A stretch of DNA of 64,000 nucleotides from an uncultured Gammaproteobacteria bacterium. Its GTDB lineage: Bacteria; Patescibacteriota; Microgenomatia; Levybacterales; UBA12049. Location: positions 149,731-213,730 of the forward strand of contig CAZERI010000002.1 in the NCBI GenBank assembly GCA_964515545.1, read 5' to 3'. The position numbers and the translations under genes are program-made. Below the pieces are notes generated by a model. That model was not told the origin of the DNA and searched no databases. It saw only the letters and a program-made list of their open reading frames with translations. How positions within the stretch are numbered: position 1 is the first letter of the stretch; each line of letters starts with the position of its first letter. Positions 1 through 64,000 of this stretch are shown here, piece after piece.

Positions 1-1920
1 AAAAGAGAAAAAGGAAATTAAGAAGCCAGCTATAAAAGAGGTTGAGTGATAAGTAAACGTATAGGTATGCTCTCCTTTTTCTAACGGTATATTCAAAAAG
101 TCATTTTTTAATAATTTCAGATTTTGTTTATTGTCAATAACTGCTTTCCATCCTGGAGCAAACGATTCTAAAATCAGGAGCGTCTGGTTATTTTTTGTTG
201 AATCAGCTGTAACAGTTATTTTATCAGGCATTATCTCAACATTTTTTAGATTCATATTTTCTGTCGAGATTTTTTTCAACTTTCCTGCAGCTCCAGAATA
301 TATGTCAACATAAGCAGTGTAATTTTTATTCTTGTATAGCTTGCTACCCTTACTTCCTTGATAAATTTTTTTATAAGTAATTGAGCTTGGAGGCTTAGAT
401 GTTTTAGGAAAAATATAATACTTTGGAGCAATAGCTAAGTAGCTGTTTGGGCTTAACGAATAGGTTTTTTTCAAAAGATAGCCATAGTTATGATTATAAA
501 TTAGTTGCTCATTGTTAATAGCTGGATATATCGGAACTCCGTCTGTAAAGAACTGACTTTGTCCGATGAGGTAATAACTATCATCAAGCTTTTTTACTTG
601 ATTAAGTATGTCTTGTAAATCACTGATTGGGGGAGTGTATATAAAGCTATTTCTATAAATTTTGGCATTAAATGAAGCTAAAACGTTCAAAAAATTTATA
701 GATAATATAGCAATTATTACGATCTTTGTTATTCTGCCCTTTGTTTTGTAAAAGTAGTTCAAGACTATAGCATTAAGCGTAAGAATGACTGGAATTAGGA
801 AAAGAAATATCCTGCTTGGAATTCTAAACTGTTGAAGAAAAGAAATATTGTTAAAGATCCAAGTAAAGGGATTTAGGGGGCTTCCTAGCATCGAAAAGCT
901 GATTATCACAAATAGTAAAAAGGAAAAAATTTTAAGCTCGCTTAACGCCCCTTTTTTTATAATAAAAGGGATTAAAAATAAACAGAAAAACGGGAGAGAT
1001 CCAATAAAAGCATAACTCTCCCACCAAAAATATGGGGTGTTTGGGTTAAAGTTGCTAATCCCAAATATTAAATATAATCCGTTATAAGGGAAAAACAAAT
1101 TATATAATAAGCTAATAAAGCTCTGAGAGCCTCTAAAAGGGTCACTTACATGCAATATATAAGTACTTATTTCTGTAAGAGGTAGTATCTTCACAGCAGA
1201 AAAAAACATAAATAAAAAACACGAGATTAAGAGAAATAAGATTTTAGGTATATATTTTTTGTCTTGCTTTACGATAAAGATGCCTATATAAAGAATAATA
1301 ATTGATCCTAGTACTATAAAGGCATAGAGTGTTTCATATATTGCTCCAGAAAAAACGAATAAAGTTAATATTCCTGCTACTATTCCAGACCATTTTATAC
1401 CACCTTTTTTTAGCAAAATTAAAATGGAGAGTAACAGTAAAGGTACTAAGGGGTATGAAAGAATTTTTTCTAAATGGCCTGCATATATTCGAGCTGCCAT
1501 ATAACCACTCGACATAAATGTAAAAGAAAGAGGTAAGGATATATTCCTCTCTATATTTAATTGTTTGAGAAGAAAATAGAAAAACAACCCTGATAGAAAA
1601 ATAGAGATTATATAAGTAAGTTTTATTGAGATAAATAAAGGGAATACGAGGAATGTTAATAGAATAATTGGATTATAAAAGGTGTTTAGCGGGTCTGCTA
1701 CTATTGGTATTCCTTCATTTAAAAGTGGATTCCATTTTGGAAATACCCCGTGTTCAATTAGCATTTTTTTTATATATACGAGATTAACTACATTACCTGA
1801 TAAATCGTTTGTTTTTAGGATAGAACCATCCATAATGAATGGTAAGCAGATTATGATAGTGATAATAAAAATCAAGATAATGTTGAGACGATTGGCTCTA
1901 ACTATGCTCATCATTTCCAT
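1..1920 (-). CDS. polytopic membrane protein, GT-C-fold (ArnT/PMT/YfhO-like) putative glycosyltransferase; C-terminus runs off the window start
   Basis: Uninterrupted minus-strand frame from ATG at 1920 (MEMMSIVRANRLNIILIFII...) down to position 1 (spot-checked codons at 1-60 and 1861-1980). Highly hydrophobic with many TM helices and an acidic first loop. Paralogous blocks (FPxW, SIKL, GH) shared with ORFs 58779..60308 and 61264..63081. Plus-strand ORFs 131..313, 1329..1517 and 1682..1975 are short antisense artefacts. Confidence 0.5.
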   Translation of the reverse strand, partial: MEMMSIVRANRLNIILIFIITIIICLPFIMDGSILKTNDLSGNVVNLVYIKKMLIEHGVFPKWNPLLNEGIPIVADPLNTFYNPIILLTFLVFPLFISIKLTYIISIFLSGLFFYFLLKQLNIERNISLPLSFTFMSSGYMAARIYAGHLEKILSYPLVPLLLLSILILLKKGGIKWSGIVAGILTLFVFSGAIYETLYAFIVLGSIIILYIGIFIVKQDKKYIPKILFLLISCFLFMFFSAVKILPLTEISTYILHVSDPFRGSQSFISLLYNLFFPYNGLYLIFGISNFNPNTPYFWWESYAFIGSLPFFCLFLIPFIIKKGALSELKIFSFLLFVIISFSMLGSPLNPFTWIFNNISFLQQFRIPSRIFLFLIPVILTLNAIVLNYFYKTKGRITKIVIIAILSINFLNVLASFNAKIYRNSFIYTPPISDLQDILNQVKKLDDSYYLIGQSQFFTDGVPIYPAINNEQLIYNHNYGYLLKKTYSLSPNSYLAIAPKYYIFPKTSKPPSSITYKKIYQGSKGSKLYKNKNYTAYVDIYSGAAGKLKKISTENMNLKNVEIMPDKITVTADSTKNNQTLLILESFAPGWKAVIDNKQNLKLLKNDFLNIPLEKGEHTYTFTYHSTSFIAGFLISFFSF

Positions 1921-2295
1921 ATCAGAATTATGTATTGAACAAGGATTAAAAGCAACAGCTTTAACTAAATTATAAAAATAGTAATAATCCTAAGGATAAG
2001 GCTATAGTATTGATAAGCTGCTGAGGATCTAAGATACTGAATGTATAACTGTTGTGAACATTAAAGAACTACTCGCTTTAAAGAGATTTTCTTTTGGTCA
2101 TTTACTTCTTCTATTTTCTTTTGCTCTTACTCCAATTCTTTTATTTAGTAATAAGGTCGGTAGTGCTGAACTCAGTGCAGCATGGGCATTTATTTATCTT
2201 TCAGTGGCTATAGTTGAATCTGTATTACCTCTTCATAAGAGGAAATAATTTAGAAGTAATTATTAAATTAACTCCTAAGATGCTACAATTAGCTC

Positions 2296-3228
2296 ATGCT
2301 AAGTATAGTTGTCCCTGTCTATAACGAAGAGGAGAGCCTGCCTCATTTTTATGAGGAGCTGGTCAGAGTCCTCAAAGCACTTAACAAAGACTATGAAATA
2401 GTCTTTGTTGATGATGGCTCCAGAGATAAATCCTTCTCAATACTTCAGGAACTCGAAGCGAAAAATAAGCATATCAGAGTATTCTCATTCAGACGCAATT
2501 TAGGTAAAGCAGATGCTCTCTCTCTTGGCTTTCTTAAAGCAAAAGGAGATATAGTCATCACTCTTGATGCGGATCTCCAAGATCAGCCTTCAGAAATTCC
2601 TAACTTTTTGGCAAAACACAAGGAGGGTTATGATGTCGTCTGCGGTTGGCGTAAGAATCGTAAGGACGCTTCTAAAATGAAGATGATCTCTCGCCTCTTT
2701 AACTATACACTTAATAAGGCTTTTGATCTCATGGTCCATGACTATAACTGCGGTATGAAGCTTTATACTGCAAGTGCTGCGAAAAGTCTTCACCTCTATG
2801 GCGGTCTTCATCGATTTATCCCTATTCTAGTCTATGAACAGGGATACTCTGTAACAGAGATGGTGGTCCACCACGAACCGCGCAAGTTCGGCAAGTCTAA
2901 GTACGGATTTTCAAAAATCTTTAAAGATCTTCCTGACATGTTTACGATGTTATTCCTTGTGAAATACATGAAGCAGCCTCTGCATTTTTTTGGGGGAGTC
3001 GGAGGAGTACTCTCTGCAATAGGGATGCTAATCCTTTTTTATCTCACAATCCTTCATTTCTTGGGTGAGTCTATTGGAAGACGGCCTCTTCTGATCTTTG
3101 GAGTTTTACTAGTGGTAACAGGCTTACAGGTATTCTTTACAGGCTTCCTAGCAGAGCTTCTTATCAATCTTTCACAGCGCGGGGAAAGACATAGCTATCC
3201 TCTGAAATACGTGTCTAGTGATAACTAA
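2296..3228 (+). CDS. GT2 polyprenyl-phosphate sugar synthase (DPM1/Ppm1/GtrB/ArnC family) with two C-terminal TM helices
   Basis: VVPVYNEEESL, VFVDDGSRD and DADLQDQP (DXD) motifs. About 230-aa GT-A domain followed by two hydrophobic helices, which is the typical dolichol/undecaprenyl-phosphate glycosyltransferase architecture. Confidence 0.85.
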   Translation: MLSIVVPVYNEEESLPHFYEELVRVLKALNKDYEIVFVDDGSRDKSFSILQELEAKNKHIRVFSFRRNLGKADALSLGFLKAKGDIVITLDADLQDQPSEIPNFLAKHKEGYDVVCGWRKNRKDASKMKMISRLFNYTLNKAFDLMVHDYNCGMKLYTASAAKSLHLYGGLHRFIPILVYEQGYSVTEMVVHHEPRKFGKSKYGFSKIFKDLPDMFTMLFLVKYMKQPLHFFGGVGGVLSAIGMLILFYLTILHFLGESIGRRPLLIFGVLLVVTGLQVFFTGFLAELLINLSQRGERHSYPLKYVSSDN

Positions 3229-3252
3229 CGCTTCAGAATTGACAGACTGCTT

Positions 3253-3822
3253 TTGCTCATGCATGCTAAATGTAATAAGTCTATGCGAATAGGAATAGAT
3301 ATTTCTCAATTAACATACAGCAATACAGGTGTAGCCAACTATTTAACGCATCTTGTGAAGGAACTTACAGTGGCTGATTCTTCAAATGAATATGTCCTTT
3401 TCTATTCTTCCTTACGAGGAAAAATAGATGAAAGCTTTGTCAAAGATCTTACTAAATCTCATGTGACTATTAAGAGCTTTAAATTTCCTCCAATTTTCCT
3501 TGATCTTCTATGGAATAAACTGCATATTTTACCAATTGAAGCACTTATCGGAGAGGTAGATTTATTTATCACCTCAGATTGGGTTGAACCACCTGCCAGA
3601 AGTGCGAAAAAAGCTACTATTCTTTACGACCTTATCGTCTATAAATATCCTCATGAATCAACTGCAAAAATCGTTGAGACTCAGAAAAGGAAGCTGAAAT
3701 GGGTTAAAAAAGAGACCCAGGCAGTCTTTTGTATCTCAAAAGCGACTATGAAAGATGCAATTGAAATCCTTAAAATTCCTCAAGAAAAACTTCACGTTAT
3801 TTATCCTGGTTTTACCATGTAA
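3253..3822 (+). CDS. truncated GT4 glycosyltransferase (N-terminal Rossmann domain only, ends at the V-Y-P-G hinge); possible pseudogene or split GT
   Basis: MRIGIDISQL...ANYLTHL N-terminal GT4 signature. The ORF stops right after HVIYPGF, where the C-terminal catalytic domain should begin. A full GT4 starts 2 nt downstream. Confidence 0.45.
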   Translation: MLMHAKCNKSMRIGIDISQLTYSNTGVANYLTHLVKELTVADSSNEYVLFYSSLRGKIDESFVKDLTKSHVTIKSFKFPPIFLDLLWNKLHILPIEALIGEVDLFITSDWVEPPARSAKKATILYDLIVYKYPHESTAKIVETQKRKLKWVKKETQAVFCISKATMKDAIEILKIPQEKLHVIYPGFTM

Positions 3823-3823
3823 T

Positions 3824-4954
3824 ATGATTATCGGAATTGATGCCAATGAAGCAAACGTAGAAAAAAAAGTAGGAATCAGTGAGTATGTCTACCAGTTACT
3901 GCTGCAGTTTCACGCAGCTGCATCAGATAATAAAAAGTTTGTTATTTACCTCAAAGATAAGCCCCGTGAGGATTTCCCGAAAGAGTCTCCCAATTGGGAG
4001 TACAAAGTAGTGGGTCCTCATAAAATGTGGACTCAGATGGGGCTTCCTCTTAATTTATTCCTTACCAAAGTTAAGCCAGATGTCTTTTTCTCTCCTGGCC
4101 ACTATGCACCTCGCTTCTCTCCTATCCCGACAGTTATATCTATTATGGATTTAGCTTTTTTTCATTTTCCGGAGTATTTTACCCAGAAAGATCTAGCCCA
4201 GCTTAAAAGTTGGACTAACTACTCAGTTAAGAAGGCTAAGGCTGTCATTACCATCAGCGATTCTACTAAAAATGATATAATTAAGCTGTACGGTGTCCCT
4301 GATAAAAAAATACATGTCGTTTATTTGGGGATTAAAAATGCGCTGACTCTCACACCGCACATCTATCCTATGCAGGAGTTGCAGACTAAATACGGAATAA
4401 GCAAAGACTTTATCCTTTTTGTGGGTACACTACAGCCACGAAAAAATATCCAGAGACTCATCCAGGCTTTTGCAGAGCTTCTCAAGCAAAAAAAATATCA
4501 GGATTCACCTCATCAGCTGGTCATCGTAGGTAAAAAAGGCTGGCAGTATGATGAGATCTTGGCTGCTCCAAAGAAGCTTGGTATTGAGGATAGAGTGAAG
4601 TTTCTGGATTTTGTCCCCGATGAGGAGTTAGTGATGCTGTATAAGAATGCACTTTGCTTTGCATGGCCAAGCCTGTATGAAGGGTTTGGTCTTCCAATTC
4701 TTGAAGCGATGAAGCTGGGATGTCCGGTAATTACCAGTAACGTCAGCAGTATGCCAGAAGCAGGAGGAGATGCTAGTCTCTATGTCGATCCCGAGGATAC
4801 TGAGGACATCGCAGAGAAACTTGATAAGGTACTATCTGATCCTAAGCTTCGTTCAGAAATGATCGAAAAAGGTAAAAAGCAGGTCCAGAAATTTAGCTGG
4901 GAGAAGACAGCTAAAGAGACCTTGGCTGTTTTAGAAGAGGTAGCGAGAGTTTAG
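3824..4954 (+). CDS. GT4 (group 1) glycosyltransferase
   Basis: MIIGIDANEAN N-terminus. C-terminal domain has the E-x7-E-like region (FAWPSLYEGFGLPILEAMKLGCPVITSN). The ORF-track start at 3755 is an out-of-context N-terminal extension, and ATG 3824 immediately follows the stop of the upstream ORF. Confidence 0.85.
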   Translation: MIIGIDANEANVEKKVGISEYVYQLLLQFHAAASDNKKFVIYLKDKPREDFPKESPNWEYKVVGPHKMWTQMGLPLNLFLTKVKPDVFFSPGHYAPRFSPIPTVISIMDLAFFHFPEYFTQKDLAQLKSWTNYSVKKAKAVITISDSTKNDIIKLYGVPDKKIHVVYLGIKNALTLTPHIYPMQELQTKYGISKDFILFVGTLQPRKNIQRLIQAFAELLKQKKYQDSPHQLVIVGKKGWQYDEILAAPKKLGIEDRVKFLDFVPDEELVMLYKNALCFAWPSLYEGFGLPILEAMKLGCPVITSNVSSMPEAGGDASLYVDPEDTEDIAEKLDKVLSDPKLRSEMIEKGKKQVQKFSWEKTAKETLAVLEEVARV

Positions 4955-4966
4955 TTCTTAGATGAT

Positions 4967-5017
4967 AGGTCTTAGGTCTTAGGTCTTAGGTCTTAGGTCT
5001 TAGGTCTTAGGTCTTAG
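4967..5017. repeat. perfect heptanucleotide microsatellite (AGGTCTT)x7 plus a partial unit, intergenic
   Basis: Read directly: seven uninterrupted AGGTCTT copies at 4967-5015. They lie between the GT4 stop (4954) and the acetyltransferase start (5047). Confidence 0.95.
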
Positions 5018-5046
5018 TTTATATCTTAAGAAAAATACAAACACAT

Positions 5047-5601
5047 ATGATTCGGAAAGTAATTAATCGAATAAATACAGTTGCTAATGAGTATGTGCTT
5101 TTTTGGCTTCATTTAGTGGGAAGTATTCCTTCCCATCACCTCCGCCGGTTTTTTTATCGTCTTTCAGGGATGAAGATTGGGAGAGGTTCAACGATCCACA
5201 CTGGGGCTAAGTTCTATCAGCCACTTGGTATACGAATTGGTAAAGATTCCATCATTGGTGAAGGAGTAGTACTGGATGGGCGAGGAACACTTGAGATTGG
5301 TGATCATGTAGATATTGCTTCAGAAGTGATGATTTACAACTCTGAGCATGATATCCATGATCCAAACTTCGGTCCTATCACCCAAGCTGTGAAAGTTGAA
5401 GACTATGTCTTTATCGGCCCACGGGCGATTATTTTGCCTGGGGTGGTGATTGGGAAAGGAGCAGTCGTCGGAGCCGGAGCGGTAGTTACTAAAGACGTCA
5501 AGCCATTTATGGTGGTTGGCGGAGTTCCAGCTAAAGAGATAGGAGAGCGGAGAGACCAGAATCCTTCTTATAAGTTGGGGAGGGCTGCATGGTTTCGTTA
5601 G
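5047..5601 (+). CDS. hexapeptide-repeat (left-handed beta-helix) sugar O-acetyltransferase, WbbJ/LacA/MAT-like
   Basis: Repeated [LIV]-G-x-x-x-x hexapeptides (IGKDSIIGEGVVLDG..., IGPRAIILPGVVIGKGAVVGAGAVV). Size about 184 aa. Confidence 0.85.
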   Translation: MIRKVINRINTVANEYVLFWLHLVGSIPSHHLRRFFYRLSGMKIGRGSTIHTGAKFYQPLGIRIGKDSIIGEGVVLDGRGTLEIGDHVDIASEVMIYNSEHDIHDPNFGPITQAVKVEDYVFIGPRAIILPGVVIGKGAVVGAGAVVTKDVKPFMVVGGVPAKEIGERRDQNPSYKLGRAAWFR

Positions 5602-6440
5602 TTATCCTCTCTTATAATAAACGAGAATTAACCTCAAGCTGCCTTACTAGTATTTATAAGCATATTCCTGAGAAAGAATGTGAAGTAATTGTTGTCGATA
5701 ATGCCTCAAGTGATGACAGTGTAGAGTATATTAAAAAGCATTTTCCTCAAGTAAAACTCATAGAAAATTCAAAAAACGCAGGTTTTGCAGGAGGATGTAA
5801 TCTAGGAGCAAAACGTGCTTTGGGAGAGTATGTCTTATTTCTTAACAATGATGCGGAAGTCGCCAGTGATCCGCTTCCTCAGATGATTGAGGTCTTTGGA
5901 AAACATCCTGATACGGGAATTGTGGGAGGACTTTTGGTAAATCATAATGGCAGTCTCCAGCGTTCATTTGGATCATTTTATACAGTTGTGAACGTCGCTT
6001 ACCTTCTTTTTGCAGGTGAGAGCGGAGAATTAAAAAGATTCCACAGTAATGATGTTACCCCAACTGATTGGGTGAGTGGTGGTTTTATGATGGTAAAGAG
6101 AAGTATTTTTGAGAAGGTAAAAGGATTTAATGAATCGTATTTTATGTATATTGAGGATATGGATCTTTGCTACAGAGTTAAGAAGGAGGGTTATGAAATC
6201 TATAACACACCTTTTGCCCGAGTGAGACACCTAGGCCAGGGAAGCACTAATAAGGCATTTGCGATAGTACATATTTTTGAGGGACTTCAAATTTTCTATA
6301 AACAGCAAAGAAGTGCTTTCGAATATTACGCAGTTAAGCTATTATTATTTATTAAGGCAGTCTCTGCTTTACTTATTGGTGTGGTGACGATGAATAAATA
6401 TCTTGTCACGACATATAGAGATGCGCTTAAGACATTATGA
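5589..6440 (+). CDS. GT2 family glycosyltransferase (rhamnosyl/galactofuranosyl-transferase-like, soluble)
   Basis: LVILSYNKRELT, VIVVDNASSDDS and FLNNDAEV (DXD-like) motifs of GT-A family 2. Confidence 0.85.
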   Translation: MVSLVILSYNKRELTSSCLTSIYKHIPEKECEVIVVDNASSDDSVEYIKKHFPQVKLIENSKNAGFAGGCNLGAKRALGEYVLFLNNDAEVASDPLPQMIEVFGKHPDTGIVGGLLVNHNGSLQRSFGSFYTVVNVAYLLFAGESGELKRFHSNDVTPTDWVSGGFMMVKRSIFEKVKGFNESYFMYIEDMDLCYRVKKEGYEIYNTPFARVRHLGQGSTNKAFAIVHIFEGLQIFYKQQRSAFEYYAVKLLLFIKAVSALLIGVVTMNKYLVTTYRDALKTL

Positions 6441-9400
6441 GATTGTTACGCTGGATTAAAGCTAATCCATTATTACTTATTACCCTTTTTCTTTTTGCAT
6501 TTATCCCTCTTTATCCAAAATTGCCACTTCTGGATATCAAAAATACGTGGGTATATATAAGGGTTGAAGATTTCCTTGTAGCTTTTGCCTGGTTAGTATT
6601 TTTTATTGCGTTTATTCGCAAAAAAGCGACTCTTAAAACGCCATTATCTATCCCTATCCTTATCTTTTGGATCGTCGGAGCAATTGCTACAGTTTATGGT
6701 GTACTGTTTATCTTCCCAAAGCTTGCCAATGTCTATCCCAATTTAGCTTTTCTTAATTATCTCCGCCGTATTGAATATCTTTCTGTTTTCTTCCTTGCTT
6801 ATTCATCAATAAAGAAAAAAGAGGCGATTACTCCTATTATGATTACTCTTTTTGTTACCATGCTTGCAATTTTCTTGTATGGAATAGGACAAAGGATGTT
6901 TGGATTTCCTGCCTTTCAGACGATGAATGAAGAATTTGCAAAAGGAATTCCACTTAGGCTTTCGGCGCTCTCCAGAATTCCATCTACCTTTGCGGGGCAT
7001 TATGATTTAGCTGCTTATTTAATCCTCCTTATTCCAGTTCTAGGAAGTATGATCTTTGGCTATAAAAAGTGGATTGTGAAGATCCTCTTTTTTCTTCTTA
7101 CGACCGCGAGCCTCGTCCTTCTCCTGATGACTGCCTCGCGTGTGTCATTTGCAGTGTATATGGTTTCAATTGCTCTCATGCTTATCTTCCAAAAACAGAA
7201 GAAGTTCATTATTCCTGTCTTTATCTTAAGTATTCTCCTCTTAAAATCCTTTACAGGAATTTCTCAGCGTTTTGCTGCTACATTTACTCAAGTAGATCTC
7301 GTTGTTGACTCGCGAACCGGTAAGGCTATAGGAGTTGCATCAGAATATGGAAATGGAAATATCGTTATTTCTGACGAGTTATCAAATGGGGAGAATTTAC
7401 CGACAGGCTCCCGCTATATTAATCTGGCAGGAGGAGGACAAGGACAGGACTCAAATATTACTTACAAAAGACTTGTCCCAGGGTCTGGCCAGCAGGAAAT
7501 CATAACCAAGGCAGGTAAGGTAATCGTCAAGAAAGCCTTTGCTTATGACGTCTCATTTACTACGCGTTTTCAAGGCGAATGGCCAAATGCTATCAAGGCT
7601 TTTGAGAGAAATCCACTCCTCGGGAGCGGATATTCATCCATTACGCTTGCTACAGACAACAGCTTTCTCCGCATGCTGGGTGAGACCGGACTCTTAGGCT
7701 TTTTCTCCTTTATCAGTATTTTTGTCTTTGTGGGAATTTATCTCATACGGCTGGTCCCTGAGATTGACGATAGGCGTATTAAAAGTCTTATTTGGGGCGT
7801 ACTAGCAGGAAATATAGGACTTGCGCTTAATGGGACACTTATTGATGTCTATGAAGCATCAAAGGTGGCTTTTGTTCTATGGATTTTACTTGGCGTAACA
7901 CTTGGTCTAGCACATCTTTACCAAAAGAAAAAGATTGATTATCTCTTAGATCTTCGTAAGATTTTTACCTCAACACCAGCATTTATTGTAGGGATAGTCG
8001 TTGTTGGTTTTTTGGTTTTTGCAGGATCATTCTCAAATTACTTTACCGCTGATGATTTTACCTGGCTTCGCTGGGCAGCTGATTGTAAGCAAATTATTGA
8101 GCAGACAGGTCTCCAACAGTGCGGTTCTCTTATCTCAACGATTACTCATTACTTCACTAACTCTCAAGGATTTTTCTATCGTCCTGGTACCAAAGCGTAT
8201 TTCTTGATAGCGTATCCTATTTTTGAATTATTTCCGTCTCCTTTCCATGTGGTTTCATTCATGCTCCATTTGACAGCAACAATTCTTATATTCTTCATTT
8301 CTAAAAAACTCCTCAAGAGTCAGATCTATGGCTTTTTAGTCGCAATTTTCTTCCTCTTTTTAAGTGTGCATGCAGAAGCACTTTATTGGATTTCAGTTAC
8401 TGGGCACTTAGTGACTGCAGTCTTGATACTTTTTGCATTTCTCTGCTTTATCTACTTTAGGGAGACAAAAAAGAAAATCCTCTTCGCTCTTGCATGGGTA
8501 GCAGTATTTATCTCTATGTTTTTCCATGAATATGGTACGACAGGTCCGCTCCTTCTTATAGCTTATGATTTAATTGATGATTGGAAGATGGCGGTTAAGA
8601 AACCATTTGCTAAATGGTATTATCTTTTGCTCCTCCTTCCTATCGGTTTATATTATTTTCTTCGTGTCATCTCTCAGAGTGTGTGGTTCCAGGGAGACTA
8701 TAGTTACAATATCGCGAAGCTGCCGTTTAATGTCATAGGTAATACACTTGGCTATGTGAGTGCATCCGTCGTGGGACCGGTTATCCTGCCTTTCTTTACG
8801 ACTCTGAGAACTTCGGCAGCACACAATCTCCCCCTCACTGCAGTTGCTGTATTAGTAGGAATAGCAGTTGTTGGAGGAGGAGTATGGCATGTGAGAAGAT
8901 CATTCAAGAAAGACAGTAGTAAAATGCTTTTATTATCAGGAGCCTTATTTATCATTCCGTTACTTCCATTTTTAGGGCTTGGCAATATCAGTCCTCGGTA
9001 TGCATATCTCTCTTCATTTGGAGTTGTTTTTTTCATTGGGTATATTCTTCAGCAGTTCACAAAAGAAGAGAAAAAATATAAAGTTACTTTTGCCTTAGTT
9101 GCTTTAATTAGTGTTGTTTTTGTTTCACTCCACTTTAGTCAGCTAAATAAGATAAATAAAGACTGGAATAAGGCAGGTGCTATAGTCAATAACACGCTTG
9201 TTGGTATCAATTTGGCCTATGCTCAACCAGGAAGTCTCCCTCGCAATCCTATTTTCTATTTTGTAAATATACCTATTAAATATGGCGATGCATGGGTGTT
9301 CCCGCTTGGTCCGCAGGATGCTCTATGGTTCTCATTCCAGGATGTTCCTCTTCAGACAATATTAACGAACTCTGAAAAAGGAGCAGAGGATTTAGCTGAC

Positions 9401-9535
9401 AAACATCCAAACGTAAGTGTATTCATGTATGACAAGGAGGGAAGTATCGGACAGTACACACCTCCTCTAACACCTACCCCAACTCCAGGATATAAGGTAA
9501 AGACAGTAGTTAGTCCTACTCCGTATGTTAAATAA
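6437..9535 (+). CDS. fusion protein: N-terminal O-antigen ligase/polymerase (Wzy_C) domain plus C-terminal GT-C-like polytopic domain, with a Pro/Thr-rich C-terminal tail
   Basis: Wzy_C signature NPLLGSGYSSITLATDNSFLRMLGETGLLGF in a 12+ TM N-terminal half. C-terminal half (from about aa 530) has a DDFTWLRWAAD loop and a hydrophobic core resembling the DWHSWRQAD loop of the next ORF. Ends with PPLTPTPTPGYK. Confidence 0.7.
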   Translation: MRLLRWIKANPLLLITLFLFAFIPLYPKLPLLDIKNTWVYIRVEDFLVAFAWLVFFIAFIRKKATLKTPLSIPILIFWIVGAIATVYGVLFIFPKLANVYPNLAFLNYLRRIEYLSVFFLAYSSIKKKEAITPIMITLFVTMLAIFLYGIGQRMFGFPAFQTMNEEFAKGIPLRLSALSRIPSTFAGHYDLAAYLILLIPVLGSMIFGYKKWIVKILFFLLTTASLVLLLMTASRVSFAVYMVSIALMLIFQKQKKFIIPVFILSILLLKSFTGISQRFAATFTQVDLVVDSRTGKAIGVASEYGNGNIVISDELSNGENLPTGSRYINLAGGGQGQDSNITYKRLVPGSGQQEIITKAGKVIVKKAFAYDVSFTTRFQGEWPNAIKAFERNPLLGSGYSSITLATDNSFLRMLGETGLLGFFSFISIFVFVGIYLIRLVPEIDDRRIKSLIWGVLAGNIGLALNGTLIDVYEASKVAFVLWILLGVTLGLAHLYQKKKIDYLLDLRKIFTSTPAFIVGIVVVGFLVFAGSFSNYFTADDFTWLRWAADCKQIIEQTGLQQCGSLISTITHYFTNSQGFFYRPGTKAYFLIAYPIFELFPSPFHVVSFMLHLTATILIFFISKKLLKSQIYGFLVAIFFLFLSVHAEALYWISVTGHLVTAVLILFAFLCFIYFRETKKKILFALAWVAVFISMFFHEYGTTGPLLLIAYDLIDDWKMAVKKPFAKWYYLLLLLPIGLYYFLRVISQSVWFQGDYSYNIAKLPFNVIGNTLGYVSASVVGPVILPFFTTLRTSAAHNLPLTAVAVLVGIAVVGGGVWHVRRSFKKDSSKMLLLSGALFIIPLLPFLGLGNISPRYAYLSSFGVVFFIGYILQQFTKEEKKYKVTFALVALISVVFVSLHFSQLNKINKDWNKAGAIVNNTLVGINLAYAQPGSLPRNPIFYFVNIPIKYGDAWVFPLGPQDALWFSFQDVPLQTILTNSEKGAEDLADKHPNVSVFMYDKEGSIGQYTPPLTPTPTPGYKVKTVVSPTPYVK

Positions 9536-10964
9536 ATCATTAGCGACTAAAGTACTCATAGTTATCCTAGCGGTCGGGTTCCTTGTAAGACTTTATCGAT
9601 TTGATAATCCTATCGCTGATTGGCACAGCTGGCGTCAGGCAGACACCTCGTCAGTCTCCAGAAATTTTGTTACTTCAGGATTTGATGTACTACATCCTCG
9701 CTTTGATGATTTATCAAATGTCCCTTCCGGCCTTGATAACCCGCAAGGCTATCGCTTTGTTGAATTTCCTATTTATAATATTCTCCAAGCTGGATTTTTT
9801 AAGTTTATTGGGATACTGACTTTAGAAGAGTGGGGAAGACTCATTAGTATTTTTGCTTCTCTATTCGGGAGTTTTGTGATATTCCAGCTTCTCAATAAGT
9901 ATTCGGGAGTAAAAGCAGGGTTAGCAGGAGCTTTTTTCTATACATTTTTGCCGTATAACATTTATTATTCACGTACTATTCTGCCTGATCCTGCTATGGC
10001 AGGAGCAGTAATAGGAGCAGTCTATTTTTTTAGTAAGTGGGCAGATAGCCATGGTAAGGATACTAGGAGTTTTGTACTATCTCTTCTTCTTCTCATGTTA
10101 GCTATTCTCCTTAAGCCGTATGCTCTTTTCTATGGATTGCCATTTTTGGTACTTGTCTATCAGGAATTTGGGATGAAAGTACTAAAGAATGTGAAAATAT
10201 GGATATATGTGATAGCTTCCATTATCCCTTTTATCCTTTGGCGACTTTGGATGCAGCAATTCCCCGAAGGAATCCCTGCTAATGCATGGCTTCTTAACGG
10301 CAATGGTATTAGATTTAGGCCATCATTTTTTCAATGGATTGGGTATGAGCGGATAACTAAGCTAATCTCAGGGTATGTGGGGATACTCCTCCTAGGAGTA
10401 GGAGGAATACAGCTTATCAAAGAAAAGCGAAGACTTTTTTATCTTTCATTGGTTGTAAGCGCTTTGGCATATCTTTGTGTATTCGCGACAGGGAATGTGC
10501 AGCATGATTACTATCAAATAGTAATTATGCCTGTGGTAGCAATATTATTTGGCCTTGGGGCAAAATGGTTCCTTGAGCCTAAGTCCCATAAGGCATTAGC
10601 TTTTAAGCCGATTATTCTGGGAGTCATCACCTTGGTGGCTTTCAGTCTGAGTTGGTATCAGGTGAAAGATTACTTTAATATTAATAATAGAGCCATTGTT
10701 ATAGCCGGGAATGCAGTAGACCAGAAGATCCCTGAAGATGCCAAAGTAATTGCTAATTACAATGGAGATACTTCTTTTCTGTATCAGACAAAGAGAAAAG
10801 GCTGGTCAAGCTTTGAGAAACCGCTTCCTGAGATGATCTCAATGGGTGCTGATTATTTAGTCTTAGCCAATCCTTCGACTCAAGATCTCTACTTTGCTAA
10901 AGACTATAAAATTATTGCACAGACTAAAGACTATTTGCTCTTTGATCTTCACCAGAAACCATGA
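9525..10964 (+). CDS. GT-C-fold membrane glycosyltransferase (GT39/GT83, ArnT/PMT-like)
   Basis: N-terminal TM, then a periplasmic loop DWHSWRQADTSS with an acidic motif, followed by more than 10 TM helices. Paralogous to the C-terminal half of ORF 6437..9535. Confidence 0.6.
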   Translation: MLNKSLATKVLIVILAVGFLVRLYRFDNPIADWHSWRQADTSSVSRNFVTSGFDVLHPRFDDLSNVPSGLDNPQGYRFVEFPIYNILQAGFFKFIGILTLEEWGRLISIFASLFGSFVIFQLLNKYSGVKAGLAGAFFYTFLPYNIYYSRTILPDPAMAGAVIGAVYFFSKWADSHGKDTRSFVLSLLLLMLAILLKPYALFYGLPFLVLVYQEFGMKVLKNVKIWIYVIASIIPFILWRLWMQQFPEGIPANAWLLNGNGIRFRPSFFQWIGYERITKLISGYVGILLLGVGGIQLIKEKRRLFYLSLVVSALAYLCVFATGNVQHDYYQIVIMPVVAILFGLGAKWFLEPKSHKALAFKPIILGVITLVAFSLSWYQVKDYFNINNRAIVIAGNAVDQKIPEDAKVIANYNGDTSFLYQTKRKGWSSFEKPLPEMISMGADYLVLANPSTQDLYFAKDYKIIAQTKDYLLFDLHQKP

Positions 10965-12151
10965 AAATTTTAATGATTTCATCATACCTTCCTTACCCTC
11001 TCTTTGATGGGGGGACCATCCGTCTCTTTAATTTGATAAAACAGCTCAGTACTAAGCATGAGATTACGCTTATTTGTGAAGTAAGACCGCATCAAAATAG
11101 AGACGATAGTAAGGAGGTTGAGAAAATTACAGAAAAGGTGATCACTATCCCTCGTAAAAAACAATGGAGTGCACAGAATATCCTTAAGGCGGGTTTTTCT
11201 AGTGATTCGTTTTTGATCGTCGGCCATACACTCCCTGAGATGAAGAAAGTAATTGACAATGAACTAAGGACAAAGACCTACGACCTTATCCACGTCGAGA
11301 CTTCATACGTCATGCAGAATCTACCTCCGACAACACTCCCTGTAGTTCTTGTTGAGCATAACATTGAATATCTGGTTTATACAAAATTTATGGATAAAGC
11401 GCCTTTGCCTCTCCGTCCTTTTCTAAAGATTGATATAGCAAAACTGAGAAAGCAAGAAGAGGCTTTTTGGCGGAAAGCTTCTCAGGTAGTAACTGTGTCT
11501 GATGGAGAAAAGAAGATTGTCGAAAAAACAGGAATTAAAGCAAAGACTGTCTATAATGGTGTTGATTTATCAAACTTTCCTTTTAAAGATGTGGTTAAGT
11601 CATTGGAAGGCGACAAAAAACAATTCTTATTTATAGGCAACTATAAATGGCTCCAAAATCGCGACTCTGCCAGATGGATCTTACAGGAAATCTGGCCAAA
11701 AATAAAAGAAAAAGCAGTGGGGGAAGTTGTGCTTCGTATTGTTGGGCGGGATATGCCTGAGGATATAAGAAATTGGAAAGATGAGTCAGTCATCATCGAA
11801 GAGAATTCAGGTCGTAAGACTCAAGAAATCTTTGCAGAAAGCTTTGCCCTCCTGGCACCGATCAGAATTGGAGGAGGCAGCCAGTATAAGATTTTAGAAG
11901 CCTTAGCAGTCGGGACTCCAGTTATCACGACCACTCTTGGCTTGTCAGGACTTGATGTAAAAAAGGATGCGGATCTCCTGGTCGCAGATAATGCGTCTGA
12001 TCTTTCGGAAAAGGCTCTAGCTCTTCTTAGTGATGAAAAACTCTATAAGCATCTTGCAACAAGTGGAAGGAAGCAAATTGAGGAAAAGTATGATTGGGGA
12101 AAGATCGCAATAACTCTCCAGGAAATATACCAGGAGGCTGTTAACGTATGA
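10961..12151 (+). CDS. GT4 (group 1) glycosyltransferase
   Basis: MKILMISSYLPYPLFDGGTIR N-terminal GT4 motif. C-terminal GGSQYKILEALAVGTPVITT. Start/stop overlaps its neighbours (ATGA coupling). Confidence 0.85.
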   Translation: MKILMISSYLPYPLFDGGTIRLFNLIKQLSTKHEITLICEVRPHQNRDDSKEVEKITEKVITIPRKKQWSAQNILKAGFSSDSFLIVGHTLPEMKKVIDNELRTKTYDLIHVETSYVMQNLPPTTLPVVLVEHNIEYLVYTKFMDKAPLPLRPFLKIDIAKLRKQEEAFWRKASQVVTVSDGEKKIVEKTGIKAKTVYNGVDLSNFPFKDVVKSLEGDKKQFLFIGNYKWLQNRDSARWILQEIWPKIKEKAVGEVVLRIVGRDMPEDIRNWKDESVIIEENSGRKTQEIFAESFALLAPIRIGGGSQYKILEALAVGTPVITTTLGLSGLDVKKDADLLVADNASDLSEKALALLSDEKLYKHLATSGRKQIEEKYDWGKIAITLQEIYQEAVNV

Positions 12152-13251
12152 GGATTGGCATTGATGCACGATTTTGGCATGAAACAGGTGTTGGGCGATA
12201 CATTCGTAATCTTGTTCTAGAGCTCGACAAATTAAATTCCGAACATGAATTTGTCCTTTTTGTAAAAGAACAAGATGAAAATAAGATACGCAGTGCTGTC
12301 ATGAATAAAAATTTTAAGATTGTACCAACTGCTATTCATTGGCATTCTGTTAAGGAACAGCTTTTATTTTCACGGATTTTACAAAAAGAGAGGATGGATT
12401 TGATGCATTTTACGTATTTCTCAGTGCCTATTTTATACTCAGGCCCATTTGTAGTGACAATTCATGATTTAATCATCCATCATTTTGCCACTGGTGAAGC
12501 AACAACTCTGCCTTTTCCTCTCTATAAAGTCAAAGTTGAGGCATATAAGCATGTTATTTCAACAGCAGCAAGAAAGGCGGTAAAGATTATTGCAGTATCT
12601 GAAGCAACCAAGAAAGAGGTTGTAGATCATTTAGGAGTACCTGAAAATAAAATTACCGTTACCTACGAAGGCGTAGACCTTTCTCTATCTAAGCCAAAAG
12701 ACCGAGGATCTAAGAATGATTATGGCAAGTACTTCCTCCATGTCGGCAATGTCTATCCTCATAAAAATGCTAAGCGGTTAGTAGACGCCTTTGAATTTAT
12801 TCATGAGGAGGATGTCAAACTTCTATTTATTGGTAAAAAAGATTATTTTATGACTAAATTGGAGAATTATGTTAAGAAGAAAAATATTTTAAATGTAGAA
12901 TTTTTAGGATTTGTTAAAGATGATGAGCTAGAAGAGTTATACCAAAATGCTCTTGCTACTGTTGTTCCTTCTTTGATGGAAGGATTTGGTCTGCCTGTCC
13001 TTGAGGCACTTGCAAATAAATCACTTGTAATTGCTTCAGATATTCCATCTTTGAGAGAGGTAGGAAAAGAGGCCCTCTTGTATATTGATCCTTTAAATAT
13101 TACCTCGCTTTCTGCTAAGATGCAGCACATTGTCAAGGATGATCCGAAAAATTTTGAAAGTTATAAGATAAGAGGACTCGAGATAGTAAAGCATTTTAGC
13201 TGGAAAGATATGACTGAGGCGACAATACGAATATACGAAAGCTGCCTTTAG
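12148..13251 (+). CDS. GT4 (group 1) glycosyltransferase
   Basis: MRIGIDARFWHETGVGRY and EGFGLPVLEALANKSLVIASD motifs. Confidence 0.85.
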   Translation: MRIGIDARFWHETGVGRYIRNLVLELDKLNSEHEFVLFVKEQDENKIRSAVMNKNFKIVPTAIHWHSVKEQLLFSRILQKERMDLMHFTYFSVPILYSGPFVVTIHDLIIHHFATGEATTLPFPLYKVKVEAYKHVISTAARKAVKIIAVSEATKKEVVDHLGVPENKITVTYEGVDLSLSKPKDRGSKNDYGKYFLHVGNVYPHKNAKRLVDAFEFIHEEDVKLLFIGKKDYFMTKLENYVKKKNILNVEFLGFVKDDELEELYQNALATVVPSLMEGFGLPVLEALANKSLVIASDIPSLREVGKEALLYIDPLNITSLSAKMQHIVKDDPKNFESYKIRGLEIVKHFSWKDMTEATIRIYESCL

Positions 13252-13312
13252 TCCCGTTTAAGGACAACGTGATCCGACTAACTATACACTGCTCCTAACG
13301 TCTCTTTGATCT

Positions 13313-14413
13313 ATGAAAGTAGCGCTTGTTTATGATCGTGTAAATAAATGGGGTGGAGCAGAACGCGTCCTCATAGCTCTTCATGAGTTATTCCCAGATG
13401 CAGATTTGTATACCTCAGTCTACAGCAAAAAAAAAGCCAAGTGGGCAAAGAATTTTTCAGTTATTCCTTCTTTTTTGCAGGACTTCCCCTTTGCCAAAGA
13501 TGCTCATGAGTTCTATCCTCTGTTAATGCCGATCTCTTTTGAGTCATTTCATTTTGATGACTATGATGTAGTGATTTCAGTTACCAGCGAAGCTGGAAAG
13601 GGGATAATCACCAAGCCCCATACTCTTCATATCTGTTATTGTCTGACTCCGACCCGTTACTTGTGGAGTGGTTTTGATGAGTACTTTCCGACCCCTTTAG
13701 CACGGATTCTCTCCTATCCGGCTATTTCTTATCTAAGAATGTGGGATAAAGTAGCGAGTTCCCGACCTGACAGATTTATCGCCATATCAAAAGAAGTAAG
13801 CTCACGAATAAAAACCTTTTACCATCGAGATACTCAGATTATCCACCCGCCTGTTGCTCTTATTGAGGCTGATTTTTCTAAAAATACAAGAAAGAAAAAA
13901 GGAGAGTATTACTTAGTGGTATCAAGGCTCGTGCATTATAAGAGAATTGATCTAGCAATTTTGGCTTGCAATAAGCTTAACCTTCCGCTTAAAATCGTAG
14001 GAACAGGCAGCGAGATAGAGAAATTAAAAAGAATTTCAGGGCCTACTATTGAATTTCTCGGATTTGTTCCTGATGAAGAGTTAGTCCCCCTCTATAAAGA
14101 TGCAAAAGCTTTGCTTTTTCCAGGGAGTGAGGATTTTGGGATAGTCATGGCTGAAGCATTAGGCTTTGGGACACCTGTTATCGCTTATAGGAATGGGGGA
14201 GCTATGGATATCGTTGAAAACGGTAAGTCAGGAATCCTTTTCCCGCATCAGACTGTCGCCTCGTTAGTAAAGGCTATAAAAATGGCTGAGACCAAAAAAT
14301 TTAGAACATTAGATCTCAAAAAACGAGCTCAATATTTTTCTTCAACACATTTTAAGCAAAAGATAAAAGCCTATATTGACGAGTCTTTGCAAAAGAAAGA
14401 AATATGTCTATAA
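13313..14413 (+). CDS. GT4 (group 1) glycosyltransferase
   Basis: MKVALVYDRVNKWGGAERV N-terminus and EDFGIVMAEALGFGTPVIAYRNGG C-terminal motif. Confidence 0.85.
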   Translation: MKVALVYDRVNKWGGAERVLIALHELFPDADLYTSVYSKKKAKWAKNFSVIPSFLQDFPFAKDAHEFYPLLMPISFESFHFDDYDVVISVTSEAGKGIITKPHTLHICYCLTPTRYLWSGFDEYFPTPLARILSYPAISYLRMWDKVASSRPDRFIAISKEVSSRIKTFYHRDTQIIHPPVALIEADFSKNTRKKKGEYYLVVSRLVHYKRIDLAILACNKLNLPLKIVGTGSEIEKLKRISGPTIEFLGFVPDEELVPLYKDAKALLFPGSEDFGIVMAEALGFGTPVIAYRNGGAMDIVENGKSGILFPHQTVASLVKAIKMAETKKFRTLDLKKRAQYFSSTHFKQKIKAYIDESLQKKEICL

Positions 14414-14425
14414 TAAGGTGAATCT

Positions 14426-15508
14426 ATGAAAATAGTTATTTTTGCAGGCGGAGTTGGTACACGGCTTTGGCCTCTATCGCGCAAGAATACTCCTAAGCAG
14501 TTTGGACAGATCATAGGAGATAGGTCTACCCTTCAGCAGACAATAGATCGTTTATCAACAGAATTTCCTCCTGATGATATTTTTATAGCCACGGGTAAAC
14601 AGTATAAACAAAATGTAGAATCCCAGCTCTCAATGGTTCCTAGGGAAAACTTTATTTTTGAACCGATGATGCGGGATGTAGGACCAGCTATCGGCCTAAA
14701 TGCTTTTTTACTGGAGAAATTGGCTCCCGATGAACCTATTGCGATTTTGTGGAGTGATCATCTTGTTAAGAATGTCTCGATGTTTCGCCATGTGCTGCGG
14801 ATAGCTGAGAAAATGATTCTGGAAGACAATGCTAACTTTGTTTTTATTGCTCAAGAGCCACGATTTGCCAACCAAAATCTCGGCTGGATAGAGTTGGGAG
14901 AAAAAGTAAAGAATGATAATGGAGCTGAAGTTTACCATTTTGCTAAGTTGCGTTATCGTCCTGCACTAGAAGAAGCTGAGCAGTTTTTCCAGCAGGACAA
15001 CTTTGTCTGGAATTTAGGCTACTTCGTTACCACACCCCGCTTCCTGGTGTCCTTATTTAAGGAAAATTCCCCTGAGATGTATGAAAAGCTACGAGAGATC
15101 CAGTCAGCATATCAGACAGCTGAGTATGAACAAAAGCTTGAAGAAATTTATCCAACTCTCGAGAAGATAAGCTTTGATGATGCAGTGCTGGTAAAAATGT
15201 CACCTCAGGATGTCTATGTGATATCTACTGATCTGGGCTGGAGTGATATAGGAGCATGGGATGCTCTGAAAGAAGCATTAGCTAATACTTCAGATGAAAA
15301 TATTACCAAGGGTAAAGTTCTGGTAGAGGATACACGTGATTCGTTGGTCTTTAACTATACCGATCAATTAAGTGTAGGGATAGACCTTTCGGAGATGCTT
15401 ATTATTAATACAGAAGATGTGCTTCTCGTCTGTCCTAAGAGCTCAGTACCAAAAATTAAAAAGCTGGTTGAGAACCTTAAAGACACTCCTCATGAGCATC
15501 TAGCCTAG
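14426..15508 (+). CDS. manC: mannose-1-phosphate guanylyltransferase (GDP-mannose pyrophosphorylase), short form without cupin/PMI domain
   Basis: MKIVIFAGGVGTRLWPLSRKNTPKQF matches the ManC/CpsB nucleotidyltransferase N-terminus. About 360 aa. Confidence 0.8.
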   Translation: MKIVIFAGGVGTRLWPLSRKNTPKQFGQIIGDRSTLQQTIDRLSTEFPPDDIFIATGKQYKQNVESQLSMVPRENFIFEPMMRDVGPAIGLNAFLLEKLAPDEPIAILWSDHLVKNVSMFRHVLRIAEKMILEDNANFVFIAQEPRFANQNLGWIELGEKVKNDNGAEVYHFAKLRYRPALEEAEQFFQQDNFVWNLGYFVTTPRFLVSLFKENSPEMYEKLREIQSAYQTAEYEQKLEEIYPTLEKISFDDAVLVKMSPQDVYVISTDLGWSDIGAWDALKEALANTSDENITKGKVLVEDTRDSLVFNYTDQLSVGIDLSEMLIINTEDVLLVCPKSSVPKIKKLVENLKDTPHEHLA

Positions 15509-15510
15509 CC

Positions 15511-16176
15511 ATGCCATACGTTGAAATTAAAAAAAGCAGAGCATATGAAATGGCCAAACGTGCTATTGATATCATAAGCTCTCTTTCTATTCTTTTGATC
15601 TTTTTTCCTGTTATTCTTCTTGTGGCTCTTGCGATTCGGTTGGATTCAAAAGGTCCCATCCTTGCTGATACTCCTGAGAGGGTGGGAAGGGGAGGAAAAC
15701 CCTTTAAGATGTATAAATTCCGTTCTATGATTCCCAATGCCCATATTATCCTGCGTGAGGATCCTGAATTTGCAGCTTTGTATGAACAATATAAAAAAGG
15801 CAGCTACAAACTGACAAATGATCCCCGTATAACGAGAGTTGGGACATTTATAAGGAAGCATTCGCTGGATGAAGCTCCGCAGTTGTTTAATGTCTTAAAA
15901 GGAGACATGAGTCTGGTTGGCCCTCGGGCGTATTACCCTGATGAGCTTCGCGAGCAGCAAAAAAAATATCCTGAGACAAAGGATGCAGTAAAAGTAGTGC
16001 TGTCTGTTAAGCCTGGGGTAACTGGCTTATGGCAGGTCTCAGGGAGAAGTGAGATTAATTTTGATAAAAGAATAGAAATGGATGCAAATTATGTAAAACG
16101 ACGATCTATTTTGTATGATATATGGCTTATTCTCCGCACGCCAGGAGCTGTCATAACCGGCCGAGGAGCACGATAG
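15511..16176 (+). CDS. bacterial sugar transferase (priming phosphoglycosyltransferase, WbaP/WecA-functional-analogue, Bac_transf family)
   Basis: One N-terminal TM, then KMYKFRSM, DEAPQLFNVLKGDMSLVGPR and PGVTGLWQVSGR. These are classic polyisoprenyl-phosphate hexose-1-phosphate transferase motifs. Confidence 0.85.
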   Translation: MPYVEIKKSRAYEMAKRAIDIISSLSILLIFFPVILLVALAIRLDSKGPILADTPERVGRGGKPFKMYKFRSMIPNAHIILREDPEFAALYEQYKKGSYKLTNDPRITRVGTFIRKHSLDEAPQLFNVLKGDMSLVGPRAYYPDELREQQKKYPETKDAVKVVLSVKPGVTGLWQVSGRSEINFDKRIEMDANYVKRRSILYDIWLILRTPGAVITGRGAR

Positions 16177-16221
16177 TGATTTTATACAAGTTGACAATGA
16201 AGAAAGCTCTTTCGTATCATA

Positions 16222-18171
16222 GTGAGTATGCCCGGATTTGAAAAGATCGATCTAGATCTTAAAAATGATATAATAACAGAGACTCCAGGTATGGCACGAC
16301 AAAATCGAAAGCAGCGAAAGAAGTCTCCTAAGAATATGAAATTAATCGGCGGAATTGTACTCGTCGTAGTTCTATTTCTTATTTTTGGACTTATTCTCCC
16401 TGCTTACTCTCTCATTAAATCAGCTAAAGCCACTTATACTCAGACCAAGGCTCTTTCAGCTGCAGTAAAGCAGCAGAATATAGATCTGGCATCAACAGAA
16501 CTGGTTAAAACCCAAGAAAAACTAGCTGACACTAAAAATAAATTACACAGACTTGGCTATCTGCACTTTATTCCTCTAGCAAATTTCTACTATAACGATG
16601 CTGATCATATGATGAATGCAGGGGATGAAGGGCTAAAGACTGCCAAGATAGTCATAGAGTCGCTCAAGCCTTATGCAGATGTATTAGGCCTTAAAGGCCA
16701 AGGTACTTTTGTCGGAGGATCAGGTGAGGATCGAATTAAGACTGCTGTCCTGACGCTTGGTAAAATTACTCCTCAGATAGATACGATCTCAGGTAGTCTC
16801 TTAAAGGTTAAGTCGGAAATTGATAAGGTAAATCCCCGTCACTATCCCAAACTTCTTTTCGGGAGTAAGATACAGGATCAGCTTATACAAGTCAGGACAC
16901 TAACTGATGAAAGCGTGGAATTCGTGGATCAGGCAAAGCCGTTGATTAAGGTTCTTCCGACTCTTTTAGGTGAAGAAGAGGAGAAGAAATATCTCGTCTT
17001 ATTCCAAAATGATAAAGAGCTTCGCCCAACCGGAGGCTTTATCACAGCATATGCCATATTCAGAATTGATAAGGGAGTAATCAACTTAGAGCGTTCTGAT
17101 GATATCTATCCTCTGGATGACTCTATCTCTAATAAGCCTAAGGCTCCTGCACCTATTTTGAAGTATCTCCCTAAAGTCTATAATCTCAATCTTCGTGATA
17201 GTAATTTATCCCCTGATTTTATTGAGTCAATGGACCAATTTAATGAGCTGTATCAGAGAGCAGGTCAGAGGGTAGATGTCGATGGTATTATCGCCATGGA
17301 TACCAATGTCTTGACGACAACTATCAAGATTCTTGATGATCAGGTGACAGTAGATGGCCAGACATTTACTACTAAGAATGATCCCCGATGTGACTGTCCA
17401 CAAGTGATTTATGCTCTGGAGGATAATATTTCTCGTCCGGTTAACTACGTCAAAACTGATCGTAAGGGACTTCTTGGTGACATGCTCCAGACACTTATGA
17501 AGAAAGCTCTTTCTTCATCTCCTAAAGTCTACTGGGGTCCCCTTTTCCAGTCTATGCTCGCCCTTACTCATCAAAAGCATATCCTTTTTGACTTATATAA
17601 CGATGATGCTCAGTCAGGAATCGTAGCTCTCCAGGCAGCGGGAAAGATCGAAGCGTTTGATGGAGACTATCTTCATATTAATGAAGCCAACTTCAGCGGA
17701 GCTAAGACTAATCTCTTTATCAACCAGACAGTAGAGAGCTCATATGATGTTAAGAGTGACGGGAGTGTCACTAAGACAGTCACTATTAACTACAAGAATA
17801 CCCATGCTCCTTCAGACTGTAACTTAGAGAGCGGAGGGCTCTGTCTCAATGCTGAGTATCGTGACTGGATCCGGCTGTATGTTCCTAAAGGAAGTAAGAT
17901 GGTAGATAGTAAAGGTTCTCAGGTAAAAATGTCTACCTATGATGAATTAGGGAAGACTGTGTTTGATGGCTTCCTCACAGTAAGACCATTAGGTGCAACG
18001 ACTTTTACTATTACCTATACGCTTCCATTTAAGGTAAAAGGCGGAGAACTTCCGCTTCTTATCCAGAAGCAGCCAGGGACAGATATGCCTGCCTACACTG
18101 TCAAGGTAAATGGTCATACAGTCCAAAAGTTTAACCTCCTTACAGACAAGAAAGTTACATTAAAAGTATAA
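16222..18171 (+). CDS. membrane-anchored DUF4012-family protein (unknown function, associated with cell-envelope polysaccharide loci)
   Basis: N-terminal TM (LIGGIVLVVVLFLIFGLIL). Internal motif FQNDKELRPTGGFI matches the NxAExRxTGG hallmark of DUF4012. Confidence 0.55.
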   Translation: MSMPGFEKIDLDLKNDIITETPGMARQNRKQRKKSPKNMKLIGGIVLVVVLFLIFGLILPAYSLIKSAKATYTQTKALSAAVKQQNIDLASTELVKTQEKLADTKNKLHRLGYLHFIPLANFYYNDADHMMNAGDEGLKTAKIVIESLKPYADVLGLKGQGTFVGGSGEDRIKTAVLTLGKITPQIDTISGSLLKVKSEIDKVNPRHYPKLLFGSKIQDQLIQVRTLTDESVEFVDQAKPLIKVLPTLLGEEEEKKYLVLFQNDKELRPTGGFITAYAIFRIDKGVINLERSDDIYPLDDSISNKPKAPAPILKYLPKVYNLNLRDSNLSPDFIESMDQFNELYQRAGQRVDVDGIIAMDTNVLTTTIKILDDQVTVDGQTFTTKNDPRCDCPQVIYALEDNISRPVNYVKTDRKGLLGDMLQTLMKKALSSSPKVYWGPLFQSMLALTHQKHILFDLYNDDAQSGIVALQAAGKIEAFDGDYLHINEANFSGAKTNLFINQTVESSYDVKSDGSVTKTVTINYKNTHAPSDCNLESGGLCLNAEYRDWIRLYVPKGSKMVDSKGSQVKMSTYDELGKTVFDGFLTVRPLGATTFTITYTLPFKVKGGELPLLIQKQPGTDMPAYTVKVNGHTVQKFNLLTDKKVTLKV

Positions 18172-18178
18172 TATCCTC

Positions 18179-18730
18179 GTGCGAAATTTTAAGACTGAAG
18201 GCATTATTATTAAACGCCATGACTTCAATGAAGCTGATAGAATGCTGACTATCTACACGAAAGACTTCGGTAAGATAGGGGTTAAGGCGACAGGAGTGAG
18301 GAGGATTACCAGTCGTAGAGCCTCACATATAGAGCTTCTTAATGATGTCACACTTACTCTCTACAGGAAGTCTCATATTCCGGTCCTTACAGAAGCCCAG
18401 ATGATCAATAGTTTTTCTGAGATAAAGAATAATTTAGAAAAAATGGGGTATGCTTATCATATTTGTGAGCTTATTGACGGTCTTTGTCCTGCCGAAGAGA
18501 TACAGCCTGAAGTTTTTCATTTACTCAAAAATACGCTTAATGAAATCTGTCTGGCAGAAAAAGAAGAATTACTTTTTACGATCCATGATTTTGAGGTAGC
18601 ATTGCTGACACTTCTTGGGTTTTGGCATAAGAGACCTCAAGAATCAACAGAGCTTGATACCCATCAATTTATTGAAAATATTCTTGAGCGAAAACTAAAA
18701 AGCCGTCGCATCTTCTCAAAGCTTCACTAA
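18179..18730 (+). CDS. recO: DNA repair protein RecO (short form)
   Basis: EGIIIKRHDFNEADRMLTIYTKDFGKIGVKATGVRR resembles the RecO N-terminal OB-fold signature. At 183 aa it is shorter than canonical RecO. Confidence 0.55.
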   Translation: MRNFKTEGIIIKRHDFNEADRMLTIYTKDFGKIGVKATGVRRITSRRASHIELLNDVTLTLYRKSHIPVLTEAQMINSFSEIKNNLEKMGYAYHICELIDGLCPAEEIQPEVFHLLKNTLNEICLAEKEELLFTIHDFEVALLTLLGFWHKRPQESTELDTHQFIENILERKLKSRRIFSKLH

Positions 18731-18771
18731 TTCATCTTCAATCCACAGTCTGTTTCTGCTATGATAGGCTC

Positions 18772-20253
18772 ATGACTGAGAATAAAATGGAAAAGTTGAA
18801 TGCCCTTTTTAAACGCCGAGGATTTGTCTATCCTGGATCTGAACTCTATGGTGGGTTGGCAAATACCTATGACTATGGCCCTGTCGGTACAGAACTTTTG
18901 AGAAATATCAAAAATTTGTGGTGGAAGTACTTTGTCCAAAAGCGGGATGATATGGTCGGTCTTGATGCGAGTCTTATCTCTCATCATAAGATCTGGGAGG
19001 CTTCAGGTCATACTGCAGGTTTTTCAGATGCGTTAGTTGACTGCAGAAAATGCAAAACAAGAATTCGGGCAGATCATTTGCTTGAGGACTGGATTAGTCT
19101 GAATAAAGATAGTGACACCGCAGATAAAGAATATGCTGTTCTGACTCATGAAAAAGTGAGTGAAGCATTTAAGTCAGAGAAGGTAGAGGGCTGGAGTCCA
19201 GAGGAAATGACAGAGTTTATAGATGTATTTCAGATTCCTTGTCCCAAGTGCAAAGATAATCCTGGAACTGAATGGACTCCAGTCCGTAAGTTCAACCTTT
19301 TGTTTCCGGTCCATCTAGGTATCATCGAAGGCGAGCAAAGTCTTTCGTATCTTCGTGGAGAAACTGCTCAGGGTATGTTTGTGGATTTTGATAATATCGT
19401 TAACTCGACTCGTGTCAGACTTCCTTTCGGTATAGCACAGGTCGGTAAGAGTTTTAGAAATGAAATTACCTTAGGAAATTCTGTTTTTAGAACTATTGAG
19501 TTTGAGCAGGGAGAAATTGAGTATTTCTTCGATCCAAATAAGTCCGATTGGAATGAACTTTTTAACAGTTGGAAAGACTCCATGTGGAACTTTGTCACTG
19601 AAAAGCTAGGGGTCAGTGCTGAGAATCTGCGGTGGCGAGAGCACACTGATGAGGAACGATCATTCTATAGCAAGCGAACTGAGGATTTAGAATACAACTT
19701 CCCATTTGGTTTTAAAGAGTTGTGGGGGCTTGCATATCGTACTAACTATGATCTTTCTCAGCACGAAGCATACTCAGGAAAAGAGTTACATATCATTGAT
19801 CCTGAGACCAACGAAAAAGTAAAACCGCATACTATTGAGCCAGCTGTCGGTATTAATAGGCTTTTCTTAATGGTATTAGCAGATGCCTATACTGAGGAGT
19901 CAGCAGAAGGTTCAGAACAAGCGAGAGTCGTACTGAAGCTTCACCCTCAGATTGCACCGGTAAAAGCAGCGGTTTTCCCGCTTTTGAAAAACAAATCAGA
20001 ACTCGTTGGGAAAGCACGTGATGTCTATACTATGCTTAAAGAGGCAATAGATGGAGTAGTTGTCTGGGATGATAGAGGTAATATAGGTAAGAGGTACTTA
20101 GCCCAAGATGAGATCGGTACACCATTTTGTGTAACAATAGATTTTGATACCTTGGAAGACGGCTCAGTTACTGTTCGTGATCGTGATTCTGCCTCCCAAG
20201 AGCGCGTTGCTATCTCAAGCCTCAGTAAGTTTCTCTCAGAAAAGCTCCAATAA
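18772..20253 (+). CDS. glyQS: glycine--tRNA ligase, alpha2 dimeric (archaeal/eukaryote-like GlyQS) type
   Basis: RRGFVYPGSELYGGLANTYDYGPVG. Class II motifs and anticodon-binding C-terminus. About 490 aa. Confidence 0.9.
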   Translation: MTENKMEKLNALFKRRGFVYPGSELYGGLANTYDYGPVGTELLRNIKNLWWKYFVQKRDDMVGLDASLISHHKIWEASGHTAGFSDALVDCRKCKTRIRADHLLEDWISLNKDSDTADKEYAVLTHEKVSEAFKSEKVEGWSPEEMTEFIDVFQIPCPKCKDNPGTEWTPVRKFNLLFPVHLGIIEGEQSLSYLRGETAQGMFVDFDNIVNSTRVRLPFGIAQVGKSFRNEITLGNSVFRTIEFEQGEIEYFFDPNKSDWNELFNSWKDSMWNFVTEKLGVSAENLRWREHTDEERSFYSKRTEDLEYNFPFGFKELWGLAYRTNYDLSQHEAYSGKELHIIDPETNEKVKPHTIEPAVGINRLFLMVLADAYTEESAEGSEQARVVLKLHPQIAPVKAAVFPLLKNKSELVGKARDVYTMLKEAIDGVVVWDDRGNIGKRYLAQDEIGTPFCVTIDFDTLEDGSVTVRDRDSASQERVAISSLSKFLSEKLQ

Positions 20254-20304
20254 TAGAAGAGTCTGACTCATTGACATAAAGTAGAGAGTTGGTACAATAA
20301 ATTT

Positions 20305-20811
20305 ATGAATATGAAAAATAAGAAGATAATGATCTCTGTTGCAGCGGTTGCTATACTGCTCCTTGGTATCGGTGGATATTTCGTGCTAGCTCAGAAAAAT
20401 ACCAAGCCTCCGGTTGAGAACCCTTATGAGTCAGAAGACGCGATTAAAATACCTGCCAGTGATATTGGTCTTACCATGGAATTAAGTGCTGATGAGAAGA
20501 AAGTTAGATTTACTGCTTCCAAGTTGGATGGAGCTACATCTCTGGAATGGACCTTTAACTATGATGCAGATATTCCACCTGATCAGAGATCTGAAGCAGA
20601 TGGAGCAGCAAAAGTCTCTCAGGCATTCGGAAGCCTTGAACCAGTAGATGTATCTGGCAAGTCTTCTTATACATCTGAATATAGAGAATTAGGAACCTGC
20701 TCAAGTGGCCATTGTCGCTATGATACAGGGGTTGAAAAAGTAAATCTTGTTCTTAAAATGACAAAGACGGACGGGAAAGTTTACCAAATAGAAGACTCAA
20801 TCAGCCTCTGA
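20305..20811 (+). CDS. hypothetical membrane-anchored extracytoplasmic protein
   Basis: N-terminal signal anchor (ISVAAVAILLLGIGGYFVLA) and no recognisable domain. TTGACA-N16-TACAAT promoter-like element at about 20270-20298. Confidence 0.4.
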   Translation: MNMKNKKIMISVAAVAILLLGIGGYFVLAQKNTKPPVENPYESEDAIKIPASDIGLTMELSADEKKVRFTASKLDGATSLEWTFNYDADIPPDQRSEADGAAKVSQAFGSLEPVDVSGKSSYTSEYRELGTCSSGHCRYDTGVEKVNLVLKMTKTDGKVYQIEDSISL

Positions 20812-21038
20812 GTGGTCAGCTCATCATCCTCCATTCCAAGACCTATTTTCTCCTTCTCTTAGCTGTTTTTTCTTACATTCTTTACCACTAGATGTAGTGT
20901 CGCAAGTAATCTGCAGTACACAACTCTGTGAAAATTCGTGTTGACAAGCTCATGTGAAAAGTGCAAAATAAATAAATAGTAGTGAAAAGTAGTTTTCAGT
21001 AGTGTTTTTTGTTACTATTTCTGGTACATTAACAAGCT

Positions 21039-21476
21039 ATGCTTTCAGGACAAGTAGAAGGAAAATTATCGAAGAAGTTCCAGTGTGCCTTTCCGAAGAA
21101 TTTTAGACAAGAATTAGGCTCTGTATTAATGGTGACTAAGAGTATAGATGAGTGTTTGTTAGTTGTTAGTGAGAAAAATTGGGAGACACTTTTGGAAGGA
21201 ACAAAAGGACAGCCATTTTTAGATAAAGCAACACGTGAATTGCAGCGCTACCTTTTTGGTAATGCTACGACGATTAGATTGGATGGACAAGGTAGATTTA
21301 TTCTCCCTGTCTACCTCAGAGAATACGCAGGGATGAGGAAAAATATTGTTTTTGTGGGAGTACAGCGGTATGTGGAGATATGGAGCAGCGAGAAATGGAT
21401 AAGTCATCAGAGAAGCATAGCTAAAAGTGTCGAATTACTTACTATAGATCTGTCCAAATCTGAAGGACATGAATAA
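21039..21476 (+). CDS. mraZ: transcriptional regulator MraZ
   Basis: First gene of the dcw cluster, immediately upstream of rsmH. Second DxxxR repeat LDGQGRFILP present. About 145 aa. Confidence 0.7.
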   Translation: MLSGQVEGKLSKKFQCAFPKNFRQELGSVLMVTKSIDECLLVVSEKNWETLLEGTKGQPFLDKATRELQRYLFGNATTIRLDGQGRFILPVYLREYAGMRKNIVFVGVQRYVEIWSSEKWISHQRSIAKSVELLTIDLSKSEGHE

Positions 21477-22350
21477 TTATCATACATCTGTTCTTTTACA
21501 AGAAGTACTTACCTTACTAGCTGTCAGACATGACGGTTTGTATATTGATTGTACGTTAGGAGGGGGAGGCCACACATTCAAGATTATAGAAAAGGGTGGG
21601 AGAGTTCTGGGATTTGATGTAGATGAAGACGCGATTGCTTTCGTTAAAGAAAGATTACGAGAGAAAAATCTGAATGAAGGAGAGGAACTTACTATTGTTC
21701 AGTCAAATTTCAACGTGGTAGGAAAAATAGCCCCGAAGCTGGGATTTGGCAAAGTAGATGGGATACTCATGGATTTAGGAGTCTCGAGTCATCAATTTGA
21801 TGAACCATCACGTGGATTTAGTTTTAGAGATGGCCCTTTAGATATGCGGATGGGAAAAGCGTTAGGGGTCAGTGCAGGGGATTTAGTAAATGGACTGACG
21901 GAAAAGGAATTGAGAGAGTTGTTTGAAAGATTTGGTGAAGAGCCATTTGCGAGAAAGATCGCTAAAAGGATCACTGAGGCCAGGAGAAAAAGCCCGATCA
22001 AACGGACTGAAGAGCTAGCTGAACTAATCAGAGCAACTGTGCATGGGGAGCAGGGTATCCATCCTGCTACACGTGTTTTTCAGGCATTAAGAATAGCAGT
22101 AAATGATGAGCTGAATATCTTACAGGAGGTTCTCCCTCAGGCTGTAGAGTTACTAAAGCCTCAGGGAAGACTGGCTGTAATTTCATTCCACTCACTCGAA
22201 GATAGGATTGTCAAACAGATGTTCGAGCAGTTAAAAAAAGAGAACAAAGTTAGAATGGTGACTAATAAGCCAGTTACAGCAAGTGAAGAGGAAGTACTTC
22301 AGAATAAACGTGCTCGAAGCGCTAAGCTTCGAGTCATAGAAAAAATATAG
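21469..22350 (+). CDS. rsmH: 16S rRNA (cytosine1402-N4)-methyltransferase RsmH (MraW)
   Basis: HTSVLLQEVL, DCTLGGGGHT and GILMDLGVSSHQFD motifs. Confidence 0.9.
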   Translation: MNNYHTSVLLQEVLTLLAVRHDGLYIDCTLGGGGHTFKIIEKGGRVLGFDVDEDAIAFVKERLREKNLNEGEELTIVQSNFNVVGKIAPKLGFGKVDGILMDLGVSSHQFDEPSRGFSFRDGPLDMRMGKALGVSAGDLVNGLTEKELRELFERFGEEPFARKIAKRITEARRKSPIKRTEELAELIRATVHGEQGIHPATRVFQALRIAVNDELNILQEVLPQAVELLKPQGRLAVISFHSLEDRIVKQMFEQLKKENKVRMVTNKPVTASEEEVLQNKRARSAKLRVIEKI

Positions 22351-22370
22351 TTTGTCTCAAAAGTAAAACT

Positions 22371-22652
22371 ATGAAAAAACCTGTCCTATTTATTATTTTA
22401 AATCTCACTGTCATTATCGGGCTCTCAATTGCCCAAGTTGTAGCAGCTAATAGCATCTCAACCACAGGGATTGAGCTGGGGAAAATACAAGATCAGACCA
22501 CCAAGCTGCAAAAGCAAAATGAAATTCTTAAAGAGCAAGTGCTTACGCTCTCGTCTCTCACCTCTATTGCATCCCGAGCAGGAAGTATGGGATTTGAAGA
22601 AGGAAAATCCACACTTGTTATCTCTCAACCGCTTCCAATTGCTAGAAGATGA
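22371..22652 (+). CDS. cell division protein FtsL-like (septum formation initiator family)
   Basis: 93 aa with one N-terminal TM then a coiled-coil (LGKIQDQTTKLQKQNEILKEQV). Sits at the ftsL position between rsmH and ftsI. Confidence 0.5.
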   Translation: MKKPVLFIILNLTVIIGLSIAQVVAANSISTTGIELGKIQDQTTKLQKQNEILKEQVLTLSSLTSIASRAGSMGFEEGKSTLVISQPLPIARR

Positions 22653-24349
22653 TGAGCTGGCGATATAGATTTGTTTTATTTTCATTTATCTTTGCTTTTT
22701 TGCTGATTTCAGCCAGACTTTTTTATTGGCAGGGTGTAAAGGCAATTGAGCTCTCTGCCCTAGGGGAATCACAGTATGGTCAGGCAATAAAACTAGATCC
22801 AGTCAGAGGAGAGATCAGGACTTCAGATGGATTTCCCATCGCTGCTAATAAATTAACCTATCAGGTATTTGCCAATCCAAAAGAGGTAAAGAATATCTCC
22901 AAAACTACAGACCTTCTTGCTCCAATCTTAGATGAGGATTCCGCTAGTATCTCAGCACTTCTCTCACTTAATAGATATTGGGTGGCGCTTAAACCTCATG
23001 TTGATAATGATACGAAGATTAAAATAGACGGCCTAGATCTCCCTGGTGTAGGCTTTGATGATCAGTCAGTCAGATTTTACCCAGAAGCTTCTATTGGTGC
23101 TAAGTTGTTGGGTTTTGTTGGTAAAGATGATGCAGGTGATGATACAGGCTATTTTGGACTCGAAGGATACTATGATAGACAGCTAAGAGGCAAAGAAGGA
23201 ATAGCCAAACAAATTCACGATGCTTTTGGAAGGCCCATTTTAGCCAAAGTAAATAATGCAAGCGGAGAGGTAAATGGAAGGAGCCTCAATCTTCATATTA
23301 ATCGGGTTCTTCAGTATGTTTTGGAAAACGAGCTTAAAACAGGAATTGAAGTTAATGGTGCAGCAGGGGCTATGGCTGCTATGATGGATCCAAAGACCGG
23401 TGGTATTCTGGCTTTAGCCTCTTATCCTTCCTTTGATCCGAGATCTTATTATGATTACACAGATACAGACTATAAAGATAGTTTTATTTCTGATACTTAT
23501 GAACCAGGATCCACCTTTAAGCCACTTGTTATGGCTGCAGCAATTAATGAAGGGTTAGTGAAGCCTGAGACACGATGTACAATTTGTGCAGGCCCTGTCT
23601 CTATTGGTGGATATGATATCGAGACATGGAATAACAAATACGAGCCTAATTTGACGATGACTAAGGTAATTCAGGAGTCTGATAATACGGGGATGGTTTT
23701 TGTCTCTCAGAAATTAGGGTTGGATCGTATGATCCAGTATATAAATAAATTTGGTTTTGGTCAGGCAACGAATATTGATCTCCAAGGAGAAGTAACTCCT
23801 AGTATTCGTCCGAGAAATGAGTGGTATCCTATCGACCTTGCTACTTCCAGCTTTGGACAAGGTATATCAGTCACTCCTATTGAGCTGCTTACTGCTATAG
23901 GAGCACTCGCTAATGGAGGAAAAAGAATGGAACCGCATGTTGTGGAAAGTATTGAGACACCAGATGGAAAAAAGATCACGATTCCTCCTAAAGTAGTGAA
24001 TCAGCCAATTAAAGAAGAGACAGCTAAAATTATGACAGAAATAATGGTGAATGCTGTTAATAAAGGAGAGGCGCAATTTGCCAGAATTAAAGGATATCGT
24101 ATCGCTGGAAAGACAGGAACTGCTCAGATCCCTGTAGCTGGGCACTACGATCCTACTAAGACAATCGCATCATTTGTCGGATATGGTCCGGCTGAGGATC
24201 CCAAATTTGTTATGCTAGTTATCTATGATAGACCAACGAAATCCATTTATGGAGCAGAGACCGCTGCTCCAACATTTTTTCATATCGCAAAGAGAGCGCT
24301 TGAGTATTTCAATATAGCACCAACAGAGCTTGATGAATTGGGGAGTTAG
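22649..24349 (+). CDS. ftsI: penicillin-binding protein 2 / FtsI-type transpeptidase
   Basis: N-terminal TM and dimerisation domain. Transpeptidase motifs STFKP (SxxK), SDN (ESDNTGM) and KTGT (AGKTGTAQ). Confidence 0.9.
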   Translation: MMSWRYRFVLFSFIFAFLLISARLFYWQGVKAIELSALGESQYGQAIKLDPVRGEIRTSDGFPIAANKLTYQVFANPKEVKNISKTTDLLAPILDEDSASISALLSLNRYWVALKPHVDNDTKIKIDGLDLPGVGFDDQSVRFYPEASIGAKLLGFVGKDDAGDDTGYFGLEGYYDRQLRGKEGIAKQIHDAFGRPILAKVNNASGEVNGRSLNLHINRVLQYVLENELKTGIEVNGAAGAMAAMMDPKTGGILALASYPSFDPRSYYDYTDTDYKDSFISDTYEPGSTFKPLVMAAAINEGLVKPETRCTICAGPVSIGGYDIETWNNKYEPNLTMTKVIQESDNTGMVFVSQKLGLDRMIQYINKFGFGQATNIDLQGEVTPSIRPRNEWYPIDLATSSFGQGISVTPIELLTAIGALANGGKRMEPHVVESIETPDGKKITIPPKVVNQPIKEETAKIMTEIMVNAVNKGEAQFARIKGYRIAGKTGTAQIPVAGHYDPTKTIASFVGYGPAEDPKFVMLVIYDRPTKSIYGAETAAPTFFHIAKRALEYFNIAPTELDELGS

Positions 24350-24351
24350 GA

Positions 24352-24690
24352 CTAGCGGATAGAGGATCCAGGAAGAGTAGTGCTTGATGGAATAAGAGGA
24401 ACAGGGCGTCCTCCATCTTTTCCTTCTGCAGCAAGAATCATACCTTGAGATTCCTCATCCATCATCTTTCTGGGAGCTAAGTTTACGATAAAAATAAAGC
24501 TTTTATCAGCAAATTCTTCAGGTTCAAACATCGGATAAAGAGCCGTAAAAATGGTCTTTACTCCTTCATCACCAAAATCAACACTAAGCCTGATCAGCTT
24601 TTCAGATCCTTCTTTGCGTTCAGCTTTTGTGACTAACCCTACTCGCAGATCGAGTTTGGCAAAATCATCAATTGTTACAATATCTTTCAT
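24352..24690 (-). CDS. tRNA-binding protein (CsaA/Trbp111-like EMAP/OB-fold domain)
   Basis: MKDIVTIDDFAKLDLRVGLV matches the tRNA-binding domain found at MetRS/PheT C-termini and in CsaA. Start taken at the internal Met of ORF 24352..24723. Confidence 0.7.
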   Translation of the reverse strand: MKDIVTIDDFAKLDLRVGLVTKAERKEGSEKLIRLSVDFGDEGVKTIFTALYPMFEPEEFADKSFIFIVNLAPRKMMDEESQGMILAAEGKDGGRPVPLIPSSTTLPGSSIR

Positions 24691-24730
24691 CTTCTTTATT
24701 ATACCATGTCCACCGCCTAGCAATTAACAA

Positions 24731-24759
24731 TTGACAATATATAGGACTATGATTATTAT
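24731..24759 (+). promoter_or_regulatory. sigma70-like promoter TTGACA-N17-TATTAT for the purF-purN gene
   Basis: TTGACA at 24731-24736, 17-nt spacer, TATTAT at 24754-24759. Confidence 0.4.
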
Positions 24760-24816
24760 GGAGTTGATGCTACTTAAGAGCAATCAATATAATAATTATT
24801 ATTAATGACTGAATGC

Positions 24817-24840
24817 AACCCGCCATGGCGGGTTTTTTTA
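24817..24840 (+). terminator. intrinsic-terminator-like hairpin in the 5' leader of the purF-purN gene (candidate attenuator)
   Basis: AACCCGC-CATG-GCGGGTT stem-loop followed by TTTTTTT, about 50 nt downstream of the predicted TSS and about 38 nt upstream of RBS GAAAGGA/ATG 24879. No upstream + strand gene for it to terminate. Confidence 0.5.
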
Positions 24841-24878
24841 TGGAAAGACTAGTAGTAGTTGGGAATGAAGATGAAAGG

Positions 24879-27014
24879 ATGCTGCAGGATAAATGCGGTA
24901 TCATAGGGCTGAGCTACCCCGACTGGATGATGGATAGCAAAGGTGAGGCTGCACCTAGCATGGTACGCAATGCTTTAGTAGCACTTCAGCATAGAGGTCA
25001 AGATAGTGCGGGTTTTACCGCTTTAAATGGAGATATGAAGACGTATCACGGGATTGGTCTTATTAACCAGGCAATTCCGGATGAAGATTTAGTAAAGGCA
25101 GGCGGAAGCAGGAGAGCTATTGGACATACACGATATAGAACTAAGGGCAGTATCTCAGGTGAGAACAGTCAGCCTATCCAGGTGCAAAATAATGATTATG
25201 TGCTTAGTCTTGCCCATAATGGCAATCTTACTAACGTTAATTGGCTGCGTGATAATACCGAACAGGTTTTTTCAGAAGATGCATCTGACACGGTTCTTCT
25301 GACTGCTTACCTTCTGCAGCAACGACACCTCTATCCCTCATGGGAGACTACTTTTCAAGAAGAAATGCCTCGTGTTAAAGGTGCATATAGCGCTGTAGCC
25401 TTAACAGAGGATGGAAATCTGCATGGTTTTAGAGACCCTTATGGAATTAGACCCTTTGTCGTCGGAGCATTTAGAGAGGGAGGAGTAATGATGGCCTCAG
25501 AATCTGTCGCTTTTGATACTGTGGGTGCTGAATATAGGAGACAGCTTGAGAGAGGTGAAATTATGACAGTAACTCCTGATGGAGACATACAATCGCTTTT
25601 CTATGGAGAGCCTAAAAGATCGAGATTCTGTACTTTTGAAAATTTTTATTTTCAACGTCCCGAAACATTTAGTAATGGTCAGAGGGTACAGTCAGGCAGG
25701 GTTGAGTCCGGTAGATTACTAGCCGAGAGGATGGAAAGTAAAAATATTAACTTTGATATCGTAGTTCCTACCCCTGCATCAGGATCACTTGCGGGGGAAG
25801 GATTAGCTGAGCGCTCAGGTAAACGGCTGGTCCATGGAGTAGGAACGAGTCATTATCTTGGGAGGACCTTTATTATGCCAGGGGAGGAAAACCGTAAAGA
25901 TGCGGTAAGCAATAAGCATATTATCATGCCGGATGAGCTGGATGATATGTCTGTAGCAGATGAAGACGACTCAACTGTACGCGGAACAACCTCAGGTAAA
26001 ATTACTGAAGAATTACGAAGAGGAGGTGCTCGTGAAGTGCATAAAGCCCTAGCTGCTCCTCCTGTTGTTAATACTTGTGATTTGGGGGTAGATATGCACG
26101 ACCGCTCAGAATTGCCTGCTGCAAAAGTAGCGGATAGATCTCATGAGGAAATAGAAAATTATATGGCACAGGTTATGCATTCGGATACTGCTACATTTCT
26201 TACTCGTGAAGAAGTATCAAGAGCGTTTAATAGGGATGAAAAAGATATGTGCACCTTCTGTCTAGGTGGTGAGCATCCAGTCCATGGCCGACAAGAGGAA
26301 TTTCCTCAACGGGAACGCCAAATGAGAGGCAGGCCAAAGCTTTCAGTTTTTATCTCAGGTAATGGGACTAATCTTCAGGAGATAATAAATGGAACTCAGT
26401 CCGGTACGCTTAAGGGGGAGATTGTCTCAGTTGTCTCGAGTAATCCTTATGCTTTTGGCCTCCGAAGAGCAATGGAGGCAGAACTGCCAATTTTTTCTAT
26501 TAGTTCCAAAGGAAAGTTGAGTAATCCTTTAAAAAGAGCAGAGTACGAAGAAAAATTACTGGATGTGCTCTATTCCAATCTCCCTGATGTTCTGGTTCTG
26601 GCTGGATTTATGAATATATTAGGAGATTCTTTTTTAGAAACTATGCAGGATTTAGAGATACCAGTTGTTAATCTCCATCCAGCTCTTTTGCCTTCTGATA
26701 AGAGGGATCAGATAGCGACTTCTCGAGGAAGAATGCCTGTTCTGAGGGGGACAGATGCGATTGATAAGGCTTTTGATCTTAATTTGCGTGCCTCAGGGGT
26801 AACGGTACATCAGGTACTGCCTGGAAATGAGTGTGATACTGGACCGGTTATTCTTAAAGAAGAAGTCCATCGTCGAGTAGACGATACACCTGAGGAGTGG
26901 GAGAAGAGAATTCATGAAGCAGAATTTAGAGTCCTTCCAACAGCTATTAAGAGAGTTCTTCATGTTATGGAACATGGAATAGATGTCAGCCGAGGTGAGT
27001 TCCCCTGGAGCTAA
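24879..27014 (+). CDS. purF: bifunctional fusion: amidophosphoribosyltransferase (PurF, Ntn glutamine amidotransferase + PRTase) fused to a PurN-like formyltransferase (GAR transformylase) domain
   Basis: N-terminal MLQDK-CGIIGL (propeptide plus catalytic Cys). RGQDSAGF, IGHTRYRTKG, HNGNLTN and the PRTase motif DEDDSTVRGTTS. C-terminal about 200 aa with LSVFISGNGTNLQEII, NLHPALLP and GVTVHQV...DTGPVIL, the Formyl_trans_N/PurN motifs. Start moved to ATG 24879, preceded by GAAAGGA. Confidence 0.8.
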   Translation: MLQDKCGIIGLSYPDWMMDSKGEAAPSMVRNALVALQHRGQDSAGFTALNGDMKTYHGIGLINQAIPDEDLVKAGGSRRAIGHTRYRTKGSISGENSQPIQVQNNDYVLSLAHNGNLTNVNWLRDNTEQVFSEDASDTVLLTAYLLQQRHLYPSWETTFQEEMPRVKGAYSAVALTEDGNLHGFRDPYGIRPFVVGAFREGGVMMASESVAFDTVGAEYRRQLERGEIMTVTPDGDIQSLFYGEPKRSRFCTFENFYFQRPETFSNGQRVQSGRVESGRLLAERMESKNINFDIVVPTPASGSLAGEGLAERSGKRLVHGVGTSHYLGRTFIMPGEENRKDAVSNKHIIMPDELDDMSVADEDDSTVRGTTSGKITEELRRGGAREVHKALAAPPVVNTCDLGVDMHDRSELPAAKVADRSHEEIENYMAQVMHSDTATFLTREEVSRAFNRDEKDMCTFCLGGEHPVHGRQEEFPQRERQMRGRPKLSVFISGNGTNLQEIINGTQSGTLKGEIVSVVSSNPYAFGLRRAMEAELPIFSISSKGKLSNPLKRAEYEEKLLDVLYSNLPDVLVLAGFMNILGDSFLETMQDLEIPVVNLHPALLPSDKRDQIATSRGRMPVLRGTDAIDKAFDLNLRASGVTVHQVLPGNECDTGPVILKEEVHRRVDDTPEEWEKRIHEAEFRVLPTAIKRVLHVMEHGIDVSRGEFPWS

Positions 27015-27038
27015 ATGCTTTGCTATACTGGATATATT

Positions 27039-27611
27039 ATGACGGGACGAACACATGATTTGGCTGCTTTTACAGCTTTGTCGTATGTTCTCGTTACGAC
27101 TCCTCCAGAAAAAATAAGTCTTGCTACCGCTCTTGTTGCATTCTCAGTTAATATGGTGGGAGGCCTTGCTCCTGATTTGGATCAGCCTACTGCTAGACTT
27201 TGGCATAATATCAGAGGAGGAAGCATTATCGGTAAAGTTATCTCCCCGCTTCTGGGAGGTCACCGATTTATTTCACACTCTCTTATCGGTATAGTCATAG
27301 GAGGGATAATTGCTAAAGCAGTTCTTGATATAGTGGGCACTGTGCTTCTTGTCGATATGCATATTGTCTGGTGGGCATTTATGATAGGGATGGTTTCTCA
27401 CATTTTTATGGATTTATTTACTCATGAAGGCGTTCCTCTTCTTTTTCCTATTCCCATCCGATTTGGAATTCCTCCGTTAAGTTTTTTGAGAATAAAGACA
27501 GGAGGACTCGTAGAGAAGTCATTTGTCTTTCCTATTCTTATCTTTATAAATGGCTTCCTTTACTATACCAACTATCAGACAATTCTTACGTTTTTACGTC
27601 ATTTGCGATGA
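27039..27611 (+). CDS. membrane-bound metal-dependent hydrolase (DUF457/YdjM-like)
   Basis: MTGRTHDLAAF N-terminus, multiple TM segments and conserved His residues (HSLIG, HIFMDLFTHEG), consistent with DUF457. Confidence 0.55.
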   Translation: MTGRTHDLAAFTALSYVLVTTPPEKISLATALVAFSVNMVGGLAPDLDQPTARLWHNIRGGSIIGKVISPLLGGHRFISHSLIGIVIGGIIAKAVLDIVGTVLLVDMHIVWWAFMIGMVSHIFMDLFTHEGVPLLFPIPIRFGIPPLSFLRIKTGGLVEKSFVFPILIFINGFLYYTNYQTILTFLRHLR

Positions 27612-27650
27612 AAATAGAATCTCACCATTGAGAGGTATATAATACACACA

Positions 27651-28835
27651 ATGCTTCAGTCAGCAAAAAATTATTTTCATTTATTACAGGCAATTCGGGC
27701 TGTGAGAAAGTATAAGAATCCCTCTCAGAGCTTAACGATAATAGGAGTAACTGGGACTGATGGAAAGACTACTACTGCAAGTCTTATTTACCATATTTTG
27801 AAAGAAGCAGGCTATAAAACAGCTCTCATTTCGACTGTAGCAGCATACATCGAGGATAAGAAATATGACACTGGATTTCACGTCTCGACTCCTGATAGCG
27901 CTACCCTTCAATCATATATCGCAAAAGCCAAAAAAGTCGGTGTAACCCATATTGTGTTGGAGGTAACGTCACACGCTCTTGATCAGCATAGAGTCCATGG
28001 AATTCATTTCGCAATCGGAGTCTTAACGAATATTAGCCATGAGCATTTAGATTATCATAAGACAATGCAACATTATATGCAGGCAAAAGCCAAACTTCTA
28101 GAGAGTTCGGATGTCTCTATTATTAATCGTGATGATGACTCTTATACTTTTATGCAGAATCGTCTAAAAAATAAAAAGGTAATAAGTTATGGTTTGAGCA
28201 ATTTAGCTGACAGCAACCTTTCAAACCATTCTTTTAAAACAAATCTGCCAGGTATATTTAACCAGTCCAATATCTTAGCTGCGTTAACGGTAGCAGATAT
28301 TTTAGAAGTTGATCCTCAGAAAGCTGCCCATGCCATCTCTTCTTTTCACCTTCCTGAAGGGAGAATTGATGTTGTCTACGATAAGGACTTTAAAGTCATT
28401 ATAGATTTTGCACATACGCCGAACGCTCTTAGAAACATTCTGCAGACTCTCAGGGAGACTACTCCTCAGGGAAGGATAATTCATGTCTTTGGCAGTGCAG
28501 GGAAAAGAGATGCAAGCAAGAGACCAGCTATGGGAAAGATTTCTCAAGAGCTTTCTGATATCATCGTCCTAACTTCGGAGGATCCAAGAGATGAGTCACC
28601 TGAAAAAATTGCGGAAGATATCACCTTGGGTATGACAGCCAGCCAGACTAAGCTTTCTTTTATAGCAGATAGACAGGAGGCTATAACTCAGGCGATACGT
28701 CTCGCGGAGAAAGGCGATGTGGTTATTATCACAGGGAAAGGTCATGAAAAATCGATGAATTTAGGCCAGGGAGAAAAAAAATGGAGTGATCATGATGCAG
28801 TAGAGAAAGCCTTAAAAGAATTATGGAAAAATTAA
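27651..28835 (+). CDS. murE: UDP-N-acetylmuramoyl-L-alanyl-D-glutamate--2,6-diaminopimelate (or L-Lys) ligase MurE, short N-terminus
   Basis: Mur ligase P-loop IGVTGTDGKTTT, central DFAHTP and C-terminal LTSEDPRDE (DNPR-like) motifs. Confidence 0.8.
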   Translation: MLQSAKNYFHLLQAIRAVRKYKNPSQSLTIIGVTGTDGKTTTASLIYHILKEAGYKTALISTVAAYIEDKKYDTGFHVSTPDSATLQSYIAKAKKVGVTHIVLEVTSHALDQHRVHGIHFAIGVLTNISHEHLDYHKTMQHYMQAKAKLLESSDVSIINRDDDSYTFMQNRLKNKKVISYGLSNLADSNLSNHSFKTNLPGIFNQSNILAALTVADILEVDPQKAAHAISSFHLPEGRIDVVYDKDFKVIIDFAHTPNALRNILQTLRETTPQGRIIHVFGSAGKRDASKRPAMGKISQELSDIIVLTSEDPRDESPEKIAEDITLGMTASQTKLSFIADRQEAITQAIRLAEKGDVVIITGKGHEKSMNLGQGEKKWSDHDAVEKALKELWKN

Positions 28836-30241
28836 GGAAAATTCATTTTGTAGGAATAAAGGGGGTCGGTATGACGCCTTTAGCGATTATTGCTAAAGAA
28901 GCAGGTATAGAAGTCTCAGGGAGTGATGTAGCAGAGAGATTTATTACCGATGCTGCTCTTAAGAAAGCGGGAATCTACCCTCAGGAAGGATTTATTCCGG
29001 AACATATTACATCAAATATTCAGCTAGTCATAACCACCGGAGCGCATGGTGGGTATGAGAATGTCGAAGTAATCAAAGCCCGTGAACTCTCAATTCCTGT
29101 TATAACCGCAGGAGAGGCTGTTGGGGAATTCATGCAGGGGGATATCTTAGGCAGGAAATTTCAAGGAATTTCCATCACAGGATCACATGGTAAAACTACC
29201 ACGACTGCTATGCTCACCACAATTTTTCAAGAAAATAACTTAGACCCATCATATTTGATCGGAACAGGCAGTTTTGGAGATTCCTTGCCGGGACATTTTG
29301 GTAAGGGGGATTATTTTATAGCTGAAGCAGATGAGTACGCGACTGAGCCGAAGCATAATCATAAGGCACGCTTCCTGTGGCAGCATCCCTCTATGGCTCT
29401 CTTTACTAATATTGAGCATGATCATCCCGATATCTATCCTACTATGGAAAGTATCGTTAAGGTATTTGAAGAATTTGCATTACTTATCCCTCATAATGGA
29501 GTGTTGGTAGGGAATGGAGATAATCCTTATGTCACAAAAATTTTTCAAAAAATGTCCTGCCAGACTATCACTTTTGGCCTATCTCCAAAGAATGACTACG
29601 TAATTGATCGAGTGCATATTTCAAGCAGCCAGACTTTTTTTCGTGCCCATACTAATGAAATTGATTTAGGCGAATTTAGGTTGTCAGTGACAGGGGAACA
29701 TAACGCGCTTAATGCACTTGGAGCTGCAGTTCTTGCGTTAGAGGCTGGCCTTCCCCTTGAGAAAATTAAATCTTCACTTGCGGTATATACCGGATCAAAA
29801 AGGAGACTTGAGTATAGAGGACAACTAACAACAGGAGCGTATGTATTTGATGATTATGCCCATCATCCGACCGAGATTAAAGCTACTCTTAAGTCACTTC
29901 GCCAGCGCTTCCCTCAGTCAACTCTGATTGCTGTCTTTCAGCCACATACCTATACTCGTACCAAGACGCTCCTTGAGGAATTCGTAAAGTCATTTGATGA
30001 TGCTCATAATGTTATTATTACTGATATTTTTGCATCAGCTAGAGAAGTTAAAGATGAGACAGTCTCTTCAAAGCTTCTTCTGCAGAAGCTTGCTACCCGT
30101 CATCCTGCAGCTTTATATATTCCTTCTCCTGAAATGGCAGTGGAGCTTCTTTTAAAAGAGAGACTTAAAGATAATGTGGTAGTTGTTTTTATGGGAGCGG
30201 GAGATATCTATCAGGCTATTGATTTATTGTCTTTTAAATAG
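28823..30241 (+). CDS. murC: UDP-N-acetylmuramate--L-alanine ligase MurC
   Basis: IHFVGIKGVGMTPLA N-terminal MurC signature. P-loop ITGSHGKTTTT. C-terminal Mur ligase domain. Confidence 0.85.
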   Translation: MEKLRKIHFVGIKGVGMTPLAIIAKEAGIEVSGSDVAERFITDAALKKAGIYPQEGFIPEHITSNIQLVITTGAHGGYENVEVIKARELSIPVITAGEAVGEFMQGDILGRKFQGISITGSHGKTTTTAMLTTIFQENNLDPSYLIGTGSFGDSLPGHFGKGDYFIAEADEYATEPKHNHKARFLWQHPSMALFTNIEHDHPDIYPTMESIVKVFEEFALLIPHNGVLVGNGDNPYVTKIFQKMSCQTITFGLSPKNDYVIDRVHISSSQTFFRAHTNEIDLGEFRLSVTGEHNALNALGAAVLALEAGLPLEKIKSSLAVYTGSKRRLEYRGQLTTGAYVFDDYAHHPTEIKATLKSLRQRFPQSTLIAVFQPHTYTRTKTLLEEFVKSFDDAHNVIITDIFASAREVKDETVSSKLLLQKLATRHPAALYIPSPEMAVELLLKERLKDNVVVVFMGAGDIYQAIDLLSFK

Positions 30242-30255
30242 GGCAAAATGGTATA

Positions 30256-31602
30256 ATGCAGACGATGGACAAGTACATAATCACAGGCGGAAATGTCTTA
30301 AAGGGAGAAGTAAGAGCCAGCGGTGCTAAGAATGCAGCCCTTAAAGCATTAGTAGCAGCCTGTCTTACTGATGAAGAAGTAATAATTAAAAATGTTCCCG
30401 AGATTGCTGATGTCTATGTAATGCTTGAGATCATGAAAGAACTCGGAGCAAAGGTGAGTTTTACTGATCACACAGTCCGCGTCCAGATGCAGGATTTTGT
30501 CACCCATAAGCTTTCACTGGAAAAAGCAGCACAAGCAAGAACTTCTTCTATGTTCATCGCTCCTCTTTTAGCACGATATAAAGAAGCTATTGTCCCTAAT
30601 CCTGGTGGTTGCAGATTAGGCGCTCGGCCTATTGATCGGACAATCGAGGGAATTGTTCATATGAATGCTCATATCCATTACGACAGTGATGATGGCTATT
30701 TCCATGCGAAGACCGTAGGGCTGCAGGGGATTGATTACACCTTTACCAAGAATACTCATACCGGTACTGAGACGCTCATCTTAGCTGCAGCTTTAGCAGA
30801 AGGGACAACTGTCCTGCATAATGCAGCAGAGGAACCTGAGATTGATGACTTGATAGGGTTGATTAATGCCATGGGTGGGAACGTAGAGCGGACCAATGCG
30901 AGAGAAATTACTATCGTGGGAGCAAAAAAACTCCATGGTGCATCATATACCATTAGCCCTGATCGGAATGAAGTAGTTACATTTGCTATTATGGCCTATG
31001 TTACTAAAGGTGATGTTTTTGTGAGAGATGCCCAAAAGGTAGACTTACAGGCATTCTACGAAAAATTAGATCAAGCAGGAGCATCCTATGAAAAAAAAGA
31101 AGATGGAGTAAGATTCTATTACGAAAAACCGCTGCAGGCAGTGAGTGTAGAAACCGCGATTTATCCGGGATTTATGACTGATTGGCAGGCACCATGGGCA
31201 GTCTTAATGACGCAAGCGATTGGAGAATCTATTGTCCATGAGACAGTATTTGAAAATAAATTATCATATATCAATGATTTAAAGAAGATGGGAGCAGCGG
31301 TGACGCTTTTTAATCCTGAAGTTGCCGATCCTGAGAAAGTGTATAACTTTAATCTAGAAGATAATGATCCGTCTTTTTTTCATGCAGTTAAGATTGTCGG
31401 CCCTAAACCACTTCATAATGCTGTGGTCATGATGGCAGATATCAGAGCGGGGGCTGCTGTAGTTCTGGCAGCGTTGTGCGCAAGCGGTGAAAGTTATATC
31501 TTAGATGTTCAGAAGCTGGACCGTGGGTATGAGCATTTTGAAGAAAGAATCCAAGCTCTTGGAGCGAGTATTAAGCGTGTTCGGGGTGAAGAAGTATTAT
31601 GA
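30256..31602 (+). CDS. murA: UDP-N-acetylglucosamine 1-carboxyvinyltransferase MurA
   Basis: YIITGGNVLKGEVRASGAKNAALK. EPSP-synthase fold, about 448 aa. Confidence 0.9.
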   Translation: MQTMDKYIITGGNVLKGEVRASGAKNAALKALVAACLTDEEVIIKNVPEIADVYVMLEIMKELGAKVSFTDHTVRVQMQDFVTHKLSLEKAAQARTSSMFIAPLLARYKEAIVPNPGGCRLGARPIDRTIEGIVHMNAHIHYDSDDGYFHAKTVGLQGIDYTFTKNTHTGTETLILAAALAEGTTVLHNAAEEPEIDDLIGLINAMGGNVERTNAREITIVGAKKLHGASYTISPDRNEVVTFAIMAYVTKGDVFVRDAQKVDLQAFYEKLDQAGASYEKKEDGVRFYYEKPLQAVSVETAIYPGFMTDWQAPWAVLMTQAIGESIVHETVFENKLSYINDLKKMGAAVTLFNPEVADPEKVYNFNLEDNDPSFFHAVKIVGPKPLHNAVVMMADIRAGAAVVLAALCASGESYILDVQKLDRGYEHFEERIQALGASIKRVRGEEVL

Positions 31603-32360
31603 CATCGTCTCAAGTCGGAGCAATTATTCTAGCAGCAGGGAAGGGGAAGCGAATGCAGAGTATCTCCATGAACAAAACTGCCTCTCTTCTTGGCAACAAA
31701 CCTATGATTCAGCATATTGTTGAATTTATGCAGAAAATATCTATTGGGCAAATAATTATAGTAGTAGGTTTTGCGAAGGAATCAGTAGAGAAAGCTTTAG
31801 AGGGATTTAATGTGACATATGCAGAGCAGACAGAACAATTAGGAACTGGTCACGCTGTTAAGGAAGCAATGAGAGAACTGCATCCTCAGATAAAAGATGT
31901 CTTAGTTGTCTATGGTGATGATGCAGTACTTTATAATAGTAACAACTCTCAAGTTGTTGCTGACTTGATTAGAAAACATCAGTCAGAAGGTAATTCAGTA
32001 ACGTTCCTTACTATTGAGCAGGATGATCCTACTGGCCTGGGAAGAATTATCCGCGATGAGAAGGGGGAGGCACTAGGAATTGTTGAGGAGAAAAATGCCA
32101 GCGATGAACAAAGAAAAATCACTGAAATAAATCCTGGCTGTTTTGTCTTTAGTGTGGAGTTCTTGAAAAAGTATATAAAGAGTATTGAAAAAAATGAGGT
32201 ATCAGGAGAGTATTACTTAACTGATCTGGTAGATATTGCTCGGACTAACCAGCTAAAGATGAATACAGTAAAAGGCGGTAAGCTGCTATGGCGAGGAGTT
32301 AATACTCCTGAAGAGTTACAGACTGCTCAAAAAATGATGGGAGAAATACTGCATGGATAA
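31599..32360 (+). CDS. stand-alone GlmU-N-like sugar-1-phosphate uridylyltransferase domain (UDP-GlcNAc pyrophosphorylase) lacking the LbetaH acetyltransferase domain
   Basis: AIILAAGKGKRM and EQTEQLGTGHAV motifs of the GlmU N-terminal domain. Only 253 aa, with no hexapeptide repeats. Confidence 0.7.
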   Translation: MTSSQVGAIILAAGKGKRMQSISMNKTASLLGNKPMIQHIVEFMQKISIGQIIIVVGFAKESVEKALEGFNVTYAEQTEQLGTGHAVKEAMRELHPQIKDVLVVYGDDAVLYNSNNSQVVADLIRKHQSEGNSVTFLTIEQDDPTGLGRIIRDEKGEALGIVEEKNASDEQRKITEINPGCFVFSVEFLKKYIKSIEKNEVSGEYYLTDLVDIARTNQLKMNTVKGGKLLWRGVNTPEELQTAQKMMGEILHG

Positions 32361-32787
32361 TATCGAATTTAAAAAAGTTCTGGAATTTACTCCTGAAATT
32401 GGGAAAGCTATACGGGATCTTACTGATCAGCTGGATAAAAACCACCAAGAGCTTTCGGATACTGATATAAGAGACATGATAGAGAATCCAGGGACTCATC
32501 TTCTAATCGCAAAAGATGCAGAACATATCGTTGGGATGATAACACTCATCGTGTATAGAATTCCTTTTAAGATGAAAGCTCAGCTGGAAGATTTTATTAT
32601 TGATGAAAGTATGCGGGGTAAAGGACTGGGAACTAAATTACTCCAATTTTCTATAGATGAGGCCAAAAAAGCCGGAGTGAAGTCCCTTAACCTGACATCC
32701 CGTCCCATCCGTGAGTCAGCAAATCTCCTCTATCAAAAAATGGGATTTCAAAAACGTGATACCAATGTGTATAGGATGGAACTATGA
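32353..32787 (+). CDS. GNAT family N-acetyltransferase
   Basis: Acetyl-CoA binding motif RGKGLGTKLLQFSIDEAKKAGV (Q/RxxGxG/A). 144 aa. Confidence 0.8.
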   Translation: MDNIEFKKVLEFTPEIGKAIRDLTDQLDKNHQELSDTDIRDMIENPGTHLLIAKDAEHIVGMITLIVYRIPFKMKAQLEDFIIDESMRGKGLGTKLLQFSIDEAKKAGVKSLNLTSRPIRESANLLYQKMGFQKRDTNVYRMEL

Positions 32788-33458
32788 CAAGTACCTTTCA
32801 AGAGAAAAAAGTACTTTTATTAGACATTGATCATACACTTTTTGATACCCGCCTTTATACAAATCTTTGCTACCAGGAAATCTTTACCTATACTGGTAGC
32901 TCAGATAAAGAAGAATTTATCAGGGTATGTAATCAATTGTACGCAGAACAAAGGAAAGTAGGTCCTTTTACTACTTCTCAGTTTATAGATAGCTTATATG
33001 TGGTTTTTCCTATCCAGACAAAGAGAAGCACTTTAGAAAAAATATTTGCAGATGAAACAATAATTAGAAAAGCTCTTTATCCTGATACTGAAGAAACACT
33101 TCAGAAATTATCTCAACGAAAGGATCTCCTCATAGGTGTTTTCTCGACAGGTCCTCTCCATCATCAAAGATCTAAAATAAATTCACTTCTTAGTTATTTT
33201 CACCAAGAGCATATTCATATCAATGAGGCAGATAAGATAAAAGATATCCCTTCGATCCTTGAAAGACATAAGGAGAGGAAGGTCTATGTTGTTGATGATT
33301 TAGCAAAAGTATTACATAATTTCAAAGCAAAAAATGATAGTATAATTACGATCCTTATAGAGAGAGACGTTATTTTGACAAAAGATCAGGTACTGGATTT
33401 TGAGCCTGATTATAGAGTAAAATCGCTTGACGAAATAATACAGATCATAAATATGTAG
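32784..33458 (+). CDS. HAD-superfamily hydrolase/phosphotransferase
   Basis: Motif I LLLDIDHTLFDT (DxDxT). About 224 aa Rossmannoid. Specificity unknown. Confidence 0.6.
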   Translation: MTSTFQEKKVLLLDIDHTLFDTRLYTNLCYQEIFTYTGSSDKEEFIRVCNQLYAEQRKVGPFTTSQFIDSLYVVFPIQTKRSTLEKIFADETIIRKALYPDTEETLQKLSQRKDLLIGVFSTGPLHHQRSKINSLLSYFHQEHIHINEADKIKDIPSILERHKERKVYVVDDLAKVLHNFKAKNDSIITILIERDVILTKDQVLDFEPDYRVKSLDEIIQIINM

Positions 33459-33474
33459 TTATTTTGGTAACCAT

Positions 33475-35235
33475 ATGTGTGGAATATTTGGATATATCGG
33501 TACTAGAACAGACGCTCCAGAGATAGTCTTGGATGGATTAAAACTCTTGGAATATCGTGGATATGATTCCTGGGGTATCGCTGCTAAGGTCGATAAGACT
33601 ATCGAGGTTGATAAGCATGTGGGTAAGATTGGTAATGCTACTATTAACTTCCCTCCTAGCAGTCTGAGTATTGGGCATACCCGTTGGGCAACCCATGGTG
33701 GTGTTACTGATATCAATGCTCACCCTCACCTCGACTGCACCAGACAGATTGCAGTAATACATAATGGAATTATAGAAAATTTTGAAGAGATAAAAGAAGA
33801 ATTACTACAGAAAGGACATACCTTTATTTCCGAAACTGACACTGAAGTAGTTCCTCACCTTATTGAGGAGCATCTTAAAACACAGGGGTTTGCACATGCA
33901 TTTAGGAATGCTTTTAATCGACTTCATGGGCTGAATGCGATAGTGGTCGCCTATGCACCCTCTAAAGAAATCATGGCAGCCAAGACTGGTTCACCGCTTG
34001 TTTTAGGTATTGGCGATGAAGAACTTTTCCTCGCGTCTGATTCTGCAGGAATTATTCCTCATACCAGAAAGCTAATCTTTATGAAAGACGGAGAGATGGC
34101 AATCTTAGGGAAGAAGCTGCAGCTTATTGCATTGAAAACCGGGGATCAGATTGAACCAGTAATAGAGGAAGTAAATTGGAAAGTAGAAGATGTGCAAAAA
34201 GGCGAGTACGACCATTTCATGCTCAAAGAAATGCATGAGCAGTCACAAATTGTCCGCAATATTGCAAGTACATATGACGATCAAGTGAGAGATATGGCTG
34301 CATTGATAAAAAATGCGTATGGTACTTATTTTATTGGCGCTGGCACTGCCTATCATGCAACTTTAGCAGGAACCTATCTTTTCTCAAAAATTGCTAAGAA
34401 GCATGTTAATACGTCACTTGCCTCAGAATTTAATTATCTTGAGGACTTTTTAACAGATAGGAGTTTAGTTATCCCTTTATCTCAGTCGGGGGAGACAATT
34501 GACGTTATTGAGCCTCTTACTCGGGCTAAAGAAAAAGGGAGTAAGATTGCAGCTCTTGTTAATGTCCTCGGCTCAACAATTTATCGCATGGCTGATAAAA
34601 AAATTCTTATTGGTGCTGGTCCAGAAAAAGCAGTCGCATCTACGAAAGCCTATATTGCTAAGTTAAGTGTGCTTATCCAGCTTGCTTATGCTCTTAGTGG
34701 CGAGTTAGAAGAGGGAAAGAAAGTTTTGGAAAAGGCTGCAGGCGAAATAGATAAAATACTTGGTGAAGACATGAAACAAACTATTGATACGATAGCTGAT
34801 GTCCTTTTAGATGCTGAGCATATCTATACTGTTGGGCGCGGATTATCATTTGCTACTTCTTTGGAGGCAGCATTAAAAATAAAAGAAATTAGCTACATTC
34901 ATACTGAAGGACTTGCAGGAGGAGAACTTAAGCATGGCCCGATAGCTCTTATTTCTCAGGGCACACCATGTATTGTATTCGCTCCAAGTGATGAAACGTA
35001 TTCTGCAATGATCTCCAATGCACGCGAAATTAAAGCTAGGGGAGGAGTAATCATAGGCGTTGGATCGAAAAAAGAGGAAGTATATGATCACTTCATCAAA
35101 GTAGGAGACTGCGGTGCAGCATCATTAATTGCACAAATTGTCCCTATGCAGTATCTTGCTTATAAATTGGCAGTAAAGAAAAATTTGGATCCTGACAAAC
35201 CCCGTAATCTAGCAAAAAGCGTTACGGTAAAGTGA
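33475..35235 (+). CDS. glmS: glutamine--fructose-6-phosphate aminotransferase GlmS
   Basis: MCGIFGYIG Ntn start, two SIS domains and C-terminal KSVTVK. 586 aa. Confidence 0.95.
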   Translation: MCGIFGYIGTRTDAPEIVLDGLKLLEYRGYDSWGIAAKVDKTIEVDKHVGKIGNATINFPPSSLSIGHTRWATHGGVTDINAHPHLDCTRQIAVIHNGIIENFEEIKEELLQKGHTFISETDTEVVPHLIEEHLKTQGFAHAFRNAFNRLHGLNAIVVAYAPSKEIMAAKTGSPLVLGIGDEELFLASDSAGIIPHTRKLIFMKDGEMAILGKKLQLIALKTGDQIEPVIEEVNWKVEDVQKGEYDHFMLKEMHEQSQIVRNIASTYDDQVRDMAALIKNAYGTYFIGAGTAYHATLAGTYLFSKIAKKHVNTSLASEFNYLEDFLTDRSLVIPLSQSGETIDVIEPLTRAKEKGSKIAALVNVLGSTIYRMADKKILIGAGPEKAVASTKAYIAKLSVLIQLAYALSGELEEGKKVLEKAAGEIDKILGEDMKQTIDTIADVLLDAEHIYTVGRGLSFATSLEAALKIKEISYIHTEGLAGGELKHGPIALISQGTPCIVFAPSDETYSAMISNAREIKARGGVIIGVGSKKEEVYDHFIKVGDCGAASLIAQIVPMQYLAYKLAVKKNLDPDKPRNLAKSVTVK

Positions 35236-35264
35236 TGTAGTAGTTAGCGTCTGCTCTTTTACAT

Positions 35265-36824
35265 ATGCGAATGGATGGAATGTATATTTTTACATCGGTG
35301 GCTTTTTTTATCTGGGCACTGCGCTCGATTTCCTATTGGATTAATCAGTGGCAGAGGTTATCTAGTGGAACACTTCAAGTAAGGTCTCCATTCAAATATG
35401 TAGTAAAAACATTTTTTTCGCCCTTTTCAGTTATTAGCTGGACGGGAGTTATTTTTGCTTTTTATATAACTATCGTAGATCTACCCCTCATTTACTACGA
35501 ATCTTTTATATTCTTTATATTTATTTTCAAAGCGGTATTTACTCTTATTGATCTTGGAGGAGGTAGGGTAACTCTTCCCCGATTTACCTGGCAGAACAGT
35601 ATTATTAGCTGTCTGGCAGTTATTTTAACAGCTGTTGTAATTGCCCTTCCTCTAACTGAAAGGTATTTGTGGCTTTTGTTAGTCGATAGAATGCTTTTTC
35701 TTTTTGTTGCATTACCTGTCTTTCTTATTTTATTTCCTAGTGAAATTTTGGATGATATTCAGTTAAGAAGAGCAGAACAGCTAATCAGAAAATTAAGAAG
35801 AATTAAGCCTGTTTTTATTCTTGGAGAGAATGCTACAGAGACAGCTTATTTTATGCAGCAGACTATCAGAAAGAAAAGGACTGTAATTGTAATAGAAGGT
35901 CCATTTATGAGGCCCGGATTTATAGCTAAGTCTATTATAAAAAATACTACCCCCAAAACAGATTTTATTTTCATTGTTATTCCGAAAATACACCTATCAT
36001 TACTTAATACTATAGCGAGAATAGTTCCGCCGGCTTTTGTTATTTTTTTGGATAAAGATCCAAAAGTATTTCAGAAAACAATAAAAGTACTTGATCCTTC
36101 TATTTCTAAAAATACCTCTCTTATTATGGATCAGGCAGTAAAAAATACAGCTGCTAGTAAGAGAAGAAACGTCTTCTCATTTGATGCACAAATTGGAGGA
36201 TCTCAGAAAAGTGATATTGCTCTGCTTTCATTCATGCAGAAAAAAGATGAACTGCAGATTTCCCTACGTCTTGATAGAGAAATGCAGATAAAAATTCCTG
36301 TTATTGGCAGCCATCATCTGCTTTACCTTCTTCCAGGGTTTCTTTTCGCTCATTTAATTGGATTTACGGAAGAAGAGCTGATAGCAGTTCAGAATTATAA
36401 CAGCCCAATGCCTGGAAGATTGGTAGGGCATATACTTCATTCAGGAATTGTCATTATTGATGCTACCCGTATCAAACAAAAAACTGAGGTAAGTGGCTCT
36501 CTTGAATACTTAAAAATTTATCATAAGAAAAAAATTGTGGTCTTTGGTATAGATGATGAGTTGAGTGCAGATGAGATAAAATCTCTTAAGACAGAATTCT
36601 CCCAGCCTACTTTGGTAATAGTCTTGAGACAGAAATACCAGCAGCTTATCAGAAGGCTTGTTCGTGTCGGTACAGGGAAATCAGAGGTAAAATTCAGTAA
36701 CGAGGAAGGAGTCCTTCAGCTCGTTTTAGATGAGTTAGGAAAAGGAGATGTAGTTCTTCTTATCGGTAAAGATGCAGAAGCGTTAGTCGAATCAATTTTG
36801 CTGTCCTCGCGAACACTTAGGTAA
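35265..36824 (+). CDS. MurF-like Mur-ligase homologue with degenerate ATP-binding loop and an N-terminal polytopic membrane domain (putative pseudoenzyme)
   Basis: About 170-aa hydrophobic N-terminus (4-5 TM). Then VFILGENATET where MurF has ITGSNGKTT (no Lys/Thr of Walker A), a retained VIVIEG (catalytic Glu region), IGSHHLLYLLPGFLFAHLIG...PMPGRL (MurF middle/C-domain-like) and VVFGIDDEL. Sits exactly where murF normally precedes mraY. Confidence 0.45.
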   Translation: MRMDGMYIFTSVAFFIWALRSISYWINQWQRLSSGTLQVRSPFKYVVKTFFSPFSVISWTGVIFAFYITIVDLPLIYYESFIFFIFIFKAVFTLIDLGGGRVTLPRFTWQNSIISCLAVILTAVVIALPLTERYLWLLLVDRMLFLFVALPVFLILFPSEILDDIQLRRAEQLIRKLRRIKPVFILGENATETAYFMQQTIRKKRTVIVIEGPFMRPGFIAKSIIKNTTPKTDFIFIVIPKIHLSLLNTIARIVPPAFVIFLDKDPKVFQKTIKVLDPSISKNTSLIMDQAVKNTAASKRRNVFSFDAQIGGSQKSDIALLSFMQKKDELQISLRLDREMQIKIPVIGSHHLLYLLPGFLFAHLIGFTEEELIAVQNYNSPMPGRLVGHILHSGIVIIDATRIKQKTEVSGSLEYLKIYHKKKIVVFGIDDELSADEIKSLKTEFSQPTLVIVLRQKYQQLIRRLVRVGTGKSEVKFSNEEGVLQLVLDELGKGDVVLLIGKDAEALVESILLSSRTLR

Positions 36825-36829
36825 TTTGA

Positions 36830-37879
36830 TTGAACTCACACTGTATCAGGAGTATAATACTGAATATGGCTGCACTTTTGGGGCTTACTATTCTTTCATT
36901 TTTTGTTAATATTATCCTCTTTGTTCCTTTCATAGATTTTTTGTACAGAGCTAAATTAAGGCGACAGCACCAGGAGACTCGTGATCTTTTTAATAACAGG
37001 ACGCCAATTTTTGATAAATTTCATAAGCTCAAGGCAGGGACTCCGGTAGGCGGTGGAATACTAATTATTGTTCTTACCTGCGTACTCACCATTTGGTCGT
37101 ATGGAATTTTAAATGTTCCCACTAAGGCGTGGGAGATGTTCGTTATTTTCTTCTCAATTATTACGTTTGGTGCATTAGGAATGCTTGATGACTGGAAGAA
37201 AATAGCTGATCCGACCCAAAAAAACGTTTTTTTCGGACTGCGTTTTAGGCATAAATTTATTATCCAGTGGATACTTGCATTAATTATTGCGACTGTTTTT
37301 TACTTTCAGTTAGGCTACTCATTTATTTACCTTCATGGGATAGGACTGATTAGTATTGGAGTCCTTTTTATTCCTTTTGCTGCATTTGTAATTGTATCTT
37401 TTGTTAATGCGGTGAATATCACAGATGGGCTTGATGGACTTGCTTCAGGGCTTTTAGTCATCTGTCTAGTGGGATTTTTGGCAATTAACTCTCAGCAGAT
37501 AGATAAGTCTCTTGGAGTATTTATCTCCATCCTTCTTGGATCAGTGATGGCATTTCTTTACTTTAATATTTATAAAGCAAGGATATGGCTTGGAGATGTC
37601 GGATCCCTTGCCTTAGGTGCTTCTCTAGCAGTTATTGGACTTTTAACAGGAAAGACAATCACCATTGGAGTTATTGGGGGAGTTTTTATCATAGAGATAG
37701 CTTCATCTCTTCTCCAAATCCTTAGCAAGAAGTACTTAAAAAGGAAGCTCTTTCCGGCTGCCCCTTTCCATTTGAATCTTCAGCAGCGCGGGTGGGAAGA
37801 GCCAAAGATTGTAATGCGTGCATGGCTAGTGGGTATCCTCTTTGCAGTATTGGGTGTTTACTTGGCATTCCTCTCTTAA
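36830..37879 (+). CDS. mraY: phospho-N-acetylmuramoyl-pentapeptide transferase MraY
   Basis: NAVNITDGLDGLASG and other MraY/WecA family motifs. 10 TM. True start may be the internal Met at 36866. Confidence 0.9.
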   Translation: MNSHCIRSIILNMAALLGLTILSFFVNIILFVPFIDFLYRAKLRRQHQETRDLFNNRTPIFDKFHKLKAGTPVGGGILIIVLTCVLTIWSYGILNVPTKAWEMFVIFFSIITFGALGMLDDWKKIADPTQKNVFFGLRFRHKFIIQWILALIIATVFYFQLGYSFIYLHGIGLISIGVLFIPFAAFVIVSFVNAVNITDGLDGLASGLLVICLVGFLAINSQQIDKSLGVFISILLGSVMAFLYFNIYKARIWLGDVGSLALGASLAVIGLLTGKTITIGVIGGVFIIEIASSLLQILSKKYLKRKLFPAAPFHLNLQQRGWEEPKIVMRAWLVGILFAVLGVYLAFLS

Positions 37880-37931
37880 GTGATTCTTCACTCGCAAGGA
37901 ACAGCTCTTTTTTATACAATAGAGAAAGATT

Positions 37932-39005
37932 ATGAAGCGAGTCGATCTTGTCCTACTGTGTACTACTCTTTTTCTAACGGTTTTTGGCCTCTTTATGATC
38001 TACGATGCTTCATCTGTTATTGCCTTTCGTGATTTTGCTGATAAGTACCATTACATCAAGGAGCAGTGTATTAATGCTCTTATCGGACTGAGTGCATTAA
38101 TTTTTTTGAGTTATTTTGATTATAAGAAGCTTTATAATTTTTCCATTCTTATTCTTATTGCAGCGATTGGAATGCTTGTAGGTGTATTTTTGCCTGGAGT
38201 TGGTATCTATGCATTAGGAGCGCATAGGTGGATTAATTTAGGTATTACAGTCTTGCAGCCTGCGGAGTTCGTCAAGCTAAGTCTAGCCATCTATCTGGCT
38301 GCGTGGTTTTCAACGAAAGAAAATGGCAGACTGTTAGCATTTGGATTACTGATGGGTTTTGTGCTGCTTCTTATCATGGCTCAGCCAGATATGGGTACTG
38401 CATCTATCATTCTGTTTGAGGCTGTTGTTCTTTATTTTTTATCAGGAGCAAGTATTATGCAGTTTTTGGTGATGATTCCGGTTATTGGTGTCGGTGGATT
38501 TCTCTTAGTTTTACTGGCTCCTTATAGACTTGCCCGTTTGACATCTTTTCTGAGCGTAGGAAGTGATATCAATAATGCCTCTTATCATGTTAAACAAATT
38601 CTTATCGCTCTTGGATCAGGCGGATTACTGGGTGTAGGAGCTGGAAACTCCTTACAAAAATTTGCGTATCTGCCTGAAAACGTTACTGATTCAATTTTTG
38701 CTATTATTGCAGAAGAGTTCGGTTTTTTGGGATCAGTTGCTCTTATGGCTCTCTTTGTAGTAGTTATGTGGCGGGGATTTATCATCTCCTCAAGAGCCAA
38801 AGATAATTTTGGCAGGCTTTTGGCAGCGGGTATAATTTGTTTTTTGGGAGTTCAGGCGGTCATTAACCTATCAGCTATGACTGCTCTTATTCCATTAACA
38901 GGCGTACCTCTTCCTTTTATTTCTTACGGCGGATCAGCTTTAATTGTAGATATGGGAGCGGTAGGGATCTTACTTAACATTTCAAAACAAGGAAAAAATT
39001 CATGA
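37932..39005 (+). CDS. ftsW: SEDS-family peptidoglycan glycosyltransferase FtsW
   Basis: LIMAQPDMGTASIIL and PLTGVPLPFISYGGSALI. dcw position between mraY and murG. Confidence 0.85.
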   Translation: MKRVDLVLLCTTLFLTVFGLFMIYDASSVIAFRDFADKYHYIKEQCINALIGLSALIFLSYFDYKKLYNFSILILIAAIGMLVGVFLPGVGIYALGAHRWINLGITVLQPAEFVKLSLAIYLAAWFSTKENGRLLAFGLLMGFVLLLIMAQPDMGTASIILFEAVVLYFLSGASIMQFLVMIPVIGVGGFLLVLLAPYRLARLTSFLSVGSDINNASYHVKQILIALGSGGLLGVGAGNSLQKFAYLPENVTDSIFAIIAEEFGFLGSVALMALFVVVMWRGFIISSRAKDNFGRLLAAGIICFLGVQAVINLSAMTALIPLTGVPLPFISYGGSALIVDMGAVGILLNISKQGKNS

Positions 39006-40129
39006 AAATAGTTATTGTCGGTGGGCATTTATCACCAGCACTCGGAGTTATTGATGCTTTATCTAAAAATGATACGGTGGTATTTATCGGTCGCAAATTT
39101 GCCATGGAGGGAGATAAAGCACCATCTCTTGAATATGAAGAAATAACCGGAAGAAAAATCCCTTTTAGGTCTTTAACAACTGCCCGAATTCAACGGAGGA
39201 TTACTTCCAAAACTGTTTCCTCGCTTGCCAAGCTGCCGATTGGCCTTTACCAGGCAGTGACTTACCTCAGGGAGGAGAACCCTGATGTCGTGTTAGGTTT
39301 TGGGGGATATTTATCTCTGCCTGTGGGATATGCTGCCAAGATGCTAGGTATCCCTCTTGTCATTCATGAGCAGACGTTACAGGCAGGACTTGCCAATAAA
39401 ATCTTAGGTAAAATTGCTGATAAGGTCTGTATCTCATGGGAGACATCGTCTCATTTTTTCCCGAAAAATAAAGTAGTCGTTACAGGTAATCCACTCAAAG
39501 AATTTGTGGGAGATAGTTTCTCATTCAGTTTTAAAAGAAGTGATTCCTCTTTACCGCTTATTTATGTGACAGGAGGGAGTACTGGGTCTCATGCCATAAA
39601 TGAACTAGTAGGAGAGTCGCTGTCTGAGCTTCTCGTACAGTATCGGATTATCCATCAGACGGGGGACTCAAGACAATTTAAAGACTATGATAGACTCAGC
39701 AAAAAGAAAGAAGAGCTCCCTCCTAACCTTCAAAGCCGATACATAATCGAAAAATTTATTTCTTCAAGAGATATAGGAGGAGTCTTTAAAGAAGCAAGTG
39801 TCATCGTCAGCCGATCTGGTATCAATACAGTAAGTGAGTTAATGTATTTTGGTAAACCAGCTCTTCTTATTCCTCTTCCGCATGGGCAGAAAGATGAGCA
39901 GGCAACCAACGCACGATTTTTGCAAAATTTAGGAATGGCATTAGTACTCCCCCAAGAGACAGCCACTCCCGCTATTTTTCAAAAATCACTTGAGCAGCTA
40001 GTAAAAGATAAAGATGAGTATTTATCTCATGTAAAGGAAGCCCGCCAGCTACTGCATCCACGTGCTGCTTTCGAGATAATTCATACGCTTTCATATGTGG
40101 TCAACAAGAAGAGTTCTCAGAAGAGATAA
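39002..40129 (+). CDS. murG: undecaprenyldiphospho-muramoylpentapeptide beta-N-acetylglucosaminyltransferase MurG (GT28)
   Basis: MKIVIVGGHLSPALGVIDAL and GGYLSLPVGYAAKMLGIPLVIHEQT. C-terminal UDP-GlcNAc binding domain. Confidence 0.85.
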   Translation: MKIVIVGGHLSPALGVIDALSKNDTVVFIGRKFAMEGDKAPSLEYEEITGRKIPFRSLTTARIQRRITSKTVSSLAKLPIGLYQAVTYLREENPDVVLGFGGYLSLPVGYAAKMLGIPLVIHEQTLQAGLANKILGKIADKVCISWETSSHFFPKNKVVVTGNPLKEFVGDSFSFSFKRSDSSLPLIYVTGGSTGSHAINELVGESLSELLVQYRIIHQTGDSRQFKDYDRLSKKKEELPPNLQSRYIIEKFISSRDIGGVFKEASVIVSRSGINTVSELMYFGKPALLIPLPHGQKDEQATNARFLQNLGMALVLPQETATPAIFQKSLEQLVKDKDEYLSHVKEARQLLHPRAAFEIIHTLSYVVNKKSSQKR

Positions 40130-40538
40130 AAAACAGCTCAATAAAAAACGTATCCTCCTTCTTAGTATACTTTCAGGGTTAGTAGGAGTGATCTGTGTTA
40201 TTCTGGGTGTTATTGTTCTGTCTCGTGAGCCGGTATTTATCAGTCCTCTCCCTTTTTTAAGGTCATTAGGACTGGCATCTACCAATGATGCCAGTAAAAA
40301 GAAAATTCAGGATTTTATGAAAGCTCAGAATATACCATATAAGGATATCTCGTTGGCAGGTAAAACAACCTATATTATAAAGATGACTGAGAACGGAAAC
40401 GCTTACATAACAACGAATAAAGATGTTTCTGAACAATTATCCTCTTTACAAAGAATCCACTCACGACTTACAATGGAAGGTAAGAAGTTTACGAGGCTTG
40501 ATCTACGTTACGACAAGCCCGTTATTGTATTGCAATGA
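40095..40538 (+). CDS. FtsQ/DivIB-like cell division protein (short, TM + POTRA-like)
   Basis: Single TM (ILLLSILSGLVGVICVILGVIVL) followed by a small beta-rich domain. Occupies the ftsQ slot between murG and ftsA. Confidence 0.4.
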   Translation: MWSTRRVLRRDKKQLNKKRILLLSILSGLVGVICVILGVIVLSREPVFISPLPFLRSLGLASTNDASKKKIQDFMKAQNIPYKDISLAGKTTYIIKMTENGNAYITTNKDVSEQLSSLQRIHSRLTMEGKKFTRLDLRYDKPVIVLQ

Positions 40539-41827
40539 AATCACAACAGGAAGGAAAAATTGTCGTCGGAATTGACGTTGGAACCTATAAAATAGTATCA
40601 CTTATTGCTAAGGTAGATGAATTTGTTAACATCCTGGGTGTATCTGAAGTTAAATCTGCAGGTATCCGTAAAGGACAGATTGTCGATATAGAGGAAGCAG
40701 TCCATGCTATTAATTCATCACTTGAGGCAGCTGAGAGGATGGCGGGCTATTCTGCTTCGCATGTCTTTGCCTCAATTGGCGGAAATCAAATAGATAGCCA
40801 GAATTCACGGGGTGTTGTGGCTGTCTCAACTCCACAGGGGGAAATTACCCAAAATGACCTCAGCCGTGTTATTGATGCTGCTAAGGCTATCTCTCTTCCT
40901 TCAACCAGAGAAATTATCCATGTGCTTCCACGTAATTATATAGTTGATGGCCAGGAGGGTATTAAAGATCCGATTGGTATGTCAGGAGTCAGGCTTGAGG
41001 TAGATACTCATATTATTACTGCTAATAGTATTGCAGTACGCAACTTAGATAAAGCTTTCTCTGAAGTCGGTGTGGATGTGAATAGTTATGTATTTAATGG
41101 ATATGCCAGTTCGCTTTCAATTCTTTCTGACACTGAACGTGAATTAGGAGTAGTACTTGTCGATATAGGAGCAGGAACTACCGATATTTCAATCTATACG
41201 GAAGGATCGGTAGCGTATTCGTCAGTTCTGGCAATTGGGGCTCGTCATATTACTAATGATTTAGCTATCGGGCTTCGAATTTCTCTTGAGAGTGCAGAAA
41301 AAATTAAATTATTTCTCTCCGAACAGGCACATCATAGAGTACTCAGGCCTGATGATGATGAGAAAAGAGAAAAGCCAAGTGATGAGATAGATCTATCTTC
41401 ATTAAACCTGCCTGAAGAAGTGCGGAAGGTTTCCTACAAAACACTTGTTGATGGCATTATTCGTCCAAGGATGAATGAGATATTTACTATGATTGGAATT
41501 GAGATTAAAAAAAGTGGATATGGCGGGCAGACTCCAGCAGGGCTCGTACTAACAGGCGGGGGTGCTATGACTGTTGGAATTAAAGATGCTGCTAAGAGAA
41601 TGCTGGCTATGCCTGTTCGGGTAGGGACGCCGTCAGATCTCAAAGGAATCGTAGATGAAGTACAGAATCCAGCCTACGCTAGTGTCGTTGGACTTCTCAT
41701 GTATGGAGCAAAGAATGATACGAGTAAGCTCTCAGGCGGATTTGGCTTTTCTATGCCTAAAGTACCGGGAGGATCAAATCAGTTAATGAAGAAAATAATT
41801 GAGTTAATTAAGTCGTTTATCCCATAA
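40535..41827 (+). CDS. ftsA: cell division protein FtsA
   Basis: IVVGIDVGTYKIVSL actin-fold phosphate-1 motif, DIGAGTTD phosphate-2, C-terminal amphipathic tail. Confidence 0.9.
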   Translation: MKSQQEGKIVVGIDVGTYKIVSLIAKVDEFVNILGVSEVKSAGIRKGQIVDIEEAVHAINSSLEAAERMAGYSASHVFASIGGNQIDSQNSRGVVAVSTPQGEITQNDLSRVIDAAKAISLPSTREIIHVLPRNYIVDGQEGIKDPIGMSGVRLEVDTHIITANSIAVRNLDKAFSEVGVDVNSYVFNGYASSLSILSDTERELGVVLVDIGAGTTDISIYTEGSVAYSSVLAIGARHITNDLAIGLRISLESAEKIKLFLSEQAHHRVLRPDDDEKREKPSDEIDLSSLNLPEEVRKVSYKTLVDGIIRPRMNEIFTMIGIEIKKSGYGGQTPAGLVLTGGGAMTVGIKDAAKRMLAMPVRVGTPSDLKGIVDEVQNPAYASVVGLLMYGAKNDTSKLSGGFGFSMPKVPGGSNQLMKKIIELIKSFIP

Positions 41828-41882
41828 CTTTGAAAAAAGTTCTTATCTCTACTCTTGCAAAGAAATATAGTATCTGTTAGGA

Positions 41883-43085
41883 TTGGCTCGTATGCTGATT
41901 CGTCCTCAGACTTCAAATTTTGCCAAAATTCGTGTTATCGGAGTCGGCGGTGGTGGTGGTAATGCTATCTCCTCAATGATCACCCAAAGTAATATCCAGG
42001 GAGTGGAATTTGTAGCTATTAATACTGACGCGCAGGCTCTTCTTCGCAATCCAGCATCAACAAAAGTTCAAGTAGGAGAAAACCTTACCAAAGGTCTCGG
42101 AAGCGGTGGCGATCCAGAAATAGGCCGTCAAGCAGCTGAGGAGTCAGCGGAGAAGATTAAGGATATGCTGGAAGGCTCTGATATGGTCTTCCTGACTGCA
42201 GGGATGGGAGGAGGCTCCGGAACAGGCGCTACCCCTATTGTAGCCAAGATTGCCAAGGAAGTTGGGGCTCTCACAGTAGCTGTTGTTACCAAGCCATTTT
42301 CTTTTGAGGGAACTCGTCGTATGGTCGCAGCTGAAGAGGGAATTGAGAATCTTAAAGATAAGGTAGATACATTAATCGTAATTCCTAATCAGCGTATTAT
42401 GGATGTAGTCGATCGTAAGCTTTCCCTTCTTGAAGCATTTAAAGTAGCTGACTCAGTTCTTGGGCAAGGAGTACAGGGGATATCTGAAATTATCACCATG
42501 CCTGGTCTGGTTAATGTCGACTTTGCTGATGTACGGACTATTATGTCAAATGCTGGCTCTGCTTTAATGGGTATCGGGACTGGCATAGGCGAGAATAGAG
42601 CACAGGCTGCAGCACGAGCTGCAATTGCTTCACCGCTTCTTGAAGTTACGATGGATGGAGCCAGAGGAGTTCTCTTTAATATCGTCGGCGGTAATGATCT
42701 GACTATGACTGAAGTCGATGAAGCAGCTAAGATCATCAGTAGCTCTGCCGATCCGGATGCAAATATCATCTTTGGAGCAACGATTGATGAGACCATGCAC
42801 GATCAGATCCGCATCACTGTTGTGGCAACTGGTTTTGATCAAACTAAGCAGCGTCTCCAGCAATTCGTCGCTCCCCATTATCAAAGGCAGTCAGCTCCGG
42901 AGCCTCTTCCTAATCCATTTGTTACACAAGGGTCAGCATCTTCTTATACAGAGGATAGTCATCAGCAGGGAGAAGAGACATATCCTGAAGAACAGAAGTC
43001 GGCTCCACAGAGTTCCCAGCCTCAGCAGAAAGAATCAGAAGAAGATGAGTGGGATATACCTGCATTTCTAAGACAGAGGAATTGA
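41883..43085 (+). CDS. ftsZ: cell division GTPase FtsZ
   Basis: [12 protein letters not shown] tubulin signature, NTDAQAL, C-terminal conserved peptide [13 protein letters not shown] at 41883 or ATG at 41892 as start. Confidence 0.95.
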
Positions 43086-43146
43086 TTACTTAGTCCCATC
43101 TTCATACTGATAGAGTGCCCGCTTCTTCTTACAGAGGAGATAGAAC

Positions 43147-44295
43147 CTATCGTGGCTTCTTATCTTTGAGGATCTTTTTATATACCTCTATGTAGCTCCG
43201 GGTCATTTTTTCAACTGTATAGTGCTCTTTTACTCTTTCCCTGCATGCTTTTCGCATTTCTTTATACTCTGTTTCACTCATTGCATAGATCCTATTAATG
43301 GCTTCACAAAATCCTTCGATACCAGTCTTTTTTATGATGAAATCGCCCTTTGATTCCTCAGGTGAAGGGTTAACGATAAATCCAGTCACTCCATCCATTA
43401 TCACCTCAGGTGCAGATCCTCTAGCATACGCAATAACCGGTGTTCCGCTAGCCATAGCCTCAATAAGTACCAGTCCAAATGGCTCTTCCCAATGGATAGG
43501 GAAGAGAAAAATTTTACTTTTTTGAAATTCATGAGCGAGTTTATGTCTGCTTACCGAATTTTTAACACCAAAATTAGGATCATGGGGACGCTTCTTCTCA
43601 ACAATTTCTCTAAACCATAAGGGAGTTTCCTGCTTCATAAGCGGGAAAATGGAGAGAGGTTTTTTGGATTTTGCTACTATTTTTGGTAAGTCATGAATGC
43701 CTTTTTCTCTGATAGCTCTTCCTGCCCATATCATAGAGTCCCCACCATCTGAATCGAATTTCCACGTCCTTTTAATATCAATTCCATGAGGAATTGTCTC
43801 CACATAGTTTATCCCCGGTAGTGGCAATCGCTGAGCAGATGAGAGAGAGACAAAGTAGAGATTAGGTAAGTTATTAAAAAGAGAGAGGTATTTCTTAGTA
43901 TATTTCTCTTCCAGAAAACTTCCATGCATAGTAATAAGAATAGGTTTGGTAACAAATGGAGCAAGAGGGAGGACAGTATCGCCATTGCCAATATTCACAT
44001 GAAATATATCAAATGATTTCTGCATACTAAATGCTTTAGAGACAAGTGCCATTTCAAATGTTTTGTGATGTTCAATCCCTATCGCTTTATCACTAAGAGA
44101 AGATTGATAGTTGATACTCTCTACTTTAACCGGTAATTCTGAGTCACCTGAAGCAAAAGCAGTAATCTGAAGATTAAATCGTCTGGAGAGACGCTTTAAT
44201 TGCTGGATAAGGATATAAACATAGATTTCTGTACCTTTTTTAGTATGCCGATTTATTGAAACAAAGTTAGAATTAACAATAGCCAATTTTATCAT
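43147..44295 (-). CDS. GT4 (group 1) glycosyltransferase
   Basis: EPFGLVLIEAMASGTPVIAYARGSAPEVI C-terminal GT4 motif. Confidence 0.85.
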   Translation of the reverse strand: MIKLAIVNSNFVSINRHTKKGTEIYVYILIQQLKRLSRRFNLQITAFASGDSELPVKVESINYQSSLSDKAIGIEHHKTFEMALVSKAFSMQKSFDIFHVNIGNGDTVLPLAPFVTKPILITMHGSFLEEKYTKKYLSLFNNLPNLYFVSLSSAQRLPLPGINYVETIPHGIDIKRTWKFDSDGGDSMIWAGRAIREKGIHDLPKIVAKSKKPLSIFPLMKQETPLWFREIVEKKRPHDPNFGVKNSVSRHKLAHEFQKSKIFLFPIHWEEPFGLVLIEAMASGTPVIAYARGSAPEVIMDGVTGFIVNPSPEESKGDFIIKKTGIEGFCEAINRIYAMSETEYKEMRKACRERVKEHYTVEKMTRSYIEVYKKILKDKKPR

Positions 44296-44328
44296 TACAT
44301 ATAGTTTATCAGATCAAAAACTTAGGAC

Positions 44329-45594
44329 TTATTGCGTTCCTTCATTCCAGGAGGAGAGGTATTTTTTCTGTTGAGGAGTAAGCTTGTCAATTTGAATATC
44401 CATAGCTTTTAGTTTTAGGCTTGCTACCTGGATGTCTAATTTTTTAGGCAGAACATAGACTTTATTTTCTAATTTTCCTTTGTTATGGACGAACCACTCA
44501 GCAGAAAGAGCCTGATTTGCAAAGCTCATATCCATCACTTCTGCCGGATGGCCTTCTGCTGCAGCGAGATTTACCAGTCGTCCCTCTCCTGCAACATAGA
44601 TTTTTTTACCACTTTTAAGAATATATTCGTCAAGCTGATGTCGGATTCTCCTTTTTGATTTTTTTTCTTTCTCGAGTCCTGCCATGTCTATCTCCACATC
44701 AAAGTGGCCGGAATTAGCAACGACAGCTCCGTCTTTCATTGTTTTCATATGACTGAGACTGAGGACATGCTTATCTCCAGTGGCTGAGATGAAGATATCA
44801 CCATTTTTTGCAGCCTGAGCCATGGGCATGACAGAAAAACCATCCATGGCTGCTTCTAATGCTCGAATTGGATCGACTTCTGTTACTATGACGATACCTC
44901 CTAGCCCGCGTGCTCTCTCTGCAATCCCGCGGGAACACCAGCCATAACCAGCAACTACGACAATTTTCCCTGCAATGAGAAGGTTAGTGGCGCGTATTAC
45001 CCCATCAAGTGTAGACTGACCCGTTCCATACCGATTATCAAACATATGCTTGGTATCAGAGTCATTAACAGCGATAACAGGGAGGCGGAGGGCTTTGTCT
45101 TTTTCCATGGCTTTAAGCCGGATAACTCCTGTGGTGGTCTCTTCACTTGAGCCATAAATCTCAGACAGCTGCTTTTGTCTTTTGGTGTGGAGGAGAGAGA
45201 CGAGATCTGCTCCGTCATCCATTGTAATGTGAGGGTGATAGTCCAAAACTGTATTAAGATGTTCGTAGTAAGTTTTGTTATCCTCTCCTTTAATAGCAAA
45301 AGTAGGGATGTCAAAATCAAGAGCCAGAGAGGCAGCTACGCTATCTTGGGTAGAGAGTGGATTTGAGGCGCACGCGACAACTTTAGCACCACCTGCTTTT
45401 AAGGTAGTAAGAAGATTAGCTGTCTCTGAGGTGATATGGAGACAGGCAGCAATAGTAAGATTTTTAAAGGGTTTTTCTTTCTCGAAACGATCTCTAATAG
45501 TACGGAGGACTGACATTTGCTCTCCTGCCCATTCTATTTTTAGTTTTCCTTCTTTGGAGAGAGTCTTATCTTTAATGTCAAACTTTTTATCCAT
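44329..45594 (-). CDS. ahcY: adenosylhomocysteinase (S-adenosyl-L-homocysteine hydrolase)
   Basis: [25 protein letters not shown]-binding GYGWCSRG, about 421 aa. Confidence 0.9.
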
Positions 45595-45600
45595 GAGGAA

Positions 45601-46533
45601 CTATAAATGTAGCAAAGATCCATAAGCCTGTCTATAGGTTTTTCTAAATTCTTTTATAGTAAAAGTATGCTCCTGAGTGCCGAATTTAGCTACCGCAAAC
45701 GCTCCTGCAACTGCTCCCATTTGACCACAGGTGAGGAGATCATAATTCCTTTGCATACCTGCCAAGAAACCGCCTCTCCATGCATCTCCTGCGCCTGTTG
45801 TCGAGACAATAGCTTCAAGCTTAACCGGCTTTATCATGATTTTTTTGCCTTTATCGCTTATCTCAGCTCCTTTATCTCCCTGTGTAGTAATAATAATTTT
45901 TTGTTTAAGGAGTTCTTTAAAATTTTTAACTCTTGATCTAATCAAATTTATCTCGTATTCATTGCCGATAATAATCTTAGCATGATTCATCCCAAGACTG
46001 AGATCTCGGTTTGAGACTTCAGTTAGGATAAATCCAGGGTCGAACATGTATGGAATGTGATAGGTAATACACTGTCTAATAAAGTTGAGTGAACCTTGAG
46101 CACCTTGAGGTCCAATGAGGACAAGATCAATTGGTTCTTTGATCATGGCAAGATCAAGCTTTGTGTTCTTAGCTCCAGCACCATAATAATATCCCCAAAT
46201 TTGATTTTGGGTTTTATCCGTCATAGCAAAACCCGTAGCAGTATGTTCATCTTTCTCAATAAAAACATACGAAGTATTTATTTTTAGCTGGGTAAATTTT
46301 TTCTTATAATCTCTGAAATCGTTACCTGCATATGAGAGCAGAAGGTGAGGAGTTTTGAGTAGACCCAAGGTATATGAGGCATTACCAGCTGTGCCTCCAC
46401 GTCGTCTGGCAAATTTGTTAACAATAAAAGACAGGTTAATGTTATGCGTCTGATCAGGAAGGATGTAATCTCCAAAACTTCCTGGGAACTCCATGATATA
46501 GTCATATGCTAAAGATCCTGTCACAACAATCAT
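45601..46533 (-). CDS. PfkB-family carbohydrate/nucleoside kinase (ribokinase/adenosine kinase-like)
   Basis: N-terminal GG motif (RRGGTAGNASY) and C-terminal TTGAGDAWRGGF (DTxGAGD anion hole). Confidence 0.8.
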   Translation of the reverse strand: MIVVTGSLAYDYIMEFPGSFGDYILPDQTHNINLSFIVNKFARRRGGTAGNASYTLGLLKTPHLLLSYAGNDFRDYKKKFTQLKINTSYVFIEKDEHTATGFAMTDKTQNQIWGYYYGAGAKNTKLDLAMIKEPIDLVLIGPQGAQGSLNFIRQCITYHIPYMFDPGFILTEVSNRDLSLGMNHAKIIIGNEYEINLIRSRVKNFKELLKQKIIITTQGDKGAEISDKGKKIMIKPVKLEAIVSTTGAGDAWRGGFLAGMQRNYDLLTCGQMGAVAGAFAVAKFGTQEHTFTIKEFRKTYRQAYGSLLHL

Positions 46534-46574
46534 TTTTCTATTGTATGAAAAACAGTGTTAAATAACTAGGGGAG

Positions 46575-47927
46575 TTACTCAAGAGGGAAAGAATCGTCGT
46601 AATGAGGGAGAATGATATCTGTTATACCGAGTTCTTTTCCTATTCTTTCCCGAAGGGCTTCCTGTTGGTGAATTTCTCCATGTGTTAAAAAGACTTTTTT
46701 CACTCCTTTAATATGCTGCAGCCAGGTAATAAGCTTTGGCTGGTCTGCGTGAGAGCTGAGTGTCTTAATCTCGCTGACTTTTGCCCTTATAGGGATAGAT
46801 ATTTTATTAATAACGACATTTTGGGCTCCTTCTAAAATTTGTCTGCCGATTGTCTCCTCTGCTTGGTAGCCGACAAAAAGTATCCTGGTCGTTGCCAGAG
46901 GGAGGTAGTTAGCAGCATGTTGCATGATGCGTCCTCCAGACATCATGCCTGATCCGGCGATAATTACTTTCGGTCCTGGAGATTTGATGATATCTTTACT
47001 ATCTCTCACATCATCCGTTATTACCAGGCCTTCGAAGTTAAAGGGGATATCAGTATGGCTTTTGATCTCGTCATTATAATAATCCTTAAAGTCCAGATAA
47101 GCCTGGGTAGCGTTAATTCCCATAGGACTATCTAAAAATACCGGAGTATCAGCCTTTACTTTTTTGTCTTTTTTTAAGTGATGGATGATATGGAGCAGTT
47201 CTTGAGTCCTCTCAATTGAGAAAGCCGGAATAAGAAGTGTCCCGCCTGACTCCTCCACAGCATTTATCTCCCGTTGGACTATCTCATCGGGATCTTCGTC
47301 GGGGTGGCTCGAATCACCGTATGTCGATTCCATTACCACAAAATCGGCTGAATCACTGTATTCTGTAGGTTTGACGATAGATTGAGGAGTATTTCCTAAG
47401 TCACCACTAAAAATAATCTTGTTATTGTTCTCCTTTGTGCTATCAATAATCTCAATTGATGAGGATCCTAAGATATGCCCAGCATCTCTAAAAGTAGCCT
47501 TGAAGCTGCCGACTATTACCTCCTCATCATAGGATACGGTCTGTATCATATTCATAGTCTTCCAAACCTCTTCAGTCGTATAGATAGGGTGCTTTGGGTT
47601 ATCTTTTTCTGCAACATGAGCTGCGTCATTGAGGATAATCTCAACGAGGGCACGTGTCGCCTCAGTCATATAGATCTTTCCTTTAAATCCACCAAAAACA
47701 AGAAGAGGGAGTCTGCCACAATGATCTAGATGGGCATGAGTAAGAAAGACTGCCTTAAGCCCTGATGGAGAGAAGGGGAGAGGAAGATAATTACGCTCCT
47801 CTGATTTGTCGCTTCCCTGGAACATACCAAAATCAACAAGAATTTGTTCTAACTCAGAAGAGGTGAGAAGGTAGCAGGATCCCGTTACTTCACCATTTAC
47901 ACCACCCACAAACTCAATAGACTTCAT
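46575..47927 (-). CDS. beta-CASP family metallo-beta-lactamase-fold ribonuclease (RNase J/CPSF73-like)
   Basis: THAHLDHCG (HxHxDH). MBL and beta-CASP spacing of later His/Asp. About 450 aa. Confidence 0.7.
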   Translation of the reverse strand: MKSIEFVGGVNGEVTGSCYLLTSSELEQILVDFGMFQGSDKSEERNYLPLPFSPSGLKAVFLTHAHLDHCGRLPLLVFGGFKGKIYMTEATRALVEIILNDAAHVAEKDNPKHPIYTTEEVWKTMNMIQTVSYDEEVIVGSFKATFRDAGHILGSSSIEIIDSTKENNNKIIFSGDLGNTPQSIVKPTEYSDSADFVVMESTYGDSSHPDEDPDEIVQREINAVEESGGTLLIPAFSIERTQELLHIIHHLKKDKKVKADTPVFLDSPMGINATQAYLDFKDYYNDEIKSHTDIPFNFEGLVITDDVRDSKDIIKSPGPKVIIAGSGMMSGGRIMQHAANYLPLATTRILFVGYQAEETIGRQILEGAQNVVINKISIPIRAKVSEIKTLSSHADQPKLITWLQHIKGVKKVFLTHGEIHQQEALRERIGKELGITDIILPHYDDSFPLE

Positions 47928-48019
47928 ACAGACCAGTATAGCTGAAATTGGCGAAAAAGCCAGTCAGATTTGAGTTTTAAGTAATGAAAATCCCGTCAGT
48001 ATTATGATAGAATAGAGAT

Positions 48020-48508
48020 ATGAAATTTAGTGAGGATAAGATATGGAATGTATTAAGAGTATTCTTGTCAGCGGTATTTTTATGGGCGTTTTTTGACAAA
48101 GTATTCGGACTCGGTTTTGCTACGGATCCTACTCATTCTTGGTTACAGGGAATTTCTCCTACGGCTAAGTATTTGCAGTTTGGAGCAAAAGGTATTTTTG
48201 CCCCGTTTTTCCATGTATTATCAGGAAATCCTATAATAGACCTCCTTTTTATGCTGGGCTTATTTCTAGTAGGTATGAGTCTTTTGCTTGGGGTAGGTAT
48301 CAGAGTCGCCTGTATAAGTGGAAGCTTCCTTTTGTTCCTCATCTATCTTTCTTCTTTCCCGCCTATGAATAATCCACTAATAGATGAACATATTGTTTAT
48401 ATTGTAGTGTTAGTAGGTATTTTAGTGAGATCTTCTCACCAATCATTTGGTCTTTCTAAGAAATGGTCCCAGACTCCTTTTGTCAAAAAGTATCCTTTAC
48501 TAAAATAA
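48020..48508 (+). CDS. DoxX-like small membrane protein
   Basis: Four predicted TM helices, 162 aa, DoxX-like hydrophobicity pattern. No catalytic motif. Confidence 0.4.
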   Translation: MKFSEDKIWNVLRVFLSAVFLWAFFDKVFGLGFATDPTHSWLQGISPTAKYLQFGAKGIFAPFFHVLSGNPIIDLLFMLGLFLVGMSLLLGVGIRVACISGSFLLFLIYLSSFPPMNNPLIDEHIVYIVVLVGILVRSSHQSFGLSKKWSQTPFVKKYPLLK

Positions 48509-48512
48509 TTTA

Positions 48513-48541
48513 TTGACATACTCTTCAATGTCCTTTATAGT
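48513..48541 (+). promoter_or_regulatory. sigma70-like promoter TTGACA-N17-TATAGT upstream of the EamA transporter gene, followed by an approx. 135-nt GC-rich structured leader
   Basis: TTGACA 48513-48518, TATAGT 48536-48541. Leader contains hairpins CTCGC-AGTG-GCGAG (48568-48581) and GTCTGT-TAGAC-ACAGAC (48634-48650). Confidence 0.4.
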
Positions 48542-48681
48542 ATTTCTACTCTTTCAGGGTCGGGTGACTCGCAGTGGCGAGAATTCCCAATCGGTAGTTA
48601 CACTCTACGAGTTTTCCTAATTAGGAGACAGGAGTCTGTTAGACACAGACAGCGACGGTATAGTCCGGATAGAAGAAAGAT

Positions 48682-49602
48682 ATGAAAAAACTCCTCGGCT
48701 TCGGGCCGTTATTTGTCGTTATTGCTGCGCTCCTTTGGAGCTTTGATGGACTGTTAAGGATCAGTCTCTACTCTCTTCCTCCTGCTGTTATTGTTTTTTA
48801 CGAACATCTCTTAGGATTTATTGTTTTACTTTTCCTGAGCTTTAAGTGGGTGAAAGATCTTAAAGAGATGACGCGAAAGGAGTGGATTGCGATAGGAATA
48901 GTGGCACTCTTCTCCGGTGCGTTGGGGACCATCTTATATACCACAGCACTGAACTTTATTCACTATACTCAGTATTCAGTGGTTGTCCTTCTTCAGCAGC
49001 AGCTTCAGCCAGTTTGGGCTATTGGAGCAGCGGGTCTTCTCTTAAAAGAAAGGATTACAAAACGATTTGTCCTCTATGCGATTCTCGCATTAGTTTCTGC
49101 TTATTTCATCACGTTTAAAGATCTTCAGGTAAATTTCGCTACAGGAGGCGGGACTATCCTGGCTGCATTATTAGCAATAGGAGCTGGATTTATGTGGGGT
49201 ACCTCCACTGCTATTAGTAAAGTTGTACTCAACCGTGTCTCTTTTATTGCAGGGACTGCATTAAGATTTATGTTAGCTCCTATTTTTGCATTAGGCTTTG
49301 TTATTATGGGAGGGCAGACAGCTTCACTTACCCAGTTAAGTCTGCCGCAGCTTCAGACATTACTTCTTATTACCTTCTCAACCGGTATGGTAGCGCTGCT
49401 TTTTTATTACTATGGCTTAAAAAGAACTCCTGCACGGATTACCACTCTTTGTGAATTAGTCTGGCCAGCATCTGCTATTCTTATCGATTACTTTCTTTTT
49501 CATAAAAGCCTTACCTTTACGCAGATATTTGGAGTAATTGTCCTTCTGGTCGCAATTTATAAAATTACCATGCCTCTTTCTAAAAAAACTCCATCTATCT
49601 AA
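48682..49602 (+). CDS. EamA/DMT-superfamily transporter (10 TM)
   Basis: Two tandem EamA-like halves, hydrophobic throughout, 306 aa. Confidence 0.75.
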   Translation: MKKLLGFGPLFVVIAALLWSFDGLLRISLYSLPPAVIVFYEHLLGFIVLLFLSFKWVKDLKEMTRKEWIAIGIVALFSGALGTILYTTALNFIHYTQYSVVVLLQQQLQPVWAIGAAGLLLKERITKRFVLYAILALVSAYFITFKDLQVNFATGGGTILAALLAIGAGFMWGTSTAISKVVLNRVSFIAGTALRFMLAPIFALGFVIMGGQTASLTQLSLPQLQTLLLITFSTGMVALLFYYYGLKRTPARITTLCELVWPASAILIDYFLFHKSLTFTQIFGVIVLLVAIYKITMPLSKKTPSI

Positions 49603-50091
49603 CTGAATTACTTGACAGAGAAGCATGAAAAATTCCAATGTGCATGTCTTGGGATCTCTCTTAAGATACCACTGACAAAAGTGACACTTGTGGAAGACTT
49701 TGGGATGGCCATTTTAGCCTTATTAATGCTGGTTCTGTGAAAAGATTTGTAAGAGTTTTTTTAGCCTCAAAGCTAATGTTTCCCGAGTAATTCCTGTGAT
49801 ACAGTTTTATATACTTTTCTCTCTTGACAGAGAGGCTGGTAGAGCCATATAGTCTAGGCAGTCCAAGTACTCAATTACCAATTGAGTGTACGGGGCAATA
49901 AACTTTCGTCGATCGAGAGGAGTTTAGAGGACAAATATGTGATCCCATGTCTGTCCTTTTTTTGTGATCTACGCACAATTTAACAGCGTCGATATAATGT
50001 GTCAAGTAGCAATTTACTATACATTTAACTCTACGCAGTTATGAGCCTTCGTTCATTGAACAATTAGCTGATTTCCGCTACAATTAGCCTT

Positions 50092-52911
50092 ATGTTCAAG
50101 CCGGTTTCACCTAAGATAAGTTTCCCTGATCTAGAGGAAGAGATAGGTAAATTTTGGAAAGAAAATAATACCTTTGAAAAATCAGTCACTTCACGCCCTG
50201 AAAATAAGAAATGGACATTTTTGGATGGTCCGCCTTTTGTAACAGGAATGCCTCATTATGGCCATCTTTTAGGAAGTATTCATAAAGATTTATTTGGACG
50301 TTACTGGACAATGAAAGGATATCGAGTCCGTCGAGTCTGGGGGTGGGATGGACATGGACTCCCAATTGAGAATAAAGTCGAAGGAAAACTAGATATAAAG
50401 CATAAAAAAGATATTGAGAATGTAATCGGCGTTAAAAAATTTATTGATGAATGTAAAAAATATGTTGAAGAGATCTCAGGAGAGTGGGAGTGGTATGTAG
50501 ATCATATTGGACGCTGGGTCGACTTCAAACATGCATACAAGACGTGGGATACACCTTATATGGAATCGGTGATGTGGGTCTTTAAACAGCTTTTTGAGAA
50601 GGGGCATATCTATAAAGGCTTAAAAGTTACTCTCTACTGCCCTCACTGTGCAACTCCTATTTCTAATTTTGAAGTCGCTATGGATGCTGATAATTACAAA
50701 GAAGTTCCTGATAGCGCCACTACTTATAAATATGAATTACCATCTGAAGAGCCAGGACCCAAAACCTTTATTCTTGCATGGTCGACTACTCCGTGGAATA
50801 AGATCGTTACTCCTGCACTAGCAGTTAATCCTGAGTTGGAGTACGTTAAAGTTAAGCAGAGTGATGACTATTATATCCTTGCCAAGTCAACACTCAAAAC
50901 GCTTGTGGGGAAGTATGAAATAGTAGAGGAGATGAAGGGTAAGGATCTCGTCGGAATGAAATTCGTACCTCACTATGACTACTATAAAATAAAACCAGGG
51001 GAAAAGGCATTTGAGATCATCGCGGGTGACTTTGTCACAGCAGATGAAGGTACTGGCGTCGTTACAATCGCTGCTTATGGAGAAGAGGATTTAGTCGTCA
51101 TGCTACGAGACAATGTGCATATTGAGATGCATGTAGATGAAGACGGCATGATAAAAGAAGATGTGCCAAAATTCGGCGGGATGTATTACCTCAAAGCTAA
51201 TAAAGCAGTTAATGAGGATCTGGCTTCACGAGGGCTTATTTATAAAGACGAAGAACTGCCACACAATGTTCCTCTGTGCTGGAGGTGTCATACAAGACTT
51301 TATTATGCACCAATTGATGCGTGGTATGTTAATGTCCAGAATATGAAGGAGCTCCTTAAAAAAACAAATGAAAAAGTAAATTGGTTTCCTAAGCATTTTA
51401 AGTATGGAAGATTTCTTAAGAGTCTTGAGAATGCACCAGACTGGAATATCTCACGTAATAGATACTGGGGAAGCCCTGTCCCTGTATGGGAGTGCAAATG
51501 CGGGGAGCGATTTGTCCCGGGATCTATTAAGGAATTAGAAGAGAGAGCAGGAAGAAAGGTTACTGATCTTCATAAGCCCGAGATTGACGAGGTAACGATC
51601 AAGTGTGAAAAATGTGGTGAGGATGTAAAGCGTGTTCCTGAAGTCCTCGATAGCTGGATCGAAGCAGGAAGTGCATCTTTTGCAGAGCGTCATTATCCTT
51701 TTAACACATCAGAAAAGCTGGAAGATTTTTTTCCTCCTGACTTTATTGCTGAGTACACAGGTCAAATAAGAGCATGGTTTTATGTCCTTCATGTTATTGG
51801 TGGGGCACTCTATGGTACTGAGGCATTTAAAAATGTCGGAGTTGAGGGAGTCATCTTAGGTACAGATGGAAGAAAAATGAGTAAAAATTTAGGTAACTAT
51901 CCTGATCCTAAAGAGCTTTTGGCTAAGTATGGAGGAGATGCTTTACGTCTCTATCTGATGACAAGTCCCATTATGCATGGAGAGGATATTATCATCTCTG
52001 AAGAACAGTATCGCAATCAAGTCCGCGGTATGATGCTTATTCTCTGGAATGTCTATAATTTCTTTATTCAGAATGCACTTATCGATAGCTGGATACCTCA
52101 CAATCACGAGCAGAAACCATCAAGTAATGTCCTTGACCTTTGGATTACTTCACAGCGTAATGGTCTTCTCGAGAAGGTAACCACAGCTCTTGATAATTAC
52201 GATACCGTCGTTGCGATTGATGCTATAAAAGTCTTTATCGATAATTTCTCTACATGGTATCTCCGCCGAAGTAGGGATAGAGTTGGCCCTATGGCAGCGG
52301 ATACTGAAGATAGAAATGCTTTTTATGAGACTACGTATACTACACTTATAACACTTACTAAGCTTTTGGCACCCATTGCTCCTTTTATCGCAGAGGCGAT
52401 GTATAAAAATCTTACTGATAAAGAATCTGTCCATTTAGCAGATTGGCCGGCATTTGATACATCACTAATCAATCAAGACCTTGAGCATCAGATGAGCTTT
52501 ATCCGTAAAATCGTTGAGGTTGGACATTCGGAGCGAAAGGAAAAAAGCTTAAAAGTACGCCAACCGCTTGCCAAGGCGATAATTTCACTAGGGAAAGATG
52601 CAGTGAAGCCTACTGATGCATTGGAATATCTTATAAGAGATGAACTCAATGTCAAAACACTTGATTTTAAAGAGAGTGAGGAGCTAGGAGTAGTATTTGA
52701 TACGGCACTTACTCCTGAGCTGGAGGCTGAAGGGAAAGCACGTGATATTATCCGTATGATCCAGGATGAGCGTAAAAGGCTAGAAACCAAGCCAACAGAA
52801 CTTATAGATGTTACTCTTGAGGAATGGCCTGAGGTTTTTGCTGAGGAAATAAAGAGAAAGACTCTCACGGCTACTCTCTCACAAGGACCATTTGCTATTA
52901 GACGTCAATAA
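50092..52911 (+). CDS. ileS: isoleucine--tRNA ligase
   Basis: HIGH-type motif PHYGH, GWDGHGLPIE (IleRS-specific GWDCHGLPIE-like), KMSKNLGN, ISRNRYWGSPVPVW, Zn-finger cysteines. 939 aa. Confidence 0.85.
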   Translation: MFKPVSPKISFPDLEEEIGKFWKENNTFEKSVTSRPENKKWTFLDGPPFVTGMPHYGHLLGSIHKDLFGRYWTMKGYRVRRVWGWDGHGLPIENKVEGKLDIKHKKDIENVIGVKKFIDECKKYVEEISGEWEWYVDHIGRWVDFKHAYKTWDTPYMESVMWVFKQLFEKGHIYKGLKVTLYCPHCATPISNFEVAMDADNYKEVPDSATTYKYELPSEEPGPKTFILAWSTTPWNKIVTPALAVNPELEYVKVKQSDDYYILAKSTLKTLVGKYEIVEEMKGKDLVGMKFVPHYDYYKIKPGEKAFEIIAGDFVTADEGTGVVTIAAYGEEDLVVMLRDNVHIEMHVDEDGMIKEDVPKFGGMYYLKANKAVNEDLASRGLIYKDEELPHNVPLCWRCHTRLYYAPIDAWYVNVQNMKELLKKTNEKVNWFPKHFKYGRFLKSLENAPDWNISRNRYWGSPVPVWECKCGERFVPGSIKELEERAGRKVTDLHKPEIDEVTIKCEKCGEDVKRVPEVLDSWIEAGSASFAERHYPFNTSEKLEDFFPPDFIAEYTGQIRAWFYVLHVIGGALYGTEAFKNVGVEGVILGTDGRKMSKNLGNYPDPKELLAKYGGDALRLYLMTSPIMHGEDIIISEEQYRNQVRGMMLILWNVYNFFIQNALIDSWIPHNHEQKPSSNVLDLWITSQRNGLLEKVTTALDNYDTVVAIDAIKVFIDNFSTWYLRRSRDRVGPMAADTEDRNAFYETTYTTLITLTKLLAPIAPFIAEAMYKNLTDKESVHLADWPAFDTSLINQDLEHQMSFIRKIVEVGHSERKEKSLKVRQPLAKAIISLGKDAVKPTDALEYLIRDELNVKTLDFKESEELGVVFDTALTPELEAEGKARDIIRMIQDERKRLETKPTELIDVTLEEWPEVFAEEIKRKTLTATLSQGPFAIRRQ

Positions 52912-53993
52912 TGCGAAGAAAAACACTGCTTGGTATCGACTGGTGGCTCTTAGCTCCTGTTGCGGTACTTCTTATCATCAGCTTGGTGACACTGCTGTCT
53001 CTTAATAAATCACTTTTTTTCAGTCAGTTTTTTACTCTTATCGTTGGGCTTGTTGCTTTCTTCTTCTTCTCACGAATTCGTGTGGAAGCGCTTCAGAGAA
53101 TTACACTTCCCATATACTTTATCTCCATTCTTCTTCTTTTTATTGTATTGGTGATAGGATTTGAAAGTCATGGAGCAGTCAGGTGGGTATCGGTAGCGGG
53201 ATTTCCTATCCAGTTTTCTGAAGTTTTAAAGCCTTTTTTAGCCCTAACACTGGCATCATATCTCTCAAGACAGTCTACTAGATCGTTTCGATCTCTCGTC
53301 ACCATCTTAGTTTTATTATCACCTATCTTTGGGCTTATTGCTTTCCAACCTGACTTAGGTAATGCGCTTATCTATGCTGGGGTAGTATTCCTTGTGCTGA
53401 TAACATGCGGATATTCATTAAGGTGGTTTGGCCTTTTGGCAGTTCCATTTCTTATGGTATCGCCTATTGTATGGAATCTACTTCATGACTATCAGCAAAA
53501 ACGTCTTTTAACATTTCTTAATCCAACAAGTGATCCATTAGGAGCCTCATATAACGTAATTCAGGCTATGATTGCAGTCGGGTCGGGTATGTTTTTGGGG
53601 AAAGGCCTTAGTCAAGGTACTCAATCTGGATTAAGATTTCTACCTGAAAGGCATACTGATTTTATCTTTGCAACACTCTCGGAAGGATTAGGGTTTGTAG
53701 GTGCAATTATCGTACTTATCGCCTTTGTTATGCTTTGTCTGAGGATTTATAGCATTTTTACCCATCTTGATAACAATTTTGCCAAAATATATGCCTCAAT
53801 TGTCTTTGCTTTTTTTCTGGTCCAATTTTTTGTTAACATAGGTATGAATTTAGCCTTACTTCCTGTAGTGGGGGTGACACTTCCTTTTGTTTCGTTCGGG
53901 GGGAATTCGCTCCTATCTAACTTTATTTTCTTAGGAATCCTCTCCTCTATGGTTACTACCTATTCGAGGCATTCCGTGCTGGAAATCAAGTAA
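52911..53993 (+). CDS. rodA: SEDS-family protein RodA/FtsW paralogue (second copy, outside the dcw cluster)
   Basis: FQPDLGNALIY and LLPVVGVTLPFVSFGGNSLL motifs. Confidence 0.8.
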   Translation: MRRKTLLGIDWWLLAPVAVLLIISLVTLLSLNKSLFFSQFFTLIVGLVAFFFFSRIRVEALQRITLPIYFISILLLFIVLVIGFESHGAVRWVSVAGFPIQFSEVLKPFLALTLASYLSRQSTRSFRSLVTILVLLSPIFGLIAFQPDLGNALIYAGVVFLVLITCGYSLRWFGLLAVPFLMVSPIVWNLLHDYQQKRLLTFLNPTSDPLGASYNVIQAMIAVGSGMFLGKGLSQGTQSGLRFLPERHTDFIFATLSEGLGFVGAIIVLIAFVMLCLRIYSIFTHLDNNFAKIYASIVFAFFLVQFFVNIGMNLALLPVVGVTLPFVSFGGNSLLSNFIFLGILSSMVTTYSRHSVLEIK

Positions 53994-54019
53994 GAGATCT
54001 GCTATAATTGGTGGACATT

Positions 54020-54433
54020 ATGAACTACGCAGTTATTAAATCAGGCGGAAAGCAGTATAAAGTTTCAGAAGGAGACGTTATTACTGTTGAGAGAGTAGCA
54101 GTTCAGCCTAATGAAACTATCACTTTTTCTGAAGTTCTACTTCATATCGCTGATGGAAAGGCTACTTTTGGGCAGCCTACGATATCAGGCTTTAGTGTCT
54201 CTGGGAAAGTCTTAGCTCATGTACGAGGAGAGAAGCTCCGAATTGCTAAATATAAAGCTAAAGTACGTTATCGCCGAGTTACAGGACACCGCCAGGAGCT
54301 TTCCAAAATTCAGATTGAAGCAATTGGAGGACATAAAGCTTCTAAGGCAGAAGAGGCTACGAAAGCTGAGGTTAAAGCTTCAGCAAAACCTCGTACCACC
54401 TCGACCTCTAAAAGAAGTAAAAAATCCGCATAA
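54020..54433 (+). CDS. rplU: 50S ribosomal protein L21 with Lys/Ala-rich C-terminal extension
   Basis: MNYAVIKSGGKQYKVSEGDVI. Start at the internal ATG 54020 of ORF 54008..54433. Confidence 0.9.
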   Translation: MNYAVIKSGGKQYKVSEGDVITVERVAVQPNETITFSEVLLHIADGKATFGQPTISGFSVSGKVLAHVRGEKLRIAKYKAKVRYRRVTGHRQELSKIQIEAIGGHKASKAEEATKAEVKASAKPRTTSTSKRSKKSA

Positions 54434-54441
54434 AATAACTA

Positions 54442-54487
54442 TTGACATTTGTGAAAACAAAACCTATTATAGTTATGTTTTCACAAA
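54442..54487. promoter_or_regulatory. promoter TTGACA-N17-TATTAT embedded in a perfect 12-bp inverted repeat (TTTGTGAAAACA-N16-TGTTTTCACAAA) upstream of rpmA-parB
   Basis: Arms at 54448-54459 and 54476-54487 are exact reverse complements. The -10 hexamer 54465-54470 lies in the 16-nt spacer. RBS AAAGGA precedes ATG 54513. Confidence 0.45.
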
Positions 54488-54512
54488 TTCATAAAATAAG
54501 CGAAAGGAAATT

Positions 54513-54764
54513 ATGGCACATACAAAATCACAGGGAGCAGTAAAAGGGAATAGAGATTCAGTAGCTAAGAGACTTGGTGTCAAGGTATATGGCGGTGGTC
54601 TCGTCAAAGCTGGAAACATTATTATAAGACAAAAAGGTAGTAAGTTCTTTGCTGGAAATGGCGTAGAGATGGGTAAAGATTTTACTATTTTTGCAGTACG
54701 GGATGGAGTAGTTAATTTTAAGACAAGACTCGGCAAAAAAGTTGTCGAAGTAATAAATGGATAA
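54513..54764 (+). CDS. rpmA: 50S ribosomal protein L27
   Basis: [24 protein letters not shown]...IIIRQKG. Confidence 0.95.
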
Positions 54765-55632
54765 TAAACAAGGTCAATTGACCGAACTCGAAACAACACA
54801 ATTGCAGTCAAATCCGCTGCAGCCACGTGGAGTTATCCTACAAGACTCCCTCACTGATCTCGTTGAATCAATTCGTGAACAAGGAATTTTAGAGCCTATT
54901 GTAGTAGCTGAGACTCCTGCTGGATATCAAATTATCGCTGGTGAGAGACGCTGGAGAGCTGCCAAGATATTGGGCCTTCCTAAAGTTCCTGTTGTCATTA
55001 AGAATACCACTCCTCAAGGAATGCTTGAGATGTCTATTGTTGAAAATGTTCAGCGTGAGGATCTTAATCCAATAGAGAGAGCTCTCTCTTATAAAAGGCT
55101 TATTGATGAATTCGGTCTAGGAACGAACGAAGTCGCTAAACGAATCGGTAAAAGTGCTCCTACAGTTAGTAATACTATTAGACTTCTTTCGCTTCCAGAT
55201 GCTATCAAAGACGCGCTGGTAGCAGGCGTCATTACTGAAGGACATGTACGTCCGCTTATCTCACTTGGGGATCCTAAGTTGATGCTTGAATTGTTCAAGA
55301 GAATTTTGCGGGATAACCTTACTGTCCGTCAGACGGAAGATATCTCACGAAAAGTAAAAGGTGAAGTTCAGCAGCGTGAGCCTGAGAAGAGTAAAGATAG
55401 GCTCTGGGTGCCGGAACAGGATAGTATGGCTCAGCATCTCCAGGAAAAATACCATGTAGATGATGTAAAGATCTTTCAATCCAGTAAGCTCGCGCGTATG
55501 ACTATCGTTATCAAAGGAGACGTCGATGTTACTACTAAAAAGCTAAAGCAGTTCCATGATATCTTAAGTTCTGCAAGTGTAGAAGAGAAAAAAGAAGAAC
55601 CACAGGAGACAGAACAGCTCACCGCTCAATAA
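54757..55632 (+). CDS. parB: ParB/Spo0J-family chromosome partitioning protein (CTP-binding ParB N-domain + HTH)
   Basis: GERRWRAA box, ParB N-terminal domain, HTH ([21 protein letters not shown]). No parA adjacent. Confidence 0.85.
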
Positions 55633-55634
55633 AT

Positions 55635-56207
55635 TTATTTAGCTACGGGATTTTGTACCAAATGCGCTTCAGCGATAGGCCAGTATACAAAGAAAGATTT
55701 TCCAATCACAGCTGATTTTTTAAGAAGCCCCCATTCTCTGGAGTCAGAGCTAGCTGATCTATTATCTCCTAAGACAAAAATAGATCCTTCAGGGATTTTT
55801 TTCTCAACATTGTCTGCCAGAAATGTCCCTCCAAAGGTACGGACATTATTCTCTAGATACGAGCTTTCATCTAATTTCTGTCCATTAAGATAGACAAAGC
55901 CATTCTTCAGCTCGACAGTGTCGCCAGGAAGGCCTATGACTCTTTTGATAAAGTCTTTATCGTCCTCAATCGGTGCTTTAAAAACGATAACGTCTCCGCG
56001 CTTTACATGATCTAACTTAACACCGAGTATGTTAGTAAAAATGTATTCTCGATCTTTATAGGTAGGGAACATAGAATCACCGCTTACCTGGAAAGGCCGT
56101 GCGATAAAGAAATAAATTACTAAAAAGACAGCCAATGCCATGAGGAAGGTCTGGAATGTATCAGAAAAGAGTCCGGAGAAACGATTTTTGGAGGTAGTAT
56201 GTTCCAT
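55635..56207 (-). CDS. lepB: signal peptidase I (S26 family)
   Basis: N-terminal TM. Catalytic Ser box SGDSMFPT, Lys box KRVIGLPGD and GDNRSASSDSR. Confidence 0.9.
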   Translation of the reverse strand: MEHTTSKNRFSGLFSDTFQTFLMALAVFLVIYFFIARPFQVSGDSMFPTYKDREYIFTNILGVKLDHVKRGDVIVFKAPIEDDKDFIKRVIGLPGDTVELKNGFVYLNGQKLDESSYLENNVRTFGGTFLADNVEKKIPEGSIFVLGDNRSASSDSREWGLLKKSAVIGKSFFVYWPIAEAHLVQNPVAK

Positions 56208-56227
56208 CTAGGTCGTTTCATTATTCT

Positions 56228-56290
56228 GGATTAGCCACAATTTGTCAACCAGAGATTACAAAATCAATGTCGGATTAGTATTCATTTGTC
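56228..56290. promoter_or_regulatory. two copies of direct repeat GGATTAG-N5-ATTTGTC (44-bp period) in the lepB/nuclease divergent intergenic region
   Basis: 56228-56246 and 56272-56290, both 7-mers identical in each copy. TTGAAT-N17-TATAGT promoter-like element downstream (about 56314-56342). Confidence 0.35.
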
Positions 56291-56358
56291 TCTTTTTGTA
56301 ATGAATGCTGATCTATTGAATACTATATTAAAAAAGAGTATAGTCCCAGTAGATCAGT

Positions 56359-57111
56359 ATGAAGAATATATTTCTAATTTTATTTCTTTTTATAGTGTCC
56401 ACAATATTTTTGAGACAGGTTTATGCTGAACCTAACCTCTTTAAGGTCCTTAGCGTTGTTGATGGAGATACTATAAATGTAGATATTCGTGGGAAGAAAG
56501 AAGCTGTCAGACTTTTAGGTATTGATACTCCTGAGGTTGTTGATCCTAGAAAGCCTGTTCAATGTTTTGGTAAGGCAGCAAGTGACAAAATGAAAACCTT
56601 TGTTAGTGGTAAATCGGTAATTCTTGTAGATGATAGTACTCAAGGTAACAGAGATAAATACAATAGATTGCTGAGATATGTTTATCTTCCAGATAGTGTT
56701 CGTACTTTCGTTAATGGGGAAATGGTAAAGCAAGGATATGCATTTAGTTATAAAGAATATCCTACCAAAATGATTAATAAATTTAATTTACTAGAGACAT
56801 ATGCACGAGAACATAATTTTGGGTTATGGGGGTCATGTACTTTAACTCCATCACCTGCAAAAGCTGTAACTAAAAGTACAATAGTAAAGAAAGTTACACC
56901 TACATCTTCTTATATGGCTCCGATTGAAAATCAAAAGACGACTAATGAGGTTCCGAGATCTAATAGTGGGGATGGTTATACTTGCTCTGGTAAGACTACT
57001 TGTGGCCAAATGACTAGTTGTGCCGAAGCAAGATACTATTTAACCTCGTGCGGTCAGACCAGGTTAGATGGAGATAAAGATGGGACTCCATGCGAAACAA
57101 TATGTAATTAA
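56359..57111 (+). CDS. secreted thermonuclease (SNase/micrococcal-nuclease fold) with C-terminal Excalibur calcium-binding domain
   Basis: Signal peptide. SVVDGDTINVDIRGKKEAVRLLGIDTPE...RLLRYVYLPDS...VKQGYA (SNase catalytic core). C-terminal Cys-rich RLDGDKDGTPCE (DxDxDGxxCE Excalibur motif). Confidence 0.85.
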   Translation: MKNIFLILFLFIVSTIFLRQVYAEPNLFKVLSVVDGDTINVDIRGKKEAVRLLGIDTPEVVDPRKPVQCFGKAASDKMKTFVSGKSVILVDDSTQGNRDKYNRLLRYVYLPDSVRTFVNGEMVKQGYAFSYKEYPTKMINKFNLLETYAREHNFGLWGSCTLTPSPAKAVTKSTIVKKVTPTSSYMAPIENQKTTNEVPRSNSGDGYTCSGKTTCGQMTSCAEARYYLTSCGQTRLDGDKDGTPCETICN

Positions 57112-57193
57112 GTAACGGAATATGAATCTAAAAGAGATAAATTAATGAGAATAAATTACTAGCTTTATAAATTATTGTGGAATTCTTGTATTC

Positions 57194-57943
57194 TTAAGGT
57201 AAAATTTCAATATCTTTTGTTTGTTTAACGCTTATTGTATTTTTATTTGGATCATAAATACCTGTAATGAGAACTCTCCTGTTTAAATAATTATCCATTT
57301 TGAGGTTATTTGAAGATAATATAAAGATTATTTTTTCGTCGTTGTCTAAAAGTACGAATCTTGATAATGGAGGAGTAGGGGTTGGAGTTAATGTAGGAGT
57401 TGGTGTCGGAGGGAAAGGAGTTGCGGTGGGCGTAGTGTTATCTGATTCCGCAGCGAGCACTTGATATGTTCCTTTTACAATACCTACTTTTGATGTCAAA
57501 TATGGTGCGGGAACTAAGGTAGGGATTACTGATGCAATAGGGGGTGATATTGTAGATGTTTTAGTATTCTGTTTTTCTGTTTCTTTTCCCAGATTAAAGA
57601 AAAATGTAAAAGCACTACCTAACACTACCAGAAATACTGGAAGAGCAATTAGTGGGATTTTAACTTTGAATTCAAAGGTGGTTGTCTGTTTATTCTTAAT
57701 TTCCTTAATCCATTGAAGAAGTTTCCTGAATGGGTTATTAACCGTAACACTGAGAAGCGGTTTATCTAGAGATGGATCTGTTAACGCTTCTTTTACAACT
57801 TGTATAGGTCCAGATACCTCAACCGATTTAGTAGCGGTTTTTTCAGGAGGAGTATCTTTAGCAACAAACTTTCCATCTCCATCCCTTAGCCTTTCCTGGG
57901 CCTTCTCAGGGTGTTCAGGATCAACAAACATATAACTCAACAA
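57194..57943 (-). CDS. hypothetical single-pass membrane protein with Pro/Thr-rich extracellular linker
   Basis: TM IPLIALPVFLVVLGSAFTFFF. Linker TTPTATPFPPTPTPTLTPTPTPP. No recognisable domain. Confidence 0.4.
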   Translation of the reverse strand: MLSYMFVDPEHPEKAQERLRDGDGKFVAKDTPPEKTATKSVEVSGPIQVVKEALTDPSLDKPLLSVTVNNPFRKLLQWIKEIKNKQTTTFEFKVKIPLIALPVFLVVLGSAFTFFFNLGKETEKQNTKTSTISPPIASVIPTLVPAPYLTSKVGIVKGTYQVLAAESDNTTPTATPFPPTPTPTLTPTPTPPLSRFVLLDNDEKIIFILSSNNLKMDNYLNRRVLITGIYDPNKNTISVKQTKDIEILP

Positions 57944-57972
57944 TATGCCTGTCTAAATGAATTGTCAATACC

Positions 57973-58740
57973 TTAGCTTTTAATCTTAAAATTAAACTTT
58001 TTAGCGACAAGGTGGATATTTGACTCGCCAAATATTGGAATTGTTAATTCGTCAATTAATGCAACAATATCTGAAAGAAATCCTCGAATAAACCGTATGG
58101 ATTTCCCCGCATTGGTGTTGGTAAAAAGAAAGTTTCTAATTATTCCTTCATGTTTTCCAACTAGTAGGACGTCATAACCACATTCTTTCACAAGCTTTGT
58201 TAAATTTTCAGATGTATATCTGCGGACATGTCCTACTTGTTTATCGAATTCTTTAAGCATACCCATTCTATACAGGGGTGCATTTTTGGAAGGAGTGGTA
58301 ATTACTAAAAACCCTCCTGCCTTAAGTACTTTCCGAATATCTCTCAAAGCTTTTTTGTCATCATCTAAATGTTCAATAACTTCAGAAAATATCACAAGGT
58401 CGTATTTATTCCCTGAAATTTTAGAAGGGAAAGTAGCATTAATAAATGTAATTTTTTTGTCAAGGTTGAACATCTGAGTGTTCTTTTTTGCAAGTTCGAT
58501 GGCTTGTTTGGATATTTCAATCCCTGTTACATTTTTTCCTTTAGTAGCAAGGTAAAAATCGACAGCTCCAACTCCACATCCGATATCGAGTACATTTTTG
58601 ACTTTTGATAGAAGCGGTCTAAGAATTTTAATTAACTCTCGATACGTAAAATTATTATCAGTAATGATTCGCTTTTGAAGTTTCCTATCGTTATGAAACT
58701 CTTCATATAATTTATTTTTTTGTTTAGATGAATTTTTCAT
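57973..58740 (-). CDS. class I SAM-dependent methyltransferase
   Basis: Motif I VLDIGCGVGAVDFYLA, post-I acidic residue, motif II VIFSEVIEHL. Confidence 0.85.
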   Translation of the reverse strand: MKNSSKQKNKLYEEFHNDRKLQKRIITDNNFTYRELIKILRPLLSKVKNVLDIGCGVGAVDFYLATKGKNVTGIEISKQAIELAKKNTQMFNLDKKITFINATFPSKISGNKYDLVIFSEVIEHLDDDKKALRDIRKVLKAGGFLVITTPSKNAPLYRMGMLKEFDKQVGHVRRYTSENLTKLVKECGYDVLLVGKHEGIIRNFLFTNTNAGKSIRFIRGFLSDIVALIDELTIPIFGESNIHLVAKKFNFKIKS

Positions 58741-58778
58741 TGATCGTATTTTAACATAATGTTGAGTTATAATTAGGT

Positions 58779-60308
58779 TTGGATCATAATACTTCTATGA
58801 AGAGGTTGTGGGGACAAGATATATTAATACCTGCTGCAATTTTTGCAGTTGTTCTCTCTACCAGTTACTTCTTTTCTCATATCGGGATAGACCCTCATCA
58901 TGATGGTTTAATGCTGAAAAATGCAGTAGATGTCTATAACGGGAAAATGCTTTTTAAGGAGAGCTATACTCCCTATGGAGCATTAACAACTCTCATTCAC
59001 AGCTGGTTTATGATGCTTTTTGGAGTAAAACTTCTCTCCCTTAAGATTGCCTCTAGTATTTTTTACGCATCAAGTGGAGTTCTTATCTGGCTTATCTCAA
59101 GACACTTTTTATCTAAGAATTACTCACTGGCTGTTATTCTCCTTTGGGTAGGGAATCTTCCATTTTTTACCGATCCGTTATATCCTTGGGCATCAATTTA
59201 TGCCACATTTTTTGTCCTTCTTACTCAATACACAATTTTGACTGCAATATCTCTTAAAAAATCTCAGAGATTGCACTACTTCCTATATGCTTTGTCAGGT
59301 GCTCTGGGGATGTGTGCATTTTGGTGTAAACAGCCATATGGTACAGTCCTATGTGCGCTGATTATTATTCCTCTTATTAGATGGTATATACAGAAAAAAC
59401 CTAGTAGAAAGTATGTATTAGAGATAGTATCTGTAATAGCTGGGGCAGCTATAGTACATGGGATATTTTTGGGATGGCTTATTTACAATAATTCTCTGGG
59501 GGACTGGTTCGTAGAGACAGTACGACTGGGGTATATCACAGGGAGAGTATTAGGAGAGCATTTTAGTGTTCTCGACTTTTTTTCAGTACTGATCCATAAT
59601 CCTTTAGGATTACTTTTACCGCTTAGTGTGGGATACCTTCTGATGACTGAGGGTAAAAATATTTTTCAGGGGAAGAAAGCCGATCTAAAGAAGATCTCTC
59701 TTGCCCTCTTAGCTTCCAGTGCACTTCTCTCATACTATCCACTTTACGATTTAAGCCATCGATTCTGGGCAGGAACACCAAGCTATGCAGTTCTCGGAAT
59801 AGCAATCTATAATGTGGCACGCTACCGAGTAAAAAACTTCGTATATGCTATGATCCTACTTTTAATAGGATTTTGTGTAGCTTTTGATAGTACGAGAAGT
59901 ATTATCTCCGGATTAAATAAAGTAGCTGTCCCTTATCGGAGTATTACTTATCCTTCGATCTTATCTGGGGTGAGGGTGAGTGCGAAGGAGGAAGAAGGAT
60001 ACAAGGAGTTGGCATCAAAAATGGATACCTATTTCAGGACTCATCCTGGTTCGACATTTATCGTTCTGGGAGGAGATGCTCTTTCTCTCACATTTACTTC
60101 TTATTCTCATAACACCGGCCCGTATTTCGTAGATTTCAGTGACATTACCTCAGGAATCTATCCATACAATCAGCGCTTAGATGAGTATATCTCTAAATTT
60201 CGTCCTCTCATGCTTGTGACGAAGGTACCGCCTGTTATCCCTCCTAATTATAAAAAAATCGGAGAATGGCCGGTATTTCATGGAGTATTAGTAATGCCAA
60301 TTAAGTAA
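58779..60308 (+). CDS. polytopic membrane protein, GT-C-fold-like (paralogue of 1..1920 and 61264..63081)
   Basis: More than 10 TM helices. First loop GIDPHHDGLMLKNAVDVYNGK with conserved acidic residues. Shared block GVKLLSLKIASSIFYASSG aligns with ISIKLTYIISIFLSG and SIKLLLITSFVASG of the paralogues. Confidence 0.4.
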   Translation: MDHNTSMKRLWGQDILIPAAIFAVVLSTSYFFSHIGIDPHHDGLMLKNAVDVYNGKMLFKESYTPYGALTTLIHSWFMMLFGVKLLSLKIASSIFYASSGVLIWLISRHFLSKNYSLAVILLWVGNLPFFTDPLYPWASIYATFFVLLTQYTILTAISLKKSQRLHYFLYALSGALGMCAFWCKQPYGTVLCALIIIPLIRWYIQKKPSRKYVLEIVSVIAGAAIVHGIFLGWLIYNNSLGDWFVETVRLGYITGRVLGEHFSVLDFFSVLIHNPLGLLLPLSVGYLLMTEGKNIFQGKKADLKKISLALLASSALLSYYPLYDLSHRFWAGTPSYAVLGIAIYNVARYRVKNFVYAMILLLIGFCVAFDSTRSIISGLNKVAVPYRSITYPSILSGVRVSAKEEEGYKELASKMDTYFRTHPGSTFIVLGGDALSLTFTSYSHNTGPYFVDFSDITSGIYPYNQRLDEYISKFRPLMLVTKVPPVIPPNYKKIGEWPVFHGVLVMPIK

Positions 60309-60329
60309 ATTCGTAGTAAAATAGCGTTT

Positions 60330-61337
60330 ATGAAAAAAATAATCTTTCTTACCAGATCATATTACCCAAATGGAGGAGGAGTGGAAAAACATATCTATGA
60401 AATTTCTAAAGTACTGGCAGGCAGAGGAGATAGAATTACTATTATTACCGAAGATTCATTACAAAATAAAACAATTGATTTTAATTTTGCTATAAAAGGA
60501 GTTAAGATAATACGAATTCCGGCTGGTAGAAATAATTGGTTTAAAAAATTTAGAATTTGGCAATGGATATGGAGAAATAAAGAGCAAATATTGAACTCTG
60601 ATATTATCCACTGTCACGATGTCTTCTTCTGGTACTTACCGCTTGCCATTACTAATCCTCTTAAAAGTGTCTATACGACATTTCATGGATATGAAAGCTA
60701 TCCTATCAAACTAAAAGCGGTTATCTACCGTAAAGTATTTGAGTATATGTCAAACAAGACAATCTGTGTAGGAGATTTTATGCGCAAGTGGTATCATGCT
60801 CATCCAACAGCTGTTATTTATGGCGGAGTGGAACTGCCAGCAAAATCAAGTAAACCAAGAAAAAATACAGCTGTATTTATTGGAAGACTTGATGAACATA
60901 CGGGTATCAAGACATATGTTGAGGCTGTCACACTTTTAAGGAAAAAGATACCCTCCTTTACTTTAACTGTGTATGGAGATGGACCACTTAAGGATGAGAT
61001 CAAAAGAGAAGGAGTAATACTAAAAGGATTTGATCCTCATGCAGATAAGGAGATTCAAAAATATGAATACGCATTTATTTCTCGGTATTTAGGCATACTT
61101 GAAGCTATGGCGGGAAAACGTCTTATTTTCTCCCATTATGATAATCCTGTTAAAAAAGATTATTTAGAAATGACTCCTTACCGGGAGTGGATAGTGTCAT
61201 TTACATCAGCTAAAGAATTAGTATCTCTGATACAAAATAATAAAAATTACTCTGCAAAAGTAACTAATGCTTACGAGTGGGTAAAAGGCCAGAGTTGGGA
61301 GCATGTCGCTGACGTCTATTCTTCTTTGTGGAAGTAA
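60330..61337 (+). CDS. GT4 (group 1) glycosyltransferase
   Basis: MKKIIFLTRSYYPNGGGVEKH N-terminal GT4 motif. C-terminal domain about 335 aa. Confidence 0.8.
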   Translation: MKKIIFLTRSYYPNGGGVEKHIYEISKVLAGRGDRITIITEDSLQNKTIDFNFAIKGVKIIRIPAGRNNWFKKFRIWQWIWRNKEQILNSDIIHCHDVFFWYLPLAITNPLKSVYTTFHGYESYPIKLKAVIYRKVFEYMSNKTICVGDFMRKWYHAHPTAVIYGGVELPAKSSKPRKNTAVFIGRLDEHTGIKTYVEAVTLLRKKIPSFTLTVYGDGPLKDEIKREGVILKGFDPHADKEIQKYEYAFISRYLGILEAMAGKRLIFSHYDNPVKKDYLEMTPYREWIVSFTSAKELVSLIQNNKNYSAKVTNAYEWVKGQSWEHVADVYSSLWK

Positions 61338-63081
61338 TTTTTATACGATTAAGTAGCGCATGGATACCTCTTCGAGTAAGTAAGTAAAATGCTAAAGAAA
61401 GAGCAGTAATACCGCTTATCCATTTCCCACTTATCCTATCCGCTGTATCGGTAAAAGTCAGGTCAATCTTTGACAACCCAGGGGGGACTTTAAAGGTAAT
61501 TACTCCTGTATATATCTTATTGTGGTAATCAATGGCTACTTCTTTATCATTAATGAAAGTCTTCCATCCGGGGTAATAATAGGTGTTTTCTTTAATCCTC
61601 ATAGGTGTCTTTGCATATATCAGATACTGATGATTGGTCATATCATGCTTGAGTATTTTTATCTCTCCTTGTCCAGAAAGTACTTCTATGGGAGAGTGAG
61701 GAACTGTACCAATCCAGATCTGGTCTCTATTGACAGAATTTGGAGTAGTAAGATCTACCACTCCAGGTCTTTCTCCAAAGAGAGGTTGGGATCTGATTAC
61801 GCTGTCACTGAGGAATGGAACCATTTTTCTATTTCCCCAGTTTAGTAGGGTATACATGATAGTAAAAAAACAAATGATATAGATAATTTTTTTAGGGATC
61901 ACCTTAGTGGTAATGGCAGCAATGAGTGATGTCAGTAAGCTGATCTCTATTAAAAGCCTCCATGTAAATTGAAAATTTTTAAGAAGCGGAGTTAGGTTCC
62001 AGATGGGGCGTGTTATTTCCTGCATTGCTATAAAAAGAACAGAAAATACCGCCAGGCTCAGTGCCAGTAAATAATAATTTTTACCTTTTACTTTCTTTTT
62101 GATAAGAATATACAATGCAATACCTATAACAATCCACTGAAGGTAGCCGACATTTAAGTACAGTTCACCACGATGTCCTTGGAAAAGGAGTCCAAATCTA
62201 TTTTCAGAGTAGAGAAAGCTGCTAAGCGGATGGAAGTCTATCTTATCGTCAGTTACATACCAAGTTAATTTACCTTCGGCAAGTACAGGGATCCAGTAAA
62301 AGGCTGCTAGTAAAATTCCTAGCAATTGTGAGAAAAATGAAATAATTAAAGAGGAAAATTTTCTTTTTTTAATTCTTATCCATACAATGAACGAGTATCC
62401 TAACAGAAGCGGAAGAGCGACAAAAGAAGTGACTTGATGAGACAGGATAAGAAGTCCAAAAAATATTCCCTCTAAGATAAAATAAAAAGACTTTTTTGAC
62501 TCAATAAATCTTTTTGTTAGGAGGAAGGTAAATGGGAGAATTGTAAATGATACCATTTCTCCAATCGCGACTCTAAAATGAAGATCAATAAGGTGATATG
62601 GGGCAAACAAATAAAATATACCAGCGACAAACCCTGCTAGCTCACCAAGTTCCTCTTTTATCCAAAGATACATTCCCAGTCCTGAAGCGACAAAACTGGT
62701 AATAAGAAGTAGTTTGATGCTTCCGATAAATGAAAAGCCGAGAAAATGGAAAAAAGATGCTATGTAGTAAGGAAAGGGATAGATAAATATGTATACCGGA
62801 CAGCCATAAGATCCGCAGTGCCTACCCATCCATTGGGGGATGAGGTTGCCTTGGACAATATTGTCAAAAAATTGGGCAGTAAATTTGGCATGAAGGGTCA
62901 GATCTCCACTTTCATACGTTCCATTTCGAAGAATACTGATGAGCGGGAGGAAGGAAATAAGAAGTAGAAGGATAAAAAAACTAATCTTTTTTTTAAAAAC
63001 TTTTGTATAAATAACCAGCCCGCTTAGTAAGGAAAAAGACGCTATTAGACTTACAAAAACCATTCTTTGTGGCTCAAGCAT
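61264..63081 (-). CDS. polytopic membrane protein, GT-C-fold (ArnT/PMT/YfhO-like) putative glycosyltransferase
   Basis: 605 aa, more than 12 TM. Loop NGTYESGDLTLHAKF...LIPQWMG. Paralogous to the ORFs at 1..1920 and 58779..60308. Confidence 0.5.
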   Translation of the reverse strand: MLEPQRMVFVSLIASFSLLSGLVIYTKVFKKKISFFILLLLISFLPLISILRNGTYESGDLTLHAKFTAQFFDNIVQGNLIPQWMGRHCGSYGCPVYIFIYPFPYYIASFFHFLGFSFIGSIKLLLITSFVASGLGMYLWIKEELGELAGFVAGIFYLFAPYHLIDLHFRVAIGEMVSFTILPFTFLLTKRFIESKKSFYFILEGIFFGLLILSHQVTSFVALPLLLGYSFIVWIRIKKRKFSSLIISFFSQLLGILLAAFYWIPVLAEGKLTWYVTDDKIDFHPLSSFLYSENRFGLLFQGHRGELYLNVGYLQWIVIGIALYILIKKKVKGKNYYLLALSLAVFSVLFIAMQEITRPIWNLTPLLKNFQFTWRLLIEISLLTSLIAAITTKVIPKKIIYIICFFTIMYTLLNWGNRKMVPFLSDSVIRSQPLFGERPGVVDLTTPNSVNRDQIWIGTVPHSPIEVLSGQGEIKILKHDMTNHQYLIYAKTPMRIKENTYYYPGWKTFINDKEVAIDYHNKIYTGVITFKVPPGLSKIDLTFTDTADRISGKWISGITALSLAFYLLTRRGIHALLNRIKITSTKKNRRQRHAPNSGLLPTRKH

Positions 63082-63160
63082 ATTATTGATTATAAGTTAT
63101 TGTATAGGTCTTTAAAAGGTATTGCTTTTATACCTTACAGTAACTATTATTGGTATATTA

Positions 63161-64000
63161 ATGAAATCAAAAAAATCAGCACCTTTACGAGTTCCTTACG
63201 CAAAGGCAGTCTATGACACAAAGGAGCAAAAAGCGGTTCTTAGAGTTCTTCAAGAGCATCGTGAGATGATCGGTGTTGAGGTTAAAAATTTTCAGGAAGG
63301 GGTAGCAAAATATTTTGGAAAAAAATACGGCATCATGACGAATTCTGGTTCGTCTGCAAATTTACTGGCTTTTGAACTCCTTGACCTTCCTAAAGGATCT
63401 GAAGTAATTACGCCTGTCCTAACATTCTCTACTACAGTAGCGCCTCTTATCGCTAAAGGGTTAATTCCGGTTTTTGTTGATGTAGTAAAAGGGACTTACC
63501 AGATTGATGCCGATAAAGTTGAGAAAGCCATCTCAAAAAAAACAAAAGCAATTATGGTCCCTCTTCTTTTGGGGAATGTTCCAGATATGGCTAAGCTTTC
63601 ACGGATTGCTAAGAAGCACAAATTATTTCTAGTAGAAGATTCCTGTGATACATTAGGTGCTGCCTATAATAATAAGCCAACAGGGAGCTATTCTGATATT
63701 ACTACAACTAGTTTTTATGGTTCACATATTATAACTGCTGGAGGCGGTGGAGGAATGATAATGGTAAATAAGGAAAGCTGGCGTGATCGAGCAAAAGTCC
63801 TCAGAGGATGGGGTAGAGGATCTGCACTTATTAACGAGTCAGAAGACTTAGATCTGAGATTTCAGTCAAAAATTGGGAATATACCATATGACGCAAAATT
63901 TATCTTTGGTGATATTGGATATAATTTCTTACCTACTGAAATAGGAGCAGCATTTGGTAATGCACAGCTTAAAAAACTTCCTCAGTTCAGAAAGATACGA
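63161..64000 (+). CDS. DegT/DnrJ/EryC1/StrS-family PLP-dependent sugar aminotransferase (partial, C-terminus beyond window end)
   Basis: ATG 63161. VPYAKAVYDTKEQKAVLRVL, GSSANLLAFELL and FYGSHIITAGGGGGMI motifs. Open to position 64000. Confidence 0.85.
   Translation, partial: MKSKKSAPLRVPYAKAVYDTKEQKAVLRVLQEHREMIGVEVKNFQEGVAKYFGKKYGIMTNSGSSANLLAFELLDLPKGSEVITPVLTFSTTVAPLIAKGLIPVFVDVVKGTYQIDADKVEKAISKKTKAIMVPLLLGNVPDMAKLSRIAKKHKLFLVEDSCDTLGAAYNNKPTGSYSDITTTSFYGSHIITAGGGGGMIMVNKESWRDRAKVLRGWGRGSALINESEDLDLRFQSKIGNIPYDAKFIFGDIGYNFLPTEIGAAFGNAQLKKLPQFRKIR

Follow-up and report, generated by a model that had tools for sequence, protein, structure and literature searches.

A conserved Levybacteria operon for the probable synthesis and decoration of a mannose-containing glycan of the cell surface

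Characterised pairs of a PMT_2-type GT-C enzyme and a GtrB/CsbB-type GT2 decorate wall polymers, and for the SCWP of B. anthracis a Wzx/Wzy route is combined with such a GT-C/GT2-type decoration system. Wzy_C domains are found in protein O-oligosaccharyltransferases too. PMT_2 itself is a catch-all model, under which teichoic-acid glycosyltransferases, GtlB and GttB among them, also fall. In streptococci, a GtrB-type synthase and a GT-C glycosylate Ser/Thr-rich extracytoplasmic linkers of membrane proteins (PMC12041528).

Here we describe a one-strand cluster of about 14 kb (2296-16176, +) in a 64-kb window, by which we mean the whole stretch of DNA that was analysed. As originally predicted, it is a single-strand glycan operon that includes a GDP-mannose pyrophosphorylase, and every listed ORF was present on the plus strand. 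Family assignments were made by Pfam and NCBIfam profile searches; fractions below give the related loci that carry each gene.

1-1989, minus strand: GT-C-like (YfhO profile, 34.6 bits)
2296-3228, plus strand: polyprenyl-phosphate sugar synthase of the ArnC/GtrB class, a GT2 (GT-A) with two C-terminal TM helices (Pfam, PDB, TM prediction)
3253-3822, plus strand: GT4 N-terminal (acceptor-side) domain only (Glyco_transf_4 at 4e-08, residues 26-186)
3824-4954, plus strand: GT4 (GT-B) cytoplasmic glycosyltransferase (Glycos_transf_1 at 3.8e-42; 52/52)
5047-5601, plus strand: hexapeptide-repeat acetyltransferase, WcaF-like (Hexapep at 4e-16; 54/54)
5589-6440, plus strand: GT2 glycosyltransferase of the repeat-unit-extending type (Glycos_transf_2 at 5.9e-27; 46/55)
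6437-7936, plus strand: N-terminal half of a 1032-aa fusion, a WaaL/Wzy_C-type polyprenyl-PP-glycan ligase or polymerase domain (Pfam, Foldseek; 58/58)
7937-9535, plus strand: C-terminal half of the fusion, a multi-TM GT-C-fold module of ~520 aa (AlphaFold2 and Foldseek)
9525-10964, plus strand: 479-aa GT-C-fold glycosyltransferase (PMT_2, AlphaFold2 and Foldseek)
10961-12151, plus strand: full GT4 (Glyco_trans_1_4 at 3.3e-18; 67/70)
12148-13251, plus strand: full GT4 (Glycos_transf_1 at 1e-28; 66/67)
13313-14413, plus strand: full GT4 (Glycos_transf_1 at 2.3e-28; 63/63)
14426-15508, plus strand: mannose-1-phosphate guanylyltransferase (GDP-mannose pyrophosphorylase; NTP_transferase and ManC beta-helix; 59/60)
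15511-16176, plus strand: small monotopic priming phosphoglycosyltransferase, polyprenyl-P to polyprenyl-PP-sugar (Bac_transf at 2.7e-60)
16222-18171, plus strand: N-terminally membrane-anchored DUF4012 protein whose external domain is large (DUF4012 at 1.8e-22, TM helix 41-59)
58779-60308, plus strand: GT-C-like (PMT_2 profile, 20.3 bits, sub-threshold)
61264-63081, minus strand: GT-C-like (PTPS_related profile, 68 bits)

The genes are tightly packed, with intergenic spacing of -13 to +92 nt and four start/stop overlaps of 4-13 nt. Overlapping start and stop codons join the GT2 gene at 5589-6440, the fusion gene, the 479-aa GT-C gene (11 nt shared with the fusion gene and 4 nt with the next GT4) and two GT4 genes; the GT-C genes are thus translationally coupled within a polyprenyl-PP-glycan assembly operon. 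Gene by gene, 82-100% of the eligible loci, drawn from 80 related ones and nearly all labelled Levybacteria, kept the array's order and strand. As the gene order is repeated in 80 loci, the arrangement is not chance, and the operon is conserved across the candidate phylum Levybacteria (CPR, Microgenomates). Relatives of the 479-aa GT-C were present in 490 species genomes. Beyond the coordinates originally considered, the array continues downstream with the conserved DUF4012 gene (53/56 loci); members of its family are over-represented in CPR and Gram-positives and are found in a CPS/EPS locus of Bifidobacterium (PMC6744442).

Set against described systems, the operon shares with CsbB/YfhO, GtlA/GtlB, GacI/GacL and GtrA/B/C a membrane-anchored GT-A (GT2) enzyme making a polyprenyl-P-sugar together with an external GT-C, and with the GAC cluster a GT-C gene lying inside a polymer biosynthesis locus. 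It differs from these monoderm and Gtr glycosylation systems in having two GT-C modules, of which one shares a protein with a WaaL/Wzy_C domain, in a GT-C that belongs to a CPR-specific clade and matches no solved GT-C by sequence, and in being phylum-conserved rather than serotype-variable. The WbaP-related monotopic phosphoglycosyltransferase, the GT4/GT2 set, the acetyltransferase, the nucleotide-sugar gene and Wzy_C recall Wzy-dependent O-antigen, capsule and SCWP pathways, but here Wzy_C is fused to a GT-C, and species hardly differ in the genes present or in their order, whereas O-antigen and capsule loci are typically variable. Both kinds of system are also set apart by their export and chain-handling genes: within the 64-kb window we found no Wzx/MOP flippase, ABC exporter, GtrA-type flippase, chain-length regulator (Wzz/PCP) or LCP ligase.

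The gene inventory first described was confirmed. Five GT4s had been claimed and five GT4-type ORFs were found, one being an N-domain only. This half-protein, whose probable start is the ATG at 3283, is a conserved gene and not a pseudogene: it was present in 50/50 eligible loci at ~61% identity, and its counterparts are annotated as 177-181 aa genes in related contigs. Pfam likewise bore out the hexapeptide acetyltransferase (also matching the NCBIfam WcaF family at 1.1e-30, under cutoff), the Wzy_C domain and the priming phosphoglycosyltransferase at the 3' end. The last of these resembles the WbaP catalytic domain (E 5e-50) and also PglC (E 7e-28), and was carried by 59/59 loci at ~71% identity. 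The ManC-type product matched PDB 2x5s across its full length (E 8e-49); its TIGR01479 score (221 bits, model positions 3-348 of 467) lies under cutoff because the PMI domain is absent. None of the operon's enzymes reached an NCBIfam equivalog cutoff, so these matches fix no sugar or linkage.

The GT2 at 2296-3228 (37/45 eligible related loci) had been called DPM1/Ppm1-type. Its class, a membrane-anchored polyprenyl-phosphate-sugar synthase, was confirmed (Glycos_transf_2 at 2e-34; TM helices at residues 235-253 and 265-283), but the type was not: full-length PDB matches were to ArnC (9hwj, E 1.7e-49) and GtrB (5ekp, E 3.4e-35), whereas similarity to DPM synthase (DPMS, 5mlz) was confined to residues 2-120. 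The NCBIfam scores for ArnC (189 bits) and, second-best, PgfS (151 bits) are both far under the equivalog cutoffs, that of PgfS being 500 bits.

A GT-C fold had been predicted for the 479-aa enzyme and for the C-half of the fusion, and AlphaFold2 models searched with Foldseek agreed in both cases. The 479-aa model (pLDDT 82.9, pTM 0.85) retrieved STT3 (6e-9), ArnT (5e-8, TMq 0.65) and Pmt4 (1.5e-4), and superposed on ALG12 at TM 0.64/0.64, among the best superpositions; ALG9 also superposed well. The fusion C-half has no Pfam family match and retrieved PglB (7.7e-4), STT3 (1.3e-3) and Pmt4 (1.9e-3). This module occurs as a separate protein as well as in fusions (86 representative clusters at E<=1e-30). 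Directly after TM1 both modules carry invariant acidic motifs: D32, W33, H34, W36, R37, Q38 and D40 are invariant in the 479-aa enzyme, and D539 and D540 (DD) in the fusion C-half, where W543, C550 and C562 are invariant too. The fusion N-half scored 35.5 bits for Wzy_C (cutoff 31.7; residues 224-426), and its model aligned to WaaL (7tpg) at TM 0.61 on target. An external, beta-rich insert spans roughly residues 283-370 of this half, in which R180, H188, R235, R278, R377 and R412 are invariant.

We propose that the operon's probable product is a single defined glycan of the cell envelope, assembled on a polyprenyl carrier and decorated outside by the GT-C modules. ManC, by its enzyme class, would supply GDP-mannose, and the small WbaP-like phosphoglycosyltransferase, likewise by class, would prime polyprenyl-P. 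The four full GT4s, one GT2 and the GT4 half-protein may then extend the polyprenyl-PP-oligosaccharide at the cytoplasmic face, with acetylation by the WcaF-like enzyme. The lipid-linked glycan would be exported by a flippase, whose gene was not found in the window, and the WaaL/Wzy_C-like N-domain of the fusion could either polymerise it or ligate it to an acceptor. The ArnC/GtrB-like GT2 would make a polyprenyl-P-monosaccharide for both GT-C modules, from which the fusion C-half and the 479-aa enzyme may add side-chain or extension sugars at the outer face, a role suggested by the fold of these modules, by the invariant aspartates in loop 1 and by the close coupling of the genes.

Counting for such a surface glycan are the domain inventory, the full-length ArnC and GtrB matches and two TM helices of the GT2, the PDB matches of ManC and the priming enzyme, the GT-C and WaaL-like folds in confident models, the invariant residues of both GT-C modules and of the Wzy_C half, the overlapping start and stop codons, synteny, the link of DUF4012 to CPS/EPS and the wall-polymer decoration by characterised GT-C/GT2 pairs. 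Counting against it are the missing flippase, exporter, chain-length regulator and LCP ligase genes in 64 kb, the 50-70% identity phylum-wide, unlike typical hypervariable O-antigen and capsule loci, the sub-cutoff equivalog scores of all the enzymes, the occurrence of Wzy_C in O-oligosaccharyltransferases and of GtrB and GT-C pairs acting on streptococcal proteins, and a conserved PT-linker membrane protein encoded in the same genome.

The alternative that survives best, though we consider it unlikely, is en bloc protein O-glycosylation, with an LLO built by the GT4s and then by the outer-face GT-C and transferred by a PglL/PilO-like Wzy_C domain to surface proteins (S-layer, pilins or the PT-linker protein, which is present and conserved). 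Wzy_C is common to WaaL, Wzy and PglL/PilO O-OTases, with the fusion N-half modelled as WaaL-like; a glycan fixed across the phylum is more in keeping with general glycosylation than with a capsule, which would vary; and the window's lack of a chain-length regulator and LCP ligase, as well as the good superposition on ALG12 and ALG9, fit too. Eukaryotic and archaeal LLO assembly (Alg GT4, DPM1, ALG3/9/12) has the same cytoplasmic GT4s, GDP-mannose supply and outer-face GT-C fed by a polyprenyl-P-sugar synthase, but priming here is Bac_transf-type, not Alg7/WecA-type, and the operon has a WaaL/Wzy_C-like transfer or polymerisation module and no STT3, AglB or PglB signature. The PglL-specific Pfam domains PglL_A and Wzy_C_2 were not reported for the fusion, no acceptor protein gene lay inside or beside the operon in 80 loci, and the DUF4012-CPS/EPS association points to polysaccharide. 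Streptococcal Pgf and GtrB/PgtC2 (PMC12041528) also pair a GtrB-type synthase with a GT-C, PgfS being the second-best NCBIfam match noted above, but that score is far below cutoff and the streptococcal systems do not lie within a PGT/GT4/Wzy_C operon.

We give rather little weight to an LM/LAM- or arabinogalactan-style lipoglycan or wall polymer, in which the GT-C modules would be the main processive polymerases and the cytoplasmic enzymes would make a short primer only. Several distinct GT-C modules do accompany one polyprenyl-P-sugar synthase, with more GT-C-like genes nearby, and the GT4s and ManC recall PimA/PimB chemistry. Foldseek also retrieved AftA, AftB, AftD, Emb and PimE for the 479-aa enzyme, but more weakly than ArnT, STT3 and ALG12, and six cytoplasmic glycosyltransferase genes are many for a mere primer. 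To our knowledge, the LM/LAM pathway has no priming phosphoglycosyltransferase and no Wzy_C domain, both of which this operon encodes. The three flanking GT-C genes, called paralogues in the original prediction, are indeed present and GT-C-like but show barely any mutual similarity; they are superfamily relatives, not close paralogues.

The original prediction also took two PT-rich linkers as O-mannosylation targets. The stretches exist: PPLTPTPTPG is fusion residues 1009-1018 (nt 9461-9490), and TPTATPFPPTPTPTLTPTPTPP is encoded in the minus-strand ORF 57194-57943, 41 kb from the operon, whose product belongs to a membrane-anchored family with a linker conserved in position. A P/T-rich tail occurs in only 10 of 118 fusion homologues and is lineage-specific, no ORF across 1.37 Mb of syntenic loci has a strong PT stretch, and a link between operon and PT-rich proteins could not be shown in fusion homologues or syntenic loci; these 'targets' are weak evidence for protein O-mannosylation.

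Nor is a PMT (GT39) type, as had been proposed, supported for the 479-aa enzyme. PMT_2 was the one Pfam model it matched (35.7 bits, cutoff 26.1), and 13 of 37 family members matched PF02366, but none of the 37 had PMT_4TMC; neither the single sequence nor the family profile matched solved Pmt1, Pmt2 or Pmt4. By fold, STT3, ArnT, ALG12, PglB and DPY19 ranked above Pmt4 (28th), with Pmt1/2 at E 0.1 or worse. With more than 4,500 homologues, the best 120 at 55-98% identity, the family is a CPR-specific clade. Actinobacterial Ppm1 and Pmt (GT39) would follow the same logic if the sugar is mannose (GDP-mannose to polyprenyl-P-mannose to outer GT-C), and ManC, the synthase class, the PMT_2 match and the positionally conserved PT-linker family all agree with that scheme; yet an actinobacterial or eukaryote-like system placing single mannoses on Pro/Thr-rich linkers is very improbable, given an ArnC/GtrB-like synthase whose DPMS similarity stops at residue 120, a GT-C without GT39 hallmarks under a model that also covers teichoic-acid enzymes, the embedding of both GT-C genes in a polyprenyl-PP-glycan operon, and a PT tail that is not conserved.

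Where the original prediction offered 'possible protein O-mannosylation / lipoglycan system', the lipoglycan wording is nearer to the gene context than Ppm1 and PMT O-mannosylation. Rather than singly mannosylated proteins, the likeliest product is a secondary cell-wall polysaccharide or a polymer resembling a lipoglycan, and the Levybacteria cluster most probably makes and decorates a sugar polymer of the cell surface that contains mannose.

From 2296 to 16176 the plus strand carries an array of open reading frames (ORFs) without interruption, with intergenic distances, in order, of 54, 1, 92, -13, -4, -11, -4, -4, 61, 12 and 2 nt; the central genes are thus joined through start and stop codons that overlap. 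Pfam and NCBIfam searches bore out the gene inventory of the original prediction.

Genes of the operon and its downstream continuation
2296-3228, plus strand: GT2 (Pfam, NCBIfam)
3253-3822, plus strand: ORF with a GT4 N-terminal domain only; the full GT4 starts one base after it (Pfam, NCBIfam)
3824-4954, plus strand: full GT4 (Pfam, NCBIfam)
5047-5601, plus strand: WcaF-like hexapeptide acetyltransferase (Pfam, NCBIfam)
5589-6440, plus strand: second GT2 (Pfam, NCBIfam)
6437-9535, plus strand: 1032-aa membrane protein, Wzy_C at residues 224-426
9525-10964, plus strand: 479-aa PMT_2 protein
10961-14413, plus strand: three further GT4s
14426-15508, plus strand: mannose-1-phosphate guanylyltransferase (ManC)
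15511-16176, plus strand: small Bac_transf priming enzyme
16222-18171, plus strand: DUF4012 membrane-anchored protein, continuing the array

Downstream of the DUF4012 gene lie recO, a class-II aminoacyl-tRNA synthetase gene and then the dcw cluster (mraZ, mraW, a PBP, Mur ligases, MraY, FtsW, MurG, FtsA and FtsZ). A promoter and terminator scan to bound the transcription unit gave counts no higher than shuffled controls; a near-consensus sigma-70-like site shortly upstream of the DUF4012 gene (16191-16220, plus strand; TTGACA, 18-nt spacer, TATCAT; 11/12 matches) is to be read against promoter-like counts that overall did not exceed those controls. Within the dcw/mur cluster we also observed a PurF-PurN fusion of 733 aa, joining amidophosphoribosyltransferase to GAR formyltransferase (24813-27014, plus strand), which was unexpected since CPR bacteria are generally described as being without de novo purine synthesis. 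The FtsW/RodA (SEDS) family is represented twice: by a gene in the dcw cluster (37932-39005, plus strand) and by another (52911-53993, plus strand) directly behind the gene for a class I aminoacyl-tRNA synthetase (50092-52911).

Taken as a parts list, the operon corresponds to a polyprenyl-diphosphate-linked glycan pathway: a priming transferase, six cytoplasmic glycosyltransferase genes, an acetyltransferase, GDP-mannose supply and a WaaL/Wzy-type domain. It combines the priming phosphoglycosyltransferase and the Wzy_C polymerase/ligase domain by which a Wzy-dependent pathway is recognized. The priming enzyme matched Bac_transf at 2.7e-60 and the WbaP catalytic domain at 5e-50, ahead of PglC (7e-28), and ManC aligned over its full length with the Thermotoga maritima GMP structure (8e-49). 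Enzyme classes, folds, conserved residues of the catalytic loops and synteny are shown directly, whereas the order in which the enzymes would act, the acceptor, and any role for mannose beyond the presence of ManC are what we infer. Directly upstream of the full GT4, the ORF at 3253-3822 (plus strand) encodes a stand-alone protein of ~180 aa that comprises just the N-terminal half-domain of a GT4. A frameshifted or pseudogenized GT4 was discounted, as a gene of 177-189 aa is kept in 50/50 related loci; its product may be an accessory subunit, on the model of Alg13/14 and other split GT-B enzymes.

The first GT2 (310 aa) has a GT-A domain (Glycos_transf_2, residues 3-163) followed by C-terminal transmembrane (TM) helices at 235-253 and 265-283, and aligned over nearly its full length (residues 2-289/293) with ArnC (9hwj, 1.7e-49) and the GtrB homologue sll0501 (5ekp, 3.4e-35). 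This architecture, together with full-length ArnC/GtrB homology, marks it, as judged from sequence, as a member of the GtrB/ArnC/CsbB class of polyprenyl-phosphate sugar synthases. The proposed 'Ppm1-like' or DPM1-type assignment found no support, as similarity to Pyrococcus furiosus DPMS (5mlz, 1.7e-17) was confined to residues 2-120 whereas that to ArnC and GtrB was nearly full length, and the NCBIfam dolichyl-phosphate hexose transferase model gave 43.5 bits against a cutoff of 375. The best NCBIfam model was ArnC, at 189 bits (cutoff 529), followed by PgfS at 151 bits (cutoff 500); no equivalog cutoff was reached, so the enzyme is placed in the class and not in any named orthologue group. 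An Arn (Ara4N) pathway was considered because ArnC was the top match and the window contains both a DegT gene and a formyltransferase domain. It was dismissed, the sole formyltransferase domain being the PurN part of the PurF-PurN fusion and the 3'-end DegT-family gene being RfbH-like (251 bits; ArnB just 97 bits); the set of ArnA formyltransferase/decarboxylase, ArnB aminotransferase and ArnD deformylase that would go with ArnC and ArnT was not found.

The 479-aa protein belongs to the GT-C fold, as does the C-terminal half of the 1032-aa protein: both have multiple TM helices, their first external loop bears a conserved acidic residue, and in the 479-aa family an invariant D32-W-H-x-W-R-Q-x-D40 loop lies immediately behind TM1. 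The structural model of the 479-aa protein (pLDDT 82.9, pTM 0.85) matched 31 solved GT-C enzymes in the PDB at E<=1e-3 (Foldseek). STT3 (E 6e-9), ArnT (E 5e-8, TMq 0.65), ALG12 (TM 0.64/0.64), PglB and DPY19 all scored ahead of Pmt4 (E 1.5e-4, rank 28), and Pmt1/2 reached only E 0.1-0.3, so that Pmt is not the closest fold. By sequence, no PDB chain was found with phmmer at E<=1 or with a 37-sequence profile at E<=10, and homology to the Pmt1, Pmt2 and Pmt4 structures was undetectable. PMT_2 was the sole significant glycosyltransferase-family Pfam match, even at E<=10; among family members it was found in 37/37, PF02366 in 13/37 (best 1.2e-9) and PMT_4TMC (PF16192) in 0/37, so the joint presence of PF02366 and PMT_4TMC expected of GT39/PMT enzymes is lacking. 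Since characterized PMT_2 enzymes include teichoic-acid glycosyltransferases, a PMT_2 match denotes 'GT-C' and not 'protein mannosyltransferase'. The suggestion of a PMT-type (GT39) enzyme is not supported on these grounds. The family is large, with more than 4,500 matches, and identity among the top 120 is 55-98%.

The model of the 1032-aa protein (pLDDT 78.7) splits into two halves. The N-terminal half carries Wzy_C (35.5 bits, above cutoff) and resembles the WaaL ligase in fold (TM 0.61 on the target); the C-terminal half, for which no Pfam family was found, resembles PglB, STT3 and Pmt4 by Foldseek and has invariant D539 and D540 behind its first TM helix. No solved structure was matched by sequence, with either the single sequence or a profile. 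The C-terminal module occurs both fused (~1000 aa) and stand-alone (~500-540 aa) and forms a small family, with 86 clusters at E<=1e-30 in a 1.84-billion-protein representative library. Recent duplication relating it to the 479-aa protein was rejected (BLASTP E 1.4-8.7).

We surveyed relatives of the 479-aa GT-C, taking one genome per species, and found them in 490 genomes, from which the 80 best were used to compare loci. Most of these 80 carry the label Candidatus Levybacteria/Levyibacteriota (Patescibacteria, Microgenomates); the labels of many others are generic or evidently mistaken ('uncultured Gammaproteobacteria', for example). Wherever contigs reached far enough, each array gene was kept, in order and strand, in 82-100% of these loci, including the GT4 half-protein (50/50) and DUF4012 (53/56), with median identities from 36% (C-terminal half of the fusion) to 71% (priming transferase); the layout was repeated where genes had been called independently, on three contigs. 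In most genomes a further gene separates the first of the downstream GT4s from the second, at ~+2.6 to +3.6 kb counted from where the GT-C gene starts (L010, L012, L018, L019 and other loci); in the gene-called contigs L001 and L005 it is a GT2. The window lacks this gene, as do its nearest relatives (L008, L016, L030 and L059), which implies one sugar fewer in the glycan of this lineage.

Upstream of the GtrB-like GT2 the genes are variable, often encoding multi-TM proteins of ~530 aa to which nothing in the window is homologous; one recurrent ~530-aa family has nine TM helices and is GT-C-like in appearance. In the window itself, a gene divergent from the operon and running off the left end (1-1989, minus strand) encodes a YfhO-family GT-C-fold membrane protein of >660 aa. 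Its region has 30% GC, against ~40% in the remaining window, and as its position varies in related genomes it may be a lineage-specific acquisition. A second glycan-related locus was seen at 58779-64000.

Genes of the second glycan-related locus
From 58779: 509-aa multi-TM protein, PMT_2 sub-threshold
60330-61337: truncated-looking GT4
61264-63081, minus strand: PTPS_related/GT-C-like membrane protein, overlapping the GT4 by ~70 nt
Running off the right end: RfbH-like DegT-family enzyme, which suggests a dideoxy or amino sugar

What do the GT-C modules act on? Translational coupling ties their genes to the Wzy_C fusion and to GT4 genes, and in characterized monoderm systems GT-C genes inside a polymer locus decorate that polymer; by this precedent, the most likely acceptor would be the operon's own glycan. 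A surface polysaccharide also fits the distribution of DUF4012, which is enriched in CPR and Gram-positive bacteria and has a member in a Bifidobacterium CPS/EPS locus (PMC6744442). Of the original prediction, the half that reads 'lipoglycan or surface glycan' describes the operon better; 'Ppm1 + PMT protein O-mannosylation' fails those membership tests that could be run: a PMT_2 match is no proof of protein O-mannosylation, and the label was over-specific.

Protein-directed readings nevertheless stay alive, because the window yielded no flippase, chain-length regulator or LCP gene and the locus is near-invariant. Pfam detected no Wzx (MOP) flippase, Wzz/PCP chain-length regulator or LCP protein among the operon ORFs and most other window ORFs of at least 100 aa, nor was any such gene among the recurrent extra genes of the 80 related loci; the Wzx and chain-length genes may be located elsewhere in the genome. 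Compared with a transmembrane glycosylation system of the multi-component kind, the operon has the membrane-anchored GT2 and the GT-C, but the window contained no family match to a GtrA- or Wzx-type flippase for a polyprenyl-phosphate sugar. Its near-invariance is unlike O-antigen and capsule loci. Wzy_C domains are also found in O-oligosaccharyltransferases; in the fusion Pfam detected Wzy_C and no further family (PglL_A and Wzy_C_2 were absent), but these enzymes are diverse and the fusion may still have such an activity. In streptococci, Ser/Thr-rich linkers are glycosylated by GtrB and a GT-C (PMC12041528).

The Pro/Thr-rich targets named in the original prediction were present as stretches, in the last 24 residues of the fusion and in a minus-strand ORF (57194-57943), whereas evidence tying them to the operon is thin. 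The fusion's tail was rejected as a conserved auto-glycosylation site, being P/T-rich in just 10/118 homologues, all close relatives, and the 1160 ORFs of the 80 syntenic loci (1.37 Mb) included no PT-rich one. The 57194-57943 gene (minus strand) encodes a membrane-anchored protein of 245-249 aa without a Pfam family; among its 40 homologues, at least one labelled Levybacteria, most keep a PT/PTS-rich linker in the same place, ahead of a small C-terminal domain. The protein is a candidate target of O-glycosylation without a link to the operon.

An unlikely but more far-reaching scheme, to be taken as a whole, is that the ~16-kb Levybacteria operon would build a single, fixed glycan by a two-stage route resembling LLO synthesis in eukaryotes and archaea, with the GT4s working at the cytoplasmic face and GT-C enzymes, fed by the polyprenyl-phosphate sugar synthase, at the outer face, before en bloc transfer by the unique WaaL-like::GT-C fusion. 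The glycan would be passed to proteins of the surface (pilins, S-layer or PT-linker proteins) or to an essential wall polymer specific to the phylum. Were this so, the operon would represent machinery specific to CPR, for general glycosylation or for an envelope polymer, with a fusion enzyme without characterized counterpart at its centre. We found nothing specific in the literature on this operon, on CPR GT-C glycosylation or on Wzy_C::GT-C fusions.

Returning to the surface glycan as the favoured product, the analysis sets apart two GT-C families and a WaaL-like::GT-C fusion, none with a characterized or structurally solved relative by sequence; these two families, the fusion and the phylum-wide fixation of the locus in a reduced genome are the system's notable features. 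The ultra-small cells of CPR bacteria are host-dependent and uncultivated, and to our knowledge next to nothing is known of their envelope chemistry. The operon takes up ~1.5% of a ~1 Mb genome, and this share, with its phylum-wide gene order and its position by the recO and dcw genes, makes its product a strong candidate for a core envelope glycan which, if made, could serve host attachment or protection.

Follow-up and report, generated by a model that had tools for sequence, protein, structure and literature searches.

Host-adapted pathogens characteristically carry phase-variable and rheostat-type repeats that control surface glycans. Some are frameshift switches, as in the tetranucleotides of lic and lgtC in Haemophilus influenzae and the homopolymers of Neisseria and Campylobacter, and others are promoter-spacer phase switches, as at the hif, porA and opc loci; such spacer-length switches tolerate a change of 1–2 nt. 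The Patescibacteria (CPR bacteria) are ultra-small and are thought to live attached to other cells, and their surface biology is almost unknown.

Several described systems bear on the locus analyzed here. Phase variation by frameshift is documented for LOS/LPS glycosyltransferases (PMC2651432, PMC8437040). In H. influenzae hmw1A, an (ATCTTTC)n array is transcribed as part of the 5'UTR, and expression falls in inverse proportion to n (PMC12721329). Intergenic heptamer families comprise the cyanobacterial STRR repeats, GGGGAYT of Nostoc and GGGAATC of Xanthomonas (PMC4692102), as well as TAACTGA of the Beggiatoaceae (PMC4679880). A coding repeat with a 9-mer unit has been described in Gracilibacterium (PMC6851277). 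Literature searches returned no paper on SSR phase variation in Patescibacteria/CPR bacteria and no paper containing the unit sequence AGGTCTT. The mechanism class is a classical one, and the host clade is, by this literature search, one without described loci of such kind. We describe a heptanucleotide array that varies in copy number within a glycan operon of an uncultured Patescibacterium, contained in the 64-kb stretch of DNA (64,000 nt) that was analyzed as a whole and is referred to below as the window.

The array and the glycan operon around it

Direct reading of the window gives seven AGGTCTT units without a mismatch at 4967–5015, followed by AG at 5016–5017. The array begins 13 nt past the stop codon of a GT4 glycosyltransferase gene and ends 29 nt ahead of the ATG of a hexapeptide-repeat acetyltransferase (AT) gene (Table 1). 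TRF called the repeat at 4951–5017 with a period of 7, 9.6 copies, 90% matches and a score of 106; the next-best tandem array in the window scored 66. The 14-mer AGGTCTTAGGTCTT had seven matches in the window at up to 2 mismatches, against 0.57 expected, and an origin by chance was ruled out because none of 100 dinucleotide shuffles gave seven matches. These data bear out the perfect (AGGTCTT)7 reported in the earlier sequence-only reading, which was also right about its context, upstream of AT, GT2 and Wzy_C genes in a glycan cluster. With seven perfect 7-nt units in 51 nt, the tandem repeat is uninterrupted and long enough for slippage. AGGTCTT forms no further array in the 64 kb, and the only near-match of two units elsewhere in the window lies inside a gene and is at chance level. 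Likewise, no 11-mer of the 29-nt spacer on the 3' side of the array occurs elsewhere in the window.

When the repeat is read in the TCTTAGG phase, the tract extends over 4949–5018. It then consists, in order, of GTTTAGT (4 of 7 positions matching), TCTTAGA (6/7), TGATAGG (5/7), six perfect units, and a final TCTTAGT (6/7) at 5012–5018. The TAG stop codon of the upstream GT4 gene (4952–4954) lies inside the first degenerate unit, GTTTAGT, and this unit was probably the seed of array expansion; the array as a whole looks like one that grew from the stop-codon region of the GT4 gene. Stop codons are present in the array in all six frames, so the array is non-coding, and a coding repeat or small ORF was ruled out on the same ground.

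All genes of the glycan-biosynthesis cluster that contains the array are on the + strand. The upstream GT4 gene was called at 376 aa in all related contigs. Homologues of AT are named maltose O-acetyltransferase or acyltransferase and carry the taxon names Patescibacteria, Levybacteria, Roizmanbacteria and Woesebacteria; in the best species-representative genome the AT protein is only 70–71% identical, so the window comes from an unsampled CPR bacterium of Microgenomates type. From AT through position 13251, each start codon overlaps the stop of the preceding gene by 4–13 nt, and the gene chain from 5589 to 13251 would depend on expression begun at or before AT. No known RNA family was found at the array locus with Rfam. 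The one Rfam match over the window was an FMN riboswitch at 48546–48684, and no tRNAs were found in the window.

Table 1. Features of the array and its operon in the window, and sites of intragenic arrays in relatives
Feature	Position	Strand	Remarks
Predicted leaderless promoter at operon start, TACAAT -10 box	2284-2289	+	6 nt before ATG of GT2
GT2	2296-3228	+	first gene of operon
Stand-alone GT4 N-domain (GT4-N) gene	3253-3822	+	
GT4 glycosyltransferase	3824..4954	+	376 aa from ATG 3824; directly upstream of array
Degenerate leading units GTTTAGT / TCTTAGA / TGATAGG	4949..4966	+	TRF; matches to TCTTAGG
Perfect heptanucleotide array (AGGTCTT)x7 + AG	4967..5017	+	direct reading, TRF; 51 nt, non-coding
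A-rich spacer, array to AT start codon	5018..5046	+	29 nt; no Shine-Dalgarno; holds TACAAA 5036-5041
Hexapeptide-repeat (LbH) acetyltransferase (AT)	5047..5601	+	184 aa; PF00132, E=4e-16; first gene past array
GT2	5589-6440	+	
Wzy_C protein	6437-9535	+	1032 aa
PMT_2 protein	9525-10964	+	
GT4	10961-12151	+	
GT4	12148-13251	+	
GT4	13313-14413	+	
Nucleotidyltransferase	14426-15508	+	
Intragenic array site (relatives)			after 'SSLR[KR]' in GT4-N protein
Intragenic array site (relatives)			after 'SEY.FELL..F' in GT4
Intragenic array site (relatives)			after 'YPG' in GT4
Intragenic array site (relatives)			after 'DNAS.DGS' in GT2
Intragenic array site (relatives)			PMT_2, once

Copy number among strains and at orthologous junctions

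Alleles were collected by an exact-protein look-up of AT, which located the same locus in ten other public assemblies. Three copies of the unit are present in four independent samples (L001, L003, L004 and L008) and six copies in L007, compared to seven in the window. The flanks of L007 match the window over 2.5 kb except for one mismatch, beside an N run, indicating that L007 is the same strain with one unit fewer. The three-copy contigs come from a sister strain that is 98.4–98.7% identical to the window, and the only other indel between the two is one of 9 nt at 2152–2160. The remaining five assemblies (L002, L005, L006, L009 and L010) are k=31 contigs, each of which starts with exactly 30 nt of repeat. 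Because an array of more than 30 nt makes the assembly graph branch within it, these contigs should represent at least five copies or mixed alleles; their breaks are compatible with heterogeneity and are also explained by array length above 30 nt. An exact look-up of GT4 yielded only a left-side contig, which likewise ends in the array.

The three-copy and six-copy arrays, of 23 and 44 nt, are below the lengths at which k-mer collapse would yield them, and they are not products of such collapse because flank-spanning k-mers must exist in the reads. An assembly artefact was ruled out by the independent assemblies that carry the same flanks with three or six copies. Three alleles are therefore resolved (3, 6 and 7 copies), with the three-copy allele confined to the sister strain. 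Near-identical genomes differ in copy number (six versus seven with identical flanks, and three in the sister strain), and array length therefore changes faster than the flanks are substituted. The array is a naturally hypervariable slippage repeat, a conclusion about which we have very little doubt. The sequence-only reading had proposed a hypermutable repeat subject to slipped-strand mispairing, and the 3, 6 and 7 copies in near-identical strains support this, and with it the general idea of a candidate contingency locus; the length polymorphism that it suggested looking for was found across public assemblies. A scan of JGI metagenomes with the probe (AGGTCTT)3AG gave at least 120 matches, and among those listed there was no allele of this locus.

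We also considered whether the arrays serve as recombination junctions, that is, as hot spots or portable homology for the swapping of glycan modules, with length variation as a side effect. Some related contigs are consistent with such exchange. To the right of the junction L025 is 100% identical to L022 over 4.6 kb, and its left flank, the 3' end of GT4, is 89% identical. In P0004 and P0078, a GT4 or a bAvd+GT4 segment is bordered on both sides by arrays that share a unit family; L250 has the bAvd gene and L249 lacks it, and outside an array site L251 and L249 share 99.9% identity. The window lineage itself argues against this explanation. Window and sister strain have diverged evenly to the left (14 mismatches in 1.6 kb) and to the right (6 in 0.7 kb) of the array, and the 64 kb contain no second AGGTCTT array that could act as a partner. 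We consider recombination an improbable basis for the array.

To place the junction in a wider context we used 80 species-level relatives from the GTDB genome collection, with one genome per species. In these relatives the gene upstream of AT normally abuts or overlaps the AT start. Four related lineages, in which AT is 74–91% identical, lack an array at the GT4–AT junction, and their genes range there from an overlap to a separation of 4 nt. P0001 (AT 91% identical) has 4 nt between the two genes, P0002 (89%) has 1 nt, with AAGGAG right ahead of the ATG, P0017 (74%) likewise has 1 nt, and in P0007 (79%) the genes overlap. Because the genes of relatives abut at this point, the GT4–AT spacer of the window is a derived insertion. 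Among the 80 relatives, an array at the GT4–AT junction was found in L044 only, as a decayed (AAAGTAT)x8.

Different tandem arrays are present at the GT4–AT junction or a neighbouring one in three other lineages. In the P0004 lineage (AT 82%), the GT4–AT junction measures 82–220 nt and holds two other arrays. One is (TATAAAGT)n, with about 19, 16, 9 or 1–2 copies depending on the contig, and the other (ACTTGACGA)n, with 5 or 3 copies; the copy numbers of the long arrays (75–155 nt) are uncertain, as the longest exceed the read length and short-read assembly may distort them, and the short allele of L025 is safe. At the next junction upstream there is a third array, (TATAAAG)x17. The contigs of this lineage show 0–2 substitutions over 4–5 kb despite their differing array lengths. 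In the P0078 lineage (AT 69%), decayed heptamers make up the 38-nt GT4–AT junction, and 3' of the AT stop lies a perfect array of TAGGGCT with at least 4.3 copies, at which nine of nine k=31 contigs end. Decayed copies of TAGGGCT are also found between GT4-N and GT4 in this lineage, and the unit is one base apart from that of the window when the latter is read in the phase TAGGTCT. The operon junctions of this locus are thus sites at which variable tandem arrays of unrelated units have been acquired repeatedly.

The occurrence of related units at neighbouring junctions of the orthologous locus (TAGGTCT in the window and TAGGGCT in P0078), and the presence of one unit family at two junctions in a single lineage, would also be expected of an iteron array, in which a lineage-specific regulator would bind the repeats and its occupancy would depend on how many there are. 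The units of other lineages (TATAAAGT, ACTTGACGA and AAAGTAT) are unrelated, however, a period of 7 bp would put successive sites on different faces of the helix, and no candidate regulator gene is evident beside the array. We regard such a role as very improbable.

Expression signals and the possible effect of copy number

A consensus scan of positions 4700–5300 revealed no sigma-70-like promoter. No terminator was found in the same interval between GT4 and AT, so transcription is expected to read through the array. Shine-Dalgarno motifs are rare in the window. At least 14 of approximately 33 operon-first genes have a TAnnnT box, often TACAAT, 5–7 nt ahead of the start codon, and some of these boxes have a TTGACA-like -35 at 16–17 nt as well; their placement marks them as putative promoters of leaderless mRNAs. 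Internal operon genes show stop/start overlap. The AT gene has neither a Shine-Dalgarno motif nor an overlap with the gene upstream. It is preceded, 5 nt before its ATG and 18 nt downstream of the array end, by TACAAA, which lacks the critical final T of the usual leaderless -10 box TACAAT.

These observations bear directly on the promoter assignment made in the sequence-only reading, which had placed the array in a promoter region and had slippage change promoter spacing. The first point finds no support in 4700–5300, where TACAAA is all that AT has. The second is contradicted by the position of the array, which is wholly upstream of any -10/-35 pair; as the array is also periodic, copy number has no effect on -35/-10 spacing. 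The 50–54 nt ahead of the AT ATG are identical in the 3-, 6- and 7-copy alleles, a -35 element for TACAAA would have to sit on the array's 3' edge, which does not vary, and the AGGTCTT unit bears no resemblance to -10 or -35 elements. A phase switch with the repeat placed inside the core promoter, between its elements or within one of them, where gain or loss of one unit turns the AT sub-operon ON or OFF, would be in keeping with a polymorphic array just upstream of a glycan-cluster gene and with the general pattern of hif, porA and opc. We find this mechanism scarcely credible, given that no -35/-10 pair was found, that the only -10-like box lies beyond the array, that its spacing is equal for 3, 6 and 7 copies, and that a step of 7 nt is larger than spacer-length switches are generally known to tolerate.

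Effects at the level of RNA structure were likewise considered. The array has no significant RNA fold (MFE z = -0.63 versus shuffles); the repeat RNA is predicted to have weak G-U-rich self-pairing of about -3.4 kcal/mol per unit, and no complementary partner region for it was predicted. The predicted accessibility of the AT start codon showed no effect of copy number and was flat over 0–15 copies.

Our preferred explanation is that a slippage-prone intercistronic repeat uncouples the downstream module and that its copy number grades the output of that module. We hold the statement as a whole, including the regulatory effect, tentatively and at somewhat less than even confidence. According to this explanation, the array would have grown from the stop-codon region of GT4; it now makes up most of a 92-nt non-coding spacer in an otherwise tightly packed operon. 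Because first genes are leaderless, genes overlap internally and Shine-Dalgarno sites are few, the insert would break the translational coupling of GT4 and AT. AT and the five genes that follow it in the overlapping chain (GT2, Wzy_C, PMT_2 and two GT4) would then depend on one of two routes. One would be inefficient re-initiation across the untranslated, weakly self-pairing repeat RNA. The other would be a weak leaderless promoter (TACAAA-N5-ATG) directly 3' of the array, for which the array would form the upstream region. Between the GT4 stop and the AT start lie 64 nt with three units and 92 nt with seven, and copy number could tune expression gradually, as a rheostat like the hmw heptamer of H. 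influenzae, through re-initiation distance and the length of untranslated RNA and not through a flip in -35/-10 spacing. The acetylation and extension of surface glycans would be expected to vary between cells or strains.

Heptamer bias in the clade and comparison with known systems

We surveyed 623 kb from the 80 relatives for repeats with units of 4–12 nt. Units of 7 nt account for every one of the 12 perfect repeats with at least 4 copies and for 19 of the 21 arrays that TRF called at 3.5 or more copies and 90% or more identity. Twenty-four of 26 arrays inspected lie inside ORFs that stay open through them, a fraction roughly proportional to coding density. The intragenic arrays occupy a few homologous positions, near the 5' ends in GT4 and GT2 (Table 1), and their units vary by species (AATTTTC, AATTTCA, AAATATC, ATCTCAA and others). 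P0180 has a non-glycan context and is without arrays. A passage in PMC4692102 that cites Mrazek 2007 describes heptamers as the over-represented class of long SSR in bacteria and attributes the excess to polymerase slippage. The rarity that had been claimed for such repeats in bacterial intergenic DNA thus needs qualifying, given this over-representation and the dominance of heptamers in the glycan loci of the clade.

Arrays of AGGTCTT with at least 3 copies were also found in at least 120 unrelated contigs of the JGI metagenome scan. Among the matches listed, the contigs range in GC from 0.29 to 0.72 (mostly 0.55–0.62), often have variant units close by (AGGTCTC, AGGTGTC), and often have the 3' flank 'AGGAAAA(T/C)C' beside a start codon; an inverted array lies within 150 nt in 27 of the 120, and nearby gene starts are on the opposite strand in 46 cases versus the same strand in 16. 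This architecture differs from that of the window, and the unit AGGTCTT is therefore not diagnostic of organism or function.

These surveys lend weight to a neutral interpretation, which we consider plausible and nearly as likely as the preferred explanation. The array would be a by-product of a strong mutational bias of Microgenomates-type genomes towards 7-nt slippage, having expanded from the GT4 stop at the only place that tolerates a stop-rich unit; it would vary in length with no selected role, and the downstream genes would be expressed adequately whatever the array length. The prevalence of 7-nt units among the relatives, the reported bacterial heptamer excess, and the abundance of AGGTCTT arrays in unrelated contigs all accord with neutrality, as does the finding that arrays fall inside ORFs roughly as coding density predicts. 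Searches of the array and its surroundings revealed no regulatory signal, and the intergenic site may simply be where a stop-containing unit can survive. Other observations are less readily reconciled with neutrality. An untranslated insert of 64–92 nt is unlikely to be without effect in a coupled operon poor in Shine-Dalgarno sites, junction arrays recur in at least four lineages, and the same unit family is found at more than one junction within a lineage. Furthermore, the array is still perfect in both the window strain and the sister strain, despite 1.5% divergence.

The intragenic heptamers have the classic design of a frameshift switch, because 7 is not a multiple of 3. All 24 intragenic arrays of the relatives are in the ON frame, with no OFF-frame allele among them, and when ON/OFF polymorphism was looked up in relatives, the AT of L065 was found in one contig only and that of L059 had no record. 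We consider it doubtful, though worth stating, that Microgenomates-type Patescibacteria possess a clade-wide heptamer contingency system for surface glycans. In such a system, in-frame arrays at conserved loop positions of GT4, GT4-N, GT2 and PMT_2 would act as frameshift switches, and stop-rich arrays at sub-operon junctions, as in the window, would act as expression rheostats. If this were true, the cell surface of these episymbionts would be diversified against hosts or phages, and the system would be the first of contingency loci described in the Candidate Phyla Radiation.

The locus provides a concrete site of hypervariability, validated in population data, within the glycan operon of a CPR bacterium, and heptamers dominate among the repeats at the orthologous loci of many related species. 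Should array length control expression, the surface-glycan states of uncultured CPR populations could be read from public metagenomes and metatranscriptomes. Otherwise, the locus retains its use as a strain marker (VNTR) and as a clean example of the little-understood heptamer-slippage bias of bacteria. The wider pattern of heptamer arrays in the glycosyltransferase genes of relatives leads to a broader, testable hypothesis.

The array shares with the STRR, GGGGAYT, GGGAATC and TAACTGA families a heptamer unit, a tandem arrangement (2–26 copies in those families), and length variation between close relatives. Those families place one unit at approximately 100–200 intergenic sites per genome, whereas the window has a single array, the unit not being dispersed within the 64 kb; units also differ here between sites and lineages, and AGGTCTT is not G-quadruplex-forming. 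The frameshift loci of LOS/LPS synthesis resemble the locus in acting on a surface glycan pathway and in having a repeat unit that is not a multiple of 3, and the relatives of the window carry heptamer arrays inside GT4 and GT2 genes. A frameshift mode was ruled out for the window array itself, which lies between the stop at 4954 and the start at 5047 and has stops in six frames. In Neisseria meningitidis nadA, the (TAAA)n repeat is similarly located upstream of the core promoter and alters the distance or phasing of upstream elements, not -35/-10 spacing (PMC2791445). The nadA unit is 4 nt compared to 7 nt in the window, and nadA has a mapped promoter with flanking NadR/IHF sites, whereas no promoter or operator is identifiable in the window.

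A close parallel is with hmw1A/hmw2A (PMC12721329, PMC8262952). The hmw arrays have 11 or more units, compared to 3–7 for the array described here, and they occupy the leader of a monocistronic gene, whereas the window array is intercistronic in an operon of an uncultured Patescibacterium. In hmw, the repeat RNA and a G-rich partner form a long hairpin that is cleaved by RNase III; the window array has no such partner and no significant predicted structure. Both loci carry a perfect 7-nt array that is non-coding and directly upstream of a surface-structure gene, and in both the copy number varies in natural populations. As in hmw, the window array is probably transcribed, being located upstream of a start codon with no terminator after the preceding gene, and its effect would be expected to be graded rather than binary.

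Heptamer arrays within glycan-cluster genes

The 80 species-level Microgenomates relatives (L028-L107) contained 12 perfect tandem repeats with four or more copies, and the unit length was 7 nt in every one. Heptamer arrays lay in frame within GT4-N, GT4, GT2 or PMT_2 genes in 24 of 26 cases, recurring at a few homologous loop positions of these genes, and every one of the 24 intragenic arrays was in the ON frame. The relatives L065 and L087 have (ATCTCAA)x5.6 in common at one GT2 site despite unlike flanks. Many of the TPA MAG records in which these Patescibacteria-type loci occur carry the title 'uncultured Gammaproteobacteria bacterium', evidently a mislabel.

The GT4-N protein (177-189 aa; window copy at 3253-3822) consists of the GT4 N-terminal domain alone. 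Its gene is kept immediately 5' of the full GT4 gene in all lineages examined, so GT4-N is a genuine gene and not a pseudogene fragment. Two contigs of the P0078 lineage, L249 and L251, are 99.9% identical over 2.1 kb, yet are wholly unlike at the GT4-N array site (L249 ~1890-1975). In one contig the site holds an (AATTTTC) array that is perfect, in the other a 14-mer-like tract that has decayed. The array site is a hypervariable coding loop.

In two lineages, P0004 (L022-L024) and P0078 (L250), GT4-N and GT4 are separated by an inserted gene for a bAvd/23S-rRNA-IVP four-helix bundle. Heptamer arrays precede this gene, with (TATAAAG)x17 in L022 and (TCAAGTA)x7.9 in L250. The gene is present in L250 and missing from the otherwise 99.3%-identical L249, and is therefore an insertion polymorphism associated with the heptamer repeats.

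Coordinates of bAvd genes, example heptamer arrays and window features
Feature	Sequence	Position	Remark
bAvd/23S-rRNA-IVP gene	L022	2240-2611	
bAvd/23S-rRNA-IVP gene	L023	610-981	
bAvd/23S-rRNA-IVP gene	L024	1485-1856	
bAvd/23S-rRNA-IVP gene	L250	100-483	
Heptamer array	L039	3002-3034	
Heptamer arrays	L050	2119-2149, 8288-8320	
Heptamer array	L059	2882-2921	
Heptamer array	L063	2803-2841	
Heptamer arrays	L065	2932-2965, 4709-4747	
Heptamer array	L085	2460-2489	
Heptamer array	L087	4709-4747	
Example TAnnnT boxes	window	2284-2289, 18163-18168, 20293-20298, 27638-27643, 50079-50084	
FMN riboswitch	window	48546-48684	RF00050, 69.1 bits

Expression signals and other features of the window

Window-wide, at least 14 of approximately 33 operon-first genes carry a TAnnnT box 5-7 nt 5' of the start codon, with TACAAT and TATAAT as frequent forms, and SD motifs are scarce. 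Expression in this genome appears to depend on leaderless mRNAs together with stop/start overlap. In the literature searched, leaderless mRNAs and Patescibacteria were mentioned together in only two papers, one of which (PMC12641178) touches on the subject just in passing. An FMN riboswitch lies immediately 5' of a 306-aa gene (48682-49602).

Besides the repeat, a single indel distinguishes the window from its 98.5%-identical sister strain. It is 9 nt long, TAAGGTCGG, at 2152-2160, positioned 136 nt 5' of the first GT2 gene and in frame within a 64-aa ORF (2054-2248). The indel region contains TAAGGTC, one base off the repeat unit TTAGGTC, a likeness that is probably coincidence. Contigs L012 and L013 begin with an Illumina adapter remnant (TCTTCCGATCT, positions 1-11).

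AGGTCTT arrays in other metagenomes

The tandem AGGTCTT unit was not found in the literature searched. At least 120 unrelated JGI metagenome contigs (L108-L227) contain (AGGTCTT) arrays of at least three copies (range 3-14). Among the matches listed, GC content spans 0.29-0.72, most contigs being from soil or peat at ~0.58; AGGTCTC or AGGTGTC variant units are frequent, as is an 'AGGAAAA(T/C)C' flank abutting a start codon. An inverted array occurs within 150 nt in 27 of the 120 matches listed, and such paired inverted arrays would form long heptamer-repeat hairpins.

Follow-up and report, generated by a model that had tools for sequence, protein, structure and literature searches.

Organization of the purF-purN locus

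The window, the 64-kb stretch of DNA analyzed here, carries a division and cell-wall cluster in which mraZ, rsmH, ftsL and ftsI are followed by murE, murC and murA. Three genes interrupt this cluster: a divergent gene for a tRNA-binding-domain protein, a purF-purN fusion and a ydjM-like gene (Table 1). The activities of the purF-purN product constitute the first and third steps of purine synthesis. The host is a CPR/Patescibacteria member of the Microgenomates type, close to Levybacteria; the IleRS encoded in the window is 77% identical to proteins named Candidatus Levybacteria or Patescibacteria, and the G+C content is 39%.

The ydjM-like gene is probably co-transcribed with purF-purN. The two genes on either side of this pair are each predicted to have a leaderless promoter of their own, given that a TATAAT hexamer is located 7 nt before the ATG of the tRNA-binding-domain gene and likewise 7 nt upstream of murE (ATG 27651). 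The tRNA-binding-domain gene adjoins purF-purN only in the window and in the related loci L001 and L092 and is absent at more distant loci. It was considered as a regulator of purF-purN and rejected because the linkage is limited to the closest relatives. Elsewhere in the window, Rfam identifies an FMN riboswitch that leads the gene at 48682 and is unrelated to the purF-purN leader. A scan of the window for tRNA and tmRNA genes found none.

Table 1. Features of the purF-purN leader and adjoining genes, in window positions
Feature	Position	Strand	Description
Divergent tRNA-binding-domain (CsaA/Trbp111-like) gene	24352..24690	-	Pfam PF01588; context, not part of the putative attenuator
Sigma-70-type promoter	24731..24759	+	TTGACA 24731-24736, 17-nt spacer, TATTAT 24754-24759
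Putatively leaderless upstream reading frame (uORF), candidate leader peptide	24767..24805	+	ATG 24767 to TAA 24803-24805, 12 codons, MLLKSNQYNNYY
Spacer from uORF stop to base of terminator stem	24806..24816	+	11 nt
Intrinsic terminator	24817..24839	+	Stem AACCCGC (24817-24823) and GCGGGTT (24828-24834), loop CATG (24824-24827), seven Ts (24833-24839)
purF-purN fusion (amidophosphoribosyltransferase and GAR formyltransferase)	24840..27014	+	Pfam and NCBIfam domains; 724 aa from the corrected start
ydjM-like membrane hydrolase gene	27015..27611	+	Pfam PF04307; open reading frame begins directly after the purF-purN stop

Start codon of purF-purN

Where does the purF-purN coding sequence begin? 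Between 24840 and 24878, the window differs from L001 and L005 by five synonymous codon changes (CTA/TTA, GGG/GGT, GAA/GAG twice and AGG/CGA) and three conservative replacements (R/K, V/L and N/Q), with no insertion or deletion. This codon-level conservation indicates that the stretch is coding, which assigns the purF-purN start to ATG 24840. With this start, the terminator immediately precedes the coding sequence, and every purF-purN transcript passes through the terminator. At L092, whose PurF-PurN protein is 59% identical, the called start codon likewise abuts the T-run. ATG 24840 has no ribosome-binding site.

The first-pass annotation of this DNA had placed the start at ATG 24879, with GAAAGGA (24873-24879) as its ribosome-binding site. 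Both motifs are present in the sequence, but we reject their role in initiation because the last A of GAAAGGA is the A of the ATG, leaving a spacing of zero, because relatives have GAGCGA or GAAAGA instead and because the host genome hardly uses Shine-Dalgarno sites. That start is located 39 nt too late. Gene callers make the opposite choice and treat the hairpin as coding, predicting 733 or 729 aa from ATG 24813 or ATG 24825. This reading was also rejected, given that the 24813 ATG is missing in L001 and that the loop ATG of L092 is out of frame with purF-purN and stops after nine codons, although it is overlapped by an in-frame GTG. PurF-PurN initiation may nonetheless occur at the in-frame loop ATG 24825, as an in-frame start codon is located in the loop in the window and L001 (ATG) and in L092 (GTG); such a codon is not general, being absent from L101 and L105.

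Promoter and terminator

The purF-purN promoter, the only plausible one ahead of the terminator hairpin, matches the consensus at 11 of 12 positions in a simple consensus scan. Including its spacer, a stretch of ~37 nt is 100% identical in L001, whose PurF-PurN protein is 83% identical to that of the window. The DNA is AT-rich, and promoter-like sites occur at chance frequency overall: as a class, promoter-like hexamer pairs between 20 and 30 kb number 25, versus 23.8 expected from shuffles.

The terminator hairpin consists of a perfect 7-bp stem with five G-C pairs and a 4-nt loop, and its folding energy is -11.0 kcal/mol when it is folded alone. The first two Ts of the T7 run pair with the AA at the base of the stem. 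A strict scan of both strands of the 64-kb window (perfect stem of at least 7 bp with at least five G-C pairs, followed by T5) yielded this terminator as the single match, whereas 100 dinucleotide-preserving shuffles gave 0.01 matches on average, and a laxer scan added one weak, intragenic match. Because the T-run directly abuts ATG 24840 and the upstream gene is divergent, the purF-purN mRNA must come from read-through of the terminator.

These results bear out much of the first-pass annotation, which had described the TTGACA-N17-TATTAT promoter, a GC-rich stem-loop with a T7 tract ahead of purF-purN, the near-absence of other factor-independent terminators from the window and an upstream gene on the opposite strand. 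The stem-loop stands far beyond chance, and it is included in the minimum-free-energy fold of the whole leader.

Conservation of the leader

We compared 15 purF-purN leaders (window, L001, L092, L093, L096, L098, L099, L101, L102, L103, L105, L106, L108, L110 and L111), which represent distinct lineages in a group of uncultured bacteria and span protein identities from 83% to 38%. All 15 comprise a promoter and a short AT-rich leader with a CCCGC/GCGGG-type hairpin and T5-7 before the start codon, and a TTGAC-N17-19-TATAAT promoter is clear upstream of most of the orthologous leaders. The hairpin of L001 contains a C-to-G change in the loop that leaves the pairing intact, and that of L092 contains a compensatory pair (AACCCGA/TCGGGTT). 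L001-L004 and L005 (PurF-PurN 83% identical) share the gene order of the window. Across the loci as a whole, the neighbors of purF-purN are unrelated and include cell-wall genes, guaB, a release factor gene, a GTPase gene and a pur operon with purD and purL.

The strong terminators found in 92.6 kb of related loci are almost exclusively those of the purF-purN leaders. Among 77 control loci that carry ordinary purF genes in other phyla, none has a terminator within 250 nt upstream of purF; these loci came from a contig scan with full-length alignment, which yielded no close relative. A GC-rich lineage with the purF-purN fusion inside a pur operon does not have the leader.

The retention of the leader hairpin in all 15 leaders and in several genomic contexts provides strong comparative support for the terminator as a functional element inside the purF-purN leader. 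Moreover, a conserved order of promoter, leader and terminator across contexts is what a conditional terminator, that is, an attenuator, predicts.

Predicted leaderless translation and the upstream reading frame

A Shine-Dalgarno motif precedes hardly any of the 51 open reading frames of the window. Instead, a TATAAT-like hexamer (at least five of six positions) ends 5-7 nt before the start codon in 15 of the 51, and other offsets account for zero or one frame each, with a few small exceptions. This peak of -10 hexamers, together with the scarcity of Shine-Dalgarno sites, suggests that leaderless mRNAs are the norm in this genome and that most first genes appear to be translated in this manner. 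Many internal genes of the window start at overlaps or after short gaps following the preceding stop codon. A literature search for leaderless translation in CPR bacteria found no paper.

The leader itself opens with a 12-codon frame that the first-pass annotation had missed, and it is the feature that best explains how the terminator might be conditional. Its ATG is located 7 nt after TATTAT, which is the mode of the -10-to-start spacing in this genome. Judging from the promoter geometry only, the uORF should be translated by the genome's own start rules. Measured from the best -10 match, the uORF ATG is 5-11 nt away in 10 of 13 leaders; in the remaining three (L098, L105 and L106), the gap is 12-31 nt, so that these frames are not leaderless in the strict sense. 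At the more distant loci, leaderless starts are less well supported.

An ATG-started frame of 12-28 codons is present in all of the first 12 independent leaders, and its stop falls in the interval from 14 nt before the terminator stem to 2 nt within it. The criteria behind this count, which include a minimum length of 12 codons, were chosen after the data were seen. In dinucleotide-preserving shuffles, a frame so positioned occurs in 0.9 of 12 leaders on average and in at most five in 2000 trials. For individual leaders, it occurs in 3-14% of shuffles, and the product of the per-leader probabilities is ~5e-15. L111, an extra leader fetched as a test, has the terminator and is a near miss, with a frame of eight codons whose stop is 16 nt before the stem. 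Under a relaxed rule that includes L111, the frame is present in 13 of 13 leaders, compared with 1.84 +/- 1.25 in shuffles. L103 is a variant in which a frame of 32 codons extends across the hairpin and ends in a TGA overlapping the purF-purN start codon, TTG (TTGA).

What is conserved in the uORF is its position. In 14 leaders, the stop falls within -2 to +16 nt of the stem, L103 being the one in which the frame runs through the hairpin. The distance from stop to stem is thus constrained, whereas the main start can follow the terminator by as little as 5 nt or as much as 104 nt, with the ~104-nt gap found in L102. The encoded peptides are unrelated across leaders and share no amino-acid enrichment, and we found no clustered codons for an end-product amino acid in the leader frames.

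RNA structure of the leader

Does the leader contain a ligand-binding or alternative RNA structure? The window and 14 related loci were searched with Rfam 15 at the gathering score, and more permissive searches covered the leader at E values up to 10 and L092 and L093 at E values up to 1. At the gathering score, no Rfam family was found in the leader or in the 14 related loci, including the purine, ZTP, PRPP and THF classes. The first-pass annotation had been unable to match the leader to a purine, ZTP or PRPP riboswitch by eye, and the covariance search agrees. The permissive search of the leader returned sub-threshold matches to the Trp leader, rsmX and P9 models, all of which rest on the terminator hairpin; the Trp leader model scored 23 bits against a threshold of 41 and matched the terminator half only.

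The leaders are not alignable. RNAalifold on 11 leaders found no conserved aptamer: it returned three base pairs, each within the terminator, and showed no covariation in the sequence ahead of the terminator. When the leaders were folded without the 3' arm of the terminator, no antiterminator was found, as the 5' arm was unpaired in 12 of 13; in the window leader, the 5' arm pairs weakly (-7.3 kcal/mol). By folding energy, the leader does not stand out (z = -1.1 and -1.6). A 5' hairpin that would sequester the uORF AUG looked attractive in the window, L001, L102 and L101 and was rejected because the AUG pairing probability does not exceed that of shuffles (0.33 versus 0.29).

The first-pass annotation had offered two readings of this segment, a conditional terminator acting as an attenuator and a small riboswitch. 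The conserved promoter-leader-terminator layout favors the former, and the searches for Rfam families, an aptamer and an antiterminator speak against the latter.

Discussion

A conserved putative attenuator with a positioned, putatively leaderless reading frame is well supported by the comparison of leaders. How could such a terminator be controlled? The leader combines a terminator without an antiterminator, a sequence-indifferent and presumably translated frame that stops beside it, a nucleotide-synthesis gene downstream and no recognizable regulator site, and for this combination a mechanism of the pyrE/pyrBI type is the simplest. Antiterminator-free coupling attenuators are known for enterobacterial pyrimidine genes; in E. 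coli pyrE and pyrBI, for which this mechanism is established, hairpin formation is prevented by a ribosome that keeps pace with RNA polymerase. We propose, with slightly more confidence than doubt, that the segment acts as a transcription attenuator and that the translating ribosome, rather than a ligand-binding RNA, serves as its sensor.

In this mechanism, the transcription start would be A24767 or an adjacent base, ~7 nt downstream of TATTAT, such that the mRNA opens with the AUG of the uORF. The 12-codon frame would then be translated as a leaderless frame up to its stop, 11 nt before the terminator. If RNA polymerase moves ahead of the ribosome, the hairpin would form and a transcript of ~75 nt would be released, with no antiterminator involved. 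If the ribosome follows closely, it would be located at or near the stop codon while the polymerase is on the U-tract and would mask or crowd the 5' arm, so that no hairpin forms and transcription reads through into purF-purN and ydjM. We infer both that the frame is translated and that its translation suppresses termination.

The spacing of the leaders is consistent with such a contact. With the P site on the last sense codon, the distance to the expected release point is 27-44 nt (median 40) across the leaders and 39 nt in the window. In the collided expressome, the minimal spacing between the polymerase and the P site is ~34 nt. Taken together, these values suggest that a polymerase on the U-tract would touch, or nearly touch, a ribosome that has reached the end of the frame. 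In 8 of 13 leaders, 11-14 nt separate the stop codon from the stem. Given that the leading edge of a ribosome on a stop codon reaches ~10 nt past the stop, the ribosome in these leaders would abut the G-C core of the hairpin rather than cover it, and suppression of termination there would need crowding in the polymerase-ribosome complex.

The most speculative element of the proposal is the signal. Low ATP or GTP could slow the polymerase, tighten the coupling with the ribosome and thereby favor read-through. That purine nucleotide supply is the variable sensed is suggested by the function of the regulated gene only. The purine-sensing step has no support in the sequence: the leader is only slightly purine-rich (0.54) and contains no obvious nucleotide-specific pause tracts. 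Purine-rich pause tracts were accordingly set aside as an indicator, the purine fraction being uninformative. The leader composition is A 0.38 and U 0.32, and A-runs occur in some leaders (L102 and L106), with no shared tract. In addition, low GTP would slow translation too, blurring the logic relative to the UTP-sensing pyr systems. It is a tentative and rather doubtful extension that Microgenomates-type CPR bacteria have conserved in this leader a purine version of the 'repression without repressors' of pyrBI/pyrE, in which the gap between polymerase and first ribosome would serve as the readout of ATP/GTP supply and would set the level of purF-purN transcription.

Among known systems, the UTP-sensitive rph-pyrE attenuator of E. 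coli provides a close parallel. Bonekamp and Jensen reportedly found that pyrE read-through depends on the closeness of the translating ribosome to the hairpin. As in rph-pyrE, the purF-purN leader has a frame that ends a few nucleotides before the intrinsic terminator of a nucleotide-biosynthesis gene, with no antiterminator. Expression of E. coli pyrE depends on the proximity of the rph stop codon to the attenuator and is altered when the stop is moved (PMC2784333). Unlike rph-pyrE, the present leader uses a dedicated, putatively leaderless uORF of 12 codons, precedes a purine gene in a CPR host, contains no evident nucleotide-specific pause tract and is known from sequence alone.

The purF-purN leader also resembles E. 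coli pyrBI in pairing a terminator with a leader peptide whose sequence does not matter and in having no amino-acid regulatory codons. According to Turnbough and Switzer, a slowed polymerase in pyrBI is said to let the ribosome physically block the hairpin. The L103 frame, which runs through the hairpin, corresponds to the pyrBI arrangement, whereas most of the frames described here stop before the hairpin rather than after it, are predicted to be leaderless and consist of 12-28 codons instead of 44. Amino-acid attenuators of the trp/his type share the order of a leader frame followed by a CCCGC/GCGGG-type terminator but have regulatory codons and a 2:3 antiterminator, neither of which is present here. 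Leaderless leader peptides are known from Deinococcus deserti (PMC4007540) and mycobacteria (10.1101/834739). As in those bacteria, in which leaderless mRNAs are common, an AUG, here only predicted to be 5'-terminal, opens a short leader frame of a biosynthetic operon. The Deinococcus and mycobacterial frames contain runs of cognate codons (Cys, Trp and others) and operate by way of alternative RNA structures, and the mycobacterial ones act on translation; the purF-purN leader has neither codon bias nor alternative structure, and its target is a purine gene. A literature search for leader-peptide attenuation of purine genes found no paper.

Could the uORF have a simpler role? The frame might only load ribosomes for reinitiation at the main ATG, with the terminator regulated in another way or acting as a constitutive leaky damper. 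We regard this explanation as improbable, and it is partly compatible with coupling-dependent attenuation rather than exclusive of it. Where Shine-Dalgarno sites are lacking, a gene behind a long 5' leader may depend on a leaderless uORF for its ribosomes. Initiation at an overlap or shortly after the preceding stop is frequent among the internal genes, no ribosome-binding site precedes ATG 24840, and the overlap of the uORF stop with the main start in L103 is a classic coupling arrangement. The placement of the uORF stop, however, follows the terminator (-2 to +16 nt) rather than the main start, which is 22 to ~140 nt away, and reinitiation would be impeded by a stable hairpin lying between these two codons. 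Furthermore, the gene at 48682, led by the FMN riboswitch with a leader of ~140 nt, shows no comparable need.

A purine-responsive RNA-binding protein that acts on the leader, similar to PyrR, TRAP or an antiterminator protein, would account for regulation where no RNA-only switch is visible, and we consider it quite unlikely. A GUAUCC(C)UUAU motif is common to L105, L106, L108 and L110, in which it is located in different reading frames, but no motif is common to all leaders, and the window leader does not contain GUAUCC. A candidate protein is encoded by the divergent tRNA-binding-domain gene of the window, L001 and L092, but this gene is missing at more distant loci that keep the leader. 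Protein-mediated control would also leave the positioned reading frame unexplained.

Still less probable is a small riboswitch, in which the ~50-nt leader would bind a purine-pathway metabolite and control the terminator directly. Purine gene context and a terminator as the output are typical of riboswitches such as the guanine/adenine, ZTP, PRPP and THF classes, and very small aptamers that overlap terminators exist (HMP-PP class). Unlike these riboswitches, the purF-purN leader has no covariance-model match and no conserved aptamer, and the missing alternative pairing and ordinary folding energy likewise argue against this reading. Least likely of all is an independent tiny gene or sRNA (promoter, ~75 nt and terminator) with purF-purN expressed by unregulated leak-through: the unit is self-contained and is separated from purF-purN by the ~104-nt gap in L102, but it always accompanies purF-purN, in unrelated neighborhoods, and conserves its terminator but neither its peptide nor its RNA sequence. 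Nor could a separate promoter fit between terminator and gene in the window, L001 or L092, where the T-run touches the start codon.

To our knowledge, the control of gene expression is almost uncharted in CPR/Patescibacteria, a group that cannot be cultivated alone and in which recognizable regulators are very few. Intrinsic terminators are almost absent from the DNA analyzed here, yet one strong terminator is kept before a purine gene and is paired with a positioned mini frame. This pairing points to a putative regulator-free circuit that consists of RNA polymerase and the ribosome only. If the purine version of pyrBI/pyrE control operates at this locus, it would be the first gene-specific regulatory mechanism inferred for CPR nucleotide synthesis and the first leader-peptide attenuator for purine genes. 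The locus also offers a concrete candidate, testable in a cell-free system, for transcription-translation coupling as a sensor outside enterobacteria.

The lineage appears to be dominated by leaderless mRNAs, which matters for the annotation of CPR genomes. At purF-purN, the gene start is corrected for the whole protein family, as gene callers start the coding sequence in or before the hairpin.

The purF-purN fusion and its neighbourhood

The gene downstream of the proposed attenuator encodes a single fusion protein of 724 aa that combines PurF, which catalyses step 1 of purine synthesis, with PurN, which catalyses step 3. The protein carries a propeptide of 18 residues ahead of the catalytic Cys. 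Both halves of the window fusion score below their NCBIfam cut-offs (297 versus 350 for PurF and 138 versus 150 for PurN), and a Pfam search of the protein did not detect the Pribosyltran domain. A search of 5.8 billion proteins yielded only about 42 clusters with such a fusion. In the window, purF-purN belongs to a three-gene insertion into a division and cell-wall cluster that is otherwise canonical, and this insertion is retained in relatives as distant as locus L092 (59% PurF-PurN identity).

The same fusion (57% identity) occurs in a GC-rich lineage represented by L091, an ENA contig of 2.47 Mb, where it resides within a pur operon and adjoins a purC-purM fusion. Both the leader and the terminator are absent from purF-purN of L091. 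This sequence comparison points to a fusion that is older than the attenuator or moves more readily.

Promoter and leader sequences in relatives

Window positions 24724-24762 share a block of about 37 nt, AACAATTGACAATATATAGGACTATGATTATTATGGA, with locus L001 at 100% identity, whereas the PurF-PurN proteins of the two are only 83% identical. The block spans the -35 box, the entire spacer and the -10 box, and its flanks differ between the two loci. It is not conserved in L092. The block may represent an operator for a DNA-binding regulator.

A second motif, GUAUCC(C)UUAU, is common to the leaders of four other purF-purN loci (L105, L106, L108 and L110; about positions 2420-2450 of each locus), taking the form UUACCCCUAAU in L106, and is missing from the window's own leader. 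It falls within the short upstream frame (uORF) that is a candidate leader peptide, in a reading frame that differs among the four loci. In another relative, L103, the uORF runs through the terminator hairpin in an arrangement that resembles the E. coli pyrBI attenuator, and its stop codon TGA overlaps the purF-purN start codon TTG (TTGA).

Translation starts and other genes of the window

Shine-Dalgarno motifs are almost absent from the gene starts of the window, and TATAAT-like hexamers peak sharply 5-7 nt upstream of start codons (15 of the 51 ORFs). These two features suggest that mRNAs of this CPR lineage are, as a rule, leaderless. A leaderless promoter is also predicted for murE, with TATAAT located 7 nt upstream of its ATG. 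The MurE protein aligns with the NCBIfam MurE models only from about position 93, indicating that the N-terminal domain is missing, and is similarly short in relatives (390-399 aa). Judging by its weak domain match, the 519-aa ORF may encode a divergent Mur-type ligase. The FMN riboswitch is the sole Rfam family matched in the window, and the EamA-family gene is likely to encode a riboflavin transporter.

Features of the window and of locus L103
Feature	Position	Strand	Remarks
Three-gene insertion	24352-27611		tRNA-binding-domain protein (-), purF-purN, ydjM; between ftsI and murE
purF-purN	24840-27014	+	
murE	27651-28835	+	394 aa only
519-aa ORF	35265-36824	+	downstream of glmS; weak Mur_ligase_C match (E = 1.7e-4)
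FMN riboswitch (RF00050)	48546-48684	+	69.1 bits (threshold 66.2)
EamA-family transporter gene	48682-49602	+	riboswitch ends at its start
Leaderless-pattern starts (examples)	2296, 18179, 20305, 27651, 50092		
Leaderless-pattern starts (examples)	24690, 61264-63081	-	
L103 uORF (locus positions)	1144-1242		32 codons; spans terminator hairpin 1205-1221

Follow-up and report, generated by a model that had tools for sequence, protein, structure and literature searches.

The locus examined here lies in a 64,000-nt stretch of DNA (the window) and raises two questions: whether an open reading frame that joins a PurF to a PurN, purFN, encodes a working purine enzyme, and how it came to lie among dcw genes, with no other pur gene found nearby. 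The evidence assembled below makes it highly probable that purFN encodes a genuine bifunctional enzyme of de novo purine synthesis and that its gene has moved out of a pur operon. The features discussed are collected in Table 1.

Table 1. Positions in the window of purFN, its domains, its leader and its neighbours.
Feature	Position	Strand	Basis or remark
ftsI	22649-24349		flank of the purFN insert
tRNA-binding-domain protein gene (CsaA/Trbp111-like; tRNA_bind)	24352..24723	-	Pfam PF01588, E = 1e-20
Putative sigma-70-like promoter, TTGACA-17 nt-TATTAT	24731..24759	+	consensus match only
Leader hairpin, AACCCGC-CATG-GCGGGTT then T7	24817..24839	+	terminator scan; fold: 7 bp, -10.5 kcal/mol
purFN CDS	24840..27014	+	724 aa plus stop; conserved start
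PurF N-terminal-nucleophile glutaminase domain	24894..25613	+	HRGQD, TRYRT, HNGN and SDT motifs; aligns with solved PurF
PurF type-I phosphoribosyltransferase (PRTase) domain	25614..26288	+	alignment to full-length 1AO0; AF2 fold
Inter-domain linker, basic (…RQEEFPQRERQMRGRP)	26289..26336	+	modelled with high confidence, pLDDT ~90 or more
PurN (GAR formyltransferase) domain	26337..26963	+	PF00551, TIGR00639; alignment to 3AV3 and 3P9X
YdjM-family membrane hydrolase gene (ydjM)	27015..27611	+	Pfam PF04307, E = 6e-22
murE	27651-28835		flank of the purFN insert

The gene is a single plus-strand ORF in the ORF list, uninterrupted over 2.1 kb and ending at 27014, with candidate starts at 24813 (733 aa), 24840 (724 aa) and 24879 (711 aa, beginning MLQDK). 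An earlier sequence-only reading had placed the start at 24879, but it is the ATG at 24840 that is kept across relatives; the gene call in one of them (L096) begins at the ATG right after the leader's T-run, and that gene has no equivalent of the MLQDK methionine. The start at 24813 gives the longest ORF and would put the leader hairpin within the coding sequence. On the protein, Pfam places GATase_6/7 at residues 78-212 and Formyl_trans_N (PF00551) at residues 487-690 (E = 1e-33), and NCBIfam places purF (TIGR01134) at residues 23-467 and PurN (TIGR00639) at residues 487-695. This domain order and both sets of catalytic residues agree with the PurF-PurN fusion that the sequence-only reading had proposed, and every motif that it quoted is present. 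The gene is real and intact, encoding PurF and then PurN, each of them complete, which correspond to purine steps 1 and 3. Both halves score below their equivalog cut-offs, the PurF half with 297 bits against 350 for TIGR01134 and the PurN half with 138.2 against 150.1 for TIGR00639; Pfam's Pribosyltran (PF00156) is below threshold in the window protein and is detected in many members of the fusion family. PurN is nonetheless a clear assignment for the C-terminal domain, since the next-best formyltransferase families, PurU (52-55 bits) and Fmt (23 bits), score far lower.

Residue-level comparison of the PurF half with solved structures (1AO0, 1GPH and 6LBP; alignment E = 3e-70 to 6e-67) recovers the complete glutaminase site. 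The nucleophile, in the context …MLQDK-C6-GIIGL, aligns with Cys1 of 6LBP and is encoded at 24894-24896, behind a propeptide of ~19 residues. E. coli R26/G27, R73/Y74/T76, N101/G102 and D127 correspond to R39/G40, R85/Y86/T88, N114/G115 and D137, all present. In the PRTase domain, the PRPP loop DEDDSTVRGTT occupies residues 361-371 (25959-25991), and RTFI is also conserved. C6 is the same in 39/39 fusion homologues, and R39, G40, R85, Y86, T88, N114, G115, D137, D363, D364, N598, H600, D653 and E682 are likewise invariant in this set. C251, C400, C458 and C461 (25629, 26076, 26250 and 26259) align with all four [4Fe-4S] ligands of the B. subtilis enzyme, so that purFN carries a predicted cluster site of the B. 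subtilis type. The AF2 model of the whole chain has a pLDDT of 90.1 and a pTM of 0.91; its PurF half superimposes on 1AO0 with a TM of 0.88 over 474 columns, and its disordered stretch at 326-344 is the counterpart of the known flexible loop of the PRTase. Overall, the window protein resembles B. subtilis PurF (1AO0, 1GPH; 32% identity, E = 3.5e-67) in its propeptide followed by a Cys1 nucleophile, its R-G-Q, R-Y-x-T, N-G and S-D-T glutaminase motifs, its type-I PRTase fold with a DDSxVRGTT loop, and its four cluster-ligand cysteines. It differs in the added 240-residue C-terminal PurN domain, in a longer propeptide (~19 versus 11 residues), and in a 7-residue insertion, DWMMDSK, behind the Cys1 strand, which is shared only with its closest relatives.

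The PurN half is equally complete, with GNGTN at 26358-26372, Asn598 and His600 at 26670-26678, Asp653 at 26835-26837, and Glu682. It shares with bacterial PurN (E. coli 1CDE; Geobacillus kaustophilus 3AV3) the overall fold (Foldseek TM 0.92 to 3AV3), the GxGTN phosphate loop, the ribose-binding Glu and the Asn-x-His plus Asp catalytic triad. Unlike standalone bacterial PurN, it is fused to PurF and carries a family-specific insertion of ~15 residues right behind HPALLP (26694-26750), which forms a beta-hairpin in the model. We also considered whether this half might be a cell-wall sugar N-formyltransferase; that reading was ruled out, as the domain has its orthologues in pur operons and its substrate residues are unchanged.

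Purifying selection acts on both halves as strongly as on FtsI, MurC and GlyRS: the PurF half has a pN of 0.083 and the PurN half one of 0.115, with pS saturated at ~0.7, compared with 0.049 for FtsI, 0.092 for MurC, 0.082 for GlyRS and 0.134 for MurE among the essential neighbours. Furthermore, the lineage of the window (lineage W) alters 11 of 176 conserved columns, all conservatively, and the same count was obtained for a control, the sister clade X, whose fusion sits in a full pur operon. Given this strong selection, a substitution load no higher than that of clade X, and the pur-operon setting of the fusion elsewhere, we see no sign of neofunctionalisation, and the moonlighting role suggested by the sequence-only reading finds no support.

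That pur-operon setting is consistent. In 7/7 other lineages examined (L001, L002, L003/L004, L097, L098, L109 and the JGI 3300056388 contig), the fusion lies within a complete pur operon, adjoining purD and purL. A PurD-PurL fusion lies directly 3' of PurF-PurN in one lineage, L098 carries a PurD-PurL fusion, and PurC-PurM and PurE-PurC fusions also co-occur with PurF-PurN in relatives. The architecture was found in ~20 of ~1,600 PurF-like clusters at 50% identity, and in a neighbour-joining tree the fusion subfamily is divergent and stands apart from standalone PurFs. The fusion is an old, monophyletic PurF subfamily, rare yet recurrent in uncultured bacteria. A scan of GTDB genomes with the family alignment returned no close purFN relative among the matches listed, which were mostly ordinary PurF; the sole apparent fusion among them, L013, proved to be two adjacent ORFs.

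Purine synthesis is rich in multifunctional enzymes, among them the animal trifunctional GART (PurD-PurM-PurN), PAICS (PurE-PurC) and PurH, which combines AICAR transformylase with IMP cyclohydrolase. Halobacterial PurN-PurH1 is a further example; the archaeal review that describes it (PMC3261824) lists no fusion of PurF with PurN (steps 1 and 3). The window protein is like all four in placing enzymes of the same pathway on one polypeptide, and like GART in joining non-consecutive steps with PurN as a fusion partner; the combination of partners is different in each of them. The sequence-only reading had held that PurF-PurN is not a textbook architecture, and our literature search by name likewise found no description, so the fusion seems undescribed.

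The surroundings of purFN are conserved as well. The sequence-only reading had purFN alone inserted between ftsI and murE in a normally contiguous dcw cluster; the position inside dcw is correct, but the insert comprises three genes (tRNA_bind on the minus strand, purFN and ydjM), and purFN is one interruption among several, with murA, glmU-like, GNAT and glmS genes also breaking up the cluster here. The tRNA_bind gene, divergent to purFN and convergent with ftsI, accompanies purFN in all lineage-W relatives (synteny in L005-L012 and L093-L096). On the other side, ydjM begins immediately 3' of the purFN stop codon, a position kept in relatives, and the terminator scan found no plus-strand terminator-like site between 26900 and 27650. 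Since no gap follows the stop codon and no terminator intervenes, ydjM is probably co-transcribed with purFN and with the downstream murE and murC. Relatives with 83% and 59% protein identity have purFN beside the same dcw genes, and the gene is conserved in at least three sub-lineages and in many samples.

As the sequence-only reading had noted, purFN has neither purD nor any further pur gene in its vicinity. A tblastn search with nine pur proteins from relatives found none in the window, and none occurs within ~10 kb past either window edge, so that ~84 kb around purFN was covered in total. Profile searches for PurD and PurL returned no protein from a lineage-W contig among the best 120 matches listed for each. 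Three candidate PurL or PurD proteins (P0361, P0303 and P0146) belong to clade Y or X, with purFN adjacent, rather than to lineage W. A metagenome scan with P0360 did not list that protein's own contig; it did recover L109, whose sample is a sibling of one that gave a lineage-W contig, but this locus is an operon of clade Y. An EamA gene in the window was compared with the pur-operon-linked EamA of L097 and L098 as a possible remnant and showed no significant similarity. Scattered pur genes are common: at most of 80 loci sharing the same PurL type, purF and purN are absent within 6 kb. The genome that bears purFN presumably carries purD and the remaining pur genes elsewhere.

How old is this arrangement? 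The higher GC content that the sequence-only reading had seen in purFN is numerically there and modest (0.438 against 0.395 on average; z = 1.55, rank three among the 52 window genes), but it is no compositional anomaly. The excess lies entirely in GC1 and GC2, with GC3 at 0.326 versus 0.332 (z = -0.15), and no other of the 52 genes comes closer to the window pool in synonymous codon usage, by a measure that favours long genes; in both respects purFN is indistinguishable from its neighbours. A recent arrival in the dcw cluster from a donor of higher GC content, with tRNA_bind and ydjM perhaps carried along, would fit the raw GC rank and the relationships of the gene: of the fusion clades, X is the nearest (53-57% identity) and occurs in genomes with 62.6% GC, a size of at least 2.47 Mb, and PAS and GGDEF signalling genes, and clade Y, low in GC and CPR-like, stands further off (42-49%). 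Such an event is nevertheless very unlikely, given that GC3 and codon usage are fully native, that the insertion predates the split from the 59%-identity relatives, where synonymous sites are saturated, and that no mobile-element genes flank purFN. Two of the three outcomes that the sequence-only reading had named as telling against it were thus observed, namely native composition and the same fusion beside dcw genes in relatives; since both hold, we see no sign of recent horizontal acquisition, which that reading had proposed, and recent transfer is effectively excluded. Because clade X is nearer to purFN than clade Y, an ancient transfer between the ancestors of W and X is possible, and it would be compatible with a relocated purine gene rather than compete with it.

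Alternatively, the rest of the purine pathway may have been lost, or never have been present, with PurF-PurN retained for some other task linked to the mur genes that it precedes, such as supplying phosphoribosylamine, or a formylated derivative, to something other than IMP synthesis. We regard this as improbable. The empty ~84 kb and the PurD and PurL searches would agree with it, as would the gene's own conserved leader and its association with ftsI, ydjM, murE and murC, stable over deep divergence; yet the searches reach only the best 120 matches listed for each and cannot show absence, and pur genes are commonly scattered. Moreover, neither catalytic centre shows a change, nor do the residues that bind GAR and PRPP, and lineage W has no more substitutions than clade X, whose fusion is part of a full pur operon. 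Phosphoribosylamine is very short-lived, and because of this we know of no use for PurF without PurD; nor do we know of a substrate for PurN without GAR. It is similarly doubtful, at the same low level, that lineage W keeps only PurF-PurN, as first gene of a mur operon, with a non-IMP product or with an unrecognised enzyme performing step 2. Still harder to credit is that purFN is a decaying relic of a lost pur operon: the lack of pur neighbours and the sub-cut-off scores of both halves could suggest one, but its frame is uninterrupted, its catalytic residues are all present, its pN is like that of essential genes, and it persists across sub-lineages and samples. The points against a relocated bifunctional purine enzyme are the scores of both halves under the equivalog cut-offs, the undetected Pribosyltran domain, the ~84 kb without pur neighbours, and the lack of a lineage-W protein among the best 120 matches listed for PurD and for PurL.

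The leader of purFN may bear on how the relocated gene is expressed. The putative promoter lies in the divergent intergenic region common to purFN and tRNA_bind; it is the best promoter-like match (11/12) in 21000-30500, and its -35 and -10 boxes are kept in L010, L012 and L096. The hairpin with its T7 tract ends one base ahead of the conserved ATG at 24840, and in the same three relatives, down to the one with 59% identity, the stem is kept together with the T-run and the ATG that follows. The top pair shows a compensatory change from C:G to A:T, a single such pair among only three distinct sequences. This terminator-like hairpin is a candidate attenuator or start-site-occluding element. Rfam gave no family and no known riboswitch at threshold in the leader, the leader's fold is not unusual (z = -0.78), and inspection by eye showed no segment rich in G or C from which an antiterminator could arise; none of the sensor elements on which conditional termination depends (riboswitch aptamer, antiterminator or leader peptide) was found there.

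Taken as a relocated purine enzyme, purFN would work as follows. By analogy with solved homologues, removal of the ~19-residue propeptide would expose Cys1, and the N-terminal glutaminase domain would hydrolyse glutamine and pass ammonia to the PRTase domain, where PRPP would be converted to phosphoribosylamine (step 1). A separately encoded PurD would make GAR (step 2), and the C-terminal PurN, by way of its Asn-His-Asp triad, would formylate this GAR with N10-formyl-tetrahydrofolate (step 3). In other lineages the fusion gene belongs to a complete pur operon and immediately precedes purD and purL. In lineage W, purFN was probably relocated long ago to a place between ftsI and murE, with its own putative promoter and hairpin/U-run leader, and is probably first in a transcript running on into ydjM, murE and murC.

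Multifunctional purine enzymes are classic examples of pathway fusion and gave rise to the purinosome idea. Because fusions of steps 1 and 3 (PurF-PurN) and of steps 2 and 4 (PurD-PurL) interleave in relatives, and because the PurF-PurN interface is rigid in the model, the pair may conceivably mark an obligate bacterial complex that channels unstable phosphoribosylamine. We offer this tentatively, though as more likely than an enzyme kept without its pathway; the two adjacent fusions would make a simple bacterial system in which to test such channelling. Public sources annotate each fusion protein for just one of the two reactions; with such labels and both halves below the cut-offs, surveys of pathway completeness in bacteria with small genomes could record step 1 or step 3 as absent. 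As a rearrangement peculiar to one lineage, the position in dcw is of modest interest, and the conserved leader hairpin, which fits no known family, is a candidate for a regulatory element.

The PurF-PurN fusion gene (purFN) is real: in the ORF listing of the window a single open frame closes at 27014 (+), and its product carries, in this order, class-II glutamine amidotransferase domains (residues 78-212) and Formyl_trans_N (487-690) in Pfam. In NCBIfam the PurF model (TIGR01134) covers residues 23-467 with 297 bits against an equivalog cut-off of 350, and the PurN model (TIGR00639) covers residues 487-695 with 138 bits against one of 150.1, neither reaching its cut-off; the Pfam Pribosyltran model falls under threshold. 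Each half diverges from its own family but clearly belongs to it. Solved PurF structures from Arabidopsis, B. subtilis and E. coli match the N-terminal two-thirds over its whole length (E = 3e-70 to 2e-58), with the Cys nucleophile in place and the glutaminase residues (R-G-Q, R-Y-x-T, N-G, S-D-T), the RTFI segment and the DDSxVRGTT PRPP loop of the PRTase part all kept. The four [4Fe-4S] ligand cysteines of B. subtilis PurF are matched by C251, C400, C458 and C461. The remaining C-terminal third can be aligned to PurN enzymes of known structure and carries the GxGTN loop, Asn598, His600, Asp653 and Glu682, with an insertion of ~15 residues after HPALLP. The catalytic residues of both parts are invariant across 39 full-length fusion homologues. 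The motifs recognized by the sequence-only reading are all there.

An AlphaFold2 model built on the alignment of these 39 homologues reached a mean pLDDT of 90.1 and a pTM of 0.91, a value high enough to suggest that the PurF and PurN parts of the model meet at a fixed interface. Its sole disordered stretch, residues 326-344, matches the known flexible loop of PurF, and the PurN insertion is modeled as a beta-hairpin. In Foldseek the model matched 1AO0 (TM 0.88 on target) and 3AV3 (TM 0.92), and no solved structure covered the PurF and PurN parts together. A second insertion, seven residues long (DWMMDSK in the window protein) and just past the Cys1 strand, occurs only in the window protein and its relatives P0002 and P0003, and is missing from 36/36 other fusion homologues.

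Features of the window and of loci from relatives (L numbers)
Feature	Position	Strand	Remarks
AT-rich region	1-2000		GC 0.29-0.31 vs ~0.40; no ORF of at least 110 aa
ftsI	22649-24349		upstream of purFN
tRNA-binding-domain gene	24352-24723	-	between ftsI and purFN
Sigma-70-like site	24731-24759		TTGACA-17-TATTAT
Terminator-like hairpin	24817-24834		AACCCGC-CATG-GCGGGTT
purFN start ATG	24813	+	733 aa, in frame
purFN start ATG	24840	+	724 aa, in frame
purFN start ATG	24879	+	711 aa, in frame; begins MLQDK
Insertion DWMMDSK	24912-24932		residues 12-18 of 711-aa form
ydjM-family hydrolase gene	27015-27611		between purFN and murE
murE	27651-28835	+	downstream of purFN
murC-mraY interval	30256-36824	+	murA, glmU-like nucleotidyltransferase, GNAT acetyltransferase, 224-aa ORF, glmS, 519-aa ORF
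S-adenosylhomocysteine hydrolase and PfkB-family kinase genes	44329-46533	-	adjoining
FMN riboswitch RF00050	48546-48684	+	69.1 bits; gathering score 66.2
EamA-family transporter ORF	48682-49602		directly downstream of riboswitch
Staphylococcal-nuclease/Excalibur protein gene	56359-57111	+	
Further pur fusions, L098	7736-14341; 18937-20439		
Further pur fusions, L001	7913-9919		
EamA gene, L097	21443-22294		283 aa, after last pur gene
EamA gene, L098	20469-21320		283 aa, after last pur gene
Separate purF and purN, L013	9959-12052		Solirubrobacterales MAG; ORFs 9 nt apart

Among 5.8 billion protein clusters searched, ~42 full-length fusions came up at 42-83% identity, followed by standalone PurFs at 37% or less. 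None of these fusions is named as such; source names give just 'amidophosphoribosyltransferase' or formyltransferase. When 1.84 billion 50%-identity representatives were searched exhaustively, 1,610 clusters proved PurF-like (E <= 1e-30), and ~20 of these have a full-length fusion as their representative. A neighbor-joining tree of PurF halves, drawn without support values, set one large fusion clade apart from standalone PurFs and scattered four small fusions, which look like independent events, among the latter. Pairwise identities define three groups in the large clade: W, comprising the window, P0002 and P0003 (83%) and P0004 (59%); X (P0005-P0008), 53-57% identical to W, with DNA of 62.6% GC on a 2.47-Mb contig; and Y, which holds most members, has 38-39% GC and shares 42-49% identity with W. 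As clade X shows, the fusion is not confined to the Patescibacteria radiation. In clade Y (P0010-P0040) the C-terminal CxxC ligand pair is replaced by YxxP (residues 455-465 of the window protein in the fusion alignment) and the other two cysteines are kept, so that this clade may have lost the [4Fe-4S] cluster; all four are retained in W and X. The gene order in L013, with purF and purN side by side, could be one from which the fusion arose.

Every X or Y locus examined has the fusion inside a pur operon. The order is purK-purE-purC/M-purFN-purD-purL-purQ in L001 and a JGI contig (the latter flanked by PAS, GGDEF and EAL genes), and purFN-purD-purL-purQ-purP-(purH)-purB-purK-purE-purC in L002, L003/L004 and L097. 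In L098 the gene after purFN encodes a PurD-PurL fusion of 1,446 aa, and a PurE-PurC fusion comes further along. The same lineages hold further fusions (P0281, P0285, P0287, P0303, P0305, P0323, P0325, P0377): PurD-PurL (1406-1446 aa, directly after PurF-PurN), PurE-PurC (500 aa) and PurC-PurM (657-668 aa). The EamA genes closing the clade-Y operons of L097 and L098 are 53% identical to each other and unrelated to the window's EamA gene.

The gene had been read from sequence as a GC-richer insertion into the dcw cluster, either a horizontally acquired moonlighting enzyme or a piece of an unusual partial pathway. Its raw GC is indeed higher (0.438, with 51 other ORFs averaging 0.395; z = 1.55, rank 3/52), but only codon positions 1 (0.574) and 2 (0.414) contribute to the excess, while GC3 is native (0.326 versus 0.332; z = -0.15). 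The GC-rich look therefore comes from an amino-acid composition rich in Gly, Ala, Arg, Asp and Glu and not from a foreign origin. Synonymous codon usage is the nearest of all genes to pooled window usage, by a measure that favors long genes. Furthermore, the order ftsI, tRNA-binding-domain gene (-), purFN, ydjM, murE, murC recurs in every W contig examined, including L096 at 59% identity, so the dcw placement is old and stable, which likewise speaks against recent acquisition. Position between ftsI and murE is confirmed, within a three-gene insert, but the cluster is not otherwise contiguous: murA, a glmU-like gene, a GNAT gene and glmS sit between murC and mraY, thus embedding UDP-GlcNAc supply genes among division genes. 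MurE itself is just 394 aa, matches MurE profiles starting at ~position 93, and has no Pfam N-terminal Mur_ligase domain, unlike neighboring MurC.

Moonlighting fares no better. Comparison with the 83% orthologue shows saturation at synonymous sites (pS ~0.7). The PurF half has a pN of 0.083 and the PurN half one of 0.115, both within the range of FtsI (0.049), GlyRS (0.082), MurC (0.092) and MurE (0.134). Among 176 columns at least 90% conserved outside W, 11 are altered in W, all conservatively and none catalytic; control clade X, in full operons, likewise shows 11/176. Nothing suggests decay or change of function.

The 155-nt leader region contains a sigma-70-like site, the best match in 9.5 kb scanned, then ~55 nt of AT-rich sequence and a hairpin (7-bp GC stem, -10.5 kcal/mol) whose T7 run stops one base before ATG 24840. 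These elements occupy 24731-24840 on the + strand. Boxes, stem, T-run and directly adjoining ATG are kept in the 83% relatives and in L096, where the top pair is A:T instead of C:G, one compensatory pair. Since the T-run and ATG are conserved and the L096 gene call begins exactly at the equivalent ATG, the 724-aa form is likely correct, which would imply a propeptide of ~19 residues; the MLQDK start is an in-frame ATG but not the start conserved in relatives, and the 733-aa start would put the hairpin within coding sequence. No Rfam family matched and no antiterminator was seen in the leader, and the hairpin with T7 is a candidate attenuator or start-occluding hairpin. Because ydjM begins directly at the purFN stop and no terminator-like site occurs from there to murE, co-transcription with mur genes is plausible. 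The candidate attenuator may act on these too.

As the sequence-only reading had it, no other pur genes are nearby: tblastn with relatives' PurK, PurE, PurC-M, PurD, PurL, PurQ, PurP, PurB and PurH gave no match in the 64-kb window, and 10 kb beyond each edge hold just polysaccharide-synthesis genes. Among the matches listed in PurD/PurL profile searches, none lay on a lineage-W contig; three candidate W proteins chosen from these turned out to come from operons of clade X or Y. It is common for pur genes to be scattered, since at most of 80 metagenomic loci with the same PurL type neither purF nor purN lies within 6 kb. Phosphoribosylamine is very short-lived and both halves are conserved like essential genes; we therefore infer that the remaining pur genes lie elsewhere in the genome. 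Besides the de novo enzyme, the window also shows signs of nucleoside salvage (the PfkB-family kinase is possibly an adenosine kinase) and possibly of scavenging of nucleic acids, and the EamA-family ORF downstream of the FMN riboswitch likely encodes a riboflavin transporter.

Both the fusion and its location are thus real, and the account by horizontal transfer and moonlighting is unsupported. Fused purine enzymes such as GART, PAICS and PurH are well known. Halobacterial PurN-PurH1 is another (PMC3261824), and PurF-PurN was not found in the literature searched, in keeping with its description as no textbook architecture. Among the PurL relatives, NCBI names such as Patescibacteria, Roizmanbacteria and Gottesmanbacteria occur, so part of that radiation normally makes purines de novo with fused genes. 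With PurD-PurL adjoining PurF-PurN in L098, steps 1+3 and 2+4 fall to two adjacent genes, and such interleaved fusions in relatives could possibly form a channelling complex.
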